Virus record (IMG/VR): IMGVR_UViG_3300042545_001134
Location: 1 to 64,000 of that record
DNA: 64,000 nucleotides
Direction: 5' to 3' (one strand)
The notes under the pieces were generated by a model, which was not told the origin of the DNA, searched no databases, and saw only the letters and a list, made by a program, of their open reading frames with translations. Shown here in pieces: positions 1 through 64,000 of this stretch (within the stretch, counting starts at the first letter, position 1; each line of letters opens with the position of its first letter). The position numbers and the translations under genes were made by a program.

Positions 1-2
1 TT

Positions 3-140
3 GAAACACCTAACGGAGATTGGGACTTTATTGATAAAATGTACTTCAAGGGTAAAGAACTTCAGATGGACTTTAACCACCAAGAAACTCGAGGTAAGGC
101 ATTAACAATAGAACTTTGGACATTAGAGAATACCAAATAA
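3..140 (+). CDS. 3' end of a CDS entering from the left edge (hypothetical)
   Basis: Open frame from base 3 (ETPNGDWDF...LENTK) to TAA at 138-140. Confidence 0.6.
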   Translation, partial: ETPNGDWDFIDKMYFKGKELQMDFNHQETRGKALTIELWTLENTK

Positions 141-148
141 TTCTTTAA

Positions 149-222
149 GGACCCTTAGCTCAGTTGGTTAGAGCAACTGACTCATAATCAGTAGGTCACA
201 GGTTCGAGCCCTGTAGGGTCCA
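149..222 (+). tRNA. tRNA with CAT anticodon, most like tRNA-Ile2 (lysidine type)
   Basis: Acceptor GGACCCT/AGGGTCC, anticodon arm ACTGA-CTCATAA-TCAGT, T-loop GGTTCGAGCC. Confidence 0.9.
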
Positions 223-226
223 CACA

Positions 227-355
227 TGTGGTCGTACACTTAACTCCAATACCCGAAAGGGAAATCGTTATGTGAAGGCCACTCCCCTTGGTAGACCTTA
301 AAAAGGGCCCTTCCGTTGGTACGACAACGGCTCGCTGGGCCCGGGTCTACTTTTT
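227..355 (+). ncRNA. Candidate structured RNA(s) inside the tRNA cluster
   Basis: GC-rich nested stems GTGGTC/GGCCAC, CCC-GAAA-GGG, GTAGACC/GGTCTAC, GGGCCC/GGGCCC, CCGTTG/CAACGG, then a T-run. Confidence 0.45.
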
Positions 356-427
356 GCGAATATCGTATAGTGGTTATTACTCCATCCTTCCAAGTTGGAG
401 ACGACAGTTCGATTCTGTCTATTCGCT
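356..427 (+). tRNA. tRNA-Gly(TCC)
   Basis: Acceptor GCGAATA/TATTCGC, anticodon loop CTTCCAA, T-loop GTTCGATTC. Confidence 0.9.
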
Positions 428-432
428 CATAT

Positions 433-503
433 TATCCTCTCGTCTAATGGCAGGACCTCAGATTTTGATTCTGATTGTCGAGGTTCGAATCCTCGGGGGA
501 TAA
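433..503 (+). tRNA. tRNA-Gln(TTG)
   Basis: Acceptor TATCCTC/GGGGATA, anticodon arm TCAGA-TTTTGAT-TCTGA, T-arm CGAGG-TTCGAAT-CCTCG. Confidence 0.9.
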
Positions 504-516
504 CTAAAAACACAAT

Positions 517-605
517 GGAAGGTTACCCAAGTTGGTGAAGGGGGCAGTTTGCTAAATTGTTAGGGTGTCACAGCCGCGAGGGTTCGAGCCCCTCACCTTC
601 CGCCA
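517..605 (+). tRNA. tRNA-Ser(GCT)
   Basis: Acceptor GGAAGGT/ACCTTCC, loop TTGCTAA, long variable arm, encoded CCA. Confidence 0.92.
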
Positions 606-638
606 CATAAAAAATATACTTATGATAAACTAAAGGAC

Positions 639-1100
639 ATGAAAATTTTTAAGACATTACACGGAACACCGGTAAATGACATCATCAACTACATCAAAGA
701 TTACCTAAAAGGACGAGAAGACGTTGAACTATTAATTGGTTCAGACTCACAATCGTTTAGTAATTCTAAAACAGTGTATGGGGTTGTTATTGCTCTTTAC
801 ACAAAAGGAAAAGGTGCACACGTGTTATGTACTAAAGATACAACTCCTTTTGAAAAAGACACATCTAGTAGATTAATGACTGAGGTATGGAAGGCGGTAG
901 AAATTGCTGAGTTCCTTAGAGAAAATGGATTACCAAGGGCATCATGGATTGATATCGACTTGAATCCTGACCCAAGATATAAATCAAACAAAGTTCTAAG
1001 ACAGGCGGTTGGTTTAGTTGAAGGTATGGGTTATAGAGTTAGATATAAACATAACGGTGCAATGATAACCTATAGTGCGAACCACTTAGTAAGAATATAA
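639..1100 (+). CDS. RNase H-like protein, YkuK/DUF458 family
   Basis: Motifs LIGSDSQ, RLMTEVWKAVEIA, IDIDLN. Confidence 0.8.
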   Translation: MKIFKTLHGTPVNDIINYIKDYLKGREDVELLIGSDSQSFSNSKTVYGVVIALYTKGKGAHVLCTKDTTPFEKDTSSRLMTEVWKAVEIAEFLRENGLPRASWIDIDLNPDPRYKSNKVLRQAVGLVEGMGYRVRYKHNGAMITYSANHLVRI

Positions 1101-1528
1101 TGGAAAAGAACATCAACATAGTTAACAGACGTGCAAAATTCGAATATCATTTTATTGATACCCTCATTGCGGGGGTATCATTGAATGGTGTTGAAGTTAA
1201 GTTCATTAGGAAGGGACATTTAACTTTTACACCTGATTCGTTTTGTCATTTTCAAAATGGTGAACTGTTCTTAAAGAATGTTACCATATCGGGAATTGGT
1301 GATGATAACATGAAGAGAGATAGAAAATTGTTACTCAAGAAAAAAGAGTTGACTAAACTTAATAAAGAACTCACCAACGGTTTAACAATTATACCATATC
1401 GTTTATTTGAGAATGATAGAGGAATGTTTAAAGTTGAAGTGTGTCTTGCCAAAGGAAAAAAACTTCACGATAAACGTGAGACAATTAAAGAAAGAGATAT
1501 TCAAAGGGAAATAAAAAATTTCCACTAA
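1100..1528 (+). CDS. smpB: SsrA-binding protein SmpB
   Basis: NRRAKFEYHF, AGVSLNGVEVK, RDRKLLLKKKE, LAKGKKLHDKRETIKERD. Confidence 0.95.
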   Translation: MEKNINIVNRRAKFEYHFIDTLIAGVSLNGVEVKFIRKGHLTFTPDSFCHFQNGELFLKNVTISGIGDDNMKRDRKLLLKKKELTKLNKELTNGLTIIPYRLFENDRGMFKVEVCLAKGKKLHDKRETIKERDIQREIKNFH

Positions 1529-1632
1529 ATAATTCATTCTTTATGAATACGGAGAATATTTTCCACTAAAACCCCATTTTCGGTGATTATTTTCCATTAT
1601 AAAAAAATATTTTAAAAAAATTTACAAAAACA

Positions 1633-1663
1633 CTTGTTTTTTAAAATATATTATGTACCTTTG
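1633..1663 (+). promoter_or_regulatory. Bacteroidota sigma70-type promoter
   Basis: (C)TTG-N19-TACCTTTG upstream of the 690-aa gene. Confidence 0.7.
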
Positions 1664-1689
1664 TATTACAACAATTAATTACGACATTT

Positions 1690-3762
1690 ATGACGACAAG
1701 AAATTTAGTTTCCTTTCAGAAGGGTTTGGTATGTTCACCAAACGACGGTCAAGATAATAGAATCGCAGTGGCGACCGTTCAATCTCACTTAATGGAGTGG
1801 GGTTATATGTTAGACGAAGATGCATTCTTCGCATTATCCAAATCAGATTTATCGTTCATAGAGAACTTCAACAACGAAGTCGTTACACATTTGAAAAATG
1901 TAATGGGAGGTAATCGTAATTACCAACCTTTATATAAAAACTTCCCACAAGAAGTTATGTCAATGTCTGATTTCGAATTGTATATTAATGCAATTACCCA
2001 CTATTGGAGTAACGGTACTTGGGAACCATCTACCCATACTTTTGAAAAAGAAATCAAGTTTGAGAAAATCAAATACAACTTGATTAAGTATGGCACATCG
2101 GAAAGATTTTCACAAATCTTCACTGATTTGGTTTCAATTAATACATCATTGACACCTCAAGACCTTGAGATTGTTAAATGGTTCGTTAACAGTGGTGAAA
2201 CATTAGTATTCCCTAATACAATTCCATTCAAAGAGAATTTGTGTACATTGGCGGCAATGGGAATTGAGGGATTACCAGTTAAGACATCAACTGACGTGTT
2301 AAGAATCGCCGTTCATCTTTCAGGTGGAGACATCAGTTTACCTAAAGTTCCTGAAAAGGAAATTAGATTAAACAGATGGTCATCTGCAAAGGGTGAGAAC
2401 CCTGAAAGAGAAAAGTTTAAATTCAAGAAGTTCACTCGTAAAGAGAGACGTTACATCTTGGGTTTACTTGAGAACACAAACTGTGACCCACGTGAAATGG
2501 TTTTAAAAGACCAACGTTGGATTCGTTTAGGTGAAATATTACATCCAGGTGAATATAAAAATCAATTCCCAAAATCTTTTGATGCATTCAATAAGATTAG
2601 AAACGAGAAAGTAAAATCTTGGTTCTCACTTGTTAATGAAGGTTTCAATAAAGGTCTTGAGAATGGTTTGAGAGTATTGTCTCAAAAACCCGGTGAATTC
2701 GCAAGAAGAATCGATTGGTTGGTTCGTACATATCCAAAAGATATCGAAGTAATCATGACACACTTCAGCGAAACGGTAAAAGGTACATCGAACAAAGTAT
2801 TGTTTGAAGTTTACGCTCACTTTGAAAATCGTACTGAACCTATGGATAATAGGTCCGTTATGATAAAGGGGTCAAGAAAACGTACCATGTTACCATCACT
2901 ACCAGCAATCCCTAAAGAGATTGTGGAAACCATCCACTCTAAATTATTTGAAACACTTAGAGATAAGTTTTCAGTAATGGATTCTTTGGGTAACTGTTGG
3001 ATTGATGAGGAATTGAAAAAGATTCCTTTACCAACCAACATGAGAAGTATGAACTTTTCAACTAAACCAACAATCAGAGGTCAAAGAGTTCCACTCGATA
3101 ACCCTGATGCAAAAGTTATCAGACCTTTCATTCATTGGATGGATAAACATGGTAGTGAAGATTTGGATTTAAGTGTTACGTTTGTTGGTGAAAAAGTGTC
3201 AGATGTATTATCTTTCAGTAACTTGAGAGTTGGTGAATCTGTTCACTCGGGGGACGTGAGACACAGACAGGGTCCTTGTGCTGAGTACATCGACATTGAT
3301 ATGGAAGATGCATTGAACCGTGGATACAAATATGTAGTCATTGACGTGAGAAACTTCAATGGTGGTAGTTTGAATTCACTTGAAACATCTTTTGGTATCA
3401 TGGAGAGAGAACACCCCGAATCAAATAAAACATGGTTACCTGAGACAATTTCAAATTGTCAATCATTGGGGTCAACGTCGTCAAACACTTTGATTTCAAT
3501 CATTGACCTTGAAACCAAGGAGTATATCATGTTGGATATAGATTCAGAAGGTTTTGTAACCGCAAGAAGTGACTTCAAAAACACCCTTAAAGTAATTCAA
3601 CAATACGCTGAGTTACCAAAAGTAAGTGTTTACGACCTTATTCTTCTACACGTAGAAGGAAGAGGTAAACAAGTTACCCTTGACGAGAATGTGGATACAC
3701 ATTTTAAGTACGAGGACTTCTGTTACTCTTATGAAGAGACAGGAAAATTGATGGGTGTGTAA
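1690..3762 (+). CDS. Large helical-repeat protein with C-terminal TerD-like domain (resembles the MXAN_6230/SCO0854-type family)
   Basis: KPGEFARRIDWLVR, DLDLSVTF, HSGDVRH..AEYIDID motifs; family assignment from memory. Confidence 0.6.
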   Translation: MTTRNLVSFQKGLVCSPNDGQDNRIAVATVQSHLMEWGYMLDEDAFFALSKSDLSFIENFNNEVVTHLKNVMGGNRNYQPLYKNFPQEVMSMSDFELYINAITHYWSNGTWEPSTHTFEKEIKFEKIKYNLIKYGTSERFSQIFTDLVSINTSLTPQDLEIVKWFVNSGETLVFPNTIPFKENLCTLAAMGIEGLPVKTSTDVLRIAVHLSGGDISLPKVPEKEIRLNRWSSAKGENPEREKFKFKKFTRKERRYILGLLENTNCDPREMVLKDQRWIRLGEILHPGEYKNQFPKSFDAFNKIRNEKVKSWFSLVNEGFNKGLENGLRVLSQKPGEFARRIDWLVRTYPKDIEVIMTHFSETVKGTSNKVLFEVYAHFENRTEPMDNRSVMIKGSRKRTMLPSLPAIPKEIVETIHSKLFETLRDKFSVMDSLGNCWIDEELKKIPLPTNMRSMNFSTKPTIRGQRVPLDNPDAKVIRPFIHWMDKHGSEDLDLSVTFVGEKVSDVLSFSNLRVGESVHSGDVRHRQGPCAEYIDIDMEDALNRGYKYVVIDVRNFNGGSLNSLETSFGIMEREHPESNKTWLPETISNCQSLGSTSSNTLISIIDLETKEYIMLDIDSEGFVTARSDFKNTLKVIQQYAELPKVSVYDLILLHVEGRGKQVTLDENVDTHFKYEDFCYSYEETGKLMGV

Positions 3763-3789
3763 ATCACCTGTCAGTTCTTTGAAATATTA

Positions 3790-4100
3790 ATGTGGCTATG
3801 TGAGTCACTGAGAGGATAACCTTTACCTATTATAGGTGACCACGTAGTGGTACTATCTTAGGTCTTAGAGAAGGTGAAAGTATCGGTGCAAATGTCTTAC
3901 TTCTAACATACAAAAATCAGATACAACGTTAGACACACAATTCTCCACATAAACTTATTGACGGCTATGTACCGGGTTACTTCTACAAAACAATTGGATG
4001 TTAAACCACCCGTACTCTTTCCGTCTACCTTATTACCGGCTATGAGTGTAGTTACTTCTAAACCTATCTAAATGAAAAAACCACTCGTTCAATTTCCGGT
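3790..4100 (+). ncRNA. Three tandem homologous structured RNA units (GGCTATG...TTACTTCTA)
   Basis: Units at 3790-3950, 3961-4024 and 4035-4100 keep the same loop sequences with different, compensatory stems. Confidence 0.7.
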
Positions 4101-4140
4101 ATATTTTATTAACAATAACAATAATTTAAAAACAACAATT

Positions 4141-4590
4141 ATGACAACATCAAAAACAACAGATGAAAAAGTAAAAGAACTATTCGACTTAGTTCAATCA
4201 AAAAAATTAGCAATTGAAAAGGCTGAAAGACCTTGCTGGAAAACAAGTGGTAATTTCGGTTACTCAGCAAATTCAGCACATGACAGAACGTCTATCCCAA
4301 CGGTAACAGACACTCGTAAAATCGTTGAAATGTTCGCATTTCTAATCGATAGAAAAGATAAATCTGAATCTGCAGCAAAAGAACTTGGTGTGGACTATAA
4401 TTTTACTTGGTTAGGATTCGGTGTTGATGAGTGGAAAGAAGATTTTCAAACTCGTGTAAACCAAATCTCAGTCCAAGAAAAACGTAAGGAACTTGCCGAA
4501 TTAGAATCTCGTTTGAATGCAATTATCTCACCTGAGTTAAAGGCACAAATGGAACTTGAGGCAATCGCCAAACTTTTAGAGAATAACTAA
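4141..4590 (+). CDS. Hypothetical coiled-coil protein
   Basis: ORF 4072..4590; likely start MTTSK at 4141 after an A-rich leader. Confidence 0.8.
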   Translation: MTTSKTTDEKVKELFDLVQSKKLAIEKAERPCWKTSGNFGYSANSAHDRTSIPTVTDTRKIVEMFAFLIDRKDKSESAAKELGVDYNFTWLGFGVDEWKEDFQTRVNQISVQEKRKELAELESRLNAIISPELKAQMELEAIAKLLENN

Positions 4591-4651
4591 AAGTGTTTTT
4601 CTTAGTTTAGTAAAACTAAGTGGTGGAGTCGACTTCGGTCAGCACCCGAAA

Positions 4652-4684
4652 GGGGGGTTGGATTTGTCTAACCTCCTTTTTTTT
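4652..4684 (+). terminator. Rho-independent terminator
   Basis: GGGGGGTTGGA/TCTAACCTCC stem plus T-run. Confidence 0.7.
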
Positions 4685-4711
4685 ATCAAATATTTTTTAT
4701 ATCTTTATATC

Positions 4712-5470
4712 ATGAGAATTGTATGTATATCGGATACTCACGGACTCCATAAAAAAATGGAGTTTTTTAACCCATTACCTGAAGGTGATATTTTAATTCA
4801 CGCGGGTGACTGTACCAATGTTGGTAAACCTCATGAGGTTAAAGAATTTGTTGAGTGGTTTCAAAACGTAAAAGGATTTGAAACAAAAATCTTTATTGCG
4901 GGAAACCATGATTGGTCATTCCAAAAAGTTAATGAACCCCACCACTCAGGTGATTATGATTGGTTCCGTCATTTAATCAATGAAGAGAATCTATCCCAAT
5001 CTGATGTGACATATTTAGAGGACACCAATTTTACAATTGAAAGTTCAGAGTTTTCAAAACCAATAAAAATCCACGGTAGTCCATGGCAACCTAATTTTTA
5101 TGATTGGGCATTTAACCTACCAAGATTGGGTGATGAGATTAAAAGTAAATGGGATATGATTCCCGATGATACCGATATTTTAATCACACACGGTCCACCA
5201 CATGAAATCAGAGATTTTGTCAGTAATTGGAGACAAGGTGATAGGAACGTTGGGTGTGAATTATTGAGGTATGAATTGGATAATAGAATCAATCCACTAA
5301 TACATGTGTTTGGACATATCCACGGTGCATACGGTGCCACATACATTAAAGATACTCTTTATGTGAACGCATCAACCTGCACAGAAGGATACGTACCATC
5401 AAATAAACCAATCGTTATTGACGTAACAGAGAATGACGGTAAATTAATCGCAACGTATGTCGAAATATAA
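4712..5470 (+). CDS. Metallophosphoesterase (calcineurin-like)
   Basis: ISDTHG, HAGD, IAGNHD, ITHGPP, FGHIH motifs. Confidence 0.9.
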   Translation: MRIVCISDTHGLHKKMEFFNPLPEGDILIHAGDCTNVGKPHEVKEFVEWFQNVKGFETKIFIAGNHDWSFQKVNEPHHSGDYDWFRHLINEENLSQSDVTYLEDTNFTIESSEFSKPIKIHGSPWQPNFYDWAFNLPRLGDEIKSKWDMIPDDTDILITHGPPHEIRDFVSNWRQGDRNVGCELLRYELDNRINPLIHVFGHIHGAYGATYIKDTLYVNASTCTEGYVPSNKPIVIDVTENDGKLIATYVEI

Positions 5471-6134
5471 TGAACCGATAACAGTAGTAATCTCAACAAG
5501 AAAAATTGATGAGAACTATGTTAAACAAACAAAGAAGAGTTTTTCTCACCCAAAGACACAGGTATTAATTTACGAAAATAATGGTGAATTCTCACTACCT
5601 CAACTTTATAATAAAGGTTTGGATGAATCGGTAAACGATGTTGTGGTTTTCATGCATGATGACATTGATATTGAAACTACCGGTGTAACCAATAAACTTT
5701 TAAGACTTTTTGATACACATCCCGAACATGGAATTATTGGACTTGCGGGTACTGATGATTTGGTGAGTGGTATGTGGTGGCAAAAAAGAGAAAGGATGTA
5801 TGGACAGGTTAAACACGAACATCTTGGTAAGGTACATCGTAATAACTATTCTGGAACGTTTGGAGACGGTTTAAAGGATGTTGTGATTGTCGATGGGTTA
5901 TTTATCGCAGTACACAAGAAAAGGATTGTGGAGAGGTTTGATGAGGAGTTTCCGGGGTTTCACTTCTATGACACACCATTCTGTGTTTTAAACCACTTAA
6001 AAGGGGTTAAAATAGGTGTTACAACTAAAATATTGGTTGTACATAAGTCAGTTGGTGCGGTAGATAAGAAATGGGAAAAGAATAGGTTATTCTTCGAGGC
6101 AAAGTATGGTCACAATCTACCCTTGACTATTTAA
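5457..6134 (+). CDS. Glycosyltransferase family 2-like protein
   Basis: YNKG, VFMHDD, VDGLFIAV, FDE..FHFYD. Confidence 0.85.
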   Translation: MSKYNEPITVVISTRKIDENYVKQTKKSFSHPKTQVLIYENNGEFSLPQLYNKGLDESVNDVVVFMHDDIDIETTGVTNKLLRLFDTHPEHGIIGLAGTDDLVSGMWWQKRERMYGQVKHEHLGKVHRNNYSGTFGDGLKDVVIVDGLFIAVHKKRIVERFDEEFPGFHFYDTPFCVLNHLKGVKIGVTTKILVVHKSVGAVDKKWEKNRLFFEAKYGHNLPLTI

Positions 6135-6178
6135 TGTATCTGACGTATATTTTATTATATTTATAAAAAAAACCACTT

Positions 6179-6415
6179 ATGAAGAAATTAATTGAAATCG
6201 TAAAACAATTCTTAGGTCTTGGAAAAACAGCAAAGGCCATAACCACAGTAACTCAACTAAACAACGAGGTTAAAGAAGCAATCGTTGAAGTTAAGGAAAA
6301 GGTAGAAGAAGTAAAAAAGAAAACAAGATATTATTCTAAACCAAAATCAAAACCATCTGTAGAAACTACTACAGAAAAAAAATCAAAAAAACCGAACAAA
6401 CCTAAACAACAATAA
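6179..6415 (+). CDS. Small basic hypothetical protein
   Basis: ORF preceded by TATTTATA (6158-6165). Confidence 0.7.
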   Translation: MKKLIEIVKQFLGLGKTAKAITTVTQLNNEVKEAIVEVKEKVEEVKKKTRYYSKPKSKPSVETTTEKKSKKPNKPKQQ

Positions 6416-6450
6416 AAAAGTTTACTTACCTTTGTATCGTAATATACAAT

Positions 6451-6857
6451 GGGGATGAATGGAATTGATTGGCGTTGGTATTGTACGTGGGCACGTAGTC
6501 GGATGTCATCTACGACTTAAATAAATGGTGGTAACAATTAGACGGCAACGTTTACAACAACATGGAAGTAGCTGGTTTACTAGCAACTTCTAAGGTGGCA
6601 GCCTAACCGCTCCCACTGGACGGGTCGATGGACATATAACCTTGGAACAGAAGTCCTCACGGTGTGGTACCTACCCAAAAAGGTACAAATGGTCTCGTTC
6701 AGAGTGCTACCATAAAAAAAGTGAACTCGACACAGTTTCTGATAACGATGTCAAAATAGGAATCAGATATTTGTCGGTTGTGAATAATCGAATAAACGTG
6801 TAGTCCATTTATGGTATGGCGAACAAGACGAGGGTTCAAATCCCTCCATCTCCACCA
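6451..6857 (+). ncRNA. ssrA: tmRNA; tag (A)GNVYNNMEVAGLLATSKVAA
   Basis: 5' GGGGATGAATGG, 3' T-arm GGTTCAAATCC and acceptor CATCTCCACCA, tag ORF 6544-6606, TACCTTTG promoter upstream. Confidence 0.95.
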
Positions 6858-6863
6858 AAAAAG

Positions 6864-6888
6864 AAACCCCTCAAAAGAGGGGTTTTTT
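6864..6888 (+). terminator. Terminator after ssrA
   Basis: AAACCCCTC-AAAA-GAGGGGTTTTTT. Confidence 0.8.
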
Positions 6889-6892
6889 ATTT

Positions 6893-7378
6893 TTATTTTA
6901 CTACTGTTTGACTTGGGTCGGATAAATTTTGAATGTAAGCGTCAATTAATCTACTAACGGCTTCGGGTTTTTCGTCAGCCTTAAATTTTACTTTAATTTT
7001 AGCCAAACCCGACCTGTCCGTATTCTTACCTGAATCCACCTCAATGCCTTTAATATTGTGTTCATACCCCTGTTTCTTAAATAACCCCAAAAGGGACCTC
7101 TTTAAATCTGAAACATTGGTTTCATCTTCACCAAATATTAATCTGGCTTCAAATTCAATATCTAATTCATCTAAACCAATAGATGAATGGTCCGCCAATA
7201 TGTATAGAGGTACAACTAATTCCCTCTCCCCAATATAGAACGTTTTTACTTTAGGTGTACCGTCTTCATTGAAGTAGTTTCTTAATGAATTAATATGTTG
7301 TCTTTCACTTATACCTTGAGCGACCATTGCCGCTTCCAATAGACCACCAACAAGTTCCTCAATGTTCAATCTAGCCAT
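6893..7378 (-). CDS. DUF2589-family protein
   Basis: VPLYILADHSSIGLDELDIEFE pattern; tandem with the next gene. Confidence 0.65.
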   Translation of the reverse strand: MARLNIEELVGGLLEAAMVAQGISERQHINSLRNYFNEDGTPKVKTFYIGERELVVPLYILADHSSIGLDELDIEFEARLIFGEDETNVSDLKRSLLGLFKKQGYEHNIKGIEVDSGKNTDRSGLAKIKVKFKADEKPEAVSRLIDAYIQNLSDPSQTVVK

Positions 7379-7435
7379 TTATAATTTTTTATGTTACTAA
7401 TATAACATAATTTTTTGACTAAATCAAGTCATTAA

Positions 7436-8032
7436 TTATTTACTTGGGTCAACTGTAAGTGGAATTAAAGATGGCTCTAACATTTGTGTCAAATAGTCAG
7501 ACAATTTCAACATACCTTCAGTTGGAGGTAATTGTTCTGCATGAACTTTAACTTCATATTTTGCTGAGTTATCTGTACTTCTTGTGTTTTCTTTGTGGGT
7601 TGCCACTTTACCCGCAACTGTTGCGTTAAATTTCATACCCCACCAACTTGCAGATGCTGAAGCCGAATAAGAAGATTCACTGTCAGAACTTTCTTTACTT
7701 GTTTCAGATGTCTTAACTTCCATTGTAAATGCAATGTCAGCCGATGTAATTGCCAAAGAAGGTAATGGAACTAATGGTAACATTGGAACTTTATTATACA
7801 ATTTTTGTATTTCTTGTTCACCAGTTTCTCCGTTAGTAACAACCCTGTTCATTTCAACATCTAATGAACGAGCGGTTGTTTTACCGTCTTTATCTTTTTC
7901 AAATGCAACTTCAGAGATGTATCTCCAAGTTACTTCATTTAATTTTGCTTGACCTTTTGCCATTCCGACAATAGGTGAAACAATCAAATCTTCGATTGGA
8001 AGACCTGCGAAATTGTCTGCGATTCCTGCCAT
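7436..8032 (-). CDS. DUF2589-family protein
   Basis: FAGLPIEDLI..P, VPMLPLVPLPSLAI, STDNSAKYEVKVHAEQ. Confidence 0.75.
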   Translation of the reverse strand: MAGIADNFAGLPIEDLIVSPIVGMAKGQAKLNEVTWRYISEVAFEKDKDGKTTARSLDVEMNRVVTNGETGEQEIQKLYNKVPMLPLVPLPSLAITSADIAFTMEVKTSETSKESSDSESSYSASASASWWGMKFNATVAGKVATHKENTRSTDNSAKYEVKVHAEQLPPTEGMLKLSDYLTQMLEPSLIPLTVDPSK

Positions 8033-8090
8033 AGTTTTTTTTTTAATTTGTTTTTATTACTTATAAATACAAAGAAGTTTATTAAAAGGA

Positions 8091-8294
8091 CTAGTCAAAC
8101 TTTGCCATCCCTTTGTATCTGGTTTTAATTTTTTTTATTTCCCCCATGGCCTCATTATATGATTTTTTGATATCTTCATTGACCGTGAAATCGAGTACAG
8201 TTTCACACCTGGGACACGCTGAAACGGGATGTTTAATAATAAATTCTAATGTTAACCCAAGAGGGGTTTTACACATTGGGCAAGGTAATGACAT
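8091..8294 (-). CDS. Small zinc-ribbon protein
   Basis: CPMC...CPRC. Confidence 0.7.
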   Translation of the reverse strand: MSLPCPMCKTPLGLTLEFIIKHPVSACPRCETVLDFTVNEDIKKSYNEAMGEIKKIKTRYKGMAKFD

Positions 8295-8538
8295 AATCTA
8301 AAATATAGGGATACTAATAGAGAATATAAAGGGTATTCGTAATTGGGTACCCCTATAACGAACAAAGGAGTCAATTAAGACCCCTTCGCCGAGATGTGGA
8401 TACCTCCTTTCGTTTTTAGTTTTAGTTATCGTTTACGGGCGACCAAACCAATAAACTCTATTAATAAATATCCAAAAAAAAAGAGTTAGTAACTAAACTA
8501 ACCCTTTTTTTAAAATTTATTTTAAATATTTTTTAATC

Positions 8539-9957
8539 TTATTTTTTCCATTTGTATTTCATTGTGATATCTTCGTCACCCCTGTCACCAGTTTCTCTTT
8601 GTCTAACTTCAGTGTAACCTTTTTCTTCCAATGATTTACTTAAAATGTAGTAGTCAGGTCCACTCAATTTAGGTCCTTTCCATACAACTACTTTTCCCCC
8701 TCTTCTTACAACCAAATTGTTACTCGATAAAAGTTCTTGTAATTTATTTTTATCCATTACAGGTTCCGCCGGTACCGGTGGAGGTGTAATTGGAGGAAGT
8801 GTTGAACCCGTAGTTGTTCCTGTTAATGTGGTTGTACTACCTGTTGTTGTTCCTGTGGTAGCAGCAACCGGTGGTGCCGGAACAACAGTTGTTCCTTTAC
8901 ATTTGGCAATGATTGCATCATACGTTTCTTTTGTTAATTCTTTCGAACCACCAAGAGCAACCATTGTCTTAGGTCCAAAGTTACCTGTTTGTAAATCCTG
9001 AGACATACCTAAACAAGATTGGACTTCTCTAATTTGGTCACTACTACATCCATATGCCATTGGGAATGATGTACACGGTGTGTATTTAGTTGAACTTCCA
9101 CCGCCAGTGTTTCCACCACCAGTGTTTCCACCACCACCTTGTGTTCCATCATTTCCATCTGGGTCTAACACCACAACCGCTTCATTCGGATACATTTTAC
9201 CGATTAAGTAAAGAACCGCAGCACCTGTGATACCCAATACCGCCAATGTTTTCCATTGACCTCGAGATAAACTAAACACTTTAATGTTACTTTGACCTAA
9301 AGATTTTGCATCCGCACTAAGAAGTTGACCACCTTTTACAATGTTAACTTTACCACCTTTTACTTTACTAAGAAGTGCCGCCCCTTGTTTACCTTCACCA
9401 ACTAATTTTAAGTTGGTTTTAAGTAATGTGGTTGCTTTGTTATATTTTATCTTATCTAACGCTGCGATGGACTTAGTAATCTGTGAGGTTTTCTGACCCA
9501 TTTTCACTACCTTAGCACCTTTTAAATTATCAATATTACCAACTATTTGTTTACCTGCAGTTTGTAATTCTTTTTTAATAACATCATCTAAACTTTTACT
9601 TGCCTCTTTAATAAGGGTTTGTTTTTCAGCTGCAACTAACTGTTTATAAGTTTTACCGAATTTTTTAATCGCCAAATCCTCAACTAAAACCGATAAACTT
9701 CTTTTATAACCCGGAGCGGCTCTAATTGCCGTCAATGAAACTTGTTTAGAGTTTGATTTTGCTAACGTACCAACAACCTTACTAATTTCTTCCGATGCGT
9801 ATTGTAATACTTTAGCGTCAGATGACCTAAATATATTTTTTAAACCTGTAAGAACACTCTTACCAAATCTAGCCAAAAATGCGCCAATTCCGGCAAATTC
9901 ATCTACCTGTTGCGGTGTGGTTTCCATTTCTTTATTTTCCATTTCTTTATATTCCAT
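8539..9957 (-). CDS. Putative virion protein with TM segment, Gly/Thr linker and peptidoglycan-binding-like segment
   Basis: LAVLGITGAAVLYLIG; QIREVQSCLG..GNFGPKT. Confidence 0.6.
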   Translation of the reverse strand: MEYKEMENKEMETTPQQVDEFAGIGAFLARFGKSVLTGLKNIFRSSDAKVLQYASEEISKVVGTLAKSNSKQVSLTAIRAAPGYKRSLSVLVEDLAIKKFGKTYKQLVAAEKQTLIKEASKSLDDVIKKELQTAGKQIVGNIDNLKGAKVVKMGQKTSQITKSIAALDKIKYNKATTLLKTNLKLVGEGKQGAALLSKVKGGKVNIVKGGQLLSADAKSLGQSNIKVFSLSRGQWKTLAVLGITGAAVLYLIGKMYPNEAVVVLDPDGNDGTQGGGGNTGGGNTGGGSSTKYTPCTSFPMAYGCSSDQIREVQSCLGMSQDLQTGNFGPKTMVALGGSKELTKETYDAIIAKCKGTTVVPAPPVAATTGTTTGSTTTLTGTTTGSTLPPITPPPVPAEPVMDKNKLQELLSSNNLVVRRGGKVVVWKGPKLSGPDYYILSKSLEEKGYTEVRQRETGDRGDEDITMKYKWKK

Positions 9958-9979
9958 TTTTTTATTTATTTTTTATTTT

Positions 9980-11110
9980 TTAACCAAAAACCCCCATCGC
10001 TTCAGCGTCCGCCATGATATCGGGGTTTACATCTGTTGATGTATTTTCATTATCTGTCGATGCAGTTGCACTTTGAGTTTTTTCTTTTGATGGTGTTAAT
10101 GCCGTAACAACACCCGCCGTTGCCACACCTACCGCCACAGCCTTTGCCCCTTGTTTTGATAATAATTTACCTAAAAATGCTTGAAGTTTAGTTAGTACAC
10201 TATCAATTGCGCGTAAAATAACTGAAATGACAGTATCTCCCTTAAATTTCTTTGCCAACGAGTTACCTACGTTTTTTAATGTGCCTTTTAATGCTGGTAT
10301 CTTAGTTGCTAATGAGTTTAACATTTTAACCATTGTAGGTGCTGCTTTTTTAACACCAACCTTTTTAATCATTGGAATTGATTTACTAAATACTTTACCA
10401 ATTGCGGCGGTCAACACTAGAGACAATGCGTCCCCAATTAAAAACATGAAAGGTGATTCCTTTCTTTCGGGGTCTTTCGGGTCATAATCATTAGTTGCGA
10501 TTTCATAGATATCTAATAACACAACAATAGCCCAAACAATTGCGTTTGTTTTTACCGCAAGTATTGAAACAACAACGTCAATAACAATACCGACACCTGT
10601 GTATAATCCACGACGAACCCATCTTAAAAATGGTAGAACTCCGTTTTTAAACACCCACTCCATACCTTTCATGATTGTACTACCGACATTCTTGACTCCT
10701 GATTTTATACCATCCCATGCAGTTGATGCTCCCGATTTAATAGTATCCCAAAGACCTTCGTTAATTATTTCACCGTTTTTAATCCATTCATAAACCATAT
10801 CTTTAGACCACTTAGTGTTCTCAAGAATATTGTTTACTTCACTATGAACACTTTCAGTGATTGTATCACCAAGTTTCGTAAGGGATTCTTTTATTAACTC
10901 GTTGAATACATGGGTATTTTCCCATATACTTCCAATTGATTTTCCATCTCCACCAGCAACAAAAACCTCGTCCATCATGATAAGGTATTTGTTATTTTCA
11001 GTTAATACAAAATCAAACACAAAATCTCTTTTTTCAACAAGACCATACATCTTTTTGATGTTCTGTTTTTCAGACTCTGTAATTACGATTTTTCTTTGAT
11101 TTGAGTACAT
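9980..11110 (-). CDS. Putative virion/membrane protein with ITES leader
   Basis: KIVITESEKQNIKKMYG; hydrophobic helices. Confidence 0.65.
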   Translation of the reverse strand: MYSNQRKIVITESEKQNIKKMYGLVEKRDFVFDFVLTENNKYLIMMDEVFVAGGDGKSIGSIWENTHVFNELIKESLTKLGDTITESVHSEVNNILENTKWSKDMVYEWIKNGEIINEGLWDTIKSGASTAWDGIKSGVKNVGSTIMKGMEWVFKNGVLPFLRWVRRGLYTGVGIVIDVVVSILAVKTNAIVWAIVVLLDIYEIATNDYDPKDPERKESPFMFLIGDALSLVLTAAIGKVFSKSIPMIKKVGVKKAAPTMVKMLNSLATKIPALKGTLKNVGNSLAKKFKGDTVISVILRAIDSVLTKLQAFLGKLLSKQGAKAVAVGVATAGVVTALTPSKEKTQSATASTDNENTSTDVNPDIMADAEAMGVFG

Positions 11111-11149
11111 AATTCTTTATTATCTATATAAATATACCGATTTATGAGT

Positions 11150-11398
11150 TTATTTTAAAGGGTTTGATTTACCTCTTTTTAATAATGAACCAACAATATC
11201 CGACCATTTGGTAACACCTACTTGATTCGCAGGACCTCGAGTCACCCCACTCTCCCATTTACCAACCTCGGGATATCCCTGTTTTGAACCAGAACTCGAT
11301 GTTCCGGCGGTTGGTTGTGCGGCTGCGGGGTCCTCACCTTGTTCGGTAATCCCACTTTTTATGAGGTTATATTGTTTCTCCGATACTATTATTTTCAT
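11150..11398 (-). CDS. Small protein with VSEKQ leader
   Basis: Likely start MKIIVSEKQ at 11398. Confidence 0.65.
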   Translation of the reverse strand: MKIIVSEKQYNLIKSGITEQGEDPAAAQPTAGTSSSGSKQGYPEVGKWESGVTRGPANQVGVTKWSDIVGSLLKRGKSNPLK

Positions 11399-11485
11399 GT
11401 TATCATATAAATATCCCAAAAAAAGTTTAAAAAAAATTTGTGATATTCTAAAAAATAAATATCTTTGTCTAAATAATAACCATAA

Positions 11486-12061
11486 ATGGTAACTAATATG
11501 AAAAATTTAATCTTTATTATTGGAGTAATACTCCTTACGGGATGTGAGAAGTATGAATTGGAAAGTCCACCCAAATTAACGGGTGGTAAGTGGATTTTAA
11601 CCGATTACGATATTATCGTAATAAGTTCAATTAGTGACGTTACAGTTGTGAAGAATGATACTGTGTGTATTAATTCGTTTAGTTTACAACATGTAGATAG
11701 TGGTAGAATCGTGATGAGACAAGACTATAATGGTACCGCATTAGATAGACGTTTTATAAAAGGAAGAACAACTTGGGAATTTGATGGTAATGATAAAGAA
11801 TTGTATTGTAACTATATCCAAATGCCGGGGGTTCCTCGACCTAACCCATTTTGGGTTAACTTATCATTGTATGATAAAAATTTAGAAATACTGAACACCA
11901 CAAATGGGTCAGTTACTAATTACACGTATCAAGCAAATGATGTTGGATACCCAAGGACTTTGACATTATTAAGCCCATCAATTGTTACGGATTTGTATAT
12001 GTCTGACGGTACTCGAGATAAGGCTGTAACTGTAAAGATTACCTTATATTTTATGAGGTAG
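11486..12061 (+). CDS. Lipoprotein
   Basis: Lipobox LLTGC after a hydrophobic signal. Confidence 0.7.
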   Translation: MVTNMKNLIFIIGVILLTGCEKYELESPPKLTGGKWILTDYDIIVISSISDVTVVKNDTVCINSFSLQHVDSGRIVMRQDYNGTALDRRFIKGRTTWEFDGNDKELYCNYIQMPGVPRPNPFWVNLSLYDKNLEILNTTNGSVTNYTYQANDVGYPRTLTLLSPSIVTDLYMSDGTRDKAVTVKITLYFMR

Positions 12062-12062
12062 A

Positions 12063-12431
12063 TTACTCGTCATAGATGGTTTCATCCATCTGTGCAAATA
12101 GTTTGATGTATTGTCCCGCCTTTGAGTTTGCCTCATCTTCAATATCCCCTCCGATATCTGCGGGTTTGACTTTTAAACGACCTTGTTCGAATTGTTTGTG
12201 GTGAACCATTTCGTGGGCAATACTTCTTAAAATATCAACCAACGCTCTGTTTTTAACATTTATCTTAACAAACTTCTCCTCATTAGAATAATTGTAGGCC
12301 GCGGTTGTTTTGAGTTTACCTCTCCCGTTCTGTAAAACCACAGTAGGACACTTCTCTAATTGAAGTTCCTTCTTTACAAATTTTACAAATTCGGATACCT
12401 TGTCTCTTTTATTCTCGTCTAAAAAACTCAT
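12063..12431 (-). CDS. Zn-metallopeptidase-like protein
   Basis: IAHEMVH (HExxH). Confidence 0.65.
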   Translation of the reverse strand: MSFLDENKRDKVSEFVKFVKKELQLEKCPTVVLQNGRGKLKTTAAYNYSNEEKFVKINVKNRALVDILRSIAHEMVHHKQFEQGRLKVKPADIGGDIEDEANSKAGQYIKLFAQMDETIYDE

Positions 12432-12517
12432 ACCAATAAATACTACGAAAAATTATTTTAGGTATACGTAAATTTGTATATATAATTAATCGGTTTTTTC
12501 ATATACTTACCAATACA

Positions 12518-12844
12518 ATGGACTGGTACGTAATCCAATATTTGTATCCAACGGCACTGAATAGGTTCTGCAACACAATGTTTCCAAACGTTGGCATACC
12601 TTGTGTTTCGGTGTTGGAGTTCTATGATATTAAAAAATTATATCACTTTTTTGACAAACAGGGAATCTACCTAACAGTTGAAATGATTACACGTGATATG
12701 TGGGTTTATATGGTATCATTAGATAATGGGAGAGTTATCGCCCCGAGTCAAGATTCTAAAAAAAAACGAGAAGACGTTGAGGTACAAGGTTTCTATGAGT
12801 GTTTTCAATTACTTGAGAGTAAATTACGAAATAGTTATATATGA
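12518..12844 (+). CDS. Hypothetical protein
   Basis: ORF track. Confidence 0.7.
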   Translation: MDWYVIQYLYPTALNRFCNTMFPNVGIPCVSVLEFYDIKKLYHFFDKQGIYLTVEMITRDMWVYMVSLDNGRVIAPSQDSKKKREDVEVQGFYECFQLLESKLRNSYI

Positions 12845-13155
12845 TGGAAGAGAACTTTTTATTCCTATTACAGTCGGCAAAACATATTAAATCGGGGAAT
12901 TATGCTGATGATGATATTGATTTCATCACTGAATTAGTATTAACCATTGACAATGAGATATTAATTGGGTATAATAGTACATGTAGTATTACTTCGTTGG
13001 GTAATGATTTAGAATTTTTCAATAAAATTGTTAACTTTCTACTTCGATACTATGAGGAAACCGAAGAATATGAAAAATGTGAACTTTTACAAAATAAACT
13101 AACTGAGTCTACGGACATAAAGAATCAAAAATTGACAGAAAATGAGCATAATTAA
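12841..13155 (+). CDS. Hypothetical protein
   Basis: ORF track, overlaps upstream stop. Confidence 0.7.
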   Translation: MMEENFLFLLQSAKHIKSGNYADDDIDFITELVLTIDNEILIGYNSTCSITSLGNDLEFFNKIVNFLLRYYEETEEYEKCELLQNKLTESTDIKNQKLTENEHN

Positions 13156-13274
13156 AATGAGTGATGAAGAGAAACAAAAAATTCTCGAAAAACACAAACA
13201 GTCCATCAAGGACTCAAATGACAAAAAAGAAGAATTAAAGAAGGGTTTACAAAAACCTGAAAACACAAAAAAAC

Positions 13275-13517
13275 CTAATCAATAAGATTAGGTTTTTCTT
13301 TTTTAGACAATGTTCTCGAAAAGAAAATATACGACAACCAAAAACATCCGGAAATAAAGTAAAAAATTATATCTGCAGCCCAATATGAGCCAGTTATTTC
13401 CATCAGTAATCTGAAAAGGGCGTCGTACCCAAATGGGAGAAAGAACATTGCTAACATTAGCGACGTATCTCTGAAGAGGGTTAATCTCTTTTCCTTGTCT
13501 TTTAATTTTACTATCAC
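13275..13517 (-). CDS. Small membrane protein
   Basis: Two hydrophobic segments. Confidence 0.55.
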   Translation of the reverse strand: MIVKLKDKEKRLTLFRDTSLMLAMFFLPFGYDALFRLLMEITGSYWAADIIFYFISGCFWLSYIFFSRTLSKKEKPNLID

Positions 13518-13588
13518 CTTCGGGGTCCATGTATTATAATTAATCTTATTATGGGTCTAAATCTAAAACGAAATCCTTAATATAAATA

Positions 13589-15988
13589 TCACCAAGTAGG
13601 AAGATAAAATTGATTAAAGTGTCTTAAAATTTCATTAGACATATCTATTGAGCGATTATACTGATGTACTATTTTAAATAGTTCACCATTACTATTATAA
13701 ACCACTTTATTTCTACTAATTTGAATATTTCTAAATCTACCCTTATCAATTGGGTCGTTGAATATTGTATGTAAATGCGCCGCCAATGGTACATCTTCTC
13801 TTAATCCCGTTTTTTTCAGTATTTGAGACGCATACATTAGTTTTAAAATTATTGCTTGGTCTACTCCGTAAATTGATTTTGTATGTTCAGGAATTTTACC
13901 ATATTCATCTAAAACAATATCGGCAAATTCGGATAGTGTTTTTCTATTACCCGCAATAACCCCACAGTTTAATACTTCATACGGACCTACTGCATTTGCC
14001 ATATCATTACCATAAACATTTCCAATAACACCATAGTTCCATTTTTGGTCTTGTATCGGAATACCTTCAGATGATATAATAATATTATCCTTAGGTAGTG
14101 TATCTAAAATTTCAAACGGATTCCCTTGGAAATAGATATCACTAAAGTCCACGCACAATATTGTTTCATAATCGTGAGTATTTGCGAATTCTTTAAACGC
14201 AACTAATCTATCTAAAAATAGATTATCATAAACAGGTTCCCTATCTATAATTTCAAAATCAAACGCAGTTAATTCTCGTCTAACCGTTTCGTCTTTTTCT
14301 TTTGATGCGTCGATAACATATAAATCGTAATTATATGACGCAAAATAACTAACACTCTTTATAAATGGGAACTTAATAGATGAGTTAATATCTTTTATGT
14401 AAGTTATTACCACATTTTTATTTTTAACGTTAGTTGGTGCCAAAAATAATGGTTCTATATTATGTTTATAGATATTCTCGTCTATTTTAGTTAATGAATG
14501 GGTTCGACCATAATGGTTGGTGTCGAACATACTATCAACATTTCTATTTGGTGTGGTTCTTAAAATTCGACTACTATTACTATAGTTTACCGCTTGGAAC
14601 TCTCTATTATGATTTTGATACTTTGTATCGTATTCTACTGTATAATCGAGTAATGTCGTCACATCAACTGTTTTGATACCGGATTGGTGTAGTTTTGTGT
14701 TAAGGTCATTATCCTCAGACCCCCAACCCCAAAAACCATTTCTATAACCACCAACCTTAAAGAAATCATTATAATGCATCAATGTACTACCATAATCACC
14801 CATGTTAAAGTACGCCTCGTTTAAATTTGGCCACTTCCACTCACCATCAATAGGATAAACATCAACATGGTGAATATAGAGGAATTTATATTTGTTCTTT
14901 TTTCTAAAGTTAATAACCGAATTACAGGACAATCCGGCATTCCACTCACCAATATTATCTAACTCCGCAATTAAAATATCGTAAGTAATTCCCCTATCTT
15001 TAAAGAATTTTGGGGTTTTAACTAAATAATCTTTTAGATGTTGTTCACGATTTCTGTATGGTACAACGATTAATACGTCCTTTTCTTCTGGTTTATTTAA
15101 TGTTGCGGAACTAAACTCTAAATTATTTAGTATTTCAAATTCATTAAGACTTCTAACGGTACCTAATGGATAATCTGTTTTATATGTTGGGTCAAAATAT
15201 TTTTTTTCTGCATGCTCGTTTGATTTGTTTTCCCTATGCATCGTATTCTGAACTTCGTTGTAGTGTCTTGGTGAACCACCACCAGTGTTATATTTGTGCC
15301 AAATTAAACATTCAGGTGTCCCAAAAAAATCCCACCCATTGGTAAACGCTCTAAGTGTTTGGTCGGTTTCTTCATAGTTCCAATATAACTGTGGGTCATA
15401 TGGTAACTCTTTTACGTATTCAATTGGTGCAAAAACAAATCCAGCAGCGAATGTTGTCCCTAAAATGGGTTTATTATCACCATGGTCTAAATTACATGCA
15501 TTTTTATCGAGACCAAACCCTAAAGAGGTAACGGCCTTTCTATTAAATGCCCTAATTTCATTCTTAATGATGTTACTTTGAGTCTTACCATTTTCATAAT
15601 CAAATGCGGACGGGTAAAATGATAAAACCGGTTTTTTACTATTTGACTCTTTTAAATATTGTATAAATTTATCATCCCAATCCTTACCAAAACGCATGTG
15701 TGCATCAATTTGTAAGTAATATTTTTCTTGTTCAATAAATGTTTGAATTTTGTGTCTAACCCAAGATACCCCTTTAGTATTTTTATAATCTAAAGAGTAA
15801 ATCTCAACCTGTCGATTACCAAAATCCATTTTATAAATCTCATCAGCCTCAAAATCAGTTTGGTTAAATACAACAACCCTTATTCTATCTGGGTCTTTAG
15901 CGTTTTCATATAGGTCATTAATTGTGTTTATTAAGTCAGCATCTCTATAGGATGCAATGCTTACAAAAATTTCACAGTTTTTAATCAT
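13589..15988 (-). CDS. Multi-domain glycosyltransferase (GlcNAc-transferase-like + GT7 galactosyltransferase-like + third GT-A-like domain)
   Basis: IFVSIASYRD/LQIDAHMRF; IVVPYRNRE/GWGSEDNDL; LCVDFSDIYFQGNP/LNCGVIAG. Confidence 0.75.
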   Translation of the reverse strand: MIKNCEIFVSIASYRDADLINTINDLYENAKDPDRIRVVVFNQTDFEADEIYKMDFGNRQVEIYSLDYKNTKGVSWVRHKIQTFIEQEKYYLQIDAHMRFGKDWDDKFIQYLKESNSKKPVLSFYPSAFDYENGKTQSNIIKNEIRAFNRKAVTSLGFGLDKNACNLDHGDNKPILGTTFAAGFVFAPIEYVKELPYDPQLYWNYEETDQTLRAFTNGWDFFGTPECLIWHKYNTGGGSPRHYNEVQNTMHRENKSNEHAEKKYFDPTYKTDYPLGTVRSLNEFEILNNLEFSSATLNKPEEKDVLIVVPYRNREQHLKDYLVKTPKFFKDRGITYDILIAELDNIGEWNAGLSCNSVINFRKKNKYKFLYIHHVDVYPIDGEWKWPNLNEAYFNMGDYGSTLMHYNDFFKVGGYRNGFWGWGSEDNDLNTKLHQSGIKTVDVTTLLDYTVEYDTKYQNHNREFQAVNYSNSSRILRTTPNRNVDSMFDTNHYGRTHSLTKIDENIYKHNIEPLFLAPTNVKNKNVVITYIKDINSSIKFPFIKSVSYFASYNYDLYVIDASKEKDETVRRELTAFDFEIIDREPVYDNLFLDRLVAFKEFANTHDYETILCVDFSDIYFQGNPFEILDTLPKDNIIISSEGIPIQDQKWNYGVIGNVYGNDMANAVGPYEVLNCGVIAGNRKTLSEFADIVLDEYGKIPEHTKSIYGVDQAIILKLMYASQILKKTGLREDVPLAAHLHTIFNDPIDKGRFRNIQISRNKVVYNSNGELFKIVHQYNRSIDMSNEILRHFNQFYLPTW

Positions 15989-16090
15989 ATTGGTCTCTTT
16001 CTGATAAAAATAATATTTTTTAGGGGATAAGTAAAGGTATGTTTTGTTTTTTCAAAAATATTGCTTATACTTTAAATATAAGTATTAATA

Positions 16091-16456
16091 ATGGGAACAA
16101 CATACCAACCAATCGTGATAAGTCACGCAGAAAATATCATAGAATCATTTAATGAAAGTGGTTTTTTTGAGGATTATGAAATTGAAGATAAGAGTTATGC
16201 CATGGGTTATCTATGTGATAAACTAACGGATAAATTCATTTTAGGAGAACTAAATGAGGATATTGAGGAATATGTGTTTACCGAAGATGAAATGGAAAAA
16301 ATATTACGGGAAATAATTGCCGGAACCTACTTAACCGAATTACAAGATAAAGGGTTGGTCGATTCAATTGAAGACAATAATGAAGAAGAAAGATTTTTCC
16401 TAACAGATTTAGGTAAAGAATGGGCCGATAAGATTAAAAAAGAAAAAGAGGAATAG
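16091..16456 (+). CDS. Acidic hypothetical protein
   Basis: ORF track with host-type promoter. Confidence 0.7.
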   Translation: MGTTYQPIVISHAENIIESFNESGFFEDYEIEDKSYAMGYLCDKLTDKFILGELNEDIEEYVFTEDEMEKILREIIAGTYLTELQDKGLVDSIEDNNEEERFFLTDLGKEWADKIKKEKEE

Positions 16457-16457
16457 G

Positions 16458-16892
16458 TTATTTGTGTTTTATTAACAATTCACCAATAACCTCAATTAGA
16501 CCAACTAATTTCTGAAATTCAACTTGTTCGATATTCATATCTCCCTTGGTTGATTTATATAATTTGTCAAGAAGTTCTTTATATTCTTTTTTACTAGATT
16601 CAACATCAAACTTACCTTCCGCTGCCTTTTTATAATAAGGTAACTTCACCCTAAAGTGATGGTAGGTCAACAATGAGGGTCCACCCTTTTCTTTTGCGTT
16701 ATCCACAATTTTCTTAGCACCACCCATTCTTTTTTCTGCAAACGTATCGAATGATTTTGGGTGGTTATCATGTCCACATTTGTGACAGACATACAAATCG
16801 TCACCACCTTCGGACTTTTTCCATTTCCAATCACAGTGTTCACAATTAATCATCTCAGATGATTCATTTAATATGTCAAAAAATTTTATCAT
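16458..16892 (-). CDS. Hypothetical protein with zinc ribbon and LNES leader
   Basis: CEHC..CHKC. Confidence 0.7.
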   Translation of the reverse strand: MIKFFDILNESSEMINCEHCDWKWKKSEGGDDLYVCHKCGHDNHPKSFDTFAEKRMGGAKKIVDNAKEKGGPSLLTYHHFRVKLPYYKKAAEGKFDVESSKKEYKELLDKLYKSTKGDMNIEQVEFQKLVGLIEVIGELLIKHK

Positions 16893-17185
16893 TTTTTCTT
16901 TTCGTCAACTTGTTGTTGATTAGTTCCTCTTTTGTGGTCCCTTATTTTGTTTTTAAGCACTTTAAGCATTTTGTTTGCGTCATTTAAATTTGATGAGATT
17001 GAACTTAAACGTCCACTTGAGATTGTTTTTAACCCTTCAGGTATACAATCCTGTACTTTACGTAGTTCTTTAACGGTTTCCGCCAATTGACCCTCAAGTT
17101 CATCTATTTTGAATTGAACCTTATTGTAGTCGTTTCTATTGACTTTGGATGTTTCTTCAGAAATTATTTTTCTGATGGTCTCCAT
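16889..17185 (-). CDS. Coiled-coil hypothetical protein (start uncertain)
   Basis: METIRKIISEE start downstream of TATTTATT. Confidence 0.6.
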   Translation of the reverse strand: METIRKIISEETSKVNRNDYNKVQFKIDELEGQLAETVKELRKVQDCIPEGLKTISSGRLSSISSNLNDANKMLKVLKNKIRDHKRGTNQQQVDEKKK

Positions 17186-17331
17186 TATATATTCTTCGTT
17201 AATTTTGTGTTGCATAATAATAAATACTTGGTAAAAGAGTATTTTCCTAAAAAAGAACTCCCCCATTTTATTGGGGGAGCGTGGTTTTATAATATTAGGG
17301 TAAGTCCCTTTAGGGGGGTTAAATAAGTGAG

Positions 17332-17565
17332 TTACTCAACTCTAAAATCGTTGTTTTCTTTACTACTAATTTCGTTATCTTGTTTCATACCCTCTTTAAT
17401 GTAGGTACGTATTAGTTTAGAAACACTCATATTCTTCTTAGTGGCAACTTTCTCGATTTCTCGAAAATACGCCGGTACTACTCTAAATGACAACATTTGT
17501 ACCAATTGTTTCGATTTTGGTACGTCAGGTGTATGTGTATCTTCGTTAAAATTATTGATTTCCAT
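17332..17565 (-). CDS. Ribbon-helix-helix DNA-binding protein
   Basis: MLSFRV..IEKVATKKNMSVSKLIRTYI. Confidence 0.65.
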   Translation of the reverse strand: MEINNFNEDTHTPDVPKSKQLVQMLSFRVVPAYFREIEKVATKKNMSVSKLIRTYIKEGMKQDNEISSKENNDFRVE

Positions 17566-17636
17566 AATTGGGATTTTTATATAAATATTTGGTATTACGC
17601 AAATAATTTCGTATTATTTAAATAAAACAAATAATC

Positions 17637-17990
17637 ATGTCAACAGAAACACAAATCTCAGCAACCAAACAGTGTGAGGAGTTATATCCTGAAACAACTG
17701 CGGAATTTAAAAAAATCCTAAAGGAACAATATGAGTTGTTCTGTAAAAAACAATTAAATTACGGACCAGATAACATTTCAGTGGGAACAAAGTTAGCAAC
17801 CCCCGAAGAAATTAAGTTGTCACAAACAGGATTGTGGTTCCGTATGAATGATAAAATCCAACGATTAAAACAGTTAGTTCTCTTGGGTAGAGAAGACCAA
17901 GTTGGTGAAACAGTTCAAGACACATACTCGGACCTATCCGTTTATGGAATTATCGCACAAATTGTTATTAGAGGTAAATGGGGTAAATAA
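17637..17990 (+). CDS. Nucleotide-modification-associated domain 1 (DUF1599-like) protein
   Basis: KKQLNYGPDNI, RMNDKIQRLK, DTYSDLSVYGII. Confidence 0.75.
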   Translation: MSTETQISATKQCEELYPETTAEFKKILKEQYELFCKKQLNYGPDNISVGTKLATPEEIKLSQTGLWFRMNDKIQRLKQLVLLGREDQVGETVQDTYSDLSVYGIIAQIVIRGKWGK

Positions 17991-18094
17991 CAATTAGTTA
18001 TGTGTCAAAAACCAAAAATAAGGGGGGTAAAAATGTACCCCCTTTGTTTTTAAAGTAAGACCCAAAATATTTATAATAAACGAAAAAAGGGCAT

Positions 18095-18454
18095 ATGAAA
18101 ATCAACACAAATCATCCGACATTTATTTCCTTCTTAGACGGTGTGAATGGGAATATACTATCTAACATCAGTCCTGAAAAGTATTTTTCATTAACCCCAT
18201 CAAGGAAGGTAAGTTTACAATATTTAACTTTAAAACTCGTTATCCAATCAGTTAAGATTAGAGCCAAGTTGACCGATAGTGAATTATCGGAGTTTACCGA
18301 AATTCTAAAAAAGAAGAACGAGGAAAATGAAAATTACGAGTTTGCTGCGGTTTTAAAAGATGTTCTTACAAATTTTGACACCCTAAATGAGATGACTAAA
18401 ACCGGTATAAGACAGAAAAGAACTGTTAAGACCGATAAAACAACAAATGAGTAG
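18095..18454 (+). CDS. Hypothetical protein (UVR-like motif)
   Basis: EENENYEFAAVLKD. Confidence 0.65.
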   Translation: MKINTNHPTFISFLDGVNGNILSNISPEKYFSLTPSRKVSLQYLTLKLVIQSVKIRAKLTDSELSEFTEILKKKNEENENYEFAAVLKDVLTNFDTLNEMTKTGIRQKRTVKTDKTTNE

Positions 18455-18842
18455 GGGAGAAATTGATACTAAACTAAAAATCATATATGCCAAATCCGCA
18501 TTGGAGTGGTGTGAGGTTACTTTAGGTATTAACACCCGTAAAAGACGTAAACTGGAACTAAGGATAAGTGAAAGAAAAAGAAAAAGTGGTAAGTTTTATT
18601 TTTATGGTAATTATTGTTTTTACAGGAATCGAATTGTGATTTACATTTCTAATTGTAAAACATACAAAGACATTGCATCAACGATAATCCACGAATACAC
18701 TCATTATTTACAATCAAGAACAAAATATGAGGAATACGAGAAGTTATATTACTATTCAACCAACCCATATGAAAGACAGGCGAAGAGAAATGAGGTAAAG
18801 TATACTAAAATGTGTTTAAGTGACATTAGGAAAAGTCTCTAA
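18447..18842 (+). CDS. Zn-metallopeptidase-like protein
   Basis: IIHEYTHYLQ..NPYERQA. Confidence 0.7.
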   Translation: MSRGEIDTKLKIIYAKSALEWCEVTLGINTRKRRKLELRISERKRKSGKFYFYGNYCFYRNRIVIYISNCKTYKDIASTIIHEYTHYLQSRTKYEEYEKLYYYSTNPYERQAKRNEVKYTKMCLSDIRKSL

Positions 18843-19040
18843 AACCTCAGCTTCAGGTATTTCCCTTAAAAATAATAATAAAACATCACCTCCTTGGTGA
18901 TTGTTTTGTTTTAGGACCATATCACAATACCAATAGTCTCTAACAGTCGTTATACCTTCCGGTTTTATTTGAGATTCTTTAACTTTTCTATAGACCCAAA
19001 ATAATCGACCTTGGTAATTTAATAATTCTTTTTTTAACAT
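18816..19040 (-). CDS. Hypothetical protein
   Basis: Coupled to the upstream nuclease gene. Confidence 0.6.
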   Translation of the reverse strand: MLKKELLNYQGRLFWVYRKVKESQIKPEGITTVRDYWYCDMVLKQNNHQGGDVLLLFLREIPEAEVLETFPNVT

Positions 19041-19645
19041 TAATGTTTACATGTTGATGACTTGTGTTGTTCCCATTTAGTTGTGGGTTTTTCATTGGCG
19101 AAATAATAACACTCCGTCTTTTTAGATTTGTCCCAAGTAATAAACATATGAAACCCGTCAGGAACTGTTGCACCTGTAGGTAATTTTACACTTTTTATTG
19201 AGTAATCTAAAATTATCTTAACTGTTATTGGTTCAGTATCATCCCATTTTCTAACTTGGTCTTCTAATATTCTCCACTCACCTCTATTAAGGTATTGGTT
19301 TTGTAGTGCGCAATTCAAATAAGAGAACGTCTGTTTAAGATTTTCCATATTATCTGAGAACGCGGCTGCCGGTGCTAAATGTCCTTTATCGTATAAATTT
19401 GTGGCGTAATCCGCAGCATCTGATGTGTGGATTGTCTTTTCAGTATAGAAATCCATAGAACCTCTATTAACGGTTGTTGGTCTATTTGTTGAGTGATAAA
19501 TCAACCATAAAGGTTGTTCTAACTTCTGAGAGTATGATACTTCAAATACTTTATTTTTAACGTGAACAACATCTTTTATCGGTAGGAATGATGACGCTAA
19601 TAGAGTTAGTAGGGTTAGATTAACTATTAAAAGGAATTTTTTCAT
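19040..19645 (-). CDS. DNA/RNA non-specific endonuclease (NucA/EndA type), secreted
   Basis: YDKGHLAPAA, LNCALQ..LNRGEW..LE; signal peptide. Confidence 0.9.
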   Translation of the reverse strand: MKKFLLIVNLTLLTLLASSFLPIKDVVHVKNKVFEVSYSQKLEQPLWLIYHSTNRPTTVNRGSMDFYTEKTIHTSDAADYATNLYDKGHLAPAAAFSDNMENLKQTFSYLNCALQNQYLNRGEWRILEDQVRKWDDTEPITVKIILDYSIKSVKLPTGATVPDGFHMFITWDKSKKTECYYFANEKPTTKWEQHKSSTCKH

Positions 19646-20195
19646 GGGTGTTGTTTTTTATATAGTTAAATATGTCATCTGAGGTATTGGGACCTACAGA
19701 GAATTCAACAAATGGTATGTTATGGGTTATTAGTTTATTCTTAATGTCTTCATCAATCTGTTTTGATTCGTTAAGATTTTGAAATCTACCATTCTCATCA
19801 TACGTTGAATCGTCTCTTTTTAATAGGATGTTTAGATTATTATACTTTTTGAATAGACCTAAAACAAAAAAATCAAACGAATCATCATAAAAAGATGCGG
19901 GATATGATGGTTCCGAATCGTATCGGTCCTTATAGACCATACCTAAAATTATGGGAGAATCAACAATTATGTGTTGAACTTTACCATACAATCTACTGAT
20001 ATTCCTGTGTTGGTTTGCGGTGATATAAAATTGGTCCTTAATTGCGGAATAATTTTCCTCCCACGCAACTATTTTAGGAAACTCAAAGGTTAATTCAACA
20101 TCCATGTGGGTTTTCTTCATTAGGGTAAACAATTGGGCACTTTGGGTTGATTTACCAATACCGGGGCCGCCAAAAAAATTAATTATTAAACTCAT
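19620..20195 (-). CDS. P-loop nucleotide kinase/ATPase (AAA_28/NadR-like)
   Basis: GGPGIGKST, IIVDSP. Confidence 0.75.
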   Translation of the reverse strand: MSLIINFFGGPGIGKSTQSAQLFTLMKKTHMDVELTFEFPKIVAWEENYSAIKDQFYITANQHRNISRLYGKVQHIIVDSPIILGMVYKDRYDSEPSYPASFYDDSFDFFVLGLFKKYNNLNILLKRDDSTYDENGRFQNLNESKQIDEDIKNKLITHNIPFVEFSVGPNTSDDIFNYIKNNTHEKIPFNS

Positions 20196-20287
20196 GTTGA
20201 AAATATAAGAATTTTTAAGATAAAGGTCAAGACCTAATACAATTTGGGGATAACGTTATATTTATTGTAATAAATAAAAAACATAAT

Positions 20288-20614
20288 ATGGATTCACAGT
20301 CATTCTATACTGTTTTAATAACAGCAGTTACAGTTTTAGGTTCCGCAAGTGCTTGGAGATTCTACGAAAAAAGAGCCATGAGAAAAGAGAGGTCAGAAGA
20401 TTATATGAAAGATGAATGTCGAGAAAGGATAGCAAAATTGGAAGTCTTGTTGGAAAGGTCTTCAATAGAAAAGGATGACATGCGTTCAAAAATATTAGAC
20501 CTTACTCGTGAAGTGGCCGAACTTAGGGTAAAAGTGGAATTCTTAGAAGACAAGAACATAGAATTAAAAAAAAGTGTAACACCTAAAACAACAAGAACTA
20601 AAAAAACACAATAA
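20288..20614 (+). CDS. TM + coiled-coil protein
   Basis: N-terminal hydrophobic helix then heptads. Confidence 0.65.
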   Translation: MDSQSFYTVLITAVTVLGSASAWRFYEKRAMRKERSEDYMKDECRERIAKLEVLLERSSIEKDDMRSKILDLTREVAELRVKVEFLEDKNIELKKSVTPKTTRTKKTQ

Positions 20615-21000
20615 TGAAAAAATACGTATTAACAGAATCACAATTTAAATCCTTAATGGATAAAGTAATCACCGAAGAAAGTGGTAAGGGTAAGGGATAT
20701 GGTTGTCCTCGTTCGGGTACACTTGGTCAATGTCTACAAAAATCAGGAATTAAAGGTAAACCAATGTTCAAATTAGAAGGTCCAACCCAATTATTCTCTA
20801 TGTTATATCAAGTAATGGCTGGAGATACATGGAACGGAATTATGAATACCGTATTAGGATTGGATGGATTTTATGGTAAGGATGTAAAGAGTTATGAAAG
20901 ATACTCAAATATCAATTTAAGTATGAATCCAGGTCTTGGTGGTAAAAAAGAATCAATTCAACAAGGATACGTTTTACATTTAGAAGGTCCTTACGATTAA
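20614..21000 (+). CDS. Protein with LTESQ leader
   Basis: MKKYVLTESQFKSLMDKVITEE. Confidence 0.65.
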   Translation: MKKYVLTESQFKSLMDKVITEESGKGKGYGCPRSGTLGQCLQKSGIKGKPMFKLEGPTQLFSMLYQVMAGDTWNGIMNTVLGLDGFYGKDVKSYERYSNINLSMNPGLGGKKESIQQGYVLHLEGPYD

Positions 21001-21563
21001 GAATCTTTTGTCAATTGGTCAAAAACCTCAATAATGTGGGTTAAACCATCATAAGAAAAACATTCAGAGTAACCCGAAAAGTTCTCTAAGAGGGGTCGAT
21101 ATTTTTTGACTCCTCTTTTTTTTGCTAATCGGTCTTTAATCTTCCCCTCCAACTTTTCAGCATCCTTAGTGTCGATTCTTCTCAGTATGGTTTGAAGTAC
21201 ATATCCTTCATATCCGTAGTCTTTACTAAATCTACGCATGATAAACTTCTTAGAAGTTATCCCCACTTTTACAAATGTATTACCCGTACTCTCCTCTTTC
21301 ATCAATATAAGGTATAAAGATTTAGGTAACTCTTTGATTTTCTTTTGTTTATCCTTAGTATGTTTTGATAATTTCTTAAAAACATATGTTTTTGCATCTT
21401 CCAAACTATTGAAGTCTTTCACGTCCCTATAAGGGTTGGGTAAATACTTCTTAAATCGTTGAGAATAAAGGAGTTTACCACTATCTACGGTATATATTTT
21501 TTTGGTCCCTGACTTCTTTTCGTAGAAGGAGTAAAATCCCATTTTAAGTATCGGCTCGGCCAT
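20997..21563 (-). CDS. GIY-YIG/T5orf172-like nuclease-domain protein
   Basis: LYLILM..FVKVGIT..RRF..GYSECF. Confidence 0.6.
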   Translation of the reverse strand: MAEPILKMGFYSFYEKKSGTKKIYTVDSGKLLYSQRFKKYLPNPYRDVKDFNSLEDAKTYVFKKLSKHTKDKQKKIKELPKSLYLILMKEESTGNTFVKVGITSKKFIMRRFSKDYGYEGYVLQTILRRIDTKDAEKLEGKIKDRLAKKRGVKKYRPLLENFSGYSECFSYDGLTHIIEVFDQLTKDS

Positions 21564-21652
21564 GTTGAATTACTTTCCTAATACATATTCGTAGTTTTAT
21601 TTTGTATATCCCAATTTTTTTATATCTTTGCGACAGTTAAAACCAAAAATAA

Positions 21653-21985
21653 ATGGAAAACATAAAAAAGTGTACCGGTTGTAGAAATGAACAACCACTG
21701 AGTAATTTTTACAAAAACAAGTTAGTTCACGATGGTCACAGTAACTATTGTGTTGAATGTACTCGTGTTAATTCTAAGAAGTATTTCCAAAGAAAAAAGG
21801 AAAAAGTGGTTAGGGTTGAAAATGACAATTTAATGAAGATGGTTCTTTTATCTAATAACGATTCTAACAACGCAGATAACCTTATGAAGGTCATGATGAT
21901 TGAAAAGATGTGTAAGACCATTTTAGATGAAGTTGAACACTTAAAGAGAGGTTTCGTTAAGACTGAGTCGGAAGTAGTAAGATAA
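21653..21985 (+). CDS. Zinc-finger protein (HNH-associated type)
   Basis: KKCTGC..FYKNK..DGHSNYCVEC. Confidence 0.7.
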   Translation: MENIKKCTGCRNEQPLSNFYKNKLVHDGHSNYCVECTRVNSKKYFQRKKEKVVRVENDNLMKMVLLSNNDSNNADNLMKVMMIEKMCKTILDEVEHLKRGFVKTESEVVR

Positions 21986-22035
21986 TGTGCACAAACCTAT
22001 GTTTATAGGTATTTATTGTATATATTAATTTTACT

Positions 22036-23559
22036 ATGAAGTTCAACGAAATTATAACAAATGTCATTTATGAAGAGATAAAGAATAAAAAACTCTTCAA
22101 CGCATTAATGGACAAGTGGAAGATGGAAAAACCTAACCTATCTCCAGATGAGGCGGAAACGTTAATCACCTCTTTCCAACGAATCCAAAATGGTTTAAAA
22201 CCAGAAAAACCACAAGTCTTTTCATTCCTAAGCAGGTTCGATGGAGAACAAGGTTTTGAAAGATTCGACCCCAATAATCTAAAGGATATTACAAAGTATA
22301 GTTACCAACAAATATTATTTTTAGTTGGTGAATATGATGATGCTGAGGAAGAAGTTCAAGGTGATGTATTTGTCGGTAAGGACACTAAACCAACCGAAGA
22401 AAGGATTGCAGCATCTAAAGAACTATGGAGTGGAGAAGAAAACCTAATCATAAACGAGGACGGATTAAGAGTATACAGTATACCTGACCAAAAAACCTCC
22501 ATGAAATATGGTTATTATGTTCAAGTAATAAACAAGGCCATACCAAATAGTAACGGTCCTTGGTGTGTAACGTGGAGAGCCGACCAAGGAACAAACATGT
22601 GGGGTAATTATCGAAACAATAGAAGTTTTTATTTCGTTATTGACGAATCAAAAGATACCACAGATAAATACTATTTGGGGGCACTACAAAGAGATGTTAC
22701 AGTTAAATCGGATTTTAGATTAACCTCAACACAAAATAACGGGGATAATCCAATGACTTGGGAGGAAATTGTTCAAATTTACCCTAAACTTGATAACCAC
22801 AAAGATAAGATTGTTGTAAAACCTTACTCTCAAAATGAATTAGAGGAAAAAAGTATAGTGGGTCAGATTACCGAGAGAGTAGGTCATCAATATGAATTTA
22901 AAAGACTTGGTAAAGACCTTAAAAGGGCATACATCAATAACCAAGGTGTACTTAGTAGTCCAGAATCTTGGAGGTCGATGGATGATAAACTAAGAGCGCT
23001 TTATATTTTATCAACAACTGAGTATCAAGTAAAAGATAAGTTTAATAACTTTGATTTTGTTAATGAAATTAGGAAAGTTGGTAGTGAATTTAACCTTTTA
23101 AATAATCGTTTAAAACAAGTAGGTTTAAGTGGTGTTGGTGTTATATATGACCATTTAATGGCCACTGAATTCAGAGTTGCGAGAGTGTCGGCTGACAATG
23201 AAAACATCAGATTATATGAAAGTAAAATCAACGGTAAATCGGGATTATACAACGTAAGAGCAACCGATTGGGTTGAATTGGGGGGACACAGATACGAACC
23301 ATTATACGAACAAATCGATACTGATTTATTCTTTGATGATGAGGGAGAAACGTATGTTGTTGAGACATTCAGTAAATCAATGCAACCATCTAATGATTCC
23401 TTTTATTCTGTTTATTCAGTGGGTGATTCAAATCCCGAATTAAATTCACATTTCCTATCCTCAACGGCGTGGGAAAAATTAAAAAGTAATTTAAAATCTG
23501 AAGACGAAGATGTCTCTAAGAAACCCGGTGAAGAAACCGATATAAAAGAATACAAATAA
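22036..23559 (+). CDS. Putative virion protein with PcfJ-like WCVT domain
   Basis: GPWCVTW..FYFVID; IYEE leader. Confidence 0.55.
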   Translation: MKFNEIITNVIYEEIKNKKLFNALMDKWKMEKPNLSPDEAETLITSFQRIQNGLKPEKPQVFSFLSRFDGEQGFERFDPNNLKDITKYSYQQILFLVGEYDDAEEEVQGDVFVGKDTKPTEERIAASKELWSGEENLIINEDGLRVYSIPDQKTSMKYGYYVQVINKAIPNSNGPWCVTWRADQGTNMWGNYRNNRSFYFVIDESKDTTDKYYLGALQRDVTVKSDFRLTSTQNNGDNPMTWEEIVQIYPKLDNHKDKIVVKPYSQNELEEKSIVGQITERVGHQYEFKRLGKDLKRAYINNQGVLSSPESWRSMDDKLRALYILSTTEYQVKDKFNNFDFVNEIRKVGSEFNLLNNRLKQVGLSGVGVIYDHLMATEFRVARVSADNENIRLYESKINGKSGLYNVRATDWVELGGHRYEPLYEQIDTDLFFDDEGETYVVETFSKSMQPSNDSFYSVYSVGDSNPELNSHFLSSTAWEKLKSNLKSEDEDVSKKPGEETDIKEYK

Positions 23560-23585
23560 AAAAGGGGGTTTAAAACCCCCTTTTT

Positions 23586-24425
23586 TTATGATAATAATGA
23601 ATAATATTCTTTAAAGTGTTTAATTCTATCGGCTAATCCGATTGTTCCACCATTTACTCTTTTTGTAATTTGAGTTACAACTTGGTCACTTGAACCTGTG
23701 TCTGCAATTTTGTGTAAACCATTCTTACTGAAGAACCATGCGGCAGATAACAACGCATAATTAGATGCGACCTTATCAGGGTTTGAACAAATGTCTTCAT
23801 TAATTGATTTACCAAATGCGGTATAGTTTTCTTTACCTGTCAATTGGATGTATCCACGACCACGAAATTTAAAACCTTCTTTTGTTGCTTCCGCACCGTT
23901 ACCCATTCTACCACCATAGACTCTTGACGCAATTGCTTCAGGTTTTCTTTGGTATTGATTGGCAAGTGCTTCTGTTGGGAAATACTTTTTAAAGATACCC
24001 ATTAGACCTTTTGCTGAGTAATTCAAGTTTTCTTGAGTTGCCTTAAATCCACCACTTTCGTGACCACATTGAGCCAAGAAATGTGCAAGTCTTAATGGTG
24101 TGTTAATTCCAAATTTTGCCGCAGTATCGGGAATCATCGCGATAACCGCTTCGGGAATGTGACCTCTTAATTTCTCTAATTTAAGACCTGTACCATTAGG
24201 TACCGGTGCTGGTTCAGTGATTACACCTACAGGTGTGGTACTTTCCCCGAACATTTTTGCCCAAGTTCCATCCCCAACAAGACCGTCAGGTGTTAAATCA
24301 TGTTCTATTTGCCATTTTTTTACTTCTTTTTCTGTACCGGGACCGAACACACCGTCAGCACCCAATCCCAATTTTGATTGGAGTTTTTTTACATCATCTC
24401 CTCTTGAACCTACTTTTAATAACAT
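23586..24425 (-). CDS. Endolysin: peptidoglycan-binding domain + glycoside hydrolase family 19
   Basis: LKVGSRGDDVKKLQ..DGVFGPGT; HFLAQCGHESG; FRGRGYIQLTG; INGG-like VNGGTIGLADR. Confidence 0.92.
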   Translation of the reverse strand: MLLKVGSRGDDVKKLQSKLGLGADGVFGPGTEKEVKKWQIEHDLTPDGLVGDGTWAKMFGESTTPVGVITEPAPVPNGTGLKLEKLRGHIPEAVIAMIPDTAAKFGINTPLRLAHFLAQCGHESGGFKATQENLNYSAKGLMGIFKKYFPTEALANQYQRKPEAIASRVYGGRMGNGAEATKEGFKFRGRGYIQLTGKENYTAFGKSINEDICSNPDKVASNYALLSAAWFFSKNGLHKIADTGSSDQVVTQITKRVNGGTIGLADRIKHFKEYYSLLS

Positions 24426-24540
24426 AGTTTTAGTTTTATCTGTTTTATTTAACTATAAATACTATAAAAATATTTAAACATTTTTTGGAATATTCGAAAA
24501 TAGTATTATCTTTGTTTCATCAATAACTAAAATTTACATT

Positions 24541-25086
24541 ATGAAACGTTTAATTTTAATCTTGCTATTAGTCCCTTCATTAGGGTTTTCACAGACTGTA
24601 GTTAACAATGACTCATTGTTATATCATTTTAAACATATCTTAAATAACTATCGTAAATCCTACGGATTGAACCCTCTTGAGGTCGATGGAGTAATGAAAT
24701 CATTTACCGATAAATGGTCAAAACAAATGTCATTAACCAATTTGGTTGGTCACGGTAGTGGGGATAATTCATTTCAAAAAAGAATTGAAACGTGTGGTTG
24801 TTTCCCACCCGCAACGTTTTGTCTTGAAAACTGTACTGAGATTTACACACCGGACGTAAATACAAATGACCCAGTTTCATGTCCGGTTAAAAACATCGAA
24901 CCGTACATTAAAAAGACGTTTTCGGGTAATATCACCCAATATGAGTTGGCATATTTTGCATTTTTAAACTTTAAAAATTCACCACCACACAACGCGGGAA
25001 TGTTAAATAAGGATACCAAATATTTCTATATTTCGGGCAGTAGAAAGAATGGGTCAACATTTATTGCATATATTGGGAGGAGTTAA
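24541..25086 (+). CDS. Secreted CAP/SCP-domain protein
   Basis: LNNYRKSYGLNPL..SPPHNAGML. Confidence 0.75.
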   Translation: MKRLILILLLVPSLGFSQTVVNNDSLLYHFKHILNNYRKSYGLNPLEVDGVMKSFTDKWSKQMSLTNLVGHGSGDNSFQKRIETCGCFPPATFCLENCTEIYTPDVNTNDPVSCPVKNIEPYIKKTFSGNITQYELAYFAFLNFKNSPPHNAGMLNKDTKYFYISGSRKNGSTFIAYIGRS

Positions 25087-25104
25087 TCTATTTATAAACG
25101 TAAT

Positions 25105-25650
25105 ATGAAGTTAAAGGTAGTCTTATTTGTTTTTATGGTGGTATCGATTACATCATACGGTCAAACTGTTGTTAATAACGACTCTGTATTATATTACTTC
25201 AAAACAATACTAAATGATTATAGAATGGTTAATGGTTTAAAACCTTTGACCATTGATAAGAAAATAAAACCGTTTACAAAATCATGGGCCGAACACATGT
25301 CATCAGTGAATAAAGTTTATCACGGTATTGACAGTACTGGTTTTTCTTTTAGGGCTCAAAAATATTTCGGTAGTGACACTTATTGTGTTGAGACATGTTG
25401 TACTATAACCACACCGAAAGTTTTAAGTGATGGATATATTACCTGTCCGATAAGGGAATTAATCCCATTATTAAGAAAATCATATGATGGGACCGCAACC
25501 CAAGAAGACTTTGCTTATTTTACATTTATTCTTTGGAGAACATCTCCAGACCATAATGAGGCATTACTTGACCCGAACATTAAAAAATTCTATTTAAGTT
25601 CATCCCCATCAAAAGATGTCACATATATGGAATTTGTTGGGACAAATTAA
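25105..25650 (+). CDS. Secreted CAP/SCP-domain protein (paralog)
   Basis: LNDYRMVNGLKPL..WRTSPDHNEALL. Confidence 0.75.
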   Translation: MKLKVVLFVFMVVSITSYGQTVVNNDSVLYYFKTILNDYRMVNGLKPLTIDKKIKPFTKSWAEHMSSVNKVYHGIDSTGFSFRAQKYFGSDTYCVETCCTITTPKVLSDGYITCPIRELIPLLRKSYDGTATQEDFAYFTFILWRTSPDHNEALLDPNIKKFYLSSSPSKDVTYMEFVGTN

Positions 25651-25684
25651 TCAAATAAAGATATTTATAGTTTAAAGAAAAGTT

Positions 25685-26143
25685 ATGGCTAAGTTTATAT
25701 TCACAGAATCACAAATGAAAATAATAAAAACTCAGTTAAATGAGAGTAGAGAAGATACATACGATGTTGGTAAATGTGACATTAATCTTTATTATGGTGA
25801 ATTAACATATAAAGGACACGAGATTAACGACATCAGTGCTCCTGAAATTAGTTTTACATTTTATATTGATATGGATATTAAGAGTTATGGTATAAGAGGT
25901 ATTTCTCTTTATAATCCTGAAGGTCCTTCTGAAATTGAGTTGGAGGTTTCTTATTATACCGGTGAAGACGATGATGAGAGTGAAGACATAGTAACAATAC
26001 CATTAGATTGGGAAAATGTTAACGAAGATGATGGCGATAATGGGTGGATAGGTTATGAAAACCGAATCGAGATTAGATTAAAAAATGATGAAAGTGGTAA
26101 TATTGTTGTTGATTCGATGACCCTTTTCAAAAATAGTTTTTAA
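25685..26143 (+). CDS. Acidic protein with FTESQ leader
   Basis: MAKFIFTESQMK..LNES; TATTTATA at 25662. Confidence 0.7.
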   Translation: MAKFIFTESQMKIIKTQLNESREDTYDVGKCDINLYYGELTYKGHEINDISAPEISFTFYIDMDIKSYGIRGISLYNPEGPSEIELEVSYYTGEDDDESEDIVTIPLDWENVNEDDGDNGWIGYENRIEIRLKNDESGNIVVDSMTLFKNSF

Positions 26144-26297
26144 TACTTTACAGATTGTAAGGTTTTCACTTTACACTTTGTAAAATTTCCTTATACTTAT
26201 TATTAGACCTTGTGGTTGAATCGGAAGTGTCCCTGAGACATTTGAGTTGGAATTGATACCAACGAATTCGGGTTCAAATACAAAAAAATATAAGGAA

Positions 26298-27137
26298 ATG
26301 AATTACACAACCTCAAATAGGTATGTTGTACCTCAATCGTTTGTTACTAAGAGTAAACAAAGATTAAAACAGCACATTGACACCGTTTATCTTAACAACG
26401 GTGATGAGTTCGAAATCGAACTTTACAACCCAACATCAAATAAAGTTTTAGCTAAGATTGAACTGAATGGTAAATCCATCGGTAATGGTATTATACTTCG
26501 TCCTGGTGAGCGAGTATTCCTCGAAAGGTATATGGACGAGGCAAAGAAGTTTTTGTTCGAGACATACGTTGTAAATGGGAATAATCAAGAAGTTAAAGAT
26601 GCAATTGCCAACAATGGTGATGTGGTGGTTAAATTTTATGATGAAACCACATTTTTTAACTCAGGAACAAGTACATCAACAGTTGGTCTGTCTTACCCAT
26701 GGTGGACTACAACGGGTACCTCATTAAATTACCCACCGGGTGTTAGAACCTTTACCACGAGTAATCCTAATACATACTTTACAAATAGTTCAGGTATTAG
26801 CGGTGTATCCAATGGAACCATTACAACATCAAACTATAGTTATACGACTAACTCAATTGTTAATGATTCTAATGTGAATTACACTAAATCAAAAACGAGT
26901 GAAGTTAGACACGTTGAAACAGGTAGAGTTGAAAAAGGTTCTAATTCTGACCAATCATTTACATATGATAATACAAGTTTCAACTCGTATCCGTGTAAAA
27001 CCAATTGGTGGAAATTAAAACCATTAAGTACAAAAGTTCTTGTTAAAGAGGACTTGGTTGTCTATTGTTCCGAATGTGGTTCAAAGAGAAAAAAAGACAA
27101 CCATAAATTTTGTCCACAGTGCGGAACAAAATTCTAA
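26298..27137 (+). CDS. Hypothetical protein with C-terminal double zinc ribbon
   Basis: GRVEKGS; CSECG..FCPQCG. Confidence 0.75.
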   Translation: MNYTTSNRYVVPQSFVTKSKQRLKQHIDTVYLNNGDEFEIELYNPTSNKVLAKIELNGKSIGNGIILRPGERVFLERYMDEAKKFLFETYVVNGNNQEVKDAIANNGDVVVKFYDETTFFNSGTSTSTVGLSYPWWTTTGTSLNYPPGVRTFTTSNPNTYFTNSSGISGVSNGTITTSNYSYTTNSIVNDSNVNYTKSKTSEVRHVETGRVEKGSNSDQSFTYDNTSFNSYPCKTNWWKLKPLSTKVLVKEDLVVYCSECGSKRKKDNHKFCPQCGTKF

Positions 27138-27188
27138 AATAAACTAATCACAAGGTCTTTAAGGGGGGTTACATTTTGTAACCCTTTT

Positions 27189-27482
27189 TTATTTAAAAGA
27201 AATTGGAATTGTTTTAATATCTGATATACGAACATTTTTAAGTGCCAATGTTCCATGGGCGATTGGTGCAAACACACCTTGTTGATGTAGAAATTGAAAA
27301 TAATAATAAAGGTAACCCGGGTCAACTCTATCTTTAAATTCATCCATTATTTTAACACCAATGTTTTCTTCGTAGAAATCTTTGGTTGGTGTTCCTACAG
27401 TTTTTTCAGAACCTTTACGTTGTAACCAAAAATCCGCATCGGGGAAGTTGGTTTTAAAAATACAAATATCTCCTATAGTCAT
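27189..27482 (-). CDS. Small protein resembling a type I R-M specificity (HsdS) TRD fragment
   Basis: DPGYLYYYFQFL..GTLALKNVRISDIKTIPI. Confidence 0.5.
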   Translation of the reverse strand: MTIGDICIFKTNFPDADFWLQRKGSEKTVGTPTKDFYEENIGVKIMDEFKDRVDPGYLYYYFQFLHQQGVFAPIAHGTLALKNVRISDIKTIPISFK

Positions 27483-27485
27483 AAT

Positions 27486-29042
27486 TTAATTTATTTCGCT
27501 TAATCTATCATTTAGGTGTGAGTTAAAATCTTCATCGTCAATATCTGGTGACCACCTGTCATCTAAACTAAATTTTGGTTTATCATAATAACTTCCCAAC
27601 ATTTCATCGAATGCACAACTTGCACTTTCATCACATCTTTCCATTATTTCGTCAACCTCTTCTTCACCTAACCCCATATCACTAATCACCTTATTTAAAT
27701 CAATACGAATTGTTACCCCCTCGTCATTTAATTTAGTAACATCCCCGTATTCTTCTAAAGTACTACGTAGTTCCTTCATCGCATAATCGTAATATGAACT
27801 ATTCGCCGAATCAGAATATGCGGAACCTAATGAATTTTTAATTTCATAATCATTATCATACTCATCTATTAGAGACTCCAATGATTCCTCAGGGTCGTAA
27901 TCCTCACCCGCTCTTTGTTGGATTATGTTACGTATGGTCTGTGAGTTTTCTTCGTTTGTGTAATACTCCAATGCACCTTTCCAATCGTCGTGGTAACCTT
28001 CCATTAAATCCCATATATCTCCCGATAATAGAGTTTCAATATACGATGTTTTACCAGTGTTACCATTCTTATCTTTCCACTGTCTAACCGTCCAATCACC
28101 ATCAACGTAGTTACCAACATAGGTTGGTTCGATATCTAAATCAAAAACCATATCAATTTCTTGATACTGACTTGAATCTAAAATACCCATCTTAACTAAT
28201 TGTCTTTTTAGTTGTCTCGTGTTAAACAATTCGGGACGCGAATCATAAACTTTTTTAATATCTGACTCAGGTAAATCTGTTATTTTAAAATCGGTTGAAC
28301 TTTGATATTCGGAACCAAATCCTTGTATTGTTTCTTTATTGATAATTAAATCAACAATATATGGGTGAAACTCCTCTTTTGGTTTGGAGTTTTTTGTTCC
28401 CTTCATTTGGTAAATAATACCATCACTACTCCCCACCGCAGCAGTCAGGTGACTTTTATTGATTGTATATTGTTCGTTGATTCTTTTGGTTTCCCTTAAT
28501 GAGTAAATTGTGTTATCTGAACTTGTTCTACCGCAATGACCCATTCTATTACATTCCTCATCAGAATTATTTGTTTCGAGGTCAGACCAATAAAACCCAA
28601 TACCGTCTTTTCTATAGTCACGAAGAATTGTATTTTCCTCAATATAATTAATCGCCCCCGACCCCGTATCTAACGATTCGTGCCACTCTCTTGATTTTTT
28701 ATATAAATTACCAAAACCAACATTTTTATATTCATTAACGTTACCGTTTAGTCCAACACGAATCCAATCCATAATGGATACAATTTCACTTCTTCTTCCT
28801 CGTACACCCGAACCTTTATTGAAAACACCAATCGCCTCTTGTTTTGTGATGGGCTCTTCTTGCTCCATTGAACGAATTAGAACTGTATATTCAATTAATT
28901 TGTTACCTAACCATACAGATAGGGCACCCGATAATTTAGATAATAAATCGGCATTATCCTCACTGAAACCAAGTTTTTGGATAAGAACATCCTTCTTACT
29001 TGCCTCAATTATTAATTCTTCTATTAGGTTTATAATCTTCAT
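27486..29042 (-). CDS. Putative virion protein with PcfJ-like MGHCG domain
   Basis: EECNRMGHCG; LIIEA leader. Confidence 0.55.
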   Translation of the reverse strand: MKIINLIEELIIEASKKDVLIQKLGFSEDNADLLSKLSGALSVWLGNKLIEYTVLIRSMEQEEPITKQEAIGVFNKGSGVRGRRSEIVSIMDWIRVGLNGNVNEYKNVGFGNLYKKSREWHESLDTGSGAINYIEENTILRDYRKDGIGFYWSDLETNNSDEECNRMGHCGRTSSDNTIYSLRETKRINEQYTINKSHLTAAVGSSDGIIYQMKGTKNSKPKEEFHPYIVDLIINKETIQGFGSEYQSSTDFKITDLPESDIKKVYDSRPELFNTRQLKRQLVKMGILDSSQYQEIDMVFDLDIEPTYVGNYVDGDWTVRQWKDKNGNTGKTSYIETLLSGDIWDLMEGYHDDWKGALEYYTNEENSQTIRNIIQQRAGEDYDPEESLESLIDEYDNDYEIKNSLGSAYSDSANSSYYDYAMKELRSTLEEYGDVTKLNDEGVTIRIDLNKVISDMGLGEEEVDEIMERCDESASCAFDEMLGSYYDKPKFSLDDRWSPDIDDEDFNSHLNDRLSEIN

Positions 29043-30859
29043 TATAATAAATTCTTGATGTTTTTTACATTCTCGAACAATTTATAATTGGTCGCATATG
29101 TTGCGAGATTTTCAATTTTAACCGGTCCACTTTCACGAGTACCTTTCTTTTTATCACCCAGCACGATGACGATAGACCCCTTCTCACAATCAATTTTCAT
29201 TGAGGGTAAAAAAATATCAAACTCCTCGTTTTCAATTCTATCGGAACCTTTGAATACTTTCTGTACAACATCATTTAAAATTTTACGATATTCAGCACAC
29301 GTCTTCACACCTTCAAAGTCATTGAATACTTTTTCAAAATAATCCTCAATGGGTTTTTGTAAATCTTCATATGTCACCTCATCGGTTTGGTGGTCCCAAA
29401 TACCCTCATAATCGTTATCAATATTGTAGTAACTTGCATAACCATCCAAAACATCAATCATATAATTTTCTTTTCCGTCGATGATTGTGTAATCTTTTTT
29501 TACTAGATATAGTAAAAAATAAGGTATTTTAACTTTTACAAGATTCTCTTTGGTGTAACTATCAAAGTCCATGTATTTTACAATATCATCAACTTGAGCC
29601 TGTGCTGCGTTCTCAAGGTGTATAGTATTTTTATTTACATAATCACTGGAATACCATTCCCAAATATCATCATCTTGAGTGAAATTATCATAGTGGTCCA
29701 TTTTAAATTGTTCGTAATCCGAATACCCGTATAATGTCTTTAATTCTTCACCATTTCTTTTATAATATTCCTCCAAATAGTTAGCCAACACATCTTTTAT
29801 GTAATCACTATCTTCATTGTACATTCTATCCCACAAGACTTCACTCCCATTATTAGCCTCACCCTCATAATAACTCAATGTATCTCGAGTGGTATTTAAA
29901 CTTCCGCCATATGAGGTTATAAATTCAACATTTAACCACTCACCTTCAATTTCCAACGATGCCAAATCATCATCCGTTATAATCTTTTCTAATGCATCAA
30001 TATCTTTATTGATTAATGCGGCGATTATTGGGTTGTTTTTTGCTGATGTGGAAACCAATTTATTTACCAATATCGTAGTATCGTCATCATCAAGGGCATT
30101 TAACCTTTCGATTTGAGTTTTTAGTGTACTCTCATCTACATCATCACCAATAAGTGACGGGAAAAAGAAGTGTTTCACCTCCTCATTCTTATTTAAAAAT
30201 TCTTGTATGTTGATTCTCGCATCTTCTTTATCCATATATTGTTTGGATTGAAAGTGGAGTTGATATTTTTCATTAATATCTGAGTTCTTTATTAAAATAT
30301 AAAGATGCCCCTGTGAGTGATATCTTGAATATAAACTACCTCTATCCTGATGTTTTGGGTTTAAAGATTGTGGACCCCAAGTTGTACACCATTCAGTGTT
30401 TACTCCTAAGTAACAAGATGCCTTCTCCGTGAATGGTACAAAAATCGTCCATAACTCACTTTGAAAGACCTTCCTATACTCTTTCTCATCTAATGCGGAG
30501 ATAATCGAACCAAGGTCTCTTGTGTCCTTCGCATAGTATCCTTTTACTACGTCATATAAATCATTTAATGATTTAATCTTATTTGAATCGAGTGAGACAC
30601 TATGTTTGTAAACATAATCCAAATATTCCTTTGCTCTTGGTAAATCCTCAAGTTTTAATGTTTTCTTTCTATATAAGTTAATCAACAATTTGGCAAACTT
30701 ACCAATTCGTTGAATACCATTTTCGTTTGATTTACTTTGAGGGTCAGACATAACAACTTGATTGAACTCTTCTCTTGGAATGTCCTTATAGTATGAGTTA
30801 TAAATCTCATCGGGAGTCGCCTCCAATAGTAATGATTCAAATAAATCCTCTAATCTCAT
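29042..30859 (-). CDS. Putative virion protein with PcfJ-like WCTT domain
   Basis: ASCYLGVNTEWCTT..LYILI..KYQLHF; LLLEA leader. Confidence 0.55.
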   Translation of the reverse strand: MRLEDLFESLLLEATPDEIYNSYYKDIPREEFNQVVMSDPQSKSNENGIQRIGKFAKLLINLYRKKTLKLEDLPRAKEYLDYVYKHSVSLDSNKIKSLNDLYDVVKGYYAKDTRDLGSIISALDEKEYRKVFQSELWTIFVPFTEKASCYLGVNTEWCTTWGPQSLNPKHQDRGSLYSRYHSQGHLYILIKNSDINEKYQLHFQSKQYMDKEDARINIQEFLNKNEEVKHFFFPSLIGDDVDESTLKTQIERLNALDDDDTTILVNKLVSTSAKNNPIIAALINKDIDALEKIITDDDLASLEIEGEWLNVEFITSYGGSLNTTRDTLSYYEGEANNGSEVLWDRMYNEDSDYIKDVLANYLEEYYKRNGEELKTLYGYSDYEQFKMDHYDNFTQDDDIWEWYSSDYVNKNTIHLENAAQAQVDDIVKYMDFDSYTKENLVKVKIPYFLLYLVKKDYTIIDGKENYMIDVLDGYASYYNIDNDYEGIWDHQTDEVTYEDLQKPIEDYFEKVFNDFEGVKTCAEYRKILNDVVQKVFKGSDRIENEEFDIFLPSMKIDCEKGSIVIVLGDKKKGTRESGPVKIENLATYATNYKLFENVKNIKNLL

Positions 30860-32178
30860 TATTGTGTTTTAATTGTTTTACTAAACGGTGGTATTGGTGT
30901 TAATTCAAATCTTCTATTTGGTGCGGTATCTTCCACCTTGGTTGGGGCTTGTGCTGTCCACCCTGGCCCAAACTTAGTTGTTTCACCCGCACCATAGAAA
31001 CCAAAACTAAGTCCTGTTCCCGTTAATTTTTCATTTATAATATCTGCAATTCGTTTTGCTCTTGCCTCAGATAAACATTTATTATATTCACCTCTTGTTG
31101 CCACTGATTTACACGGAGCATATTTCCCCGTTATTTTTTGTTCTGAATTGGCATCAATACTTGCGTAACCTACAATTTTAGGTGACGACTTCATAATGTG
31201 GTCCGTAAGTGGTTTACCGTGTTGATTAGCATTTGTTTTCATTTTATTCACAAACCCATCAATTTGACCCATTGATTTTCCTTCATCAATAAAGTTAGTC
31301 TCATCAAATTTAAAAACGTCAACTAATGAGAATTCAACTTTAATTACGGTCTCACTTGGAGTTTTACCCGTTGTTGTTGCGGTTCTTGGTACATCTCCCC
31401 CAATTTTCATATTGGGGTTACTATTGAAAACAAATTTCTGTAATTCTAAAAATAAACCTCCCGATTGTAGATACGCATAAACATCATTGTTCACTTTCAT
31501 TGGTAACCTATTATACTTAAAATATGTACCTAATGGGTATTCATCACCCGCGGCAACTGACTCTTTAGATGTGGCCCTATCAGGTTTACCCGTAAAACCC
31601 AATATAAAACGTCCACCATTCTGACGGTCAGTTTTAATGGTAACATCAACCATACCCTTTTCTATTTCCAACAAGTATCTTGGGTTTTTTTCAAAAAACA
31701 TCGCCACTTTAGGGTCCTCTTTTAATATGTCAGCGGCGAACGCCGTTGAGACTGCCCCAACTTTGAACATTCCGTCAAAATCTCCAACATAATAGTATTC
31801 TTTTGTTTCCTCAAGAGGTACCTCACCCTCAACCACTTTACCATTTTCAGTACCTTTAATAACAACAGAGTATGAGTCATTTGGACCTTGTTCCACTCGA
31901 ATTGTAAGTAAGTTTAATAGTTCAGTCTGTTTGTTTGGAAGAATTTCCATATTCATTCTCTCCTCGATATATCTTATCACATCGGCATCAGAAATAAAAT
32001 CAGGTTGTTCGTTAATAACTTTACTAACCAATTTAACTAAATCCGATTCGGTTAATTTAACCATTTTTTGTTTGGTCGTTGGTGGGGACACCGTTCTATC
32101 TGAGGATGTTGGTTGCTCAAGTATATTTTGAACCATATTCTTTAAATCATTCTCAGTAAGTTTTATAATTTTCGCCAT
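30859..32178 (-). CDS. Protein with duplicated LTE leader and C-terminal OmpA-like domain
   Basis: IVGYAS..YNKCLSEARA..GAGET..NRRFE. Confidence 0.65.
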   Translation of the reverse strand: MAKIIKLTENDLKNMVQNILEQPTSSDRTVSPPTTKQKMVKLTESDLVKLVSKVINEQPDFISDADVIRYIEERMNMEILPNKQTELLNLLTIRVEQGPNDSYSVVIKGTENGKVVEGEVPLEETKEYYYVGDFDGMFKVGAVSTAFAADILKEDPKVAMFFEKNPRYLLEIEKGMVDVTIKTDRQNGGRFILGFTGKPDRATSKESVAAGDEYPLGTYFKYNRLPMKVNNDVYAYLQSGGLFLELQKFVFNSNPNMKIGGDVPRTATTTGKTPSETVIKVEFSLVDVFKFDETNFIDEGKSMGQIDGFVNKMKTNANQHGKPLTDHIMKSSPKIVGYASIDANSEQKITGKYAPCKSVATRGEYNKCLSEARAKRIADIINEKLTGTGLSFGFYGAGETTKFGPGWTAQAPTKVEDTAPNRRFELTPIPPFSKTIKTQ

Positions 32179-32255
32179 AATATTAAATGTTACCTATAAA
32201 TATACCAAAATCCGTCTTTATGTTGTAGGAATAACCTTGGGTTGTGTCTTTTAAA

Positions 32256-32337
32256 TTTTACCCAGTATTTATACTAGCACTAGATTCTAGCAATCTAGAA
32301 ATAACTAGAAAAGCATCTAGTATTATACTGGGTAAAA
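32256..32337. repeat. Near-perfect 21-bp inverted repeat enclosing six CTAG sites
   Basis: TTTTACCCAGTATTTATACTAG ... CTAGTATTATACTGGGTAAAA. Confidence 0.85.
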
Positions 32338-32341
32338 TCAT

Positions 32342-32611
32342 ATGAAAGTAATTGTTTCTGAAAAAACGTTAAGTAAGGTAATTGGTAAGTTAGTTACCGA
32401 AAACTATGAATCTGAGAAATTATACCACAGAGAGTCGTTGGTGAAGAAATTATTGGTTAAAAACCAAAAAGGTTTCTTTGTTGCTCCTAAAGAGATTAGG
32501 TCATTAATCGAAAGATTACCGTATATTGAATGTACTGATTCCCAAGGTAACCCCCAAACTTGTACTAAAATACCCGAAGTACTCTACGTTTATTTAACCG
32601 GAAGATATTAA
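32342..32611 (+). CDS. Small protein with VSEK leader
   Basis: ORF track. Confidence 0.65.
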   Translation: MKVIVSEKTLSKVIGKLVTENYESEKLYHRESLVKKLLVKNQKGFFVAPKEIRSLIERLPYIECTDSQGNPQTCTKIPEVLYVYLTGRY

Positions 32612-32665
32612 TAAAAAAACCCTCATAAGAGGGTTTAATTTTTTATAAGGTATTCAAATTGGTTA

Positions 32666-32884
32666 TTAAAAGAATCTTTTAAAACTTGCTTTGATTTTTT
32701 CAACTGATTCGTTCACTAAATCATCAGTCTCATTTTCAATACCGTCTTCAGAATCGCATTCCTCACACACTTCCTCTTCGTTTTGTTCCATTTCAACTGA
32801 TTCGTCAGTTTCTTGTGTAACGAATGAATGACGACGTTCCATAATCATTTTCAATTGACTTTCTGTGATTTTAATTTTTTTCAT
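32666..32884 (-). CDS. Small acidic protein with ITESQLK leader
   Basis: MKKIKITESQLK. Confidence 0.65.
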   Translation of the reverse strand: MKKIKITESQLKMIMERRHSFVTQETDESVEMEQNEEEVCEECDSEDGIENETDDLVNESVEKIKASFKRFF

Positions 32885-32929
32885 TTTTTCGGTTTCTATA
32901 TAAATATCAAGTTATTGTAAAAGATTAAA

Positions 32930-33442
32930 TTACTTAAAGTAACCATCGATTCCAAATTTACGTACAAGTCTATTTCTTCTTTTACATGCTGGATTCTGTC
33001 TCGTACCTCCACGGAAGATTAATTTACCCAATTTTACAATAATAATAATCGCAATTAAACCGGCAACAACTATAACCGCAACCGCAGGTACTGCCACTCC
33101 GGCAATTAAAATTGTCGCACCAACTTGTTCTTGAACAACCGGTTGTTGTGTTATTGGTTGTTCAGGTTGTTTTTTAATTGATTTAACCTGTTTTAAGACC
33201 ATAATAAGGTCATTAACATCCATTGTATCCAATTTAGATTTAATGTTGTTTACAACGTCCGCATACTCCGCTGGTGGTTCCTCAATTGGACACTCAGGTG
33301 ATACTTCCATTTTCTCTTCGGGTGTTAATACGATTCCTGCCTGAGCCAACGCATTGTCAAATTGTTGTTCTTCTGTTGATTCGGTATAAAGTCCTCTGAT
33401 ACGGTTTCTTTCTTCTTCTGTTAATGTAAATTTTTGTCCCAT
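32930..33442 (-). CDS. Protein with LTEEE leader and C-terminal TM helix
   Basis: Start MGQKF at 33442. Confidence 0.65.
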   Translation of the reverse strand: MGQKFTLTEEERNRIRGLYTESTEEQQFDNALAQAGIVLTPEEKMEVSPECPIEEPPAEYADVVNNIKSKLDTMDVNDLIMVLKQVKSIKKQPEQPITQQPVVQEQVGATILIAGVAVPAVAVIVVAGLIAIIIIVKLGKLIFRGGTRQNPACKRRNRLVRKFGIDGYFK

Positions 33443-33553
33443 ATTAATGTTTATTATAAATATCATAAAAATGGGGATAGAAGTAGCGAATTCCTATCCC
33501 CGTGTCCGTGACTAGTCCCGGTCCTAAAGTGAGGTTTTCAAACCTCAACTATC

Positions 33554-34498
33554 TTAATTTGTCGGTTGCTGTACAAGACCTGGTGTCACTGTTTCAGGAT
33601 TTGATACGGTTGGTTTCAACGGTTCCATTGGTTTTAGTTCCTCAGTATCTCTTGATAAAAATTTACGTCCATTAGTGTTCCAAGCTTTTTGAGTTCTTGG
33701 ACCAAAAATACCGTATCCCTTACCATTTTGACCTTTATTAATAATACCACCATTATATCCCACGGCCCAACCTTTAGCATTTACGTCTAACCAATCTTGG
33801 AATAATTTAATTCCATTGGCATCTTTTAATTCTTTTGGTGTTGGTATCAATACTTTTTTAGGTGCAACTTTAAATTCTGGGTCTTTACATGTGTAATTTG
33901 CCATCGTTTTATTTGCCAACATTTTTCTACCGTTAGCAAAATACGTAACACCATTTATTAAGTATGACATTGTACCATCACTATATTTTTGTTGTTTTGC
34001 ACCTTTAAATCCCGTTACACATGGATACTTTAACCAAGGGTCAGTCGCGGGTGCGGCAGGTGCTGCTACAGGTGTCGCTAATAATTTGAAACTATTGGTT
34101 TTAAAATACTTAACAGATGGTTTGTATTTGTCGGCATTTGTTTCATAGGTATTATTTACCCCAATACTTTTCAAGTGTTTAGAAACCATTTCCACGGTGT
34201 ATAAATTATCCACGCCCATATCACTATTAATCCATCCCGCAACATCTAACTCTGAATATAGTTTTTTAAGTTCGGCATTTACTAATGAAAATTGTGCAGC
34301 GTCTTTAATCTTCAAAACTCCATTTCTAAATTTTGTGGGGTCAGTACCGGGACCACTAACTGATGCGTGTATCTCTTTCGCGATACCAATATTTATGTCC
34401 ACGGCTTGTTCATTTAATGGATTACCATATCCATGTTTCTTATGCATATTAAGGATTTCTTCCTTTTCTGACTCTGTTAGTAAAAAATTTTTATACAT
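33554..34498 (-). CDS. Protein with LTESE leader and peptidoglycan-binding-like segment
   Basis: IKLFQDWLD..GIFGPRTQKAW. Confidence 0.65.
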   Translation of the reverse strand: MYKNFLLTESEKEEILNMHKKHGYGNPLNEQAVDINIGIAKEIHASVSGPGTDPTKFRNGVLKIKDAAQFSLVNAELKKLYSELDVAGWINSDMGVDNLYTVEMVSKHLKSIGVNNTYETNADKYKPSVKYFKTNSFKLLATPVAAPAAPATDPWLKYPCVTGFKGAKQQKYSDGTMSYLINGVTYFANGRKMLANKTMANYTCKDPEFKVAPKKVLIPTPKELKDANGIKLFQDWLDVNAKGWAVGYNGGIINKGQNGKGYGIFGPRTQKAWNTNGRKFLSRDTEELKPMEPLKPTVSNPETVTPGLVQQPTN

Positions 34499-34616
34499 TG
34501 TTTTAGTTTTTTTATAAATATTTAATTTTATGGGGTTATCATCCGTTTAACCGAATAAAATATTATTAAAGAAAAGAAAATAGACAAATAAACCGTCTGT
34601 GATATCAATCTCTTCA

Positions 34617-35246
34617 TTACCCGCAATTCCATAATATTGGGTCAGTTTCAAATAGGTTTTTAAAATCCAAGAATATAAGTTCCGCTAGTTTCACCAAGAA
34701 ACTCTTTTGGATATCTAAACCACAACTAACACTTATACTTCCAAGACCTTCGTAAATGTGACACCTTAAAAGACGTAAAATTAACCACGCACCAATTGCG
34801 ATGAATACACCTACAGGTAATGCCAATAAAAATACTTTAACTGATTCAAATGCCGCCATTGCTCCCGCCTGTTCATTCATTTGTGCCGGTTGTTCTTGTG
34901 GTGTTGGTTGTTGTTTATCTTGTCTTTTTTGTCTTCTCATCGCCTTTAGTTCCTGAATCATCAGTTTTAACTCATCTTTCGATGCGGTTGGGAGAACGGG
35001 ATTAAGAATTGATGCAACTTTCTTTTTTGCATTTGTAATTTCGGGAGTCTCGGCGGTTGAACTTGAAACATCCTCTTTAGATACCCCAAGTTGACTTATC
35101 TCGGATGCCAATGTTTTAACAAATTGTAACCCCTGAGCGGATTCGGGACTAAAACAATTTGATTCATCCTCGTTGATTTTACCTTTACAGCAACCCATGA
35201 TAGATTTAATTCTACCTATTTCTTCGTTTAATGTTTGTTTTTTCAT
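34617..35246 (-). CDS. Protein with LNEE leader and TM helix (related to 32930 gene)
   Basis: Start MKKQTLNEE at 35246; QQP..EQ(A/V)GA-TM arrangement shared. Confidence 0.6.
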   Translation of the reverse strand: MKKQTLNEEIGRIKSIMGCCKGKINEDESNCFSPESAQGLQFVKTLASEISQLGVSKEDVSSSTAETPEITNAKKKVASILNPVLPTASKDELKLMIQELKAMRRQKRQDKQQPTPQEQPAQMNEQAGAMAAFESVKVFLLALPVGVFIAIGAWLILRLLRCHIYEGLGSISVSCGLDIQKSFLVKLAELIFLDFKNLFETDPILWNCG

Positions 35247-35250
35247 TATT

Positions 35251-36303
35251 TTATATAAATGGTTGAATAAATTTAGCATAATTAGTTCCACCATCAGGTC
35301 TACTTTCTTTGATGCCGAAATAATATAACATTTCGGGGTCATTAATACGAACTTCTTTTTGTGGAACTGTGTTCATGTTAGTAATAAATTTCTTGTCATA
35401 GGCAAAACGAACCACCCTTTCAATTTTATCGTCATCACCCCAATAAAATACCCACCTAAGGATAGGTGCGGTCCATGGGTCAGCAACCACATTTGTGTTC
35501 CATTTAATCTCATATGCGGTCATGTGTTTGTTGTCCCACTTATTTCTAAGTAACTTTTCACGTTGTTTAACAAACATATCGTCTACCGCCACCATACCAA
35601 GAGAATTTTTACCGTTAGCATAATACGACCCAGTTAAAATCATATTTGCGTTAATGTCTGTATATGTTTCAATAGTATCGGTACTCGTTTTACCCGTTGT
35701 AGTTACGGTTGTTATGTCTTTCTTGTATTTGAATACAAGTGTAACGTTCATAAACTGACCTGGGTTGGGATATTTGGTTGTATCTCTTACTTCATCCTTA
35801 ACACCACCTGTATTCAATACGATGGTTTTAAACGCAACTTTCGCAACATCAGAATCGGAGATTTTATTTTTTTTAAGGAAGTTGAATAGTGCGGGGCGAA
35901 ACGACTGTGCTCTTAACAACGCCAATTGAACATTCTTTTTATACAGGGGGTCCTCAAGGTTTTGACCTTTTGGTGCAACTGCGTAATTATTTTCCTTATC
36001 GTATGGTGTTACCTTACCTAACCATGTGTTACTTGCACCGGCTGTAAAGGTTCCATTAGTAAAAGTCATTTCACCACTTTTTAACATAGCGGGACCATTC
36101 GGTGTTGCATTAATCTTTTCCAATAATGTTTTGGTGAAGTCAGCAAGAAATGGAGTTGGGTCCGACGAGTTAACGGGATACGCCGCCTTAAAGTTAAAAC
36201 TAACTTTAACTTCAATAGGGGTTGTTACCTCATTTAATAATGATGTCCCATTCTTACCGATTAACGATTTAAGTTGGGACTCCGTGATGATGATTTTTCT
36301 CAT
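35251..36303 (-). CDS. Protein with ITESQLK leader
   Basis: MRKIIITESQLK. Confidence 0.7.
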   Translation of the reverse strand: MRKIIITESQLKSLIGKNGTSLLNEVTTPIEVKVSFNFKAAYPVNSSDPTPFLADFTKTLLEKINATPNGPAMLKSGEMTFTNGTFTAGASNTWLGKVTPYDKENNYAVAPKGQNLEDPLYKKNVQLALLRAQSFRPALFNFLKKNKISDSDVAKVAFKTIVLNTGGVKDEVRDTTKYPNPGQFMNVTLVFKYKKDITTVTTTGKTSTDTIETYTDINANMILTGSYYANGKNSLGMVAVDDMFVKQREKLLRNKWDNKHMTAYEIKWNTNVVADPWTAPILRWVFYWGDDDKIERVVRFAYDKKFITNMNTVPQKEVRINDPEMLYYFGIKESRPDGGTNYAKFIQPFI

Positions 36304-36529
36304 ATAGACTAATATTAATAAATACCTGAAACGGTATTATTGTTTAACGGTGGTTAGATAATAACTCAACCCATTATATATAATGAATTGTATATTGTCT
36401 TCACCTTCAATGGGACGGTAACGTGTCCAAATTTCGGTTAATCCTATTTCCCCTTTAATGGGTTTCATTGTTATTTTGTTTTCTTCAAATCTAATCGTAC
36501 GCATATAATATTTTTACTATAAGTACCGA

Positions 36530-36712
36530 TTAATTCCTATGAAGAATAACTTTTTTCAGTGAATCGGATTTTTCGATTGTAATTTCAATGTTAATGTTTT
36601 TCTCACCTCTAAGACGGGCAAGTTCCTTTTGTTGAAAGTAACAGATGATAAGGAGACTTATTGCTCCCGCCATACTGATGTGTTTTTGATATTTTTGAAA
36701 AAATTTAATCAT
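36530..36712 (-). CDS. Small membrane protein
   Basis: One TM helix. Confidence 0.55.
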   Translation of the reverse strand: MIKFFQKYQKHISMAGAISLLIICYFQQKELARLRGEKNINIEITIEKSDSLKKVILHRN

Positions 36713-36719
36713 TGTTCTT

Positions 36720-37268
36720 TTATTTTTTTATCCACCATTGTTGTTGATTACCAATGGCATTTATGTTGTCCTCTCCAAACATTTCGTTTACCGACTCATA
36801 TACACCAGGCCAACAGGTGCAGTAATCATCACCACAAATAAACCCACCGGGTTTTACTTTGGGTAACCAAGACTGTATATCGTTTTTAACGGAATTATAA
36901 TCATGAGCCCCGTCGATGTACACAATATCAAAATACTCATCTTCGTATAATGACGATTGTGAAACGGAATTATTCTTATGGATGTTTATAAGGTCTTTTA
37001 AGGGTATTAAATTGTTTCGAGTTATAGTTTCATAGTCCACACCCTTAACGTGTTCTGGTGACCCCTCAAAGTGGTCAATGGCGTGATATTCGAAATCAAC
37101 ACCTTTATTGATTAGGTCGACACATATCAGTGCGGTACCTCTACCCTGGTAAACCCCAATCTCGGCGATTTTTAATTTACCTGACGGGTTATCTACAATT
37201 GTATTAAATAATTCCCCTTGTTCATGTGGTTGAGCCCAACCTTCTATATTTTGATAGAAATGTTCCAT
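36720..37268 (-). CDS. Class I SAM-dependent methyltransferase (Methyltransf_24-like)
   Basis: AEIGVYQG, DIVYIDGAHDY, LPKVKPGGFICGDDY. Confidence 0.88.
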   Translation of the reverse strand: MEHFYQNIEGWAQPHEQGELFNTIVDNPSGKLKIAEIGVYQGRGTALICVDLINKGVDFEYHAIDHFEGSPEHVKGVDYETITRNNLIPLKDLINIHKNNSVSQSSLYEDEYFDIVYIDGAHDYNSVKNDIQSWLPKVKPGGFICGDDYCTCWPGVYESVNEMFGEDNINAIGNQQQWWIKK

Positions 37269-37326
37269 AATTAAGATTTACACAAATAAATATGGTCCCC
37301 TTTAATTAACGGTCCACAATCTCATT

Positions 37327-37346
37327 CCGGCGTACGAGGTTCATTT
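37327..37346. repeat. 20-bp direct repeat, copy 1 (copy 2 at 39631-39650)
   Basis: CCGGCGTACGAGGTTCATTT identical at both sites. Confidence 0.85.
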
Positions 37347-37580
37347 TTTAGAGAACATTCTCAATGCACTTATCATAAGGATGGTCATACCAACCCCGAG
37401 GGTGCAAGAAACGTCAAAAGACATATTATGAATTCCTGAATGGAACAAAGATGCGAACACCACGGCGGTTAGAATATAAATCCAAAACAACTTAATGAAA
37501 TGATACATCCCAACTGCCAGTATGGTAAATGCGCCCAAAAAGAATGCAAATACAACTTCTAATAATTTTATCATAAACAT
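37341..37580 (-). CDS. Small membrane protein
   Basis: Strongly hydrophobic. Confidence 0.55.
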   Translation of the reverse strand: MFMIKLLEVVFAFFLGAFTILAVGMYHFIKLFWIYILTAVVFASLFHSGIHNMSFDVSCTLGVGMTILMISALRMFSKK

Positions 37581-37651
37581 AAATAGAATATATATGGAAC
37601 AAAAAACCCCACCTTTAAGGGGTAGGGTTTTAATGATTTATTTTAACTTTA

Positions 37652-38050
37652 TTATTTTCTAATCGAAAGAGCACTATCCAATTCGTCATTCGTACCCTCG
37701 AATCCTGGCATTTCAGTATTATCCCTATAGTCCGTTCTACCATCATCCTCGGATTTTGTGAAACCCATAAATTTATATGCCTCTTCATCACTTTGGTTTA
37801 AAACCATTTTATTAAGACTTGTATAAAACTGTTTCATGAATGTCCATTTAATACCACCTTCTTGTTGGGGACCAACAAAATGACTATATTCATCCACTAA
37901 CATTTTTGAAATTTTGTTTGCGGCCTCATCTGCCGCCATCATAGCGATTTGAAGACCACCTAAACCTTCAGATAGTGTGGATTCATTATTAATCCCCATT
38001 ATTTCTTTAACTCGGGATAACTCTTCGTTCAATTTTATTTTGTTTGACAT
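37652..38050 (-). CDS. Protein with LNEE leader
   Basis: MSNKIKLNEELSRVKEIMG. Confidence 0.65.
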   Translation of the reverse strand: MSNKIKLNEELSRVKEIMGINNESTLSEGLGGLQIAMMAADEAANKISKMLVDEYSHFVGPQQEGGIKWTFMKQFYTSLNKMVLNQSDEEAYKFMGFTKSEDDGRTDYRDNTEMPGFEGTNDELDSALSIRK

Positions 38051-38116
38051 AATATAATGTTTAAGAATAAATATCATATAAAATGAAAAACCCCTCGTAT
38101 TAGGAGGGGTTAATTA

Positions 38117-38548
38117 TTAAATTAGTTCGATGGTGTTAATCTTATCACCTTGTCTGATGTTGTCAATTATATCCAACCCTTCCACAACCTTACCGAAACA
38201 GGTATGGTTTCTATCGAGGTGTTGTGTTCCTTGTCTACCGTGGCAGATGAAAAACTGTGAACCACCGGTATTTCTACCAGCGTGGGCCATAGATAACACA
38301 CCTTTATCGTGGAATTGTTTATCGGCGTTTACTTCGCACTCGATGGTATAACCGGGTCCACCGTTACCAATACCGTTAGGACAACCTCCCTGAATAACAA
38401 AGTTAGGGATAACTCTATGGAAGTTTAATCCATCATAGAATTTCAAACCAATTAGTTTAAGGAAGTTACTTACGGTGATAGGGGTTTCGTTGTCGTACAA
38501 CTCAGCAACCATGTCACCTCTGTCTGTGGAAATTTTTACTTTACTCAT
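38117..38548 (-). CDS. Cyclophilin-type peptidyl-prolyl cis-trans isomerase
   Basis: FYDGLNFHRVIPNFVIQGGCP, LSMAHAGRNTGGSQFFI, HLDRNHTCFG. Confidence 0.95.
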   Translation of the reverse strand: MSKVKISTDRGDMVAELYDNETPITVSNFLKLIGLKFYDGLNFHRVIPNFVIQGGCPNGIGNGGPGYTIECEVNADKQFHDKGVLSMAHAGRNTGGSQFFICHGRQGTQHLDRNHTCFGKVVEGLDIIDNIRQGDKINTIELI

Positions 38549-38639
38549 ATATCTCGTTTTTCCAATAATACGAAAAAAATATTAATCAATCAAGACTATG
38601 TTATAAATAAAAAACCCACCTTGTGGGTGGGTCTTAATA

Positions 38640-39545
38640 TTAAAATCCAAAACTAATTTTTTCATTATCGAACTTCGAAAGTACTTCGGAATCGGGTAAT
38701 GCCCCGTTATATATTTTAACTGATTTCAACCAACCACCCCAATACTCAGCGCCATCCCATCTTCTCATCAATCTAATACCACTCTCATTACTACTTAAAG
38801 TTTGTCCTGTTACTTCTTGAGTTTCAGCAAGACCACCATTCACATAAAGTTTAAGGTTTGTACCATCAAAACTACCGACGATATGATACCACGCATTTAT
38901 GGTGTCGATTGAATATCCCGTATCTGTATAGTGCCAAGAACCATTGTAGAATGATGTTGCCAAATTGGCGTTATTTGGTGGACTAAATCCACTACAACCT
39001 AATACGTAGTTTATTCCATAAGAACCCCCTTGAAGGTACGATTCATTAACAATGGTAGGAGCGTCACCTGTATTGGTTCCCGTATAGTAATGCCACACTT
39101 CTACCGTCCAAGTTGGTAACAATGGAAGTGATGTTGGAGTACTGGCCCATTGGTCGGTACCGTTAAAACTTAAAAACGCCCCGATATATTCTGGTGAACC
39201 ATGTAGTGTGAATTCTTTATCACCAACTAAATCGGTCCAAGTTGTTCCTGTACCGGGATATGATAATGGGTCACCTGAGTCCAAGTGTAATAACAACGAC
39301 GTAGTTGATGTAATAGACCAATCAATCACATATGTAACATGTGTACCAAAATCATTTGTTCTTTTTGTAACCTGATATCCATATGTGTCAATTAAAATTA
39401 ACATCATGTCATCGTCCATATGTGAGGAATGAACTAAAATACTATATAGACCCTTATCACATGCGTCCACAACTAAGTCGTTTATGTAACTTAACGAACT
39501 TATCGTTAAATCACTATCTAAATTACTATCTGATGAAATATCCAT
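38640..39545 (-). CDS. LamG/concanavalin-like domain protein (putative tail/receptor-related)
   Basis: LHLDSGD..SYPGTG, WYHIVGSFDG..LYVNG. Confidence 0.75.
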   Translation of the reverse strand: MDISSDSNLDSDLTISSLSYINDLVVDACDKGLYSILVHSSHMDDDMMLILIDTYGYQVTKRTNDFGTHVTYVIDWSITSTTSLLLHLDSGDPLSYPGTGTTWTDLVGDKEFTLHGSPEYIGAFLSFNGTDQWASTPTSLPLLPTWTVEVWHYYTGTNTGDAPTIVNESYLQGGSYGINYVLGCSGFSPPNNANLATSFYNGSWHYTDTGYSIDTINAWYHIVGSFDGTNLKLYVNGGLAETQEVTGQTLSSNESGIRLMRRWDGAEYWGGWLKSVKIYNGALPDSEVLSKFDNEKISFGF

Positions 39546-39630
39546 TATATTCTGTTTTTATATAAATACCACTTAGTGGGTATGTGGATAAAGTCCAATA
39601 TAATAAAAAATTCATCCCGGCGTCGGAGTA

Positions 39631-39650
39631 CCGGCGTACGAGGTTCATTT
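39631..39650. repeat. 20-bp direct repeat, copy 2
   Basis: CCGGCGTACGAGGTTCATTT. Confidence 0.85.
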
Positions 39651-39659
39651 ACCAATGAA

Positions 39660-40931
39660 TTAATAGTTATTCGATAATTTAAGGTTGTCTTCGGCAATCA
39701 TAAGGTCCATATTATCGAAGGTTGTGGAACCTCCTTTTGAATGGGGTTTATTCTTATGGTTCCCATGGACTCTCTTTCCGTTGGTGGACTGCAATGGGGT
39801 AATAACCTCGGTTGTACCATCCAAACGATTAATAACACCTCCAGTCTCAATGCACTTGGCAATCTTATCCTTCTCTGTAAAGGTCCTAACACTATCGAGG
39901 GTATAAAAGAAATCAGATACAAAGGGAATCATATCGTTATATATGGTGTTGAACTTAACTATATGGAATTGTACAATGTTCCTATTGATATTGGCCCAAT
40001 TGGAATCTGATGGGTTGTAGTATGTAGAATCAATTCTGTGGTTCTCCAATTCAAGGTACTTGTTAACAAAATCTTGAATTGTATCTTTCTTTAGGACCGA
40101 GTTATATGAACGGTCCATATCTAACAGATACATGAATAGATTAAATGAAAAGGACTTGGTAATATCTGAACCTGTTTGATGTATCAGTTGAACACATATA
40201 CTCCACGTCTTGAGAGTATCCAAGAATTGTTTCTCGTTATATATAACCGAACTTTTAAATAGGTTGTTTAAGTTGGTATTGGTAATAGTACTTCCTTTGG
40301 ATTGGTGATATAATAAGAAGTGACTCATAAGTTCCAAATCCTTCATCCTTGGAAAGGTGACACCTTTAATGAGTTTGGTTGTCTCACTATAGGTATTACC
40401 CCATTTACGAATAAAATCAGATATAATACCATGACACGCGTTTCGTTTCTCTTGTTTGTTCCAACTCTCACCACTGTTAAGGTATGATGCAATATCATGT
40501 AAATCTAACTTGGTGGCGTTATTAATGATTACCACAGAAATGGGAATGTTAAAGAAGTCCCACACATCGTCAGGGACATCATTCCAGTTAACCTCATCAT
40601 GTAACTTCATAAGATAACGGGTTCTATTACCCCCATCTATTGAAACATATCTTACACCCTGATTATGTAGTTCAGAAAAGTATTGGTGGTCATAAGTACT
40701 CTTTGTGGTTTGTGCAAGAGTCATACAACCCTGAACATCCGCCATTACAATGTTACTTACATCTTTTCCTAATAATAGACACTCCCTATATTCGACCCCA
40801 TTACGTTTTGTCCACACTTGTCTTCGTTGAATCGATTCATCATAACAAATTTTCTTCCCTAATTGTAGAAAATTTTTAATACTCATGTCTTGTCTCATCT
40901 TACCAATTGGTATAGTTCTGTTTGTTTCCAT
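39660..40931 (-). CDS. DUF262 (ParB-like) + HNH protein, GmrSD-like
   Basis: IQRRQVW, IDGGNR, H..PHSKGGSTTFDN..EDN. Confidence 0.7.
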   Translation of the reverse strand: METNRTIPIGKMRQDMSIKNFLQLGKKICYDESIQRRQVWTKRNGVEYRECLLLGKDVSNIVMADVQGCMTLAQTTKSTYDHQYFSELHNQGVRYVSIDGGNRTRYLMKLHDEVNWNDVPDDVWDFFNIPISVVIINNATKLDLHDIASYLNSGESWNKQEKRNACHGIISDFIRKWGNTYSETTKLIKGVTFPRMKDLELMSHFLLYHQSKGSTITNTNLNNLFKSSVIYNEKQFLDTLKTWSICVQLIHQTGSDITKSFSFNLFMYLLDMDRSYNSVLKKDTIQDFVNKYLELENHRIDSTYYNPSDSNWANINRNIVQFHIVKFNTIYNDMIPFVSDFFYTLDSVRTFTEKDKIAKCIETGGVINRLDGTTEVITPLQSTNGKRVHGNHKNKPHSKGGSTTFDNMDLMIAEDNLKLSNNY

Positions 40932-40939
40932 ATATGGTT

Positions 40940-41230
40940 TATTAATTGTGGGACAAAAGTATGTATATTTTTGAATATTCCAAAAAATTCTGAAAATTTT
41001 TTTTTCACTATAGGGGGTGTTTCCCGATTTCCCAAAATTTTCTGGAAATTTCCGGAACGGGTTTCCCCTAAAAAGTCGATTTTTTGGATTTTTTCTGGAA
41101 AAATTTCAGTCACGGCATTGACCCCCCTTTTAGACATAGGTAAATACCCCTATATAAGGGGGGATACGGGAGGGAGGGGGGTATGGTTTAAGGGGAGGGG
41201 GTAGGTATATAACCATAGGGGGTGGTGCCA
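40940..41230. other. Divergent non-coding tract rich in homopolymer runs and a G-rich strand (candidate origin or genome terminus)
   Basis: Strand switch; TTTTCTGGAAA twice; GGGG runs 41150-41225. Confidence 0.45.
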
Positions 41231-41332
41231 ATCAATAATCAACCTGTGGACCTGGGTGGTGAAAATAAATTTGATATAATCGAAATATCTTTTTATCTTC
41301 GTATTGTCTACTAACCAATAGACCCAAACATT

Positions 41333-41605
41333 ATGATAAAGTCATTTGAATTTAGTTATTGTCTTGATGAGGTAGAGTTCATTGAGGGCAATGTAAACAT
41401 CACTATTGATGAGAGTGTGGAGATTGTAAACAAGTTAATGAAGTCCGATGAGATATATGTCGGAGAAAGAACAAGGGGGAGTGTAACCTTTGATGAGAAC
41501 ATTCAACCTATCGTTTACGATGTCAACTATGAGTATTGTAGTGAAGTCGGAGAGGATTGGGATGAGGATAAGTGGGAGGTGTTAAGTGTTCAAGTTCAAC
41601 TATAA
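41333..41605 (+). CDS. Small acidic hypothetical protein
   Basis: Own promoter and terminator. Confidence 0.7.
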   Translation: MIKSFEFSYCLDEVEFIEGNVNITIDESVEIVNKLMKSDEIYVGERTRGSVTFDENIQPIVYDVNYEYCSEVGEDWDEDKWEVLSVQVQL

Positions 41606-41812
41606 CCAAAGGGGGTACGAAAGTATCCCTTTTTTTTTGACCACAGATTTACCATCGGGATTCAAATGTAATTTTGATTGGCACCGACCTTTACCTTACT
41701 ACCAATGTTTATGTTGCCAAACAAGTTTAGCGAACCAACATCTGTTCCCGACATCTTCCCCTTTGCCAAACAAATTATTTCTCCGAAGGTCAGGGTTCGG
41801 GTTCAAAAAAAA

Positions 41813-41833
41813 TGTTGATAACTATGTGGATAA
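41813..41833. promoter_or_regulatory. Tandem DnaA-box-like 9-mers
   Basis: TGTTGATAA (41813) and perfect TGTGGATAA (41825). Confidence 0.45.
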
Positions 41834-41928
41834 CTAAACGAAAAAAAATATAAAAAAAATACTTTTTTATTTGGTACTAATCAATTTTTGACTATATTTG
41901 TGTACCAAACAATTAAAAAACATCAGTT

Positions 41929-42453
41929 ATGACAAAAGAAACAATCAACATCACAAAAAACGAGTTAATCACTTTATTAAGTGAAATTGACAAACCAACT
42001 TTTACTAATGTAGTAATGGAAACAATGGTACGAATGAACAAGACCAATAACCCATACTATAACAAAGTAGTAAAAAGAAGTAAGTGTAACTATTCGTTAG
42101 GGGTAAACTACGAAAATCGTGTGAACAACAACTACGAAAAAGAGGGTATTGAAAATACCTTTGAAACTGAAAAACCAAGTGGCAAAACCCACATTTCAAA
42201 ATGTCTTTTAGTTAGTGACAAAGACAATTCAGTTCACTATGTAATGTTGGAACGATTTGACGAAATCAAACCTACAAACGAATTTATCTTTGAGGGTAAC
42301 GAAATTGACAAACAACTTTTTCAAGATTTTATGGTAAAGTACACCGAGAGTGTTAAACAAGAACAAGAGAGAAAAGTATCAGTTATCACACCGAAAATTG
42401 AGAACATCAAAGAAATCTCACTCAACGGAATGAAGTACATCATTGGGGAGTAA
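41929..42453 (+). CDS. Hypothetical protein
   Basis: ORF with TATATTTG promoter. Confidence 0.8.
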   Translation: MTKETINITKNELITLLSEIDKPTFTNVVMETMVRMNKTNNPYYNKVVKRSKCNYSLGVNYENRVNNNYEKEGIENTFETEKPSGKTHISKCLLVSDKDNSVHYVMLERFDEIKPTNEFIFEGNEIDKQLFQDFMVKYTESVKQEQERKVSVITPKIENIKEISLNGMKYIIGE

Positions 42454-42683
42454 GTTCCCCAACTATGAAAACCGAAGTCCCCACTTGAAAAAGTGGGGAT
42501 TTTTTTTGTCCGAAGAATTTTTCGGGACTCGTGGATTTTGAACTTTGTTTGGCATCGTATTACACGGGGGAGGAAGACGGATTCTGAAATTTGATTGGCA
42601 ACAATGGTATAGATAATTGTATTACATATACTACCCCTGCCAACCAATATTCCGGATGGAGACTCGTCTGAGTGAAAAATAAA

Positions 42684-42715
42684 TTTGGAGTATAAGAAAA
42701 TTTGTTTTATATTTG
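42684..42715 (+). promoter_or_regulatory. Example Bacteroidota sigma70 promoter; similar ones precede most cassettes at 41-59 kb
   Basis: TTTG-N20-TATATTTG. Confidence 0.85.
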
Positions 42716-42738
42716 TATAACCAATAAAAATAAAAGTT

Positions 42739-42954
42739 ATGAAAGTTATCAATTCTCGTATTACGGAACAACCCAAAAGTTTCTTTGACCCGATACCACA
42801 AGTATTCGTTACTATGGAGAATGGAGAAGAACAATTCCTATTTGATTATTATCCCGATGAGATTAGTTTCACACCTAATGAGTTCGTGGGATTAACACTT
42901 GATGAGTGTAGACACTTGAAGTTTATCAAAGACAAGAAGTATCTAACAAGTTAG
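42739..42954 (+). CDS. Hypothetical protein
   Basis: LFDYYPDEISF..EFVGLT. Confidence 0.75.
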   Translation: MKVINSRITEQPKSFFDPIPQVFVTMENGEEQFLFDYYPDEISFTPNEFVGLTLDECRHLKFIKDKKYLTS

Positions 42955-43245
42955 TGTATGAGTAAGTCATCATATAAAGAAAGATTCAAGAGTTTGGGGG
43001 TACTGATTTTGGTATCCCCTTTTTTGATTTATTATTATCTAAGGTTTTTCCTGACGGGGAGATGGTGAACCTTCCCCGATTTTGGTCGGCAATCGTATTA
43101 CATATGGTGTGGTGCCAATCAAATTTCCGGATGGACGGAGATGAGTGGGGTGGTCAAAATAAATTAAAAATAATTGAAAATAAATTTGGTTTATTAAAAT
43201 ATAATGATTACATTTGAATATGTTAAACACTAAAACTATATTATT

Positions 43246-43653
43246 ATGTCATTAGAATTCAATCCAAGAGCACAAGACCATAAGTTTTATGGTACAACTA
43301 TCGGTCAATTTACCGAAGAAGAAAAAGAACTATTCCAAGTTGACCTTATGATGTCAATGGGTTTTTCAATGGTACACCTCTCAAACAAAGATGATGGGGA
43401 GATGAAAGACGAACTGAACAAATTGGGAATGTTAAGGACACACCTTTGTATTCAACTTTTAGAAATCCCCGAAGTGTTATGTAAGATTATGGGGTTTGAA
43501 AAAACACACGAGATGATTGAGGAAAGTAAGTATGGGTTTTCGAGTTTCTTAAAATCCCAAGATGAGAACACGAAAGAACACATGGAAGAAATTGAGGAAT
43601 TAGTTAGTAACCTCAAACGAGATGTTATGATGAGTAACATATCGATGAACTAA
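43246..43653 (+). CDS. Hypothetical protein
   Basis: Cassette ORF. Confidence 0.75.
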   Translation: MSLEFNPRAQDHKFYGTTIGQFTEEEKELFQVDLMMSMGFSMVHLSNKDDGEMKDELNKLGMLRTHLCIQLLEIPEVLCKIMGFEKTHEMIEESKYGFSSFLKSQDENTKEHMEEIEELVSNLKRDVMMSNISMN

Positions 43654-43671
43654 AAGATGTTTGTTTCGAAA

Positions 43672-43701
43672 AGACCTCCACAGAAATGTGGGGGTTTTTT
43701 T
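43672..43701 (+). terminator. Terminator of the CAGAAATG-loop family (also ~47138, ~50073, ~53340)
   Basis: ACCTCCACAGAAATGTGGGGGTTTTTT. Confidence 0.8.
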
Positions 43702-43899
43702 ATGTCCACAGAATTTGGGTTCAGGGACCTGGTGAGAATTTGATTGGCAACGTATTACATGTAGTAGTGGTTCACTGGTGTGCCAATCAAAATGTTTCCG
43801 ACGCCACGGGGTGAGTGAAAATATGTTGAAATTATTTTTTCTTAATGTTGTGTATAATGATATGTGTTGTATATTTGGGTATAATTAAAAACAAACAAA

Positions 43900-44517
43900 A
43901 TGAAAAAGGAGAACATCGCACAAGGAGTAGTGGTCGGAACTATCGTTATTCTTTCACTTTTACTATCAAGTTGTGAAACACAACATTGGAAGTTTGATGA
44001 GGGAATGAAGTTCGGTACGAGTTTGACTATTAAGAACAACACCTATGGAGTGAATGACTTTAAGGTTGGTGAAGTTGGAACGTATGTCGTATCATCGGGT
44101 AGTATTGATTATGGTCGTAACATTGGAAGTACGTGGTATTTCAACGAGTACGAACCTTCTATTACTAACGGAACATATAGTGGTGAGTTACTTACGAAGT
44201 TGTACCAAGATAGTATCGGTACTATTACTTTCAACGAAAACGGAAGTGGAACACTCAACATTACCAATCAGGACACCCTGACGACAGCGGTGAAGTTTGT
44301 TTGGCAAGTTCTTAAAGAAACCAACAACGGAACTTACTTATCTATGGAGTTTGAGAACATACCAATTAAAACGTATGTAACCGAAGAACCTTTGTTTGTG
44401 TTTGGTTATGAAAAGGTGGGAGAGAAGTTGTGGAAGTATGAAACCACAATGGACACTTATAGTGGTAGGTGGAAATGGATAGGTAACAAGTTGTTAAATG
44501 ATGAAGGGGGTAATTAA
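43900..44517 (+). CDS. Lipoprotein
   Basis: Lipobox LLSSC. Confidence 0.75.
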   Translation: MKKENIAQGVVVGTIVILSLLLSSCETQHWKFDEGMKFGTSLTIKNNTYGVNDFKVGEVGTYVVSSGSIDYGRNIGSTWYFNEYEPSITNGTYSGELLTKLYQDSIGTITFNENGSGTLNITNQDTLTTAVKFVWQVLKETNNGTYLSMEFENIPIKTYVTEEPLFVFGYEKVGEKLWKYETTMDTYSGRWKWIGNKLLNDEGGN

Positions 44518-44724
44518 CCCCCTTTTTTTATGTCCACAGAATTTACATCCCCGGTCTTCTGGAAATTGGTTGGCAACCAATTTGTTGACACCAACAATAT
44601 GGTCTGTTGCCAATCAAAATGTTTCCGACGCTGCTGTCTGAGTTGGGTGGATAAAAATAAATGAAAATAAATTTGGTTTATAAAAGAATTTGTTTTATAT
44701 TTGTATAAACAAACACGAAAAACT

Positions 44725-45051
44725 ATGGACTTACAAGTATTAAAACCTCTTTGTCAAAGAGAGTTCGACCCAAACGAAACTTTAAAAGTTTTAAAACACA
44801 ATCCAACAATCTTTTGGACTTGGGGAGTTAGTAAAATGGCTAATGTAGAAGACAAAGGTTTACTGATGAAAGTAAACGGACACCACCACAAGGGGTATGT
44901 TTTTATTACATTGGCGTTTGATGACACCTATTCAGTACATATTATTTCCACACATGGAAATATTAAACAAACCTTTGATATGGTTTACTTTGATGTCTTA
45001 ACGGAAATCATCGACAACCGAATCGAAAGAATTAAAAATTATTCGTTTTAG
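44725..45051 (+). CDS. Hypothetical protein
   Basis: FWTWG..VNGHHHKG. Confidence 0.75.
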   Translation: MDLQVLKPLCQREFDPNETLKVLKHNPTIFWTWGVSKMANVEDKGLLMKVNGHHHKGYVFITLAFDDTYSVHIISTHGNIKQTFDMVYFDVLTEIIDNRIERIKNYSF

Positions 45052-45457
45052 TTGTCATTGGTATTTAGGAACTATTAAAGACAACTAATCGAAGGGGGTG
45101 AGAAATCATCCCCTTTTTTTGTGCTCAATTGGCACTGTATTTCAGGAACTGTACTGGTCCCGACAGGTGTGAATTTGATTGGCAGAACGGAAACCCTTGT
45201 AAATAAAGGAAGTATTACATCTGGGCGCTGCGCTGGTAAACCAGCACGTGCTGCTGTTCTGAGCTCAGTGAATTTGATTGGCACTGTATTACAGATAATA
45301 AGTAAACATTTTTGCTTACAAAACTTGCCAATCAATATTCCGGATGGAGCCACGGTTCGTATCCCCATAAAAATATTTTAAAAATAAATGTAAATAAATT
45401 TGGATATTAAAAAATATGTTGTATATTCGTATAATCAAACAATAAAAATATATAACT

Positions 45458-45751
45458 ATGATTAATGTAATTTTAGACACACGACCTAATGTGTACGGAT
45501 TCGGACACGATTGGTTCTTGAATGTAGAGACGAACTCTTGTTCAAAACAATTCAGACTTGGACAAGATGTTAAAGTTTGTTCACGACTTTTAGGAATGAC
45601 ACCTAAAGAAGTTACAACCGAAATTGGAAGTAACGACTTACGAAGAAAAACTACTCGTAAGAAACTTGGGGAGTATATTCTATACAAGATTGGTATTTGT
45701 TACGAAGAAGAAATTGAAACTTTACAACCTTGGGAACTTTCAGTTGATTAA
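45458..45751 (+). CDS. Hypothetical protein
   Basis: Cassette ORF. Confidence 0.75.
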   Translation: MINVILDTRPNVYGFGHDWFLNVETNSCSKQFRLGQDVKVCSRLLGMTPKEVTTEIGSNDLRRKTTRKKLGEYILYKIGICYEEEIETLQPWELSVD

Positions 45752-46045
45752 GACCTTTCATTTTTGTTTAACCCTCGGACTTAATTGTTCGGGGGTTTTT
45801 TTATGTCTGAAGAACTTGAGTCAGGGGCCCGGGTGAGAATTTGATTGGCAACAAATCTTGCCGAACAAGTTTCACAGTGGGCCCTGAACTGAGATGGAAA
45901 CTTCTTGATGTTGCCAATCAATATTCCGGATGGTGCATGGTGAAGTATCCTTCAGAAAAATAATTTGAAAATAAATGAAAATAAATTTGGAATATCCAAC
46001 TATTCATATTATATTTGTGTATTGTTAATCACTAATACTATTATT

Positions 46046-46249
46046 ATGTCAGAAAAACTGAAAATTCAAAGTTCAATCGTACCAACTGAAAGACCATCTT
46101 TCAACGAATGGGTACAAGAAAAAAATGTATCGGGTTTGTATCTTGAACCAACGGAGTACTATCGAGGTAATTCTACCACAATAGGAATGATGTACCTTAA
46201 AAAAGAAGAAACCCCATTATCTAAATTTATTAAATTCTTTTCAATATGA
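46046..46249 (+). CDS. Hypothetical protein
   Basis: Start MSEK at 46046; ERPSFNEW motif. Confidence 0.65.
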   Translation: MSEKLKIQSSIVPTERPSFNEWVQEKNVSGLYLEPTEYYRGNSTTIGMMYLKKEETPLSKFIKFFSI

Positions 46250-46482
46250 TGAGTAACGAATTAATCGGAAAAAGAATCAAACTTATTACAATGTTTGATG
46301 ACCCACACCCAATCGAAAGTGGAAGTATGGGAACAATTTCTCACGTCGGTGGTGATGTGATGAATGTAACTTGGGACAACGGGAGAAGTCTTGGTGTAGT
46401 AATCGGAGTAGACAAGTACGAAATACTTGAAGACACTGACCTACCACCCCACAATTTTCTTGTCTTTTCGGGAAATATCTGA
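46246..46482 (+). CDS. DUF4314-like protein
   Basis: MFDDPHPI..GTISHV..VTWDNGRSLGV. Confidence 0.75.
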   Translation: MMSNELIGKRIKLITMFDDPHPIESGSMGTISHVGGDVMNVTWDNGRSLGVVIGVDKYEILEDTDLPPHNFLVFSGNI

Positions 46483-46591
46483 GGGACAGCACACGGGTGG
46501 AATTTGATTGGCAACAAAATAAAGTTTCACCCATTGTATATCCCAAAAATTAATCGTATATTTGTACCACAATTTAAAACCCTATATAGAG

Positions 46592-46915
46592 ATGTTAATT
46601 AAACTAACGTATTACGGAACAGGTAAACCAACTTTGGTGAACCTTGAAAGTGTAGAAACAATGTACCAAGTGATAGACAAGAATAGAACTCGTTTATCTA
46701 CAAAGGTGTCATTTAAAGGTGGTAACTATATCAACGTAGAGGAAGAACTGCAGGAAATTTTAAAACACCAATCGAATCTGATGAAAGGCATCGACCAAGA
46801 TTTTGATTGGCAAAGTCCAACAATAGACGATATGTTAGAACTTGATTACAATCGTCAACAAACACATCCTAAACGTGATTGGACACGTAACGAAAGAGTT
46901 ATTAATAACTATTAA
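46592..46915 (+). CDS. Hypothetical protein
   Basis: Start MLIK at 46592. Confidence 0.7.
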   Translation: MLIKLTYYGTGKPTLVNLESVETMYQVIDKNRTRLSTKVSFKGGNYINVEEELQEILKHQSNLMKGIDQDFDWQSPTIDDMLELDYNRQQTHPKRDWTRNERVINNY

Positions 46916-47401
46916 AATAAACGACTATGATTAGTATGTTAAAAGAATTCTACACTTTGAGTAAAGAAGTGTATTACACAGATAGGAAAGAATTTTGGGA
47001 ATCCATATTAGGTATGGTACTCATAGTGGGAATGTTCTTGGTAACGTTCTACGTACTCATCCCTATCTTCACGGAAGGCCCGTCATATCTTGATTAATCA
47101 TTGTTTGGTTCATATTGATTAGTGTTTGGTTAGTAAGAAATCCCTCATCAGAAATGGTGGGGGTTTTTTCTGCTCTGAAGTTTCTTTCCCACTGCGGTCC
47201 GCATGCGGGACCAGGTCCAATTTTGGTTGGCAGTGTATGACATATAAAGGGTGTATTACACTTAGGGTTGCCAATCAAATTCAGGGATTAGCATGACGGT
47301 GAGCAACTCCTCAAGAAAAAATAAATTTAAAATAATTGAAAATAAATTTGGATTATACTTAAAACTGTTTTATCTTTGTGTAACAATTAAAAAATAATCA
47401 A

Positions 47402-48259
47402 ATGACAGAACAAACAAATCGTGTTCAAGATGTACTGAATCAGACAGGCTTGAATTGGACAGTTAGAGAAGAATCTCTTACAACTGAAAGTGGTATCATT
47501 ATCCCACAACAAAAGGCAATCATCCGTGATGATACGAACACGGTATTGTCAGTTCACGGTGAGGGTTATTACCCTTATCAAAATCATCAACTAATTGAGT
47601 TACTTGATAAGGTATCTCAACAAGTAGGTTTACCTATTCACAAAGGTGGTATGTTTGGTGATGGTAAGAAAGTGTTTATCCAATTAAAGTCTAATGACCT
47701 TAAGCTGGGAACAGACAGAGTAGAGGGTTTCATTACTGGTGTTAATTCATTCGATGGTTCAACATCATTGGCATTCGGACCCAGTAACATTACTATCTCT
47801 TGTCAAAACACATTCTTCGCAGCGTTCCGTAACATGGACACTAAAGTTCGCCACACTAAAAACATGGTGATGAGAGTAGATGAAATCTGCCGTGGTTTGG
47901 AAAGAGTTATTGAAGAAGAAGCTGTGATGTTTGAAGATATCAAACAAATGGCGGACACTAAAATGACAAAGGAAAACCAAGAGTGGGTATCTCGTGTATT
48001 GTTTAATATCGAAAGAGAAGTAAACCTTAACGATGAGAAGTCGTTGTCAACTGTTACTCGTAACAAACTATCTCGTTTTGAAATTGACCTTAATGGTGAA
48101 TTGAAAGATAAAGGTGATAGTCTTTGGGGTTTGTTTAGTGGTGTAACAAAATACACAACTCACTCAATGATTAAAGGTGATAATAGTGAGAACAAAATGT
48201 TTGGTGTTTACGGACAAAGAGAACGAAACATTTTCAAACAACTTGTAGAGTTGGTGTAA
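47402..48259 (+). CDS. DUF932/DUF945 phage-plasmid protein
   Basis: GLNWTV, NSFDGST, CQNTF, LWGLFSGVT.Y..H. Confidence 0.85.
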   Translation: MTEQTNRVQDVLNQTGLNWTVREESLTTESGIIIPQQKAIIRDDTNTVLSVHGEGYYPYQNHQLIELLDKVSQQVGLPIHKGGMFGDGKKVFIQLKSNDLKLGTDRVEGFITGVNSFDGSTSLAFGPSNITISCQNTFFAAFRNMDTKVRHTKNMVMRVDEICRGLERVIEEEAVMFEDIKQMADTKMTKENQEWVSRVLFNIEREVNLNDEKSLSTVTRNKLSRFEIDLNGELKDKGDSLWGLFSGVTKYTTHSMIKGDNSENKMFGVYGQRERNIFKQLVELV

Positions 48260-48452
48260 TACGATAAATTTATTTTTTTCTAATCTAAAACCCCGTTGTC
48301 GTGAGATAGTCGGGGTTTTTTTATGCGCTGAAGTGTGCAGTGGAGCCGCACAGTTGCAGCTCAGAATTTGTTTGGCATAAAAAAATATAAAATAAATTTG
48401 GTATAATAAAATAATTGTTTTATCTTTGTATAATAATCAAAACACAAACACT

Positions 48453-48674
48453 ATGATAAAATCTATTGATGAAAAAAAGAGAGGTAAGGTAGAGATTGAC
48501 CTTACCGGTCCTGACGGAAACGCATTTGTACTATTAGGTCTTGCGAGTAAATGGTCTAAACAAGTTGGTTTAGATTCTAAAAAGATTCACGATGAAATGA
48601 CAAGTGGAGATTATGAGAACTTAGTCGACACTCTCGAAAAGTATTTCGGAGATTATATTATCCTTTATCGTTAA
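48453..48674 (+). CDS. Hypothetical protein
   Basis: IDLTGPDGNAF..SGDYENL. Confidence 0.75.
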   Translation: MIKSIDEKKRGKVEIDLTGPDGNAFVLLGLASKWSKQVGLDSKKIHDEMTSGDYENLVDTLEKYFGDYIILYR

Positions 48675-48690
48675 TAACATAATAAAATAT

Positions 48691-48927
48691 ATGGAAAAAG
48701 AAATCATTTTAGAGCAGTTAGAAAAAATAACAAAAAACAAATGTGGTGGTTGGGAATTGAGATATTTTCATCACACCCTCTACGACACAATCAATAATAG
48801 TATATTAAAAGTATTGGAGGAAATAACAAGTAGTGATGACTTTGAGAAAAAATTAGAAGAAAAGATGATTGAATGTACGTTGAAAAAAATAAAGTTGTCG
48901 TCAATCTACGAAAAACTAAACCAATAG
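48691..48927 (+). CDS. Hypothetical protein
   Basis: ORF track. Confidence 0.65.
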   Translation: MEKEIILEQLEKITKNKCGGWELRYFHHTLYDTINNSILKVLEEITSSDDFEKKLEEKMIECTLKKIKLSSIYEKLNQ

Positions 48928-48933
48928 GTTAAG

Positions 48934-48960
48934 AACCCCGAATAACATCGGGGTTTTTTT
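48934..48960 (+). terminator. Terminator, near-identical to 49533-49558
   Basis: ACCCCGA(A/G)TAACATCGGGGTTTTTT. Confidence 0.8.
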
Positions 48961-49013
48961 ATGCCAACTGTGCACTGTACCTGCACAGGTGACAGGGGTG
49001 ATTTTGTTTGGCA

Positions 49014-49217
49014 TTACATATCATCTAAGAACCTATCACTATATTCCTTTTCATCATCTTTTATTTCTTTGTGTAACCTATACATGTAATAGATAACAAA
49101 GACAAACAACTCAACCCATATCGTATATAATATTCCTTCTACCATGTGTAATAAATATGCCAACCAAAATCGGGAGTCGGACGACAGGTGGTCATCTCCG
49201 TAAAAGATTTTGGTCAT
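49014..49217 (-). CDS. Possible small membrane protein, counter-oriented in the block
   Basis: ORF track only. Confidence 0.35.
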   Translation of the reverse strand: MTKIFYGDDHLSSDSRFWLAYLLHMVEGILYTIWVELFVFVIYYMYRLHKEIKDDEKEYSDRFLDDM

Positions 49218-49278
49218 TCACAAATAAATTTGGTAAAAAGAAAAAATTATTATATCTTTACATTCTAAATTAAAAATT

Positions 49279-49527
49279 ATGGAATATTCAGTAGAACCAA
49301 AAATGTTAAAACAATGGACTGACTTATCGAAAGAAGTCCTTCAAGGTAAAACAATTACCGAAGTTCGGTATCTCAATGATGAAGAAATGAAAATGATGGG
49401 TTGGTACAAACGACCAATTTGTTTTTTCTTAAACGATGGTACAAGTTGTATTCTCTCTTGTGATGATGAGGGTAATGATGGTGGAGTTTTATTTTATGGA
49501 AAGGATGGAGTACTTCCCGTATTGTAA
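49279..49527 (+). CDS. Hypothetical protein
   Basis: DDEGNDGG. Confidence 0.75.
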   Translation: MEYSVEPKMLKQWTDLSKEVLQGKTITEVRYLNDEEMKMMGWYKRPICFFLNDGTSCILSCDDEGNDGGVLFYGKDGVLPVL

Positions 49528-49681
49528 ACAAAGACCCCGAGTAACATCGGGGTTTTTTAATTCCCGTGGCGGGAAGGTTCAGGGCGGAATTTGATTGGCA
49601 AAAATAAATGAAAATAAATTTGTTTTATAAAGGTATTAGTTTTATATTTGTATCGTCTACTAACCAATAGACACCAACACT

Positions 49682-50068
49682 ATGAAAAGTACAATTAAAG
49701 AGTATTATGATTTCTTGAAGAAACAAGATTCAGAGAGATTGGAAAAATTATCTCAAGTAAAAGGTCAGGTTGATAATCAAATGGATACCTATATGTCCAA
49801 ACATGGTTGGGTACGAAAAGGTAAAAGTCAAAAGGTATTCTACACCAAACAATTCAATGGTAAGGATATCGTTGTCGAATATCGTTGTAACTACGGAAAG
49901 GACTTTGATTGTGGGTTACCCGAGTTCGTACACGACAAGTCAATCCCTCATAGTGTTGATAAAATACAAATGGGTTACTTTCATTGGAACGACCAAGACA
50001 CAAGTGGTTGGAGTTTAGATGTGGTAATGGAACGAATGGAAGTCTTTTATGACAAGTACACGAAGTAA
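49682..50068 (+). CDS. Hypothetical protein
   Basis: Cassette ORF. Confidence 0.7.
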   Translation: MKSTIKEYYDFLKKQDSERLEKLSQVKGQVDNQMDTYMSKHGWVRKGKSQKVFYTKQFNGKDIVVEYRCNYGKDFDCGLPEFVHDKSIPHSVDKIQMGYFHWNDQDTSGWSLDVVMERMEVFYDKYTK

Positions 50069-50308
50069 AACGAAACCCTCACAGAAATGTGGGGGTTTTT
50101 TATTTACCTGAAGACTTGAGTCGGGGCCCCTGATGGAATTTGGTTGGCACACAATAGACCATTACAATATGTAATACGTTGCCAACCAATATCCGGATGG
50201 AGACTCACATCTGAGATGGTCTATCAAAAAAAAATAAAAAAAGTATAAAATAAATTTGGTTATACGAAATATTGTTTTATCTTTGTATTGTAATCAAACA
50301 AACAAATT

Positions 50309-50509
50309 ATGTCAAAGTATCAAGTATTATCACCCGATGGGTTTACCATCGAAAGAGAACCCTCTTACTACACAAGTAAGAAAAAGGCGATGGAATCGTT
50401 TTTAAAGTGGAAAGAAAATTACCAAAGACAAGGTTACTACTCATCTACAAAGTATGGTAGAATTCATTTGTCTGATTTAGGAGAGTATTGTCAATTTATA
50501 AAATTATAA
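50309..50509 (+). CDS. Hypothetical protein
   Basis: Cassette ORF. Confidence 0.7.
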   Translation: MSKYQVLSPDGFTIEREPSYYTSKKKAMESFLKWKENYQRQGYYSSTKYGRIHLSDLGEYCQFIKL

Positions 50510-50513
50510 TCGT

Positions 50514-50834
50514 ATGGAAAAGTTCAATCAATTATGTGTATGGTCAGGCACACTTGTAGGTGTAGACCAAATTAAAGATTTTGAAAAGTTTATGTTAGAG
50601 GATGTAGGTGCTCGTGTTAAATACGAAACTGAAATCGAAACATTACCAACTGATGGTGTACCCGAAACGGGAGGAAGAAACGATTTGTTCTTCTTTATTC
50701 ACGATGACGACATCATGAAATTCGCGGTACCTCGTTTATCAATGGGTATTCGTTGGTGGGAAGATGTGTTAAGTAATGGTGGTGGAGTATTGTACAAAGA
50801 AGAAGTATTAATAAAATATCCTAAAACTTGGTAA
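50514..50834 (+). CDS. Hypothetical protein
   Basis: GGRNDLFF..RWWED. Confidence 0.75.
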   Translation: MEKFNQLCVWSGTLVGVDQIKDFEKFMLEDVGARVKYETEIETLPTDGVPETGGRNDLFFFIHDDDIMKFAVPRLSMGIRWWEDVLSNGGGVLYKEEVLIKYPKTW

Positions 50835-50836
50835 TC

Positions 50837-51103
50837 ATGGAAAAATTTAATTTCTACCTTGACCAAAAGGTAACAACATGGATGAGAACGGAATTCTCAG
50901 TCGAAGGTGAATCCCGTGAAGTTGCTCGGCAGATGGCAGTGGACTTCGTAAAGAAAGGTAATACATCAGAGTTACCTTGGGAGGAAGTGATGGACACCAA
51001 AGAGATTATGTTTCTTAAAGATAATGGTGGTATGTCTACCGAAGAAATCTTTGAAGAAGATGGAACTTATGTTTATGTAAATGGAAAGGACGAAGATGAG
51101 TAA
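50837..51103 (+). CDS. Hypothetical protein
   Basis: Operon continuation. Confidence 0.7.
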   Translation: MEKFNFYLDQKVTTWMRTEFSVEGESREVARQMAVDFVKKGNTSELPWEEVMDTKEIMFLKDNGGMSTEEIFEEDGTYVYVNGKDEDE

Positions 51104-51263
51104 TCTAATTGAATGTACCTTTTGTTATTGGGTGGGTGAGGAAGATGAACTCCTTACACAAATGGTAGATAATCAGAATAACCCACAAGACCACACCTTG
51201 TACGAGGAAGTAGTATGTCCACAATGTAAAACCAAAGAAGACCTATCATGCAATATAAAGTAG
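51096..51263 (+). CDS. Small zinc-ribbon protein
   Basis: CTFC..CPQC. Confidence 0.65.
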   Translation: MSNLIECTFCYWVGEEDELLTQMVDNQNNPQDHTLYEEVVCPQCKTKEDLSCNIK

Positions 51264-51601
51264 TATCGTCATCAAACCCATCTGAACTTTCGTCGAAGGT
51301 ATCTGAGATGGTGAATTTAGGTTGGCAACCGGTAGGTGGTCATCAAGTAACCACAACACGAGAAGTGAATCGTTATAGTGGACAACAACACATGGATACG
51401 ATGTATCACACCGAGTACACCCAAACAATGGTAAAGGATGTATTACACATTAAAGACGAAGTTGTGAAAGTCCTTAACACGTTAAAGACCGATGCCGAGA
51501 TGGCGTTAAGTGGAGAATGGGATTGTACTACATCGGAAGGAATGGAAAGTTTCAATGACCAAATTGAACTAATAGATAAAGTACTTGACATTTTGAAATA
51601 G
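51248..51601 (+). CDS. DUF1737-like protein
   Basis: YKVVS..LSSKVSEMVNLGWQPVGG. Confidence 0.6.
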   Translation: MQYKVVSSSNPSELSSKVSEMVNLGWQPVGGHQVTTTREVNRYSGQQHMDTMYHTEYTQTMVKDVLHIKDEVVKVLNTLKTDAEMALSGEWDCTTSEGMESFNDQIELIDKVLDILK

Positions 51602-52009
51602 GTTTCGTATTATTAAGTATATAGACTACATTTCATAGTTGTGGTTTGTGTTTGGTTGAATGGGGGTAAGAAATTATCCCCTTTCTTTTTGTCCAAAATT
51701 CCCGATACAATATACGCCAGGGGGAATTTCTGGGCCACCAGTCGATTTTTGCTTGGCAAGAATTAGTATGTTGCCAACCAATATTCATCAGGACCCAGGG
51801 TCAGAACTTCAGGATAATCGTTAAGAAAGAAATTCTAAAATAAATTTGGATATTCCAACTTTTATTATTAACTTCGTTCTATACAAAGTCAAAGTTATAT
51901 GTGGATAACTTTCATCAAAATAAATAAAAATAAATTTGGTGGACTGAAATAAACTTTATATCTTTGTATTGTAAATTAATTATTATTCATTTAACTAAAT
52001 CAAAAGAAG

Positions 52010-52756
52010 ATGATTTCAAACGGAAAAAAAGTGAACCAAGTGTTCCAAACAAAAAACTACGGAATTTTTAAGTTCCGTACCGACAACCGAGTACTTAACC
52101 CTACTCACATTAAAAAACTATCTGAAAAGATGAAGAACATTGGGTGGATTCCCGGTTCTTATGTTGTAATCAACGAGAAAGGTGAAATTATTGACGGACA
52201 ACACCGAGTAAGTGCCGCCAAAATGGTAGGAGTTCCTATCTCTTACACCATTGAAAGAAAGTCAAACTTTGACACCATTCGTAGTTTGAACCAAAACCAA
52301 AAGAATTGGTCATTCACCGATTACATTCACGGATATGTTAAAGAGGACAATGTACATTATACATTGTTAGATGAATTCCTTACCGAGTTCAAAGATTTCA
52401 AACCAACCGAGGCGTTGATGTTTTTACAAAACAATTCAAATCCCGTACATCGTGATGTATTTGAAAGTGGTTCGTGGGAATCAAAAGATGTGGAGTTAGG
52501 TAAAGATTGGGCTAAAAAGATTCAATCACTTAAACCATTCTTTGATAAAGGTTACAACAAGTCAATCTTTGTAAGGTCAATGATTAAGTTGATGTCAAGA
52601 AAACCCGAGTTTACCTTTGAGGAGTTCTTACACAAAGTTCAACTAAGACCTGGAATGATTCACCTTTGTGGTTCAGTTGAATTATACACCGAAATGATTG
52701 AGGACATCTACAACTATCGTAGACGAAACAATGAAAAACTTAATCTTCGTTTTTGA
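52010..52756 (+). CDS. ParB N-terminal-like domain protein
   Basis: HIKKL..VINEKGEIIDGQHRVSAA. Confidence 0.75.
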   Translation: MISNGKKVNQVFQTKNYGIFKFRTDNRVLNPTHIKKLSEKMKNIGWIPGSYVVINEKGEIIDGQHRVSAAKMVGVPISYTIERKSNFDTIRSLNQNQKNWSFTDYIHGYVKEDNVHYTLLDEFLTEFKDFKPTEALMFLQNNSNPVHRDVFESGSWESKDVELGKDWAKKIQSLKPFFDKGYNKSIFVRSMIKLMSRKPEFTFEEFLHKVQLRPGMIHLCGSVELYTEMIEDIYNYRRRNNEKLNLRF

Positions 52757-52940
52757 TTTAGGAACGATGAATAACGAGAGGGGGTATCTGAAAAGATATC
52801 CCTTTTTTTTGTGTCATACATTTCCTTCCCGCCGCAGGACCTGAGATGTCGGATTTTGTTTGGCAAACTTTTTTTTGATATTTTATTGTTTATTCAAATA
52901 TTCTTCTTACCTTTGCTCTTGAAATCAACTACATAGTATT

Positions 52941-53312
52941 ATGTTTCAAAAAGAAAAAAAGAACAACGCGGTCTCATTGAAGAAATCTTTAAATGAAATT
53001 CGTAAGTGTTTAAACAAAAGTATCCCTAATATTTCTGATAAAGAATTAGTAGGGGTGAAGTTTTCTCGTATTGGTGCAGAGTATCGTATAGAGAACGCTC
53101 CCATTCCACCATCTGATACAATCGGATTACAACTTGAAAAGTCATTCAACGACTTCATGAGTAATCTGAATATAAACTATGGTGGAGTTAAGATTGAAGG
53201 TTCCATGTTTTTGGGAACTAAATCGGACATGTTCATGTTGGGTTACAACAACTACGAACGAAAAGGAAAGAAAATAACCAAAAATGGTTATTCAATAGAT
53301 GGAAGTTTATAG
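52941..53312 (+). CDS. Hypothetical protein
   Basis: Cassette ORF. Confidence 0.65.
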   Translation: MFQKEKKNNAVSLKKSLNEIRKCLNKSIPNISDKELVGVKFSRIGAEYRIENAPIPPSDTIGLQLEKSFNDFMSNLNINYGGVKIEGSMFLGTKSDMFMLGYNNYERKGKKITKNGYSIDGSL

Positions 53313-53675
53313 TGTAGATTAATAATTGTTCGGTTCAGGAAACCTCGGCAGAAATGTCGGGGTTTTTTTATGCTGCAAAATCTGTAGCAACGCAGCGCGC
53401 AAACATCCAGTGATTTTGTTTGGCAGAATGTAAACCCCCGTAAATAAAGGAATTCTTATTTCTAGTTAAAACAGCACATCGCCAGTAATGGCAGCGCAAC
53501 CTGGTGCTGTTGCTGCCAGGTGATTTTGTTTGGCAGTTGCCAACCAACATTCACAGTGGGCCCCTGAAGACGACTCGAAAAAATAAATGAAAAAAAATAT
53601 AAAAATAATTTGGTTATACGAAATATTGTTTTATCTTTGTACTGTAATCAAAACATAAACAAAAAAATTAAAATT

Positions 53676-54275
53676 ATGGGTCAGTATTTTAAAGCAATCG
53701 TATTAGGTAACGAACCTAAAGACGGAGAACAAGAAGTAGTAAAGTCGTGGGTATATTCACATGAATATGACAACGGACTTAAACTGATGGAACATTCCTA
53801 TCAAGGAAACACTTACGTTTCTACATTTGAAAAGGAATTAACTCGTAGAGGTACAAACTATAAAAGTCGTGTAGTTTGGGCTGGTGATTATGCGGATGTG
53901 GAACCTGGAGTAAAAATCATTCAAGAAGGTAAAGAGTACGATGCAAATTTGTATTCACTTTGTCATGACGGCAACGAGGTTAAACCTAAAGTGGGAAACA
54001 CTAAAGATTACCCGTACATTTTAAATCACTCTAAAAAATTATTCGTGGATAAAAACAAGGTTCCCGAAATTCAGGATTGGGAAGGCACAAAGATTCACCC
54101 TTTACCATTATTAACATGTGAAGGTAACGGACAAGGTGGTGGAGATTTTAGGGGTGAACATGTTTTAATTGGTTCATGGGCAAGAGATGTTATTTCTGTG
54201 GAAAAAGATAATCCCGTAATAACTCACGGAACTATGGACTACACCGAGATAATTTTTGATTTGAAAGAAGGATAG
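53676..54275 (+). CDS. Hypothetical protein
   Basis: MGQYFK..KLMEHSY..VWAGDYAD..HPLPLLT.EGNG.GGGD. Confidence 0.8.
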   Translation: MGQYFKAIVLGNEPKDGEQEVVKSWVYSHEYDNGLKLMEHSYQGNTYVSTFEKELTRRGTNYKSRVVWAGDYADVEPGVKIIQEGKEYDANLYSLCHDGNEVKPKVGNTKDYPYILNHSKKLFVDKNKVPEIQDWEGTKIHPLPLLTCEGNGQGGGDFRGEHVLIGSWARDVISVEKDNPVITHGTMDYTEIIFDLKEG

Positions 54276-54391
54276 ATAAATAATCCCCCCTAACAGGGGG
54301 GAATTTGTTTGGCAAAAATAATTGAAAATAAATTTGGTTTATAAAAGTATTCGTATTATATTTGTATTACCAAACATTAAACACTAAAAAT

Positions 54392-54787
54392 ATGAAAAGT
54401 ATTAAAGTTCGTTTCAATCTCGGTAGAGGTAAAAACTATTTGAAGTGGAAGGTAACACATCCTGATGGTGATGTTATCTACTATAGTCCTGATGAAGTAC
54501 AAATGGTAATGACCGAGTGTACATTTAAGAACCACAAGAGTACCGCACAGAAAATTTTCGATGGTGCACACAAAACAGTTTGTGCGTGGATACTATGTAA
54601 GGACATTAAGATTTACACAGGTAAACCAATCACGGATGAAAGTAGAAGGGTTCGTTATAATCCACGTGTCCAACCTAACTGGATATTCGATGGTCATATC
54701 ATGGATAATGATGGGGTGCCGAAATTACACACAATTGAAAGTGGCGTTTATATCACAGAAGGAAAAGGTGAAAATTGTTTGGCATAA
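54392..54787 (+). CDS. Hypothetical protein
   Basis: KVRFNL..HKTVCAW..YNPR. Confidence 0.75.
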   Translation: MKSIKVRFNLGRGKNYLKWKVTHPDGDVIYYSPDEVQMVMTECTFKNHKSTAQKIFDGAHKTVCAWILCKDIKIYTGKPITDESRRVRYNPRVQPNWIFDGHIMDNDGVPKLHTIESGVYITEGKGENCLA

Positions 54788-54865
54788 AATAAATAAAAAA
54801 AACTTTAAAAATAATTTGGTATAATAAAATAAATGTTATACCTTTGTACCACAAACAAATTTAAT

Positions 54866-55177
54866 ATGAAAAAGACCAAAGAACTTTATCGAAGTAAACT
54901 ACACACAAGAGATAAATCTCACGATGTAGTAATCATCCAAGACATTACAAGAGTAAGTGGATGTAAATTAAAAATGACCTACGAATGTTACAACGCAGTT
55001 GAACGATTTACAGGTGAACGACTTGTAGGTGGTAAATGGGAGTTTAACTTCTCGATGTCAGATTTGGGTGTATCATCCGATAGTTCAATGTATGTGAGTA
55101 GTCAAGATAACCGACTATCACGAGCAGAGGACTTAATGAAAAGAGGAATAGAATTGTTTAACATTTTAAATCAATAA
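54866..55177 (+). CDS. Hypothetical protein
   Basis: Cassette ORF. Confidence 0.7.
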   Translation: MKKTKELYRSKLHTRDKSHDVVIIQDITRVSGCKLKMTYECYNAVERFTGERLVGGKWEFNFSMSDLGVSSDSSMYVSSQDNRLSRAEDLMKRGIELFNILNQ

Positions 55178-55181
55178 GAAA

Positions 55182-55730
55182 ATGGGATTAGATATGTATC
55201 TCTCGAAAAAGACCTATGTTAAAAATTGGTCTCATCAAACTCCTGAAGAAAAACATTCAGTTGAAGTTAAGAAAGGTGGTGTATTACGCACAGACATCAA
55301 ACCTGAAAGAATAAGTTATATTACTGAAGAAGTAATGTATTGGAGAAAGTCAAACCAAATTCACGGATGGTTCTGTAACAACACGGAAGAATTGGTGGAC
55401 AATGTAAGGTACGATGTATCGAGAGACCATCTTGAACAACTACTCTCTGATTGTAAGAAGGTTTTGGAAATCTTAAACACTTCAACTAAATCAATAACTC
55501 AAGTTGCTGGTGGTTGGAAAGATGGTAAGGAATATATGGTTGATGTCGAAGTGTATGACAATGTGGATGAGGTGATGGAAATTCTACCACCAACACAGGG
55601 GTTCTTCTTTGGTTCAGATACTATCGATGATTGGTATAAGCAGGACATCGAAAACACTATCAATGTTCTTACCGAAGAACTAACAGGTATAGAGGCGTAT
55701 TCGGATTACTCATACTACGCATCTTGGTAA
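55182..55730 (+). CDS. Conserved phage hypothetical protein (MGLDMY family)
   Basis: MGLDMYL, YWRKSNQIHGWF, GFFFGS, YYASW. Confidence 0.8.
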   Translation: MGLDMYLSKKTYVKNWSHQTPEEKHSVEVKKGGVLRTDIKPERISYITEEVMYWRKSNQIHGWFCNNTEELVDNVRYDVSRDHLEQLLSDCKKVLEILNTSTKSITQVAGGWKDGKEYMVDVEVYDNVDEVMEILPPTQGFFFGSDTIDDWYKQDIENTINVLTEELTGIEAYSDYSYYASW

Positions 55731-55808
55731 ATTAAAAATAATGGGAATACCATTAGGAATAATGGTATTCTCTTTATATCTTTGTATCACATATAAAAAA
55801 TAGAAATC

Positions 55809-56450
55809 ATGCCAAACTGGTGTAATAACTTCATAGAAATTCAAGGGGATAAGAAAACTATCCAAAAATTAAGTCGAATCATTGAGAGTTCAAAGATTCC
55901 GGGCGATGATAATCGTGGTGTGTTCTCCGCATTGATTGGGATTAAACCATCTGTTACAGCGGAAGATTATGATAAAGGTGAGTGGTATGACGCAAACACA
56001 TCTTGGTTTGGAACTAAATGGGACATCTCATATGATGAATGTAATTACACATTTGATGATGAGTCCATTTCATTTAGTTGTGAAACGGCGTGGTCGCCCC
56101 CAATTTCATTCCTTGCCACTTTATGTAAGATGTATGGGGTATCAGGTGTTATTACATATGAGGAGGGTGGTTGTGACTTTGCGGGTAAGACCACAATCAA
56201 TGAAGAAGGTGATATATTGGAGGAAGAAGATTACACATACAATGAAGGATTATATTTTCTTAATAATGAATGTTTTTGGATGGAGTTGGAAAGTAACATT
56301 GAATACCACGCAGACGAGAATACTTCACCAGATGATTTCGTTTCCAATTACGATTATGTAACGGACGAAGACAAAGTAGAAATAAAGAAACTTTACGAGG
56401 AGTATCTCGTAGATAACGATATCACAATAGAGAAAGAAGAAAATGCATAG
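55809..56450 (+). CDS. DUF1281/YubB ferredoxin-like protein
   Basis: MPNWCNN, WFGTKWD, CETAWSPP, YEEGGCDFAG. Confidence 0.8.
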   Translation: MPNWCNNFIEIQGDKKTIQKLSRIIESSKIPGDDNRGVFSALIGIKPSVTAEDYDKGEWYDANTSWFGTKWDISYDECNYTFDDESISFSCETAWSPPISFLATLCKMYGVSGVITYEEGGCDFAGKTTINEEGDILEEEDYTYNEGLYFLNNECFWMELESNIEYHADENTSPDDFVSNYDYVTDEDKVEIKKLYEEYLVDNDITIEKEENA

Positions 56451-56688
56451 TACACAACATAGGTCAGTAGTAGAACCCCCCGAGAGGGTTTCGTTTGAAG
56501 AATGGTTTGAGGAGTTTAATGTTTCACGACTCCACAGAGCAAAAAGTATGGAACAACGAGTTCTATTAGATGAAACAGCAGCGTTCGCTGAAGAATATGA
56601 GAAAAAAACAGACGGGACAGCAGCAACCGAGAATTTGCTTGGCAAACTTTTAAAATTTAAAAACAGAATACATGGGACGAGTAAATAA
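56443..56688 (+). CDS. Hypothetical protein
   Basis: ERVSFEEW motif; 3' half contains a box module. Confidence 0.5.
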   Translation: MHSTQHRSVVEPPERVSFEEWFEEFNVSRLHRAKSMEQRVLLDETAAFAEEYEKKTDGTAATENLLGKLLKFKNRIHGTSK

Positions 56689-57160
56689 GACAATTGAGGG
56701 GGTTTTCACAAACATCGTAGGTACCTCAAGTGAAATCAGTACTTACAATCAATTCATTAATCAAGGTGAGGATTTAAATATTTCTAAGGAACTACAGGAC
56801 CTCACTGACACATATGTGAAGTTAGTTAACGAAAGTAAGAACACATTCGAACAGTTGGCATCTTTGGAGGAGATTATCATGCAAATGAGAATCAAGGAGA
56901 ACTTAGATGATATCAAATTATCATTGGTTCGTGAATACATCTACGCAAGGACTCCATTCTATCGCAAGGATAAGAAGGCCAAGGATGTTAGGGTCATAGT
57001 GAACAAAGTGGAGTTTCATCCTGAGGTGGACAGTGAAGGAATCGAGATTTTGTTTGGCAATGAGGAATTCATGGCAAGAGCAAAAGAGAAGTTGGTTCAG
57101 TCAATGGACAGTGAGATAAAGGAGAACATCCGATTACTAAAACAAATGTTGAACAATTAA
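56672..57160 (+). CDS. Hypothetical coiled-coil protein
   Basis: ORF track. Confidence 0.75.
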   Translation: MGRVNKTIEGVFTNIVGTSSEISTYNQFINQGEDLNISKELQDLTDTYVKLVNESKNTFEQLASLEEIIMQMRIKENLDDIKLSLVREYIYARTPFYRKDKKAKDVRVIVNKVEFHPEVDSEGIEILFGNEEFMARAKEKLVQSMDSEIKENIRLLKQMLNN

Positions 57161-57421
57161 ATTTGGAGTCATGGACGAAAGAGCACAATTCATTAGAATC
57201 GCAATGGCAAGATTAAACTCTGTGTACATTTTTAAACCACAGAGGTTGGCGGTTGCGGCAAAGATGTACCGAAAGTACTTGGAACGGAAAGAACAGAGAA
57301 ACGACTAACCGTCCTCAGGATGGTGACAGGTGGTCGATTTTGTTTGGCAGAAAAAAATATCATAAAAGATTTGGAATATTCTAGAATTAATATTAACTTC
57401 GTACTTTAAAACCAAAATATT

Positions 57422-57739
57422 ATGTCATATAAACAACAAGTACAGGATTTACAGAATGATATTATAAAAAATATCAAACGATTCGTGGGTGAACTCGGTC
57501 AAGATGAATTACATTTTAACGAGATGTTTAGAGTTTGGGTAACGATATCAACTTGGGACGATGATTATGTTCGTGTGTCATACGCGGCAGTCGGGTTACG
57601 GGGTGAGTTTGTTATCTGCACCAGTGAGGTTGAGGAAGAAGAAATTCAATTAGGGGAACTCGACATATATGAGTTGTCATACATTTTAGATTTACTAATA
57701 TCAAATCAATTTAAAACCGATAACAATGGACAAGATTAA
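57422..57739 (+). CDS. Hypothetical protein
   Basis: Cassette ORF. Confidence 0.7.
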   Translation: MSYKQQVQDLQNDIIKNIKRFVGELGQDELHFNEMFRVWVTISTWDDDYVRVSYAAVGLRGEFVICTSEVEEEEIQLGELDIYELSYILDLLISNQFKTDNNGQD

Positions 57740-58307
57740 ATTAAACAGTAAGGTCGTTGTATCCGACCCTTGTTACACAATTCCAACTTGGTGTCAGGCC
57801 ATAGTTGATGGTGTATTACCTGGCAACTATAATGTGTTCTGTAAAAGACACGACTTAGGTGACTGGGGAGTTCGTAACTCAATGTTACTTATAGTACACG
57901 AGGACCACACAAACGACACTCTTGAGTGGGAATCACATCCCGCAACAATTGGTGTTGACTCTGGTCAGTGTGGATTCTTCTCAAGTGAATCATATCGTAA
58001 TGACTCTCACCCAATTGAAAAGGGTGGGGCTGACTTCTCTTGTTCTCGAGGTGAAGAAGGTGATGAGTTCTATGACAAGATGGGACAGAGAACTTTGACC
58101 ACAGAGTCATATGGTGTGTATGACGAGGGTGCGGTGTGTTCATCAGGTATAGGAGATGGTTCATATATGTTGTTTACGGCAGAGGATGATTTTGGTAATG
58201 TAATAGGAATGGCGGTGGACTTCTTAATTGAGGGTCCTGAAGACGAGGAGGATGATACAAACAACTTCATCGATTTCGAATTCTATAAAGAAGAACTTGT
58301 AAAATGA
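57726..58307 (+). CDS. DUF4241-like protein
   Basis: VVVSDPCY, IGVDSGQCG, SSGIGDGSY. Confidence 0.7.
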   Translation: MDKIKLNSKVVVSDPCYTIPTWCQAIVDGVLPGNYNVFCKRHDLGDWGVRNSMLLIVHEDHTNDTLEWESHPATIGVDSGQCGFFSSESYRNDSHPIEKGGADFSCSRGEEGDEFYDKMGQRTLTTESYGVYDEGAVCSSGIGDGSYMLFTAEDDFGNVIGMAVDFLIEGPEDEEDDTNNFIDFEFYKEELVK

Positions 58308-58368
58308 TAGTAATAGGAATCATCATCGTTATCGTACTTTTGTCGATACTAAAAGAAATAAAGAAGAA

Positions 58369-58635
58369 ATGAAAAAGTTATTCATAGTGATGGGATTGGC
58401 AATCGGTGGTTGCCAATCACCACAAACCTTAATCATGAAGTCGGACTTCACCGCAGTAAATCAGGACTCCACTAAGTTGTGGATTAAGGATACTGAATTT
58501 GGTAAACATCTGTACAACGCATGGAAGACAGGAGTTTATGGGGACGACACGAAAGTATACCTGTTGGACAGCACAGAATTCAACAATTTGGTTGGCACAA
58601 AATCAAAGTCCAAGAATCCGACGGTGAGTCTGTAG
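58369..58635 (+). CDS. Small lipoprotein
   Basis: Lipobox AIGGC. Confidence 0.6.
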   Translation: MKKLFIVMGLAIGGCQSPQTLIMKSDFTAVNQDSTKLWIKDTEFGKHLYNAWKTGVYGDDTKVYLLDSTEFNNLVGTKSKSKNPTVSL

Positions 58636-58682
58636 ACCCCCCGATTTTGTTTGGCAAGAAATATTAATTTAAATAAATCCAT

Positions 58683-59120
58683 ATGGAACCGAATTTAATT
58701 ATCAAACCATCCCAATGGTTAAACCTTGGGTGGTACGCATTAACAGTGGGAGGATTATACATCCATGAGTACTTGGGGTTATTCTTCTTAGTAATCCTGA
58801 TTTATAAAATCTTGGACATCTACTGTTGGAGTTACAGGTTCTACGACGATATCATTGTGGAGAAGAGAGGAATCCTGAATGTGACCCAAGAAGAGGTTCA
58901 TTACTTCAGAATCAAATCCATGATGGTGGAGGAACCATTCTTCCAACGTTTATTGGAACTGTCGACCATCAACATGTCTACATCTGAACATCTCAAACAG
59001 AACTTCGTTCTACATGGTATTTTAAAGGCAGAGGAAACTAAAGAATACCTTGCGAAGATGACCAAGACTAAGAGACGTAGTAATGGAATCCGCGAGATGG
59101 ATATCATCAACGGGTACTAA
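58683..59120 (+). CDS. Membrane protein with bacterial PH (bPH_2) domain
   Basis: TM hairpin, EKRGIL..YFRIKS..QRLLELSTI. Confidence 0.75.
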   Translation: MEPNLIIKPSQWLNLGWYALTVGGLYIHEYLGLFFLVILIYKILDIYCWSYRFYDDIIVEKRGILNVTQEEVHYFRIKSMMVEEPFFQRLLELSTINMSTSEHLKQNFVLHGILKAEETKEYLAKMTKTKRRSNGIREMDIINGY

Positions 59121-59337
59121 CCCTGATGGACCTGAAGACAGGTGACGATTTTGTTTGGCAGGGATTACCGTCCGACGGGACCTGAGATGGTCGATTTTGT
59201 TTGGCAAGGGTTAACCTTCCTCAGGACGACCCCGGAATCAGGATTTTGTTTGGCAATAGTTTTTTGAAATATTTTGTAACGGGATTTGGAAATGTCAGAT
59301 TTATTGGTTATATTTTATATATAAAACTGATAATATT

Positions 59338-59523
59338 ATGGCAAACAAAAAAATCACTCAGAGACAACCAGGTAAGGTAACTGCATACGAACCTGTGTCG
59401 CATCACATCTACCACGATGGTTATTCATATCGTGTACGTGTGATTAAGAACGGTACCCGTTACAGTCAGAATTTCTCTAGTAGAAAGAAGGCAATGGATT
59501 TCCGCAAGTCATTGTTATCTTAA
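59338..59523 (+). CDS. Small basic protein, AP2/Arm-type DNA-binding-like
   Basis: IYHDGYSYRVRVIKNGTRYSQNFSSRKKAMDFRK. Confidence 0.55.
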   Translation: MANKKITQRQPGKVTAYEPVSHHIYHDGYSYRVRVIKNGTRYSQNFSSRKKAMDFRKSLLS

Positions 59524-59724
59524 TAGGATAACTTTACGTGGGTTCTCCATTCCACAATGGGGGACCACTAGACCCGTGGTAACCCCACGGGTTTTTTTCG
59601 TTACCACAGAAACCTGACTCAGGATGGTATCCTGGATTTTGTTTGGCAAGGACACCCGTGTTGTAACATCTAACACTGTCGATTTTGTTTGGCAAGGATG
59701 TGTATGACAGAACTATTTATATGT

Positions 59725-60465
59725 ATGACACAGAAACTAATAAACCTACTGAATGAGGACGATACTCAAAAGGTAGAACAAATGATACAAGACTTCGAGG
59801 GGTACAACCAAAATGGTATCGAGGTGGTTATGGTGAAGAAAGGTGATAGTGGTGGGGCCATAATGATGATACGGATAACATCCCCAACAATAACAGATGA
59901 TATAGTAAACGAAAAGTTAGAGGTCATCTCAAAGGACTTACAGTCCAAAGGGTATGGTGACCTAATTTTACTTTTCGTAGTTAGTGCCGTATACTATACA
60001 CCTGAAGGTGTGGATTTAAAAATCGATGTGATGAACTATCAACCACACCAAATCAAAAATAACCTGAGATATGAGTACCCTTCAATTCAGGATATACTAA
60101 TGGGTAATGTGGACTTTACTATACAATCCAATGTAATACCTACGGTTAATCAGGACACCGCAGAGTGGATTCGTATTAAGAAGAAGAGATGTATGACAGT
60201 ATATCAGGTACTCCAAAAAGGTTCAGTTAATGGTGTGTCATACACACTAGGTCCCATCCATGGGATGAGTGAGGTGGAACCTACGGTTACTCCGAACTAT
60301 AAAAAGACCTTACAGAGGGACACCATTAATCAACTTCTGTTATCCGTCGAATTAAACGTCCGTATTACAGAGGTCTCCGACCTCAATAGAAAGGACGAAG
60401 TCTCATACGGTATCAAAGAGAAGTTCGAAAAGTTTGGTGTCAACGTGGAAGTCATGGTGAACTAA
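59725..60465 (+). CDS. Hypothetical protein with LLNED leader
   Basis: TATTTATA at 59714 just upstream. Confidence 0.7.
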   Translation: MTQKLINLLNEDDTQKVEQMIQDFEGYNQNGIEVVMVKKGDSGGAIMMIRITSPTITDDIVNEKLEVISKDLQSKGYGDLILLFVVSAVYYTPEGVDLKIDVMNYQPHQIKNNLRYEYPSIQDILMGNVDFTIQSNVIPTVNQDTAEWIRIKKKRCMTVYQVLQKGSVNGVSYTLGPIHGMSEVEPTVTPNYKKTLQRDTINQLLLSVELNVRITEVSDLNRKDEVSYGIKEKFEKFGVNVEVMVN

Positions 60466-60752
60466 AACACATATACATATTTACATATATAGACCCTGTC
60501 ATACGACGGGGTTTTTTATTTTAGGACCGATATAACGATATCCATAGTATACATTTCCAGGAAATTTAAATTTATGTCCTTACTTCACACAAGGTACAAT
60601 CCCAGGGTAAATGTCACTGAGTGGTAAAAAGTGGGGGAAAGTGGCATTGTAATACGCCCAGCCCAAAAACCGGTCATTTTGACCTGACAAAAGTAGGGGA
60701 TTTTCGTTACGACAAAAAATGTCTGGATAGTAGGGTTAAAAACGGGGTTTTT

Positions 60753-61097
60753 TTAGGGGTTATTTTTAGAATCATAAACCAATGGTTCCTCACATACCGG
60801 ACACTCATCCAGTACAATCATATTGTTCCTGCGGAACGACCAACGTTCCACGGTAGGTAATTCATCTACTGTAAGAACCGTATAACCATCCATACATTTT
60901 ACTTCACCATCTATATCATAGTACCTACCTTTATACCTTGTTACTATATGGTTTTTTCTTTGAGAAATATATGGGGTACAATCTTTATACATCTTCTTTA
61001 GTAGGATATGAAACCTATAACATCCTCCTTCGGTATAGATGTATCTTATGTACCCATCTGTATTTCTCAGTTCATCTATGAATGTTAGTATATTCAT
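60753..61097 (-). CDS. Hypothetical protein
   Basis: GGCYRF..YYDIDG; C-terminal CPVC. Confidence 0.75.
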   Translation of the reverse strand: MNILTFIDELRNTDGYIRYIYTEGGCYRFHILLKKMYKDCTPYISQRKNHIVTRYKGRYYDIDGEVKCMDGYTVLTVDELPTVERWSFRRNNMIVLDECPVCEEPLVYDSKNNP

Positions 61098-61118
61098 TTT
61101 ATACTTTATGGTATTATA

Positions 61119-61403
61119 CTATATGGTATTATTGGAATCAACTATCCTTCTATACAATTCATGTTGTAATCTATAAGTCTCTAATCTTTGTTGTTCTTCA
61201 TTAATAGTTATGGTATTATTCTCAATTGGATTGTGTCTTCTTCTATATCGTTCATGACGTATTCTATAACTTTCTTCTTCTGCCTCTATACCATACCTTA
61301 ACGTATCTCTTATTCTTCTTCTTACAGATTCTTCTAATTCATTGGGATATACTTCTATTATACTATTATCAATATATCCCCTGCCAAGTTTAAAATTGTT
61401 CAT
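61119..61403 (-). CDS. Hypothetical protein (MNNFKLGRGY N-terminus)
   Basis: Shares its first 10 aa with the 61413 gene. Confidence 0.6.
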   Translation of the reverse strand: MNNFKLGRGYIDNSIIEVYPNELEESVRRRIRDTLRYGIEAEEESYRIRHERYRRRHNPIENNTITINEEQQRLETYRLQHELYRRIVDSNNTI

Positions 61404-61412
61404 ATATATGGT

Positions 61413-61697
61413 TTAAGACATAAGACTGTCTATTATTTTATCCTGTAATTCAAATATACTATCCATGTTGATATTATCATAATTCAATTCCTCCATAACG
61501 TATTCTGCCCAAACAATATAGTGGGTAAACGTGAGATTATCCTTTATTGATACAATATCCGTGGCAACCCTATTAAACCCCTCATATTTTATCTCAATAC
61601 GGATTGTGGTTTCATCTATATGATATAGTATTATCGATAACCCATATTGGGATATGATTTTGGTATTATATCCCCTGCCAAGTTTAAAGTTGTTCAT
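61413..61697 (-). CDS. Hypothetical protein (MNNFKLGRGY N-terminus)
   Basis: Shares its first 10 aa with the 61119 gene. Confidence 0.6.
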   Translation of the reverse strand: MNNFKLGRGYNTKIISQYGLSIILYHIDETTIRIEIKYEGFNRVATDIVSIKDNLTFTHYIVWAEYVMEELNYDNINMDSIFELQDKIIDSLMS

Positions 61698-61753
61698 ATA
61701 TATGGATTTCTTCAATTTATAGGTTTTAACCCCCTCGATTTTATATCTACACC

Positions 61754-61872
61754 ATAAACAACGTAGAGATACTTATATTATAAAAGTAATCACAGTTGTA
61801 TATACCTTTCAAATTGTGATTATAAACAACTGCAGAACAAATATCAACCTGTGTAGAACAGTTGTATACACC
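61754..61872 (-). CRISPR. Mini-array downstream of cas: half repeat (61861-61872), 30-nt spacer, divergent 36-bp repeat (61795-61830), 32-nt spacer, 9-nt repeat stub
   Basis: Plus strand GTTGTATACACC and GTTGTATATACCTTTCAAATTGTGATTATAAACAAC match the main repeat. Confidence 0.75.
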
Positions 61873-61985
61873 AATAAAAAGTATTTAGTGAGTGGGTTAT
61901 TACCCCGAGATTATCTCCTCCTGTTTATTCAGGGAATCACTATGGGTTGTACAACCAACCCCATCACTTGTGGTGATGAAAATAT
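61873..61985 (-). ncRNA. Guide scaffold copy 1 (omegaRNA/sgRNA-like), overlapping the cas 3' end
   Basis: Homologous to 63751-63868; hairpin GGGTTG-GTTGTA-CAACCC on the minus strand. Confidence 0.7.
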
Positions 61986-63327
61986 CTTGTTTTTTCTGTA
62001 GACCTTTTAATAGTCTACCTTTCTTACTCTTACCTTTTACTTCGTTACCTTCAGCGTAAGTTATATTATATGCCCCAACAATATCGGCATCCTTTAGTTT
62101 ACCGTAATCGTCACACTCAATGTTAATACAGGTGAATTTGGTTTTATCCTTATCCTTTCTATTCTCCTTATCCACATTCTTACAAGTTGGACATGTAATA
62201 GATGTATCTTTTGGATTCACCCACAGGATTTGAATCCCCACCATCTTTGCTTTATATTCAATATCCGTTTGAAGTTGATAATATGCCCACGATTTTAAAA
62301 ACAAATCTTTAGTGTTTGTGGTTATACCAGTTAAGTCCTCCATCTTAATAATACCCACATTGTATTGTTGGGCAATATCAATAACATCCCTACTGATATC
62401 GTGATTCATTAACACGGACCAATTGTGTTCCTTTTCCTTTAATCTTTCCATTCCCAACATCTTTCTTGTTCTTCCATGTCCACCCTTGGCAAACTTCATG
62501 GATTGTTGAAGTGCTCTTCGTATCTTATAGAACTTCATTCTCTCAGTTTGAATCTTTTCACCGATTGAAATCTGTGATGGTTGATGTTTCTCCCCGTCAA
62601 TGTATATTGATACTGGTCTGTTTATACCCAAATCAATTCCCATTACCTTATCAGGAATCATATCCTTTGATTTTGTATCAGGTACTGTACATGTTAATAA
62701 TAAAATAAAATCTTCATCCTTAATTTGAATAGAACTGGTGTTCATTTTGTATTCACCATTCAATATTCTATTGACAATTTTTTCATTACCACTTCTATCC
62801 CTTCCGTAATGTAATTTGAATTTAATTCCTTTGTGAATACTTCTCTCTGATGACGATAATGGTAAGTTAAAAACATAATCCTCCCCTTCTTTACTCACCA
62901 CAGGTTCTTTATTTACCGTACCTTTAAATGGTATTGTTAATGATGTTTTTCTAAATGATGGTATTGACATCTTTCCTTGTAAAATATCATAAAAACTCTC
63001 ATCAATAGTTTTATATATCTTTTGACAAAACGACGATTTTATGTTCGATGATATGATGGTATTTTTCTTCATTAAGTTATAACCCATATTCTCCACCATC
63101 GCCCCGTATTTTTCCTTGAAAATCTCTTTTGATTTAACTTTAGTAATATTAGTTGAATTTTTTATCTCATCCAACTCGTACTGGTTACAAACAGTTAACC
63201 TAATAACTTCGTTTCCAATTTGAACCAAGTCAGATGCAATTCTTTTTACGTAATTGTACGATGCAGTTCTGTCCTTGCTGGTTTCACCAACCGCAATCAA
63301 TTTGATTTTTCTTGTGATTATTGACAT
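61900..63327 (-). CDS. cas12f: Compact type V effector, Cas12f (Cas14)/TnpB-derived RNA-guided nuclease, 475 aa
   Basis: RuvC-I VMGIDLG, GGHGRTRK, RuvC-II KMEDL, W.YYQLQ..IEYKA, Zn finger CPTC..C...EC, RuvC-III DADIVGAYNI; adjacent array. Confidence 0.85.
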   Translation of the reverse strand: MSIITRKIKLIAVGETSKDRTASYNYVKRIASDLVQIGNEVIRLTVCNQYELDEIKNSTNITKVKSKEIFKEKYGAMVENMGYNLMKKNTIISSNIKSSFCQKIYKTIDESFYDILQGKMSIPSFRKTSLTIPFKGTVNKEPVVSKEGEDYVFNLPLSSSERSIHKGIKFKLHYGRDRSGNEKIVNRILNGEYKMNTSSIQIKDEDFILLLTCTVPDTKSKDMIPDKVMGIDLGINRPVSIYIDGEKHQPSQISIGEKIQTERMKFYKIRRALQQSMKFAKGGHGRTRKMLGMERLKEKEHNWSVLMNHDISRDVIDIAQQYNVGIIKMEDLTGITTNTKDLFLKSWAYYQLQTDIEYKAKMVGIQILWVNPKDTSITCPTCKNVDKENRKDKDKTKFTCINIECDDYGKLKDADIVGAYNITYAEGNEVKGKSKKGRLLKGLQKKQDIFITTSDGVGCTTHSDSLNKQEEIISG

Positions 63328-63351
63328 ATCATGTTCTATTTTATGTTCATC

Positions 63352-63692
63352 GTTATATTAAAAACTTCAAGTAAGAGGTATTTACAACATAAATCCCATT
63401 AGTTCGTATGGGTTCGTAGTTGTATACACCTTTCAAATAAGAGGTATTTACAACGTACTTGATGACCTGCAACAGGTCCATCAGTTGTATACACCTTTCA
63501 AATAAGAGAAACCCAAAGTACATGTTGTATACACCTTTCAAATAAGAGGTATTTACAACGTTTTCTCTTTCCCATGAGGTGCATCACCTGTTGTATACAC
63601 CTTTCAAATAAGAGGCATTTACAACTATTAACGGATGTACCAAAAATTAACATATAGTTGTATACACCTTTCAAATAAGAGGCATTTACAAC
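63352..63692 (-). CRISPR. CRISPR array, 36-bp repeat GTTGTAAATACCTCTTATTTGAAAGGTGTATACAAC (minus strand), 6 repeat units, 29-31-nt spacers
   Basis: Plus-strand repeats at 63352 (degenerate), 63419, 63484 (truncated to 25 bp), 63524, 63590, 63657. Confidence 0.95.
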
Positions 63693-63750
63693 ATGGTTAA
63701 CCCCATCTTATTATGAATCAACATATTGTGAATGATTCCCTTATTAAAAA

Positions 63751-63895
63751 ATAAAAGGTATTTAGTGAGTGAGAAGTTAATCTCCAGAAAAATTCCATCC
63801 TGTTTATTCAGGATTCACTATGGGCTGTACAACCAGCCCCACCAAAGTTTTACCTCTGATGAAAATATATTGAAGTTTCCAATATTTCAAAGAAC
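63751..63895 (-). ncRNA. tracrRNA-like scaffold copy 2
   Basis: Hairpin GGGCTG-GTTGTA-CAGCCC with loop complementary to the repeat 3' end; anti-repeat TAAATACCTTTT. Confidence 0.75.
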
Positions 63896-63899
63896 AATA

Positions 63900-63930
63900 C
63901 AAAGATACGTGTATTTTTTAGATATCCAAA
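63900..63930 (-). promoter_or_regulatory. Bacteroidota sigma70 promoter driving tracr-array-cas
   Basis: Minus strand TTTG-N19-TATCTTTG. Confidence 0.8.
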
Positions 63931-64000
63931 TTTTTTTTTAAAAATATTTTTTTATTCATCATCCTCCAACGAATCACTGTATGTGGGTTTATCCTTTGGG

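What the first reader, a model, noticed from the sequence alone, without database searches (positions are those of the whole stretch)
59147..59694. Tandem box arrays with 46-49-bp period flank a tiny AP2-like DNA-binding gene
Seen: GATTTTGTTTGGCA occurs at 59147, 59193 and 59242 upstream, and at 59635 and 59681 downstream, of the 61-aa basic protein at 59338. Copies are separated by unique GC-rich 32-35-nt segments, giving a repeat-spacer look. Established: AP2/Arm-type three-stranded sheets bind DNA sequence-specifically. Inference: this is the autoregulated cognate binding protein of the box. Alternatively, the units are processed small RNAs.
Basis: inference. Interest (0 to 1): 0.65.

Follow-up and report, generated by a model that had tools for sequence, protein, structure and literature searches.

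The report
Phage gene-block boxes and their small binder
The five boxes around the tiny gene are real, but they belong to about 50 copies of a 14-base signal that marks almost every gap between genes in an 18-kb block of a 311-kb freshwater phage, and the tiny basic protein is the best candidate for the factor that reads it.

Summary
GATTTTGTTTGGCA sits at 59147, 59193, 59242, 59635 and 59681, around a conserved 61-aa basic protein.

It is not a local array. About 49 copies of RAWTTTGNTTGGCA, on both strands, lie in 41.2-59.7 kb of a 310,691-bp jumbo phage. They occupy 22 of 26 intergenic gaps, between intrinsic terminators and Bacteroidota-type promoters. The other 290 kb hold only about 10 copies.

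In 17 related phage lineages the small gene's homologue keeps a box about 80-150 nt before its start and another after its terminator. The box sequence changes by lineage, and each variant is multi-copy in that phage's block.

The protein has no Pfam family. Its model (four short strands packed against a C-terminal helix) matches AP2 and integrase-arm domains weakly. A related domain is fused to an HNH endonuclease.

Best reading (confidence about 0.5): the boxes are operators of this protein, which regulates the whole accessory-gene block. Because they are repeated, they also serve as junctions for gene-cassette swaps, as PeSLs do in T4-type phages.

The "spacers" are not unique. Nothing supports small RNAs or a CRISPR-like array. 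Binding and the sign of regulation are untested.

The parts
41226..59694 (.). Box-bearing block. About 37 small + strand genes, mostly without any known family. It holds 49 copies of RAWTTTGNTTGGCA (34 on +, 15 on -), found in 22 of 26 intergenic gaps of 45 nt or more.
   Evidence: Pfam scans
58643..58656 (+). Exact box, 26 nt before the start of the bPH_2 membrane-protein gene (58683-59120).
59147..59160 (+). Distal upstream box, centred about -167.5 from the predicted transcription start.
59193..59206 (+). Middle upstream box, centred about -121.5.
59242..59255 (+). Promoter-proximal box, centred about -72.5. Relatives keep a box at an equivalent position even where the box sequence differs.
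59285..59316 (+). Predicted Bacteroidota sigma-A promoter of the small gene: -33 TTTG at 59285-59288, a 20-nt spacer, and -7 box TATATTTT at 59309-59316. The inferred start is near 59321.
   Evidence: sequence; conserved in relatives; consensus and position of the -7 box from PMC9723704. The start site is inferred, not mapped.
59338..59523 (+). Gene for the 61-aa basic protein, the candidate box-binding regulator.
59570..59601 (+). Intrinsic terminator of the small gene: a 10-pair stem followed by a T run.
   Evidence: the hairpin is kept in relatives with changed sequence
59635..59648 (+). First downstream box.
59681..59694 (+). Second downstream box, 30 nt before the start codon of the next gene.
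59725..60465 (+). Next gene (246 aa), always the downstream neighbour in relatives. It has a confident model but no recognisable fold and no obvious sigma-A promoter of its own.

Best explanation
The 14-nt box RAWTTTGNTTGGCA is a DNA site read by the 61-aa basic protein encoded at 59338-59523. This is a stand-alone domain of AP2 / integrase-arm type. The protein would be made from a strong host-type promoter at the far end of an 18-kb block of small accessory genes. It would bind the boxes that sit between each gene's terminator and the next gene's promoter, including the densest clusters around its own gene. In this way it would tune transcription of the whole block together with its own.

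The sign of regulation is not settled. I lean slightly to negative feedback or shut-off, as with Cro or omega, because the promoters already look strong. The preferred box positions near -61.5, -72.5 and -82.5 would equally fit a class-I-type activator.

Because the same short sequence bounds every gene, the boxes also act as junctions where gene cassettes are swapped between related phages.

Shown: the distribution, the architecture, the conservation, the linkage to the gene, and one cassette swap. Inferred: binding, promoter positions, direction of regulation.
For: (1) Confinement. 49 of 59 genomic core matches lie in 41-60 kb. The relative G001 has 38 of its 40 matches in one 30-kb block, with the small gene at the block's edge.

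(2) Regular architecture. Each gap reads stop, terminator, GC-rich stretch, box or boxes, A-rich stretch, -33/-7 promoter, gene. Terminator-like sites number 41 against 11.8 expected.

(3) Linkage across box turnover. In 17 lineages with about 10 different box variants, a copy lies at -80 to -148 and another at +272 to +361 of the small gene. Each variant occurs 6-23 times per 20-kb locus and is almost absent beyond the next gene. In L179 the box is found only around the small gene.

(4) Selection. Among close relatives, boxes and promoter are about as conserved as the coding sequence (0.85-0.88 identity), against 0.70 for the spacers. Conservation is position-specific, with invariant positions around freely varying positions 3 and 8.

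(5) Box centres cluster at about -50.5, -61.5, -72.5 and -82.5 from predicted starts. A Rayleigh test gives p about 1e-4 to 2e-5 for a 10.5-11 bp period, with n=81 that are not independent.

(6) Protein. It is basic. The model has pLDDT 82. Top fold rows include AP2 domains (6sy0 Z 5.0, 2gcc Z 4.2) and arm-type domains (3jtz Z 4.2, 1bb8 Z 3.5). Language-model neighbours are Tn916-integrase DNA-binding clusters at 0.88. A homologous domain (hhalign probability 94%) heads a NUMOD4-HNH endonuclease.

(7) No other protein of the block has a recognisable DNA-binding domain.
Against: No binding data exist. All fold and family matches are below significance, which is expected for a domain of about 45 residues but is still weak. 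There is no Pfam AP2 or Arm hit.

All related loci were found through the small gene, so co-occurrence is partly built in. The gene may simply be a core gene that sits at the block's end.

The constant distance of the proximal box could reflect a conserved promoter cassette and not a functional constraint. The phasing statistic counts orthologous and duplicated promoters as if they were independent.

Proteins that are about 88% identical go with rather different boxes (L214 against L221). Three box subtypes coexist in this genome and are locally homogenised. Both facts fit concerted evolution by recombination as well as protein co-evolution.

Distances from box to promoter are variable in the 41-51 kb modules.
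Confidence: 0.5

Rival explanations
1. The boxes are only recombination linkers, that is PeSL-like regulatory-cassette boundaries. Short conserved sequences between terminator and promoter would be kept uniform by gene conversion and would let co-infecting phages exchange genes. No dedicated binding protein is needed. The tandem 46-49-nt units would be empty cassettes.
For: L248 and L249 encode an identical small protein. In L248 a 93-aa gene replaces the 31-nt segment between box 1 and box 2 of L249, with the boxes intact on both sides. Box number varies from 2 to 4 among close relatives. A 199-aa gene present here but absent from L176 is bounded by boxes. Neighbouring boxes share subtypes. 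The block is rich in genes of no known family, each with its own promoter and terminator, like T4 hyperplastic regions (PMC2839356, PMC4122927).
Against: A 14-nt identity is very short for homologous exchange. 15 of the 49 copies are inverted, which would favour harmful inversions. Conservation is position-specific and not uniform. Flanks diverge while the box stays exact. This reading does not explain why the densest clusters always bracket the one gene with a DNA-binding-like fold, nor the L179 case. It is compatible with the main explanation and not exclusive of it.
Confidence: 0.25
2. RNA-level element. The boxes act in transcripts, either as processed small RNAs or as hairpins formed by inverted pairs, and are bound by the small protein acting as a truncated double-stranded-RNA-binding domain.
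For: 17 of 27 family members give weak, sub-threshold hits to Pfam dsrm, best E 0.0038. 15 boxes form convergent pairs that could fold into 10-14-bp stems. Metatranscriptome contigs cross both arrays, one spanning 58698-59888 and one 59359-59796. The small gene's start region is an 11-of-12 complement of the box.
Against: Most boxes lie after intrinsic terminators and before promoters. Both orientations occur. The flanks are not structured (mean z -0.27). There is no Rfam family. The model lacks the first helix of a dsRBD, and structural rows for dsRBDs are poor, with rmsd 7-12 A. The start-codon complementarity is absent in G001. The RNA evidence is contigs only, which show no ends, strand or level and may include DNA.
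Confidence: 0.08
3. Site-specific recombination sites, like integron attC or integrase arm sites, with the small protein as an arm-binding accessory factor.
For: The fold resembles integrase arm-type domains. Arm sites are typically tandem direct repeats. The boxes bound gene cassettes, and left and right copies of pairs differ systematically.
Against: No tyrosine or serine recombinase domain is found anywhere in the 311-kb genome, although the control genomes all responded to the same searches. The spacing between paired boxes ranges from 1 to about 200 nt.
Confidence: 0.05
4. CRISPR-like repeat-spacer array.
For: Regular 46-49-nt period with GC-rich intervening segments.
Against: The repeat is only 14 nt. 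The spacers are related to each other and to flanks elsewhere. Copies are dispersed singly and in both orientations over 18 kb. The real CRISPR-like array of this phage, with 36-nt repeats next to a Cas12f/TnpB-like gene, lies at 63353-63694 and is unrelated in sequence.
Confidence: 0.01

Closest known systems
PeSLs (promoter-early stem-loops) of T4-type phages (PMC2839356, PMC4122927)
   Same: Short composite terminator/promoter modules repeated between small, mostly unknown genes of a plastic genome region. The repeats serve as points of gene exchange; one swap is seen here.
   Different: Here an extra, sharply conserved 14-nt box lies between terminator and promoter, often as convergent pairs or tandem copies. 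It changes by lineage and is tied to one small protein gene. The promoters are of Bacteroidota type (TTTG / TAnnTTTG), not sigma-70 type. No mini-circles were looked for.
Small phage or plasmid global regulators with repeated operators (lambda Cro; omega of pSM19035). From my own knowledge, not tested here.
   Same: A protein of about 60-70 aa, encoded next to its own sites, binding several short repeats in direct or inverted order before its own and other promoters.
   Different: The fold is different (helix-turn-helix or ribbon-helix-helix there). Those operators overlap the promoters, whereas these lie 50-140 nt upstream. About 50 sites is a far larger set.
Class-I activator geometry (CRP at -61.5/-72.5/-82.5) and T4 MotA with its boxes. 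From my own knowledge.
   Same: A preferred site position near -61.5 with steps of about 10-11 bp. A phage-encoded factor reading a short box at many phage promoters.
   Different: MotA boxes replace the -35 element. Start sites here are predicted, not mapped. Activation is not shown.
AP2 / integrase arm-type DNA-binding domains, including the DNA-binding modules of HNH homing endonucleases
   Same: A small beta sheet packed on one C-terminal helix. The best structural rows are of this class. A homologous domain is fused to NUMOD4-HNH.
   Different: No Pfam AP2 or Arm model matches. The protein is stand-alone, with a Lys/Thr-rich tail that in some relatives grows into KPAAKPA-type repeats.
Integron attC gene cassettes
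   Same: A same-direction array of small genes, each followed by a short conserved boundary element, with cassette gain and loss.
   Different: There is no integrase. The genes carry their own promoters and terminators. The boundary is a 14-nt sequence motif, not a structured 57-141-nt site.

Membership tests
AP2/ERF domain (PF00847) | Match to the family's sequence model | tested here: not met
   No Pfam family at E up to 0.1 for the protein. AP2 is not among the families hit by any of 27 relatives at E up to 10.
AP2/ERF domain (PF00847) | Three-stranded antiparallel sheet packed against a C-terminal helix | tested here: inconclusive
   The model (pLDDT 82) has strands 18-21, 24-26, 31-37 and 40-46 and a helix at 49-60. 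VIA-align rows: 6sy0 Z 5.0, 2gcc Z 4.2 (rmsd 2.0 over 43), 7wq5, 7et4. Foldseek E values are all above 0.4. A Z below 8 is not decisive.
AP2/ERF domain (PF00847) | Sequence-specific binding to double-stranded DNA | not testable with these tools
   Needs EMSA, SELEX or DAP-seq.
Integrase arm-type DNA-binding domain (PF02920, PF14657 and kin) | Sequence-model match, or fusion to or partnership with a tyrosine recombinase | tested here: not met
   No Pfam hit. No Phage_integrase domain in the whole genome. Only lead-level resemblance: atlas score 0.88, 3jtz Z 4.2, 1bb8 Z 3.5.
Double-stranded RNA-binding motif (PF00035) | Alpha-beta-beta-beta-alpha fold and a score above the Pfam threshold | tested here: not met
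   Only sub-threshold hits, best E 0.0038, in 17 of 27 members. The model has no N-terminal helix. dsRBD structural rows have rmsd 7-12 A.
CRISPR array | Repeats of 23 nt or more, unique spacers, one orientation, adjacent cas genes | tested here: not met
   14-nt repeat, related spacers, dispersed copies in both orientations.
PeSL-type regulatory cassettes | Repeated terminator plus early promoter between small genes of a plastic region | tested here: met
   Architecture. Terminators number 41 against 11.8 expected. 30 of 36 block proteins have no Pfam family above its cut-off. The promoters are predicted only.
PeSL-type regulatory cassettes | Gene exchange at the repeats | tested here: inconclusive
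   One clean swap between boxes (L248 against L249), and one gene indel bounded by boxes. Breakpoints were not surveyed systematically.
Integron cassettes / attC | Integron integrase and structured attC sites | tested here: not met
   No tyrosine or serine recombinase. The box flanks are not structured.
REP / MITE-type mobile intergenic repeats | A conserved palindromic unit or terminal inverted repeats around a conserved interior | tested here: not met
   The interiors of box pairs vary from 1 to about 200 nt and are mostly unrelated. The flanks have no excess structure. A cognate transposase was not searched for.

The most novel reading that the evidence does not exclude
Freshwater Bacteroidota jumbo phages carry an integrase-free gene-cassette platform. 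Each accessory gene would be bounded by a lineage-specific 14-nt box. A dedicated stand-alone AP2/arm-type protein, co-evolving with the box, would both set the expression of the whole cassette array and mark the boundaries at which cassettes are exchanged. The tandem 46-49-nt units would be empty slots.
Probability: 0.15. Interest if true: 0.8.

Novelty: new variant of a known kind. Interest (0 to 1): 0.55.

Why it matters
Transcription control in phages of Bacteroidota, and in uncultured jumbo phages generally, is almost unknown. This finding gives a concrete and cheap-to-test pair: one 61-aa protein family with no annotation, and a short DNA box that changes from lineage to lineage.

If binding is confirmed, it would define a new family of phage regulators. 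It would also provide natural specificity variants, including a natural chimera, for studying how a regulator and about 50 of its sites change together. It would further explain how the most variable part of these genomes is both expressed and reshuffled.

If binding fails, the boxes remain a clear non-T4 example of recombination linkers in a plastic phage region.

Tried and rejected
- Near-identity search of the block against 50,697 GenBank phage records gave no match.
- The exact 14-mer alone in IMG/VR gave only single chance hits. Two-box patterns recovered one true relative, G001.
- Pfam, PHROGs and a PDB sequence profile gave nothing for the small protein.
- The box as a promoter for a phage polymerase or sigma factor was rejected. 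No Rpb1 domain of a multisubunit polymerase was found. The T7-type search is uninformative because its controls also stayed silent. A sigma-70 family gene exists, but the box is confined to one block and occurs in both orientations.
- The box as the host -33 element does not fit, because the spacing to -7 boxes is wrong (sequence).
- A hairpin plus box acting as a second terminator is not supported. The scan flags three cases, but the flanks as a set are not structured.
- The neighbouring 246-aa protein as the binder is not supported. Its model is confident but has no fold match, with TM below 0.25.
- GTATKACA as a genome-wide promoter was rejected. Its count is as expected genome-wide, yet 24 of 32 copies lie in 40-61 kb, so it is a second block-specific motif that remains unexplained.
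- Long multi-stretch hits of the profile search are thrombospondin-type repeats and are spurious.
- The reads tool gave contigs only, so it offers no evidence for or against discrete RNAs.
- No protein-pair prediction was run.

Full report
**The observation**

A sixth exact copy lies at 58643. The ORF encodes a 61-aa protein with pI 10.45. With up to two mismatches the window holds 35 matches against 1.25 expected from shuffles.

The intervening 32-35-nt segments are GC-rich but not unique. The two upstream ones are 78% alike. The same short GC-rich words recur before other boxes here and in related phages.

**Setting**

The window is the first 64 kb of a single 310,691-bp virus contig with 34.7% GC. 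It comes from lake water.

The box core TTGNTYGGCA occurs 59 times in the genome, and 49 of those lie in 41.2-59.7 kb. That stretch is a block of about 37 small + strand genes. Of 36 proteins scanned, only six match a Pfam family above its cut-off. Five of these are domains of unknown function or a phage family of unknown role, and one is a membrane-flanked bPH_2 domain. None has a recognisable DNA-binding domain.

22 of the 26 intergenic gaps of 45 nt or more carry at least one box. The gaps follow a regular plan:
- stop codon;
- intrinsic terminator (41 terminator-like sites against 11.8 expected);
- about 25-45 nt of GC-rich DNA;
- a + strand box;
- in the 41-54 kb part, often a variable 1-200 nt followed by an inverted box;
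- an A-rich stretch;
- a promoter of Bacteroidota type, TTTG then 19-21 nt then TAnnTTTG (consensus and the -12 to -5 position of the -7 box from PMC9723704).

The consensus box is R-A-W-T-T-T-G-N-T-T-G-G-C-A. Positions 3 and 8 vary freely and the other positions are almost invariant.

**The small gene's own unit**

- Boxes are centred at about -167.5, -121.5 and -72.5 from the predicted start.
- The -33 TTTG is at 59285-59288 and the -7 box TATATTTT at 59309-59316. The predicted start is near 59321.
- The gene is 59338-59523.
- The terminator is 59570-59601.
- Two more boxes follow. The last one lies 30 nt before the start (59725) of the next gene.

**Relatives**

A two-box pattern search in IMG/VR found a 310,542-bp relative with terminal repeats, G001. 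It has 40 matches to the 10-nt pattern TTGNTTGGCA. 38 of them lie in one 30-kb block, mostly as convergent pairs. Its single homologue of the small gene sits at the block's edge behind a box pair and the same promoter.

The protein family is small. It has 29 word-search hits and 115 representatives at E up to 0.001 among 1.84 billion proteins. Almost all are stand-alone proteins of 50-115 aa.

Sixty-one IMG/VR loci encode it. Most lie on contigs of 50-335 kb, which points to a group of lake and freshwater jumbo phages.

**The key comparative result**

The gene is almost always bracketed by short direct repeats, but the repeat differs by lineage. The variants seen are:
- TTTTGTTTGGCA (this phage);
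- TTTAGTTTGGCR;
- ATATTGTCTGGCA;
- ATGTTGTTTGGCA;
- TAATGTTTGGCT;
- TTTACTGGA;
- TTACTGGGG;
- AAACTGGAA;
- ATGACYGGC;
- TGTTTCGCA;
- CCGGTCA;
- an inverted TTCYTTGGCA.

Most of these variants form a graded series around a YTGG core.

In 17 lineages examined, the lineage's own variant occurs 6-23 times per 20-kb locus, where chance expects about 0.15 for a 9-mer. The copies are mostly intergenic. Nearly all lie on the block side of the small gene or within 600 nt after it. One copy lies at -80 to -148 from the start codon and one at +272 to +361 in every lineage. Tandem spacing is 38-59 nt, most often 44-48. In L179 (11.5 kb) the box occurs only around the small gene, with three copies before it and one after.

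Among close relatives with 77-98% protein identity, boxes and promoter are as conserved as the coding sequence (0.85-0.88). The segments between boxes reach 0.70 and carry indels that are not multiples of three.

**Position relative to promoters**

I used predicted -7 boxes in 23 loci. Box centres cluster near -50.5, -61.5, -72.5, -82.5 and -93. Lineages with different boxes show the same 10-11-nt steps. The Rayleigh test gives p about 1e-4 to 2e-5 for periods of 10.5-11 bp.

The 81 sites include orthologous and duplicated promoters and the start sites are predictions. I therefore treat this as suggestive only.

**The protein**

- There is no Pfam, PHROG or PDB sequence match.
- AlphaFold2 on the 27-sequence alignment gives pLDDT 82. 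The model has a disordered basic N-terminus, short strands and a C-terminal helix.
- Foldseek finds nothing significant, but AP2 and arm-type integrase domains are among its top rows.
- The full VIA-align scan puts AP2 domains (6sy0 Z 5.0; 2gcc Z 4.2, rmsd 2.0 over 43), the HPI integrase arm domain (Z 4.2) and the Tn916 integrase N-domain (Z 3.5, rmsd 1.9 over 42) among the first twenty rows. These Z values are too low to be decisive.
- Language-model neighbours are Tn916-integrase DNA-binding clusters at 0.88, which is a lead only.
- One distant relative (P0137) carries the domain in front of NUMOD4 and HNH_3 endonuclease domains. hhalign gives 94% probability and 40% identity over 47 residues. 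This fits a DNA-binding module.
- Against this, 17 of 27 members give weak sub-threshold hits to the dsRNA-binding motif.

**RNA evidence**

- Rfam finds only the tmRNA and tRNAs of the window.
- The 34 nt before each box are no more structured than shuffles, with mean z -0.27.
- Two lake metatranscriptome runs hold contigs from related strains that cover 55.5-59.9 kb. One spans 58698-59888 and one spans 59359-59796, and both cross the arrays.
- These are contigs, so they show presence in an RNA library but no ends, strand or level.

**Recombination**

L248 and L249 encode the same small protein. Where L249 has box, a 31-nt segment, then box, L248 has box, a 93-aa gene with a 21-nt leader and a GC-rich tail, then box. 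This is what a double exchange at two boxes would give.

Box number upstream of the gene varies from 2 to 4 among close relatives. A 199-aa gene present here but absent from L176 is bounded by boxes.

P0004 (locus L250) is a natural chimera. It has the N-terminal half of the protein and upstream boxes of this phage's type. Its C-terminal half and downstream box are of another lineage's type.

The genome has no tyrosine or serine recombinase. It does have a sigma-70 family gene. No Rpb1 domain of a multisubunit RNA polymerase was found, and the T7-type polymerase search is uninformative because the controls also stayed silent.

**Interpretation**

The best-supported reading is that the box is a protein-binding DNA site and that the small protein reads it (confidence about 0.5). 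The reasons are:
- the sharp, position-specific conservation of the box;
- its use in both orientations;
- its confinement to one transcriptional block;
- its turnover between lineages while host-type promoter elements stay fixed, which points to a phage-encoded reader and not a host one;
- its unbroken linkage to the one gene in the block with a DNA-binding-like fold.

The protein would then control some 25 intergenic modules as well as itself. The sign of control is open. Strong-looking promoters and the usual logic of small early regulators suggest negative feedback. The -61.5/-72.5/-82.5 pattern would fit class-I-type activation.

The main rival, which is compatible with this reading, is that the boxes are recombination linkers like PeSLs (PMC2839356, PMC4122927). 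The cassette swap shows that they at least coincide with exchange points. Coexisting, locally homogenised box subtypes also fit concerted evolution.

RNA-based, integron-like and CRISPR-like readings are weak or excluded.

**Novelty**

The system is a variant of known kinds: a phage regulator with repeated operators, and terminator/promoter cassettes of a plastic region. It involves an unannotated protein family, and its combination of features has not been described in the literature I could search.

Noticed in passing
window 61795-63694 (gene 61900-63327, minus strand): A 475-aa Cas12f1-like/TnpB protein (PF07282 E 1.4e-14; OrfB_IS605 E 1e-5). On its own strand it is directly preceded by a CRISPR-like mini-array: 5-6 copies of a repeat of about 36 nt, with a period of 65-67 nt and spacers of about 29-30 nt (63353-63694). 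Two degenerate repeat copies lie after the gene (61795-61879). This is a phage-borne miniature type-V-like system, unrelated in sequence to the boxes.
   Followed up: partly
window 40000-61000, e.g. 42557, 43095, 43752, 45286, 47235, 59702, 59723: A second block-specific motif, GTATKACA. 24 of its 32 genomic copies lie in 40-61 kb, although the genome-wide count is as expected. About ten copies sit 2-3 nt after a box. The motif is kept unchanged in all related lineages while the box varies. Its reader and role are unknown.
   Followed up: partly
L248:1140-1700 versus L249:1490-1730: Two contigs with an identical small protein differ by a 93-aa gene that replaces the 31-nt segment between two boxes. 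This is a clean cassette swap with both boxes intact.
   Followed up: yes
L250 (protein P0004): A natural chimera of the small protein. Its N-terminal half and three upstream boxes are of this phage's type. Its C-terminal half and downstream box (AATAATGTTTGGCT) are of the L212/L218 lineage.
   Followed up: partly
relatives L192, L199, L200, L219, L226 (small-gene homologues): Some homologues carry a 25-40-residue N-terminal extension of KPA/KPAAKPA-type repeats. These resemble histone H1 tails and hint at additional non-specific DNA binding.
   Followed up: no
window 57046-57059: An exact box lies inside the coding sequence 56672-57160, where it encodes ILFG. A box-like sequence is kept at the same place in the orthologues of L176 and L181. 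It is either an internal site or a coincidence of coding constraint.
   Followed up: partly
window 59339-59357 versus the boxes: The start of the small gene (ATGGCAAACAAAAAAATCAC) is a near reverse complement of the box (11 of 12 over the core). This is not conserved in G001, so it is probably a by-product of the M-A-N-K-K coding sequence.
   Followed up: partly
window 59725-60465: The gene that always follows the small gene encodes a 246-aa protein with a confident model (pLDDT 87) but no structural match (TM below 0.25 in PDB and BFVD). It has no evident sigma-A promoter. A conserved TATTTAT lies 4-7 nt before its start codon in many lineages.
   Followed up: partly
window 149-605 and 6451-6857; G000 176791-176997 (beyond the window): The phage carries four tRNAs (Met, Gly, Gln, Ser) and a tmRNA. 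It encodes a sigma-70 family protein (Sigma70_r2, E 2e-17), with a weaker second match at 266387. No Rpb1 domain of a multisubunit RNA polymerase was detected.
   Followed up: no
window 41000-54000 (box pairs): Left and right members of convergent box pairs differ systematically. The left copy reads GAATTTG.. The right copy reads AATATTG.. followed by CCGGATGGA, or CATTTTG.. followed by TTTCCGACG. The modules therefore have polarity.
   Followed up: no

What the first reader, a model, noticed from the sequence alone, without database searches (positions are those of the whole stretch)
61754..63930. Phage mini-Cas12f locus with two homologous scaffold RNAs: a snapshot between TnpB/omegaRNA and tracrRNA-crRNA systems
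Seen: a single minus-strand unit runs promoter, boxA, scaffold 2, 36-bp array, intact-RuvC 475-aa effector, scaffold 1 overlapping the ORF end, half repeat, spacer, divergent repeat. The scaffolds (61873-61985 and 63751-63868) keep hairpins through compensatory changes. These are GGGTTG/CAACCC versus GGGCTG/CAGCCC around an invariant GTTGTA loop complementary to the repeat 3' end TACAAC, and GGG/CCC versus GAGA/TCTC; CCTG/CAGG is unchanged. Established: TnpB omegaRNAs overlap the gene 3' end, and the Un1Cas12f1 tracrRNA has a similar loop-repeat pseudoknot (from memory GGUGGGCUG-CUUGCAU-CAGCC). Inference: one nuclease loaded by two RNA routes. It is a candidate compact genome editor and an evolutionary intermediate.
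Basis: partly seen in the sequence, partly recalled or inferred. Interest (0 to 1): 0.9.

Follow-up and report, generated by a model that had tools for sequence, protein, structure and literature searches.

The report
Jumbo-phage Cas12f locus, duplicated guide scaffolds
A giant phage carries a miniature CRISPR nuclease (Cas12f type) flanked by two copies of its helper RNA, one of them fused directly to a guide like a natural single-guide RNA. The fused copy is a recent duplication inside a normal Cas12f family, not a leftover from the transposon ancestor.

Summary
On the minus strand lie one Bacteroidota-type promoter, a boxA-like element, scaffold 2, a six-repeat array of 36-nt repeats and a 475-aa Cas12f1-like ORF with intact catalytic and zinc residues. 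Then come scaffold 1 (overlapping the ORF end), a 12-nt repeat remnant, a 30-nt spacer and a second repeat type.

The scaffolds are a real structured RNA. Across 25 copies from related phage contigs, 97.7% of pair cells are paired and 18 of 25 pairs show compensatory changes. The pseudoknot loop co-varies with the repeat 3' end.

The fold matches AsCas12f and Al3Cas12f (TM about 0.75) better than TnpB or LaTranC (about 0.5).

The "TnpB-to-CRISPR snapshot" reading is not supported:
- The family sits among CRISPR-associated Cas12f1 proteins.
- The window's clade is nested among relatives that have only the upstream module.
- Scaffold 1 groups with its own clade's scaffold 2.
- The ORF overlap is a 25-aa, predicted-disordered extension absent from the 13 loci outside that clade (and from L011 within it).

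Scaffold-plus-array modules were apparently duplicated independently three times. Scaffold fused to a half repeat and a variable guide recurs across the family, so a natural single-guide route beside a tracrRNA:crRNA route is plausible but untested. No protospacers, no PAM and no expression data were obtained.

The parts
63900..63930 (-). Bacteroidota-type promoter: -33 TTTG, 19 nt, -7 TATCTTTG
   Evidence: It is the only full TTTG-N17-23-TAnnTTTG match on this strand between 61700 and 64000. Both boxes are conserved upstream of scaffold modules in relatives (A5). The consensus itself is recalled from memory.
63885..63895 (-). boxA-like element GTTCTTTGAAA, a putative Nus antitermination site
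   Evidence: It is the only match on the minus strand of the whole window. The form GTTC[AT]TT[GAT]A[AC]A is conserved before 11 of 12 aligned modules. It matches the Legionella CRISPR boxA at 10 of 11 positions (PMC7862264).
63748..63873 (-). Scaffold 2: a tracrRNA-like RNA with stem 1, a pseudoknot hairpin (loop GTTGTA), a closing helix AGTGA/TCACT, stems 3 and 4, and the anti-repeat AAATACCTTT
   Evidence: cmsearch gives 135.3 bits, E 1e-30. Covariation is shown.
63693..63747 (-). Linker between scaffold 2 and the first repeat, conserved in close relatives and possibly a degenerate first unit
   Evidence: Read directly.
63353..63692 (-). CRISPR array: six 36-nt repeats, one 5'-truncated and the last degenerate. 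It holds four spacers of 29-31 nt and one truncated spacer.
61900..63327 (-). cas12f-like gene, 475 aa. Invariant residues include RuvC D232, E330 and D415, and zinc-finger cysteines C379, C382, C400 and C405. Residues from about 451 to 475 are an extension encoded by scaffold 1.
   Evidence: Pfam PF07282 at 1.4e-14. PDB sequence match 1e-48 to Al3Cas12f. Invariant columns. AF2 mean pLDDT 81.6 with the tail below 50. Foldseek TM 0.76-0.77 to AsCas12f.
61871..61990 (-). Scaffold 1: a paralogous scaffold overlapping the last 91 nt of the ORF, with no promoter or boxA of its own
   Evidence: cmsearch gives 117.8 bits, E 3e-26. The minimum-energy fold reproduces the helices. No promoter or boxA is found.
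61861..61872 (-). 12-nt repeat remnant GGTGTATACAAC, joined to the scaffold-1 anti-repeat by an 8-nt loop
   Evidence: The same junction occurs in L001, L005, L006, L008 and L009, and with longer loops in L121, L122, L129 and L008 scaffold 2.
61831..61860 (-). 30-nt spacer covalently downstream of scaffold 1: the guide of the putative natural single-guide RNA
   Evidence: The guide differs among relatives. No protospacer was found.
61795..61830 (-). Full 36-nt repeat of a second type (B), sharing the 3' half with type A
   Evidence: The same type forms the main array of L005.
61765..61794 (-). Sequence after the last repeat. It could be read as a further guide, but no repeat follows it.
   Evidence: There is no second copy in the window.

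Best explanation
This is a stand-alone type V-F (Cas12f1 / V-U3-like) CRISPR locus of a roughly 310-kb phage, probably infecting Bacteroidota. It has no adaptation genes nearby.

One promoter followed by a boxA-like element probably drives a single long transcript: scaffold 2, array, cas12f, scaffold 1 with its guide, repeat B.

Scaffold 2 acts as a tracrRNA. Its anti-repeat (AAAUACCUUU) pairs with AAAGGUGUAU of each repeat. Its hairpin loop (GUUGUA) pairs with the repeat's last six bases (UACAAC) to form the guide-proximal pseudoknot typical of Cas12f and TnpB guide RNAs.

Scaffold 1 lies in the 3' end of the cas12f mRNA. It is joined through an 8-nt loop to the 3' half of a repeat and a 30-nt spacer. 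The nuclease could therefore carve a ready-made single-guide RNA out of its own message, as TnpB does with omegaRNA.

Scaffold 1 is a lineage-specific duplicate of the upstream module. It landed on the gene's end and extended the ORF by 25 disordered residues. It is not an ancestral omegaRNA.

Shown here: the sequence architecture, the RNA structure by covariation, the protein family and fold, and the phylogenetic polarity.

Inferred: transcription, processing, loading of both RNA forms, DNA cleavage and biological targets.
For: Protein:
- Pfam Cas12f1-like TNB domain and PDB sequence hits to Al3Cas12f, AsCas12f and other Cas12f entries.
- Invariant D232, E330, D415 and four cysteines.
- A confident AF2 model. 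Its best structural matches are Cas12f1 complexes at TM 0.68-0.77. TnpB and LaTranC score about 0.5 or lower.

RNA:
- 18 of 25 pairs are compensatory, and 94.7-97.7% of cells pair against 78% in shuffles.
- The loop and the repeat end co-vary in four states.
- Anti-repeat tails prefer their own repeats in the divergent L120 lineage.

Single operon:
- There is one promoter and one boxA upstream of scaffold 2, and none before cas12f or scaffold 1.

Fused single-guide layout:
- It is conserved in the window's clade and also in L121, L122, L129 and L008 scaffold 2.
- The guide is variable. L008 and L009 have identical proteins and identical upstream arrays but entirely different downstream spacers.
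- Internal 5'-truncated repeats in arrays show that only the 3' half of the repeat is needed.

Derived origin of scaffold 1:
- Protein tree, scaffold tree and identities, stop-codon positions and C-terminal tails, and the disordered tail.
- L005 tolerates V-to-A and T-to-A changes in the tail, one of which restores an RNA pair.

No Cas1, Cas2 or Cas4 is found in the flanks.

The omegaRNA is described as a natural sgRNA with guide, pseudoknot and stem in PMC10097598.
Against: - There are no expression or processing data.
- No protospacer was found for any tested spacer, so there is no PAM and no target.
- Scaffold 1 has no promoter of its own, so its abundance depends on read-through and processing.
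- Its high conservation (89-94% within the clade) is partly explained by also being coding sequence.
- Ten of the 20 distinct loci work with the upstream scaffold alone (two more with a downstream one only), and L011 inside the window's clade has lost scaffold 1. The second copy is therefore dispensable.
- The fused half repeat could be a deletion scar like the truncated repeats seen inside arrays.
- The apparent independent duplications could instead reflect gene conversion between old copies.
Confidence: 0.6

Rival explanations
1. Two redundant tracrRNA-plus-array modules and nothing more. Scaffold 1 is only a second tracrRNA serving a shrunken downstream array. The half repeat fused to it is a neutral deletion scar, not a separate single-guide loading route.
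For: L120 and L129 carry two ordinary modules, and in L120 each module has full repeats. 5'-truncated repeats also occur inside arrays, so such deletions are common. Both repeat types share the same 3' half, so either scaffold could serve either array.
Against: The scaffold, loop and half-repeat junction is kept across lineages with 44-100% protein identity, with loops of 8 to about 30 nt, while the guide after it changes. Geometrically it equals an engineered Cas12f sgRNA or an omegaRNA. A cis-linked repeat will out-compete trans crRNAs for its own anti-repeat.
Confidence: 0.2
2. One reading: an evolutionary intermediate between TnpB/omegaRNA and tracrRNA-crRNA systems (a TranC-like state), in which scaffold 1 overlapping the ORF end is the ancestral omegaRNA and scaffold 2 with the array is the new split form.
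For: The scaffold overlaps the ORF 3' end and is directly followed by a guide, as in TnpB. Type-A repeats are palindromic, and their 5' half resembles the anti-repeat. The splitting hypothesis exists in the literature (and the TranC citations).
Against: The nearest cellular relatives are all CRISPR-associated Cas12f1, and the fold is closer to Cas12f than to TnpB or LaTranC. Basal family members have non-overlapping downstream scaffolds, and two of them have their own promoter and boxA. The window's clade is nested among relatives with only the upstream module. Scaffold 1 groups with its own clade's scaffold 2. The overlap is a 25-aa disordered extension. There is no TnpA, no extra copies and conserved synteny. 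Palindromic repeats are absent from the basal L121 and L122.
Confidence: 0.08
3. Scaffold 1 is an inactive relic, preserved only because it now encodes the C-terminal tail of the nuclease.
For: It is more conserved than scaffold 2 within the clade. It has no own promoter. L011 has lost it.
Against: The tail is predicted disordered and is absent from all other family members. L005 changes tail residues while restoring an RNA pair. All helices and the loop, anti-repeat, half-repeat geometry are intact. The guide and mini-array behind it turn over.
Confidence: 0.07
4. Scaffold 1 with its guide is a regulatory natural single guide, comparable to the long-form tracrRNA of Streptococcus pyogenes Cas9 (recalled from memory). 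It would repress a phage or host promoter through partial complementarity.
For: Natural single guides with regulatory roles are known in type II systems (from memory). The unit is hard-wired to nuclease expression.
Against: There is no partial match (up to 3 mismatches in 20 nt) elsewhere in the 64-kb window. The guide differs between close relatives. The nuclease is catalytically intact. Only about a fifth of the phage genome could be searched.
Confidence: 0.05

Closest known systems
Type V-F CRISPR-Cas12f1 (V-U3 branch: AsCas12f, Al3Cas12f/MG119, OsCas12f, CnCas12f1, SpCas12f1)
   Same: It has the same size class, split RuvC and zinc-finger (TNB) domain. Sequence E-values are 1e-48 to 1e-29 and TM scores 0.68-0.77. 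There is an adjacent array of 36-nt repeats, a long structured tracrRNA encoded in the gene's orientation next to the array, and no adaptation genes. The Bacteroidaceae cousin L039 has the same order, stop codon then tracr then array, and the same rule that the loop pairs with the repeat end.
   Different: Identity to cellular members is only about 24-32%. The clade is seen only on phage-like contigs and in unbinned metagenome assemblies. The scaffold is often covalently fused to a truncated first repeat. Scaffold-plus-array modules are duplicated, either flanking the gene or in tandem. In the window's clade the scaffold overprints the ORF end. The family is annotated publicly only as 'IS605 OrfB transposase'.
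TnpB with omegaRNA/reRNA (IS200/IS605)
   Same: A scaffold overlaps the gene's 3' end and is followed directly by the guide. It has the guide, pseudoknot and stem geometry with a short natural loop, as described for ISDra2 omegaRNA (PMC10097598).
   Different: There is no transposon context, TnpA or multiple copies. The guide is a CRISPR-type spacer followed by a repeat. The protein is closer to Cas12f than to TnpB (TM about 0.5-0.6 and 13-14% identity to TnpB). The overlap is a secondary event.
TranC (transposon-CRISPR intermediates; Cell 2025, known here only through citing papers and memory)
   Same: The concept is the same: one TnpB-family nuclease that can use both array-derived crRNA with tracrRNA and a single reRNA-like guide.
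   Different: The solved LaTranC is a remote structural match (rank 37, TMq 0.49, 12% identity) and was not found by sequence at E up to 1. This family branches within CRISPR-associated Cas12f1, not between TnpB and Cas12. Whether it corresponds to one of the numbered TranC clades could not be checked.
Cas12n/Cas-lambda, CasPhi (Cas12j) and other phage-borne miniature type V systems
   Same: These are compact type V effectors with small arrays and no adaptation module on (huge) phage genomes. Cas12f-like proteins have been noted in huge phages (PMC11748809). A tracrRNA lying in the ORF's C-terminal region is reported for Cas12n.
   Different: They belong to different protein families. CasPhi and Cas-lambda need no tracrRNA, as far as I recall.

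Membership tests
Type V-F CRISPR-Cas12f1 | Small TnpB-like effector with a split RuvC (D/E/D) and a zinc-finger/TNB domain, homologous to characterised Cas12f | tested here: met
   PF07282 scores 54.4 bits against a cutoff of 26.3. Al3Cas12f matches at E 1e-48 and AsCas12f at 4e-36. D232, E330, D415 and four cysteines are invariant. Foldseek's top 15 hits are all Cas12f1.
Type V-F CRISPR-Cas12f1 | Adjacent CRISPR array in the same orientation | tested here: met
   There are six repeats upstream and a half repeat plus a full repeat downstream. Arrays were found at 19 of the 20 distinct related loci examined; L126, where the repeat search found none, has two repeat units behind its scaffold.
Type V-F CRISPR-Cas12f1 | Structured tracrRNA with an anti-repeat and a pseudoknot to the repeat 3' end | tested here: met
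   The test is computational only. Covariation of five helices is shown. The loop and repeat end co-vary. The anti-repeat is complementary to the repeat.
Type V-F CRISPR-Cas12f1 | Asymmetric homodimer on one guide RNA; PAM-dependent dsDNA cleavage | not testable with these tools
   No protospacers were found, so no PAM is available. Oligomeric state was not modelled.
TnpB/omegaRNA (IS200/IS605 element) | Located in a mobile element: transposon ends, TnpA nearby or multiple copies, variable insertion sites | tested here: not met
   The covariance model finds only the two scaffolds in 64 kb. No transposase was found in the flanking ORFs scanned. Downstream genes are syntenic in L008 and L009.
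TnpB/omegaRNA (IS200/IS605 element) | Guide RNA scaffold overlaps the gene's 3' end and the guide is the adjoining sequence | tested here: met
   Scaffold 1 overlaps 91 nt of the ORF and is followed by a guide. The overlap is lineage-specific and secondary.
TnpB/omegaRNA (IS200/IS605 element) | Protein groups with IS-borne TnpBs rather than with Cas12 | tested here: not met
   The closest cellular relatives are CRISPR-associated. TnpB structures score lower than Cas12f structures.
TranC (transposon-CRISPR intermediate) | TnpB-lineage nuclease with both a CRISPR array and a functional reRNA-like single guide | tested here: inconclusive
   The architecture fits. Use of both RNAs is untested, and the single guide here is a derived duplicate.
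TranC (transposon-CRISPR intermediate) | Membership of one of the published TranC clades | not testable with these tools
   The primary paper and its sequences are not in the library. Only LaTranC is available, through the PDB, and it is remote.

The most novel reading that the evidence does not exclude
A bona fide CRISPR-Cas12f lineage in jumbo phages has secondarily re-fused tracrRNA and crRNA into an omegaRNA-like single guide embedded in the nuclease's own mRNA. This reverses the 'RNA splitting' thought to have created type V systems. The guide slot remains exchangeable. Whole scaffold-plus-array modules have been duplicated independently at least three times, which implies selection for two separately loaded guide pools.
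Probability: 0.35. Interest if true: 0.7.

Novelty: new variant of a known kind. Interest (0 to 1): 0.55.

Why it matters
If both RNA forms load the nuclease, this family shows that the split between tracrRNA and crRNA is reversible in nature. It would also show that an omegaRNA-like, mRNA-embedded single guide can evolve convergently inside a CRISPR system. That is a caution against reading such architectures as ancestral.

It would also supply natural sgRNA junctions (loops of 8 to about 30 nt) and a phage-derived group of Cas12f orthologs of about 420-476 aa, with defined scaffolds, for editor development.

The recurrent duplication of scaffold-plus-array modules, and the rapid turnover of the scaffold-proximal spacer without any Cas1-Cas2 found in the flanks searched, raise a question. 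How do phage arrays acquire or exchange spacers?

At 475 aa the protein is not smaller than existing Cas12f editors.

Tried and rejected
- Rfam at permissive E-values found no known family for either scaffold. The four hits were chance-level snoRNA and miRNA matches.
- BLAST of the locus and of the array against 50,697 GenBank phages found no homologue and only chance-level spacer hits at E 3.
- Exact searches of four spacers in IMG/VR found only the source contig.
- 124 spacers from all family arrays, searched against the window and all fetched loci, gave only matches to duplicate assemblies of the same contigs, to repeats, or to duplicated spacers within one array.
- The scaffold-1 guide and the trailing sequence have no second site in the window with up to 3 mismatches.
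- PHROGs on ten large window ORFs gave only two hits. Phage identity therefore rests on IMG/VR membership, gene density, a YunG-like protein, and the tRNA and tmRNA genes.
- The sigma-70 promoter scan was uninformative, with 20 hits against 15 expected. The Bacteroidota motif fitted instead.
- Its 'terminator' hits are scaffold hairpins.
- I considered a transposon (TnpB) reading and rejected it on context and phylogeny.
- I considered retention of an ancestral downstream scaffold. The scaffold tree and protein tree favour a new duplication, although gene conversion cannot be excluded.
- The TranC primary paper could not be read.
Full report
**What is there**

Read on the minus strand, the locus runs in this order:
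- a promoter of the Bacteroidota kind: TTTG, 19 nt, TATCTTTG (63930-63900)
- a boxA-like GTTCTTTGAAA (63895-63885)
- scaffold 2 (63873-63748)
- a 55-nt linker
- six 36-nt repeats (63692-63353), one of them 5'-truncated and the last degenerate
- a 475-aa ORF (63327-61900)
- scaffold 1 (61990-61871), overlapping the last 91 nt of the ORF
- a 12-nt repeat remnant (61872-61861)
- a 30-nt spacer (61860-61831)
- a full repeat of a second type (61830-61795)

The promoter and boxA motifs occur once each on this strand of the locus. None precedes the ORF or scaffold 1. A single operon is therefore the simplest reading. This is an inference.

The window is part of IMG/VR contig IMGVR_UViG_3300042545_001134, 310,691 bp. 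It also carries four tRNA genes and a tmRNA gene. No Cas1, Cas2 or Cas4 is found in the flanking ORFs that were scanned.

**The protein**

- Pfam finds the Cas12f1-like TNB domain above threshold.
- The best solved relatives by sequence are Al3Cas12f (E 1e-48), AsCas12f (4e-36) and other Cas12f1 entries. Un1Cas12f is weaker at 1e-16 (names from PMC13186708).
- In an alignment of 21 family members, D232, E330, D415 and four cysteines are invariant.
- An AlphaFold2 model has mean pLDDT 81.6.
- Its closest structures are AsCas12f (TM 0.73-0.77 on the target), OsCas12f (0.74-0.75), SpCas12f1 (0.71), Al3Cas12f (0.68) and CnCas12f1 (0.67).
- TnpB structures reach about 0.5-0.6 at 13-14% identity. 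LaTranC is rank 37.
- Public databases call all family members 'IS605 OrfB transposase'.

**The scaffolds are a real structured RNA**

The two window copies show 83% mean column identity. Relatives were collected from IMG/VR, JGI metagenomes and other assemblies.

A MAFFT alignment of 15 scaffold copies gives five helices with 25 pairs, 18 of them with compensatory changes. In that alignment 94.7% of cells pair against 78% in shuffles, and 0 of 500 shuffles reach the observed values. Sliding the partners drops pairing to 35-50%.

A covariance model built from this alignment finds exactly two copies in the window and nothing at the distant TnpB and Cas12f loci searched (L020-L052 subset). On 25 copies the figures are 97.7% paired and a covariation score of 0.565 against 0.19. 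That alignment is fitted to the model, so the MAFFT result is the fairer one.

The hexamer loop of helix 2 is complementary to the last six bases of the cognate repeat, and the two change together:

| Loci | Loop | Repeat 3' end |
|---|---|---|
| Window and most relatives | GTTGTA | TACAAC |
| L120 | GTTGTG | CACAAC |
| L122 | GTTGTT | AACAAC |
| L039 (Bacteroidaceae cousin) | GTTGGA | TCCAAC |
| L016 (L017's loop is also GTTGTT; repeats not tabulated) | GTTGTT | TACAAC (5 of 6) |

Directly after the invariant CACTCAC comes an anti-repeat, AAATACCTTT. It pairs with AAAGGTGTAT of the repeat. In the divergent L120 lineage, tails and repeats have changed together.

This is the guide, pseudoknot and stem layout described for Cas12f sgRNA and for ISDra2 omegaRNA (PMC10097598).

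**The fused unit**

In scaffold 1 the anti-repeat is joined by eight bases to the 3' half of a repeat and then to a spacer. The minimum-energy fold shows all scaffold helices, a terminal anti-repeat:repeat hairpin, and the ACAAC end free for the pseudoknot.

The same junction is present in every member of the window's clade that keeps scaffold 1. With longer loops it also occurs in L121, L122, both copies in L129, and the upstream scaffold of L008. The sequence after the junction varies.

L008 and L009 encode identical proteins and share an identical upstream array, yet their downstream units hold completely different spacers.

Arrays in the window and in L001 contain internal repeats that have lost their 5' half. 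This fits the rule that only the 3' half of the repeat is used.

The window's downstream 'divergent' repeat is the repeat type of L005's main array.

**Polarity**

Among one representative genome per species of bacteria and archaea, the best matches are only about 31-35% identical. The cellular relatives examined carry adjacent arrays. One of them (L041) sits next to an unrelated-looking array.

In L039 the tracrRNA begins right after the stop codon and precedes the array.

In the protein tree the phage family is monophyletic (100/100) and sister to the Bacteroidaceae proteins, though with weak support (83/72). The branching order within the family is:
- L122, basal, with a downstream module only
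- L120 (flanking modules), and L121 with L129 (downstream modules; tandem in L129)
- a large clade in which eight lineages have only the upstream module, with the window's clade nested inside it (earlier version)

Across 20 distinct loci, ten have the upstream module only, two have the downstream module only, and eight in three lineages have two modules.

In each two-module lineage the two scaffolds are each other's closest relatives: 88% in L129, 74% in L120 and 67-75% in the window's clade. The window's scaffold 1 is only 49-62% identical to the downstream scaffolds of L120, L121 and L129.

Downstream scaffolds outside the window's clade start 10-39 nt after the stop codon. L121 and L122 have their own promoter and boxA.

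The window-clade proteins alone carry a 25-residue extension encoded by the scaffold. That tail has pLDDT of 30-38. In L005 two tail residues change, and one of those changes restores an RNA pair.

The most economical history is three independent duplications of the scaffold module. The one in the window's lineage landed on the gene's end. Old duplicates homogenised by gene conversion cannot be excluded.

**Mechanism proposed**

1. A single promoter with a boxA-type antitermination signal drives the transcript. BoxA elements upstream of CRISPR arrays are documented (PMC7862264). The transcript contains the tracrRNA, the array, the mRNA and the fused guide.
2. Scaffold 2 pairs in trans with repeat 3' halves.
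3. Scaffold 1 is already joined to its guide and would be excised from the mRNA 3' end. TnpB is recalled from memory to do this with omegaRNA.
4. Both RNAs load the same nuclease.

All steps after the sequence architecture are inference.

No protospacer was found in GenBank phages, IMG/VR or the fetched loci. Targets, PAM and biological role are therefore open. Competition between phages is the usual expectation for phage arrays (PMC11656645).

**Comparison and novelty**

The locus is a member of type V-F by protein, array and tracrRNA criteria. It is not a TnpB element.

It resembles the published TranC idea, in which one nuclease uses both crRNA and an reRNA-like guide. It reaches that state from the CRISPR side. 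Whether the clade is among the numbered TranC clades could not be checked.

What appears new:
- a Cas12f1 clade found here only on phage-like contigs and metagenome assemblies
- natural tracr-crRNA fusions
- recurrent module duplication
- convergent overprinting of the ORF end

The 'evolutionary intermediate' claim is rejected. The 'compact editor' claim is ordinary, since Cas12f editors of 400-500 aa already exist.

Noticed in passing
window 149-605 and 6451-6857: There is a cluster of four tRNA genes (Met, Gly, Gln, Ser) and a tmRNA gene with tag peptide GNVYNNMEVAGLLATSKVAA on this phage-like contig.
   Followed up: no
window 61119-61403 and 61413-61715 (minus strand): Two adjacent paralogous small ORFs both contain MNNFKLGRGY near the start. 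A similar gene start follows the locus in L009, so the downstream synteny is conserved.
   Followed up: partly
window 63484-63523: An internal repeat lacks its 5' 7-8 nt and is preceded by only about 11 nt of spacer. Similar 5'-truncated repeats occur in the arrays of L001 (near 2840) and L006.
   Followed up: partly
L129:3861-4812: A relative with 46% identity carries two scaffold-plus-array modules in tandem downstream of the gene. Each has the scaffold fused to a half repeat, and the two scaffolds are 88% identical.
   Followed up: yes
L008:4105-4300 versus L009:2619-2800: The proteins are identical and the upstream arrays share every spacer, but the downstream mini-arrays have entirely different spacers and slightly different repeats. 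The scaffold-proximal unit turns over quickly without any Cas1-Cas2 in the fetched part of either contig (3-5 kb).
   Followed up: partly
L121:4526-4551 and 4654-4679: The same 26-nt spacer occurs twice in one array, as part of a 128-nt duplication.
   Followed up: no
window 17214-17359 (minus strand): There is a weak third hit of the scaffold model at 18.5 bits, E 0.2. It is probably noise.
   Followed up: no
window 3774 (+ strand): This is the only other boxA-like match in the window, just after the 690-aa ORF 1690-3762.
   Followed up: no
whole window; L121:2592-2655, 2940-3003, 4739-4802: The motif TTTG-N17-23-TAnnTTTG occurs 21 times on the plus strand and 7 times on the minus strand of the window. 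A longer conserved promoter-like block recurs between genes in L121 and L122. Both point to a Bacteroidota host.
   Followed up: partly
window 60753-61097 (minus strand): This ORF matches the Pfam Phage_YunG-like family at E 1e-19. It is one of the few recognisable phage families near the locus.
   Followed up: no

What the first reader, a model, noticed from the sequence alone, without database searches (positions are those of the whole stretch)
61795..61985. Naturally fused single-guide RNA at the cas 3' end
Seen: on the minus strand scaffold 1 runs directly into CTAAATAC-TTTTTATTG-GTGTATACAAC and then a 30-nt spacer (61860-61831). The anti-repeat and the last 12 nt of the repeat are thus joined by a short loop, as in engineered sgRNAs. 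A divergent full repeat follows and could set the 3' end. Scaffold 2 may be similarly fused in degenerate form (CCTTTTATT-TTTT-AATAAGGG...CACAAT, then about 30 nt at 63722-63693). Inference: arrays here grew by adding repeats behind a scaffold-spacer unit.
Basis: partly seen in the sequence, partly recalled or inferred. Interest (0 to 1): 0.8.

Follow-up and report, generated by a model that had tools for sequence, protein, structure and literature searches.

The report
Natural single-guide RNA in phage Cas12f
A lake-water giant phage carries a miniature CRISPR nuclease (Cas12f type) whose helper-RNA gene is joined directly to half a CRISPR repeat and a spacer, a natural counterpart of the single-guide RNAs engineers build; related phages have the same join, but the RNA has not yet been seen.

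Summary
All features lie on the minus strand. A 98-nt structured scaffold (61978-61881) overlaps the last codons of a 475-aa Cas12f1/V-U3-type gene. A 9-nt loop joins it to the last 11-12 nt of a CRISPR repeat (61872-61861). A 30-nt spacer (61860-61831) and a full repeat (61830-61795) follow.

A second scaffold copy (63861-63748) heads the main array upstream of cas.

- The scaffold is a real RNA element: 13 of 19 predicted pairs show compensatory changes across 25 copies.
- It has the same layout as the engineered sgRNA of the closest solved relative, Al3Cas12f.
- The fusion is not an artefact. At least nine lake metagenome runs hold the stretch, and 17 of the 31 scaffolds catalogued in relatives (34-95% protein identity) are fused in the same way.
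- The fused spacers differ between relatives.
- Scaffold 1 is the most conserved part of the cas unit.

Expression of the fused RNA is not shown. A metatranscriptome contig covers only scaffold 2.

The idea that arrays grew behind a scaffold-spacer unit is unresolved. Short deletions clearly convert one form into another.

Verdict: a new variant of a known kind. It lies between the TnpB omega RNA and the split tracrRNA/crRNA, with published conceptual precedents.

The parts
63900..63907 (-). Candidate Bacteroidota-type -7 promoter box (TATCTTTG) upstream of scaffold 2
   Evidence: Seen by eye only; the consensus TAnnTTTG is from my own knowledge. The RNA-library contig of X19 starts at 63875, downstream of it. 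The sigma-70 scan is at chance level. Weak.
63748..63861 (-). Scaffold 2 (tracrRNA-like): stem 0, hairpin 1 with loop GTTGTA (63833-63828), a junction closed by AGTGA/TCACT, and the anti-repeat AAATACCTTTT (63763-63753)
   Evidence: Covariance model hit E 7e-19. Fold z-score -3.8. Covariation in the alignment. A 166-nt contig from RNA run X19 covers 63710-63875 and nothing else in 2.4 kb.
63725..63747 (-). 3' arm of scaffold 2's own hairpin (the hairpin spans 63758-63738, so its 5' arm lies in the scaffold 2 part), then a relic of a repeat end (CACAAT, 63730-63725)
   Evidence: Relatives L004 and L006 have TTCACAAC at the same place.
63693..63724 (-). Conserved 32-nt leader or fixed pseudo-guide between scaffold 2 and repeat 1
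   Evidence: Identical in L162 and differing by one base and a one-base gap in L001, while the array spacers all differ. The RNA contig extends 15 nt into it. No second copy in the window.
63353..63692 (-). Main CRISPR array: 36-nt repeats, spacers of 29-31 nt, one internally deleted unit (63523-63484), and a degenerate terminal repeat (63388-63353) abutting the cas start
   Evidence: RNA run X20 has a contig with a different first spacer.
61900..63327 (-). cas12f-type effector gene, 475 aa (V-F1/V-U3-like); its last ~25 codons overlap scaffold 1
   Evidence: PADLOC Cas12u3 9e-82 and Cas12f 1e-80, full length. NCBIfam guided_TnpB 5e-43. Pfam Cas12f1-like_TNB. PDB Al3Cas12f 9NZO 1e-48. Candidate RuvC acidic residues (D232, E330, D413/D415) and four zinc-ribbon cysteines are invariant in 32 relatives.
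61881..61978 (-). Scaffold 1: stem 0 (61978-61962), hairpin 1 (61961-61944, loop GTTGTA 61955-61950), a three-hairpin junction closed by AGTGA/TCACT, and the anti-repeat AAATAC (61886-61881)
   Evidence: Covariance model hit E 5e-16; fold. It is 91-95% identical to phages whose cas coding sequence is 74-79% identical. Compensatory changes occur among scaffold 1 copies.
61872..61880 (-). 9-nt loop (TTTTTATTG) joining the anti-repeat to the half repeat
61861..61871 (-). 3' half of a repeat (GTGTATACAAC). Its start pairs with the anti-repeat; its last 6 nt are complementary to the loop of hairpin 1 (a pseudoknot)
   Evidence: Loop and repeat end are complementary at 161 of 174 positions over 29 scaffolds as scripted. 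That becomes 171 of 174 after I corrected by hand a one-base offset in the two L007 rows. Sliding the partner gives 37-108 of 174.
61831..61860 (-). 30-nt spacer fused behind the scaffold (the putative guide)
   Evidence: Unique in the window, and its first 20 nt are unique in IMG/VR. Relatives L162, L001, L082 and L083 each have a different sequence at this position.
61795..61830 (-). Full 36-nt repeat of the second subtype, closing the mini-array
   Evidence: It differs at 3 positions from the array repeat of L082 and L164.

Best explanation
The window holds a phage-borne type V-F1 (V-U3-like) CRISPR-Cas12f locus with no adaptation genes next to it (the rest of the phage genome was not screened). 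It has two guide modules, and both lie in the same orientation as cas.

Each module begins with a structured tracrRNA-like scaffold of about 100-115 nt that is physically continuous with its array.

In the module at the cas 3' end, the anti-repeat of the scaffold is joined by a 9-nt loop to the last 11-12 nt of a repeat. A 30-nt spacer follows directly. One transcript would therefore contain everything an engineered Cas12f sgRNA contains:
- the scaffold;
- an intramolecular anti-repeat:repeat hairpin;
- the 6-nt repeat end that pairs with the loop of hairpin 1;
- the guide.

It would most likely be made as the 3' part of the cas transcript, as the TnpB omega RNA is. The following repeat would give the downstream boundary. 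Cas12f would load it without any tracrRNA:crRNA annealing or processing step and cut DNA matching the spacer.

The upstream scaffold is the split version. It has an anti-repeat that can pair in trans with the repeats of the main array.

Shown: the DNA anatomy, RNA-level selection on the scaffold, recurrence of the fusion in relatives, spacer diversity, and expression of scaffold 2 in lake samples.

Inferred: transcription of scaffold 1, survival of the join, loading into the protein, and cleavage.
For: - **Effector.** Full-length matches to Cas12u3/Cas12f profiles; closest solved structure Al3Cas12f; conserved acidic residues and zinc ribbon.
- **Scaffold structure.** 19 predicted pairs, 13 with compensatory changes, across 25 scaffolds.
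- **Pseudoknot.** Loop and repeat end are complementary at 161/174 positions as scripted, 171/174 after my hand correction of two L007 rows. They covary: GTTGTG with CACAAC in L007 and L090, GTTGTT with AACAAC in L091.
- **Match to an engineered sgRNA.** The Al3Cas12f sgRNA has the same order of elements: hairpin loop GUUGGA complementary to the repeat end UCCAAC, a CACUCAA closure, the anti-repeat, a GAAA loop, then the repeat 3' part.
- **Recurrence.** 17 of the 31 scaffolds catalogued in relatives carry a half repeat 26-49 nt after the anti-repeat start, followed by a spacer. In 15 of these 17 the join folds as an anti-repeat:repeat hairpin that leaves the last 7 nt free.
- **Different guides.** The five scaffold 1 copies with the 26-nt join (window, L162, L001, L082, L083) carry five different spacers.
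- **Conservation.** Scaffold 1 is 91-95% identical where the cas coding sequence is 74-79% identical. Identity ends at the junction. Within the coding overlap, paired substitutions keep the stem while changing two amino acids.
- **Not an artefact.** At least nine DNA runs hold the whole stretch.
Against: - No RNA evidence for scaffold 1. In RNA run X19 the contig covers scaffold 2 only, at depth about 7, with depth 0 over scaffold 1 and cas.
- The intramolecular hairpin in the window is short (5 pairs, -2.1 kcal/mol, no better than shuffles).
- No protospacer was found for the fused spacer, so no PAM or target is known.
- One close relative (L165) has lost the whole downstream module, and L001 has lost the following repeat. 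The module is therefore dispensable in some lineages.
- No promoter or terminator could be assigned.
Confidence: 0.55

Rival explanations
1. Scaffold 1 works only as a tracrRNA, a second copy. The half repeat and spacer behind it are just the first, partly deleted unit of a small array. The transcript is cut between scaffold and half repeat, or the cis hairpin is displaced, so no single-guide RNA persists.
For: - The anti-repeat of scaffold 1 can still pair with main-array repeats.
- Half-repeat units produced by deletion also occur inside arrays, away from any scaffold: window 63523-63484, and L001, L162 and L086.
- Four scaffolds are followed by a near-full repeat only 7 nt away.
- The state changes often on the tree.
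Against: - 15 of 17 joins keep a hairpin between anti-repeat and half repeat and keep the 6-nt pseudoknot partner in register.
- The 26-nt join is retained in five lineages spanning 75-95% protein identity.
- The engineered equivalent of this join is active in the nearest characterised relative (PMC13186708).
Confidence: 0.22
2. The downstream module is a decaying duplicate that is no longer expressed or used. Only the upstream scaffold and array are functional.
For: No RNA coverage in X19, while scaffold 2 is covered. L165 lacks the module, and L001 lacks the closing repeat. The window hairpin is weak.
Against: Scaffold 1 is the best-conserved 118 nt of the cas unit. It shows compensatory substitutions that cost amino-acid changes. 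Spacer content differs even in the 95%-identical relative L162, which argues for turnover rather than a frozen relic.
Confidence: 0.12
3. The fused RNA is a regulator, not an immune guide. Like the long tracrRNA of Cas9 or the repeat-like 'cr-like' RNAs, it would direct binding without cleavage to a partly matching site in the phage or the host.
For: There are precedents for natural single guides with a regulatory role: Cas9 tracr-L and phage vsgRNAs (bioRxiv 10.64898/2026.06.01.729453), and standalone-repeat cr-like RNAs (bioRxiv 10.1101/2023.03.03.530964, abstract only, listed). The 32 nt after scaffold 2 are conserved between phages and present in RNA.
Against: The first 14 nt of the fused spacer have no other match, even with up to 2 mismatches, in the 64-kb window; the pseudo-guide has only a chance-level one. 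The fused spacer differs in every relative, unlike a regulator with a fixed target.
Confidence: 0.07
4. The unit is a TnpB-type transposon end: an omega RNA whose 'guide' is simply the DNA flanking the element.
For: The scaffold overlaps the 3' end of the gene and the guide follows directly, as in IS200/IS605 TnpB. PHROGs and some sources label the protein a transposase.
Against: - No TnpA or other transposase is nearby.
- The window has only two scaffold copies, both in this locus.
- The 30 nt are followed by a CRISPR repeat.
- In L162 the downstream flank is homologous to window sequence, yet the spacer is different.
- The locus keeps the same order (scaffold, array, cas, scaffold) in the related phages.
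Confidence: 0.03

Closest known systems
Engineered Cas12f sgRNAs (Al3Cas12f sgRNA1, AsCas12f; PMC13186708)
   Same: Same order of elements: 5' hairpin, a hairpin whose 6-nt loop is complementary to the last 6 nt of the repeat, a closure of the CACUCA type, anti-repeat, short loop, 3' part of the repeat, guide. The protein is related at E 1e-48.
   Different: Here the join is encoded in the genome, with a 9-nt U-rich loop instead of GAAA. The anti-repeat:repeat stem is about 5 pairs, against about 10.
TnpB omega RNA / reRNA (IS200/IS605 OMEGA systems)
   Same: A single RNA that overlaps the 3' end of the nuclease gene and carries the guide at its 3' end.
   Different: There is no transposon context. 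The guide is spacer-like, variable between relatives, and followed by a CRISPR repeat. A split tracrRNA plus array coexists in the same locus.
TranC, transposon-CRISPR intermediates (Jin et al., Cell 2025, doi 10.1016/j.cell.2025.09.004; known to me only through citing papers, and my memory of the abstract)
   Same: The idea that the unsplit guide RNA and the split tracrRNA/crRNA are two states of one RNA, and that one effector can use both.
   Different: This protein falls in the established V-F1/V-U3 group, not in a new clade. The unsplit RNA here heads a CRISPR array rather than a transposon end. I could not read the paper, so overlap with its data cannot be excluded.
Re-emerged omega RNA in RpoE-linked inactivated TnpB derived from Cas12f (Altae-Tran et al., PNAS 2023, PMC10691335)
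   Same: The published scenario matches: the array is minimised, a half repeat lies next to the tracrRNA, and the two fuse while keeping the 3' end of the repeat.
   Different: In that case the nuclease is inactive and the array is lost. Here the candidate catalytic residues are kept, arrays persist, spacers turn over, and the carrier is a phage.
Natural single guides of Cas9: long tracrRNA (tracr-L) and phage vsgRNAs (bioRxiv 10.64898/2026.06.01.729453)
   Same: Genome-encoded fusion of tracrRNA-like and crRNA-like parts; phage-borne in the vsgRNA case.
   Different: Those are type II, with a different fold, and the guide sits at the 5' end. Their role is repression or sequestration of a host Cas9, not supply of a guide to the phage's own nuclease.

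Membership tests
Type V-F1 (V-U3) CRISPR-Cas12f | Small TnpB-like effector (about 400-700 aa) matching Cas12f/V-U3 profiles over its full length | tested here: met
   PADLOC Cas12u3 9.3e-82 (profile 2-390 of 398) and Cas12f 1.4e-80. PDB Cas12f entries 1e-48 to 1e-29. The NCBIfam Cas12f2 model is below its cut-off, so the protein is not the f2 subgroup.
Type V-F1 (V-U3) CRISPR-Cas12f | Intact RuvC acidic residues and a zinc ribbon | tested here: met
   D232, E330, D413/D415 and C379, C382, C400, C405 are invariant in 32 relatives. The first two motifs align with Al3Cas12f. Their assignment as catalytic rests on motif position, not on an assay.
Type V-F1 (V-U3) CRISPR-Cas12f | Adjacent CRISPR array, usually without cas1/cas2/cas4 | tested here: met
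   Arrays lie on both sides of cas. No adaptation gene was seen among the neighbours or the large ORFs that were scanned. The whole 310-kb genome was not scanned.
Type V-F1 (V-U3) CRISPR-Cas12f | A tracrRNA with an anti-repeat that pairs with the repeat | tested here: met
   AAAUACCUUU pairs with AAAGGUGUAU. This covaries in L165 (AAAUUCUUC with GAAGGGUUU), read by eye. Scaffold covariation. Layout as in the Al3Cas12f sgRNA.
Type V-F1 (V-U3) CRISPR-Cas12f | Dimeric effector on one guide; PAM-dependent cutting of double-stranded DNA | not testable with these tools
   Needs biochemistry. No protospacer was found from which a PAM could be inferred.
TnpB / omega RNA (OMEGA, IS200/IS605) | Guide RNA overlapping the 3' end of the gene, with the guide attached directly | tested here: met
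   Scaffold 1 (61978-61881) overlaps the gene end at 61900, and the spacer follows at 61860.
TnpB / omega RNA (OMEGA, IS200/IS605) | Transposon context: TnpA or transposon ends, several copies, guide equal to the flanking DNA | tested here: not met
   No transposase nearby. Only this locus carries scaffolds. The guide is followed by a CRISPR repeat and differs in L162 although the flank is homologous.
TranC (transposon-CRISPR intermediate) | One effector uses both an unsplit right-end-type RNA and CRISPR RNAs with a tracrRNA | tested here: inconclusive
   Both RNA forms are encoded in the locus. Their use by the protein cannot be tested here, and the defining paper could not be read.
Natural single-guide RNAs of Cas9 (tracr-L, vsgRNA) | Cas9-type scaffold, 5' guide, regulatory or anti-defence role | tested here: not met
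   No Rfam family matched. The scaffold is of the Cas12f type with a 3' guide.

The most novel reading that the evidence does not exclude
In this clade of giant-phage Cas12f systems, the guide RNA would exist in the same locus in two forms: unsplit (omega-RNA-like, scaffold joined to guide) and split (tracrRNA plus crRNAs). The scaffold itself serves as the head of the array, and short deletions and spacer gain convert one form into the other within closely related phages. This would be a living, still-active example of the omega RNA to tracrRNA/crRNA transition. It also implies that only the 3' 12-17 nt of the repeat are needed for function, as the arrays of L191 and L087, built from mini repeats alone, suggest. 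A further possibility is that scaffold 2 with its conserved 32-nt tail is itself a fixed single guide against a conserved target.
Probability: 0.3. Interest if true: 0.8.

Novelty: new variant of a known kind. Interest (0 to 1): 0.62.

Why it matters
How one-piece transposon guide RNAs became the two-piece tracrRNA/crRNA of type V CRISPR systems is an active question. Here one locus, and a whole family of phage loci, encodes both forms side by side for a nuclease that looks active, so the two can be compared directly with one protein. If the fused RNA works, three things follow:
- Single-guide RNAs are not only an engineering device or a transposon legacy; a CRISPR system can also use them.
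- Phages would have a guide that needs no host processing.
- The family offers a panel of naturally tested, very short joins and minimal repeats for designing compact Cas12f guides.

Tried and rejected
- **Rfam:** scan of 60000-64000 at permissive threshold gave only sub-threshold chance hits.
- **Promoters and terminators:** sigma-70 promoter-like sites were at chance level. The terminator-like hits lie in stems of the scaffold or inside an array spacer. The likely host uses another promoter type.
- **Targets of the fused spacer:** no other copy of its first 14-20 nt in the window, even with 2-3 mismatches. No exact match to its first 20 nt in IMG/VR except itself. No significant hit of the whole locus in GenBank phages.
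- **Self or regulatory targets of the conserved 32 nt after scaffold 2:** none beyond chance in the window.
- **Transposon reading:** rejected; see rivals.
- **'Cas12 hacker' (Cas12p) phage nuclease:** a different family, 500-700 aa with a GTN PAM.
- **Motif scan of IMG/VR with a scaffold pattern:** one new locus (L170) among mostly chance hits.
- **TranC paper:** not held by the library.
- **Automatic detection of the first repeat end:** failed for several loci. Junction distances were then curated by eye and checked by folding. The L007 offsets are off by one base.

Full report
**What is there**

The window is part of IMG/VR contig 3300042545_001134, 310.7 kb. It is held by many lake-water metagenome runs. 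It carries a tRNA cluster and a tmRNA, and almost all of its large ORFs have no Pfam match. This fits a giant phage. A 248-kb contig with a related locus is binned as Flavobacteriaceae, which suggests a Bacteroidota host.

Read on the minus strand from 63907 to 61795, the locus contains, in order:
- a tracrRNA-like scaffold (scaffold 2, 63861-63748);
- a small hairpin and the relic CACAAT;
- a 32-nt stretch (63724-63693);
- a CRISPR array of 36-nt repeats (63692-63353), with one internally deleted unit and a degenerate last repeat;
- a 475-aa gene (63327-61900);
- a second scaffold (scaffold 1, 61978-61881) that overlaps the last ~25 codons of that gene;
- a 9-nt loop;
- the last 11-12 nt of a repeat (61872-61861);
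- a 30-nt spacer (61860-61831);
- a full repeat of a second subtype (61830-61795).

**The protein**

It matches the PADLOC Cas12u3 and Cas12f profiles over their full length, at 9e-82 and 1e-80. It also matches NCBIfam guided_TnpB and Pfam Cas12f1-like_TNB.

Its closest solved relative is Al3Cas12f from Alistipes (9NZO/9NZR, 1e-48), followed by AsCas12f.

The candidate RuvC acidic residues and the four zinc-ribbon cysteines are invariant in 32 relatives. I therefore read it as an active nuclease of the V-F1/V-U3 group.

The family is large: 558 proteins at E below 1e-10, many on contigs of 250-340 kb.

**The scaffold is a real RNA element**

Twenty-five non-identical scaffolds from relatives align without difficulty. 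RNAalifold predicts 19 pairs, and 13 of them show changes on both sides that keep the pair. The predicted elements are:
- a first hairpin;
- a closing helix, AGUGA/UCACU, which switches to GGUGA/UCACC in nine sequences;
- an internal hairpin, CCUG/CAGG, with many pair types.

By eye, a further hairpin lies 5' of the modelled region in all lineages. Its sequences are unrelated but its shape is kept. In scaffold 1 it is CAUCAC/GUGAUG (61978-61962).

A covariance model built from the alignment finds exactly two copies in the window and 31 in relatives.

The 6-nt loop of the first hairpin is complementary to the last 6 nt of the repeat. A script counted 161 of 174 positions over 29 scaffolds. That becomes 171 of 174 after I corrected by hand a one-base offset in the two L007 rows. 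Sliding the partner by 1-3 nt gives 37-108 of 174.

Loop and repeat end covary:
- GTTGTA with TACAAC in most;
- GTTGTG with CACAAC in L007 and L090;
- GTTGTT with AACAAC in L091.

**Comparison with a characterised relative**

The supplementary table of the Al3Cas12f paper gives its engineered sgRNA. It has these elements in order:
- a 5' hairpin;
- a hairpin whose loop, GUUGGA, is complementary to the repeat end UCCAAC;
- a closure ending in CACUCAA;
- an anti-repeat;
- the artificial GAAA loop;
- the 3' part of the repeat;
- the spacer.

Scaffold 1 of the window has the same order of elements, with UUUUUAUUG in place of GAAA.

In the split form, the anti-repeat of scaffold 2 (AAAUACCUUU) can pair with AAAGGUGUAU of the main-array repeat. 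In L165 both sides have changed together (AAAUUCUUC with GAAGGGUUU).

**The fusion recurs**

In L001, which shares 76% protein identity, the same two-module layout exists. There scaffold 1 runs into TTTTCAAAGGTGTATACAAC and then unrelated sequence.

I catalogued 31 scaffolds in relatives sharing 34-95% protein identity:
- 17 carry a half repeat 26-49 nt after the start of the anti-repeat, followed by a spacer and usually by full repeats. The window's scaffold 1 is one more of this kind. L011, which has a short or degenerate unit, might also be counted.
- 4 have a nearly full repeat 7 nt after the scaffold.
- 9 have a longer leader. Scaffold 2 of the window is of this kind.

In 15 of the 17 fused units, the minimum-energy fold is a hairpin between anti-repeat and half repeat that leaves the last 7 nt free.

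The 26-nt join of the window is shared by L162, L001, L082 and L083. Each of these has a different spacer behind it.

**Scaffold 1 is under selection of its own**

Between the window and L001, L083 and L082, the cas coding sequence is 74-79% identical, but the 118 nt of scaffold 1 are 91-95% identical. That is higher than or equal to any 60-nt window of the gene. Identity ends at the junction with the spacer.

Within the part that overlaps the coding sequence, L082 and L164 carry a paired T-to-C and A-to-G change. It keeps the first stem while changing two amino acids. L001 and L083 carry a paired G-to-A and C-to-T change in the third small hairpin.

More distant relatives end the gene 50-110 nt before the scaffold. 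The overlap in the window clade therefore looks like a read-through extension of the ORF into an RNA gene.

**RNA evidence**

Only one read-laying run was allowed.

- In metatranscriptome run X19, the only contig on the 2.4-kb stretch is a perfect 166-nt piece, 63710-63875. It covers scaffold 2 with 14 nt upstream of stem 0 and runs 15 nt past CACAAT. It ends 18 nt before the first repeat, so the repeats did not cause the break.
- This supports a discrete, abundant small RNA from scaffold 2 that continues into the conserved 32 nt. DNA carry-over is unlikely, because only 166 nt are covered.
- Scaffold 1 and cas have no coverage in that run.
- Run X20 has a contig joining scaffold 2, the leader, repeat 1, a different 29-nt spacer and a repeat. 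This points to spacer turnover at the scaffold-proximal end.

The central claim, an uncut scaffold-spacer RNA at the cas 3' end, therefore remains untested at the RNA level.

**How it most likely works**

I commit to the single-guide reading (confidence 0.55):
- The module is transcribed with, or behind, cas.
- It folds into the Cas12f scaffold, with a cis anti-repeat:repeat hairpin and the pseudoknot.
- It presents the 30-nt spacer as guide with no need for annealing or processing.
- The following repeat marks the downstream boundary.

The phage's own spacer DNA would be spared, as in any array, because the repeat end, not a PAM, precedes it. This last point is an inference from general CRISPR knowledge.

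The upstream module supplies the same scaffold in split form for the main array.

The rivals are:
- a tracrRNA that is cut from its first unit (0.22);
- a decaying duplicate (0.12);
- a regulatory guide (0.07);
- a transposon end (0.03). This one fails because there is no transposase, there are no extra copies, and the guide is followed by a repeat and differs where the flank is homologous.

**Evolutionary inference**

On a protein tree of 26 loci, the fused state occurs in every major clade. It needs 7 changes, no fewer than shuffled labels. It could be ancestral with repeated loss, or it could be gained repeatedly.

Within the window clade, the 26-nt join is the shared state. The longer first unit of L164 looks derived from it by loss of the first spacer.

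Deleted units that keep only the 3' part of a repeat are common inside arrays. In L191 and L087 the arrays consist only of 14-17-nt mini repeats.

The picture is frequent interconversion, not a simple one-way growth of arrays behind a scaffold-spacer unit.

**What is known already**

Four related ideas are published:
- Altae-Tran et al. 2023 proposed that a half repeat and the tracrRNA fused to re-create an omega RNA in inactivated TnpB derived from Cas12f.
- Jin et al. 2025 described TranC effectors in which the one-piece RNA is split into tracrRNA and crRNA. I could not read that paper.
- Natural single guides are known for Cas9.
- Repeat-like RNAs near cas genes have been described (listed; I read only the abstract).

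In the searchable literature I found no description of a Cas12f family in which the scaffold heads the array and is fused to the first guide. I rate the finding a new variant of a known kind.

Noticed in passing
window 63484-63523 (minus): One unit of the main array is internally deleted. A 15-nt spacer stub runs straight into the last 25 nt of a repeat. Similar half-repeat units occur inside arrays of L001, L162, L083, L086, L004 and L088. This suggests that only the 3' part of the repeat is needed for guide function.
   Followed up: partly
window 63657-63692 versus 61795-61830 (minus): One locus uses two repeat subtypes that share only their 3' ~19 nt. The subtype at the cas 3' end is the main repeat of relatives L082, L164, L009 and L088.
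   Followed up: partly
L191 2296-2600 and 3854-4150; L087 3860-4000: On both sides of cas, the arrays are built only from 14-17-nt mini repeats (ending ATAGTATATACAAC) with spacers of 20-43 nt, each array headed by a fused scaffold. L191 is a 248-kb contig binned as a Flavobacteriaceae MAG and is probably another giant phage.
   Followed up: partly
window 63693-63724 (minus): The 32 nt between scaffold 2 and repeat 1 are identical in L162, differ by one base and a one-base gap in L001, and are partly kept in L165. The RNA contig of run X19 runs 15 nt into them. They could be a leader needed for spacer integration, or a fixed guide. No target was found in the window.
   Followed up: partly
window 63419-63847 (RNA run X20, contig 19): A 2017 freshwater metatranscriptome holds scaffold 2, the leader and repeat 1, followed by a different 29-nt spacer. 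This indicates spacer turnover at the scaffold-proximal end, although no cas1/cas2 was seen near the locus.
   Followed up: no
window 61900-61978 (minus): The cas ORF of this clade (474-476 aa) reads through scaffold 1. L165 (458 aa) lacks the scaffold, and more distant relatives stop 50-110 nt before it. Paired substitutions in the overlap keep RNA stems at the cost of amino-acid changes.
   Followed up: yes
window 149-605 and 6451-6857 (plus): A cluster of four tRNA genes (Met, Gly, Gln, Ser) and a tmRNA gene with tag peptide GNVYNNMEVAGLLATSKVAA, on a phage contig.
   Followed up: no
window 61119-61715 (minus): Two paralogous small ORFs (100 and 94 aa) have nearly identical 5' ends. DNA runs X10 and X18 contain a rearranged form here (joint 61705 to 61600 with 188 other letters).
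   Followed up: no
window 63353-63692 and arrays of relatives: The repeats are 36 bp and begin GTTGT. PMC8092290 reports 36-bp repeats with a shared GTTGT end for Flavobacterium columnare II-C and VI-B arrays, which share one Cas1-Cas2. The phage arrays may use host adaptation proteins in trans. This is an idea only and was not tested.
   Followed up: no
L007, L082, L083, L088, L164, L191: A two-module layout, with a scaffold-headed array on each side of cas or two in tandem, recurs in several clades. The window's layout is therefore typical of the family rather than a one-off duplication.
   Followed up: partly
window 13592-15988 (minus): A 799-aa ORF with GlcNAc-transferase and galactosyltransferase-family domains. 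It was the only one of ten large ORFs tested that had a Pfam match.
   Followed up: no
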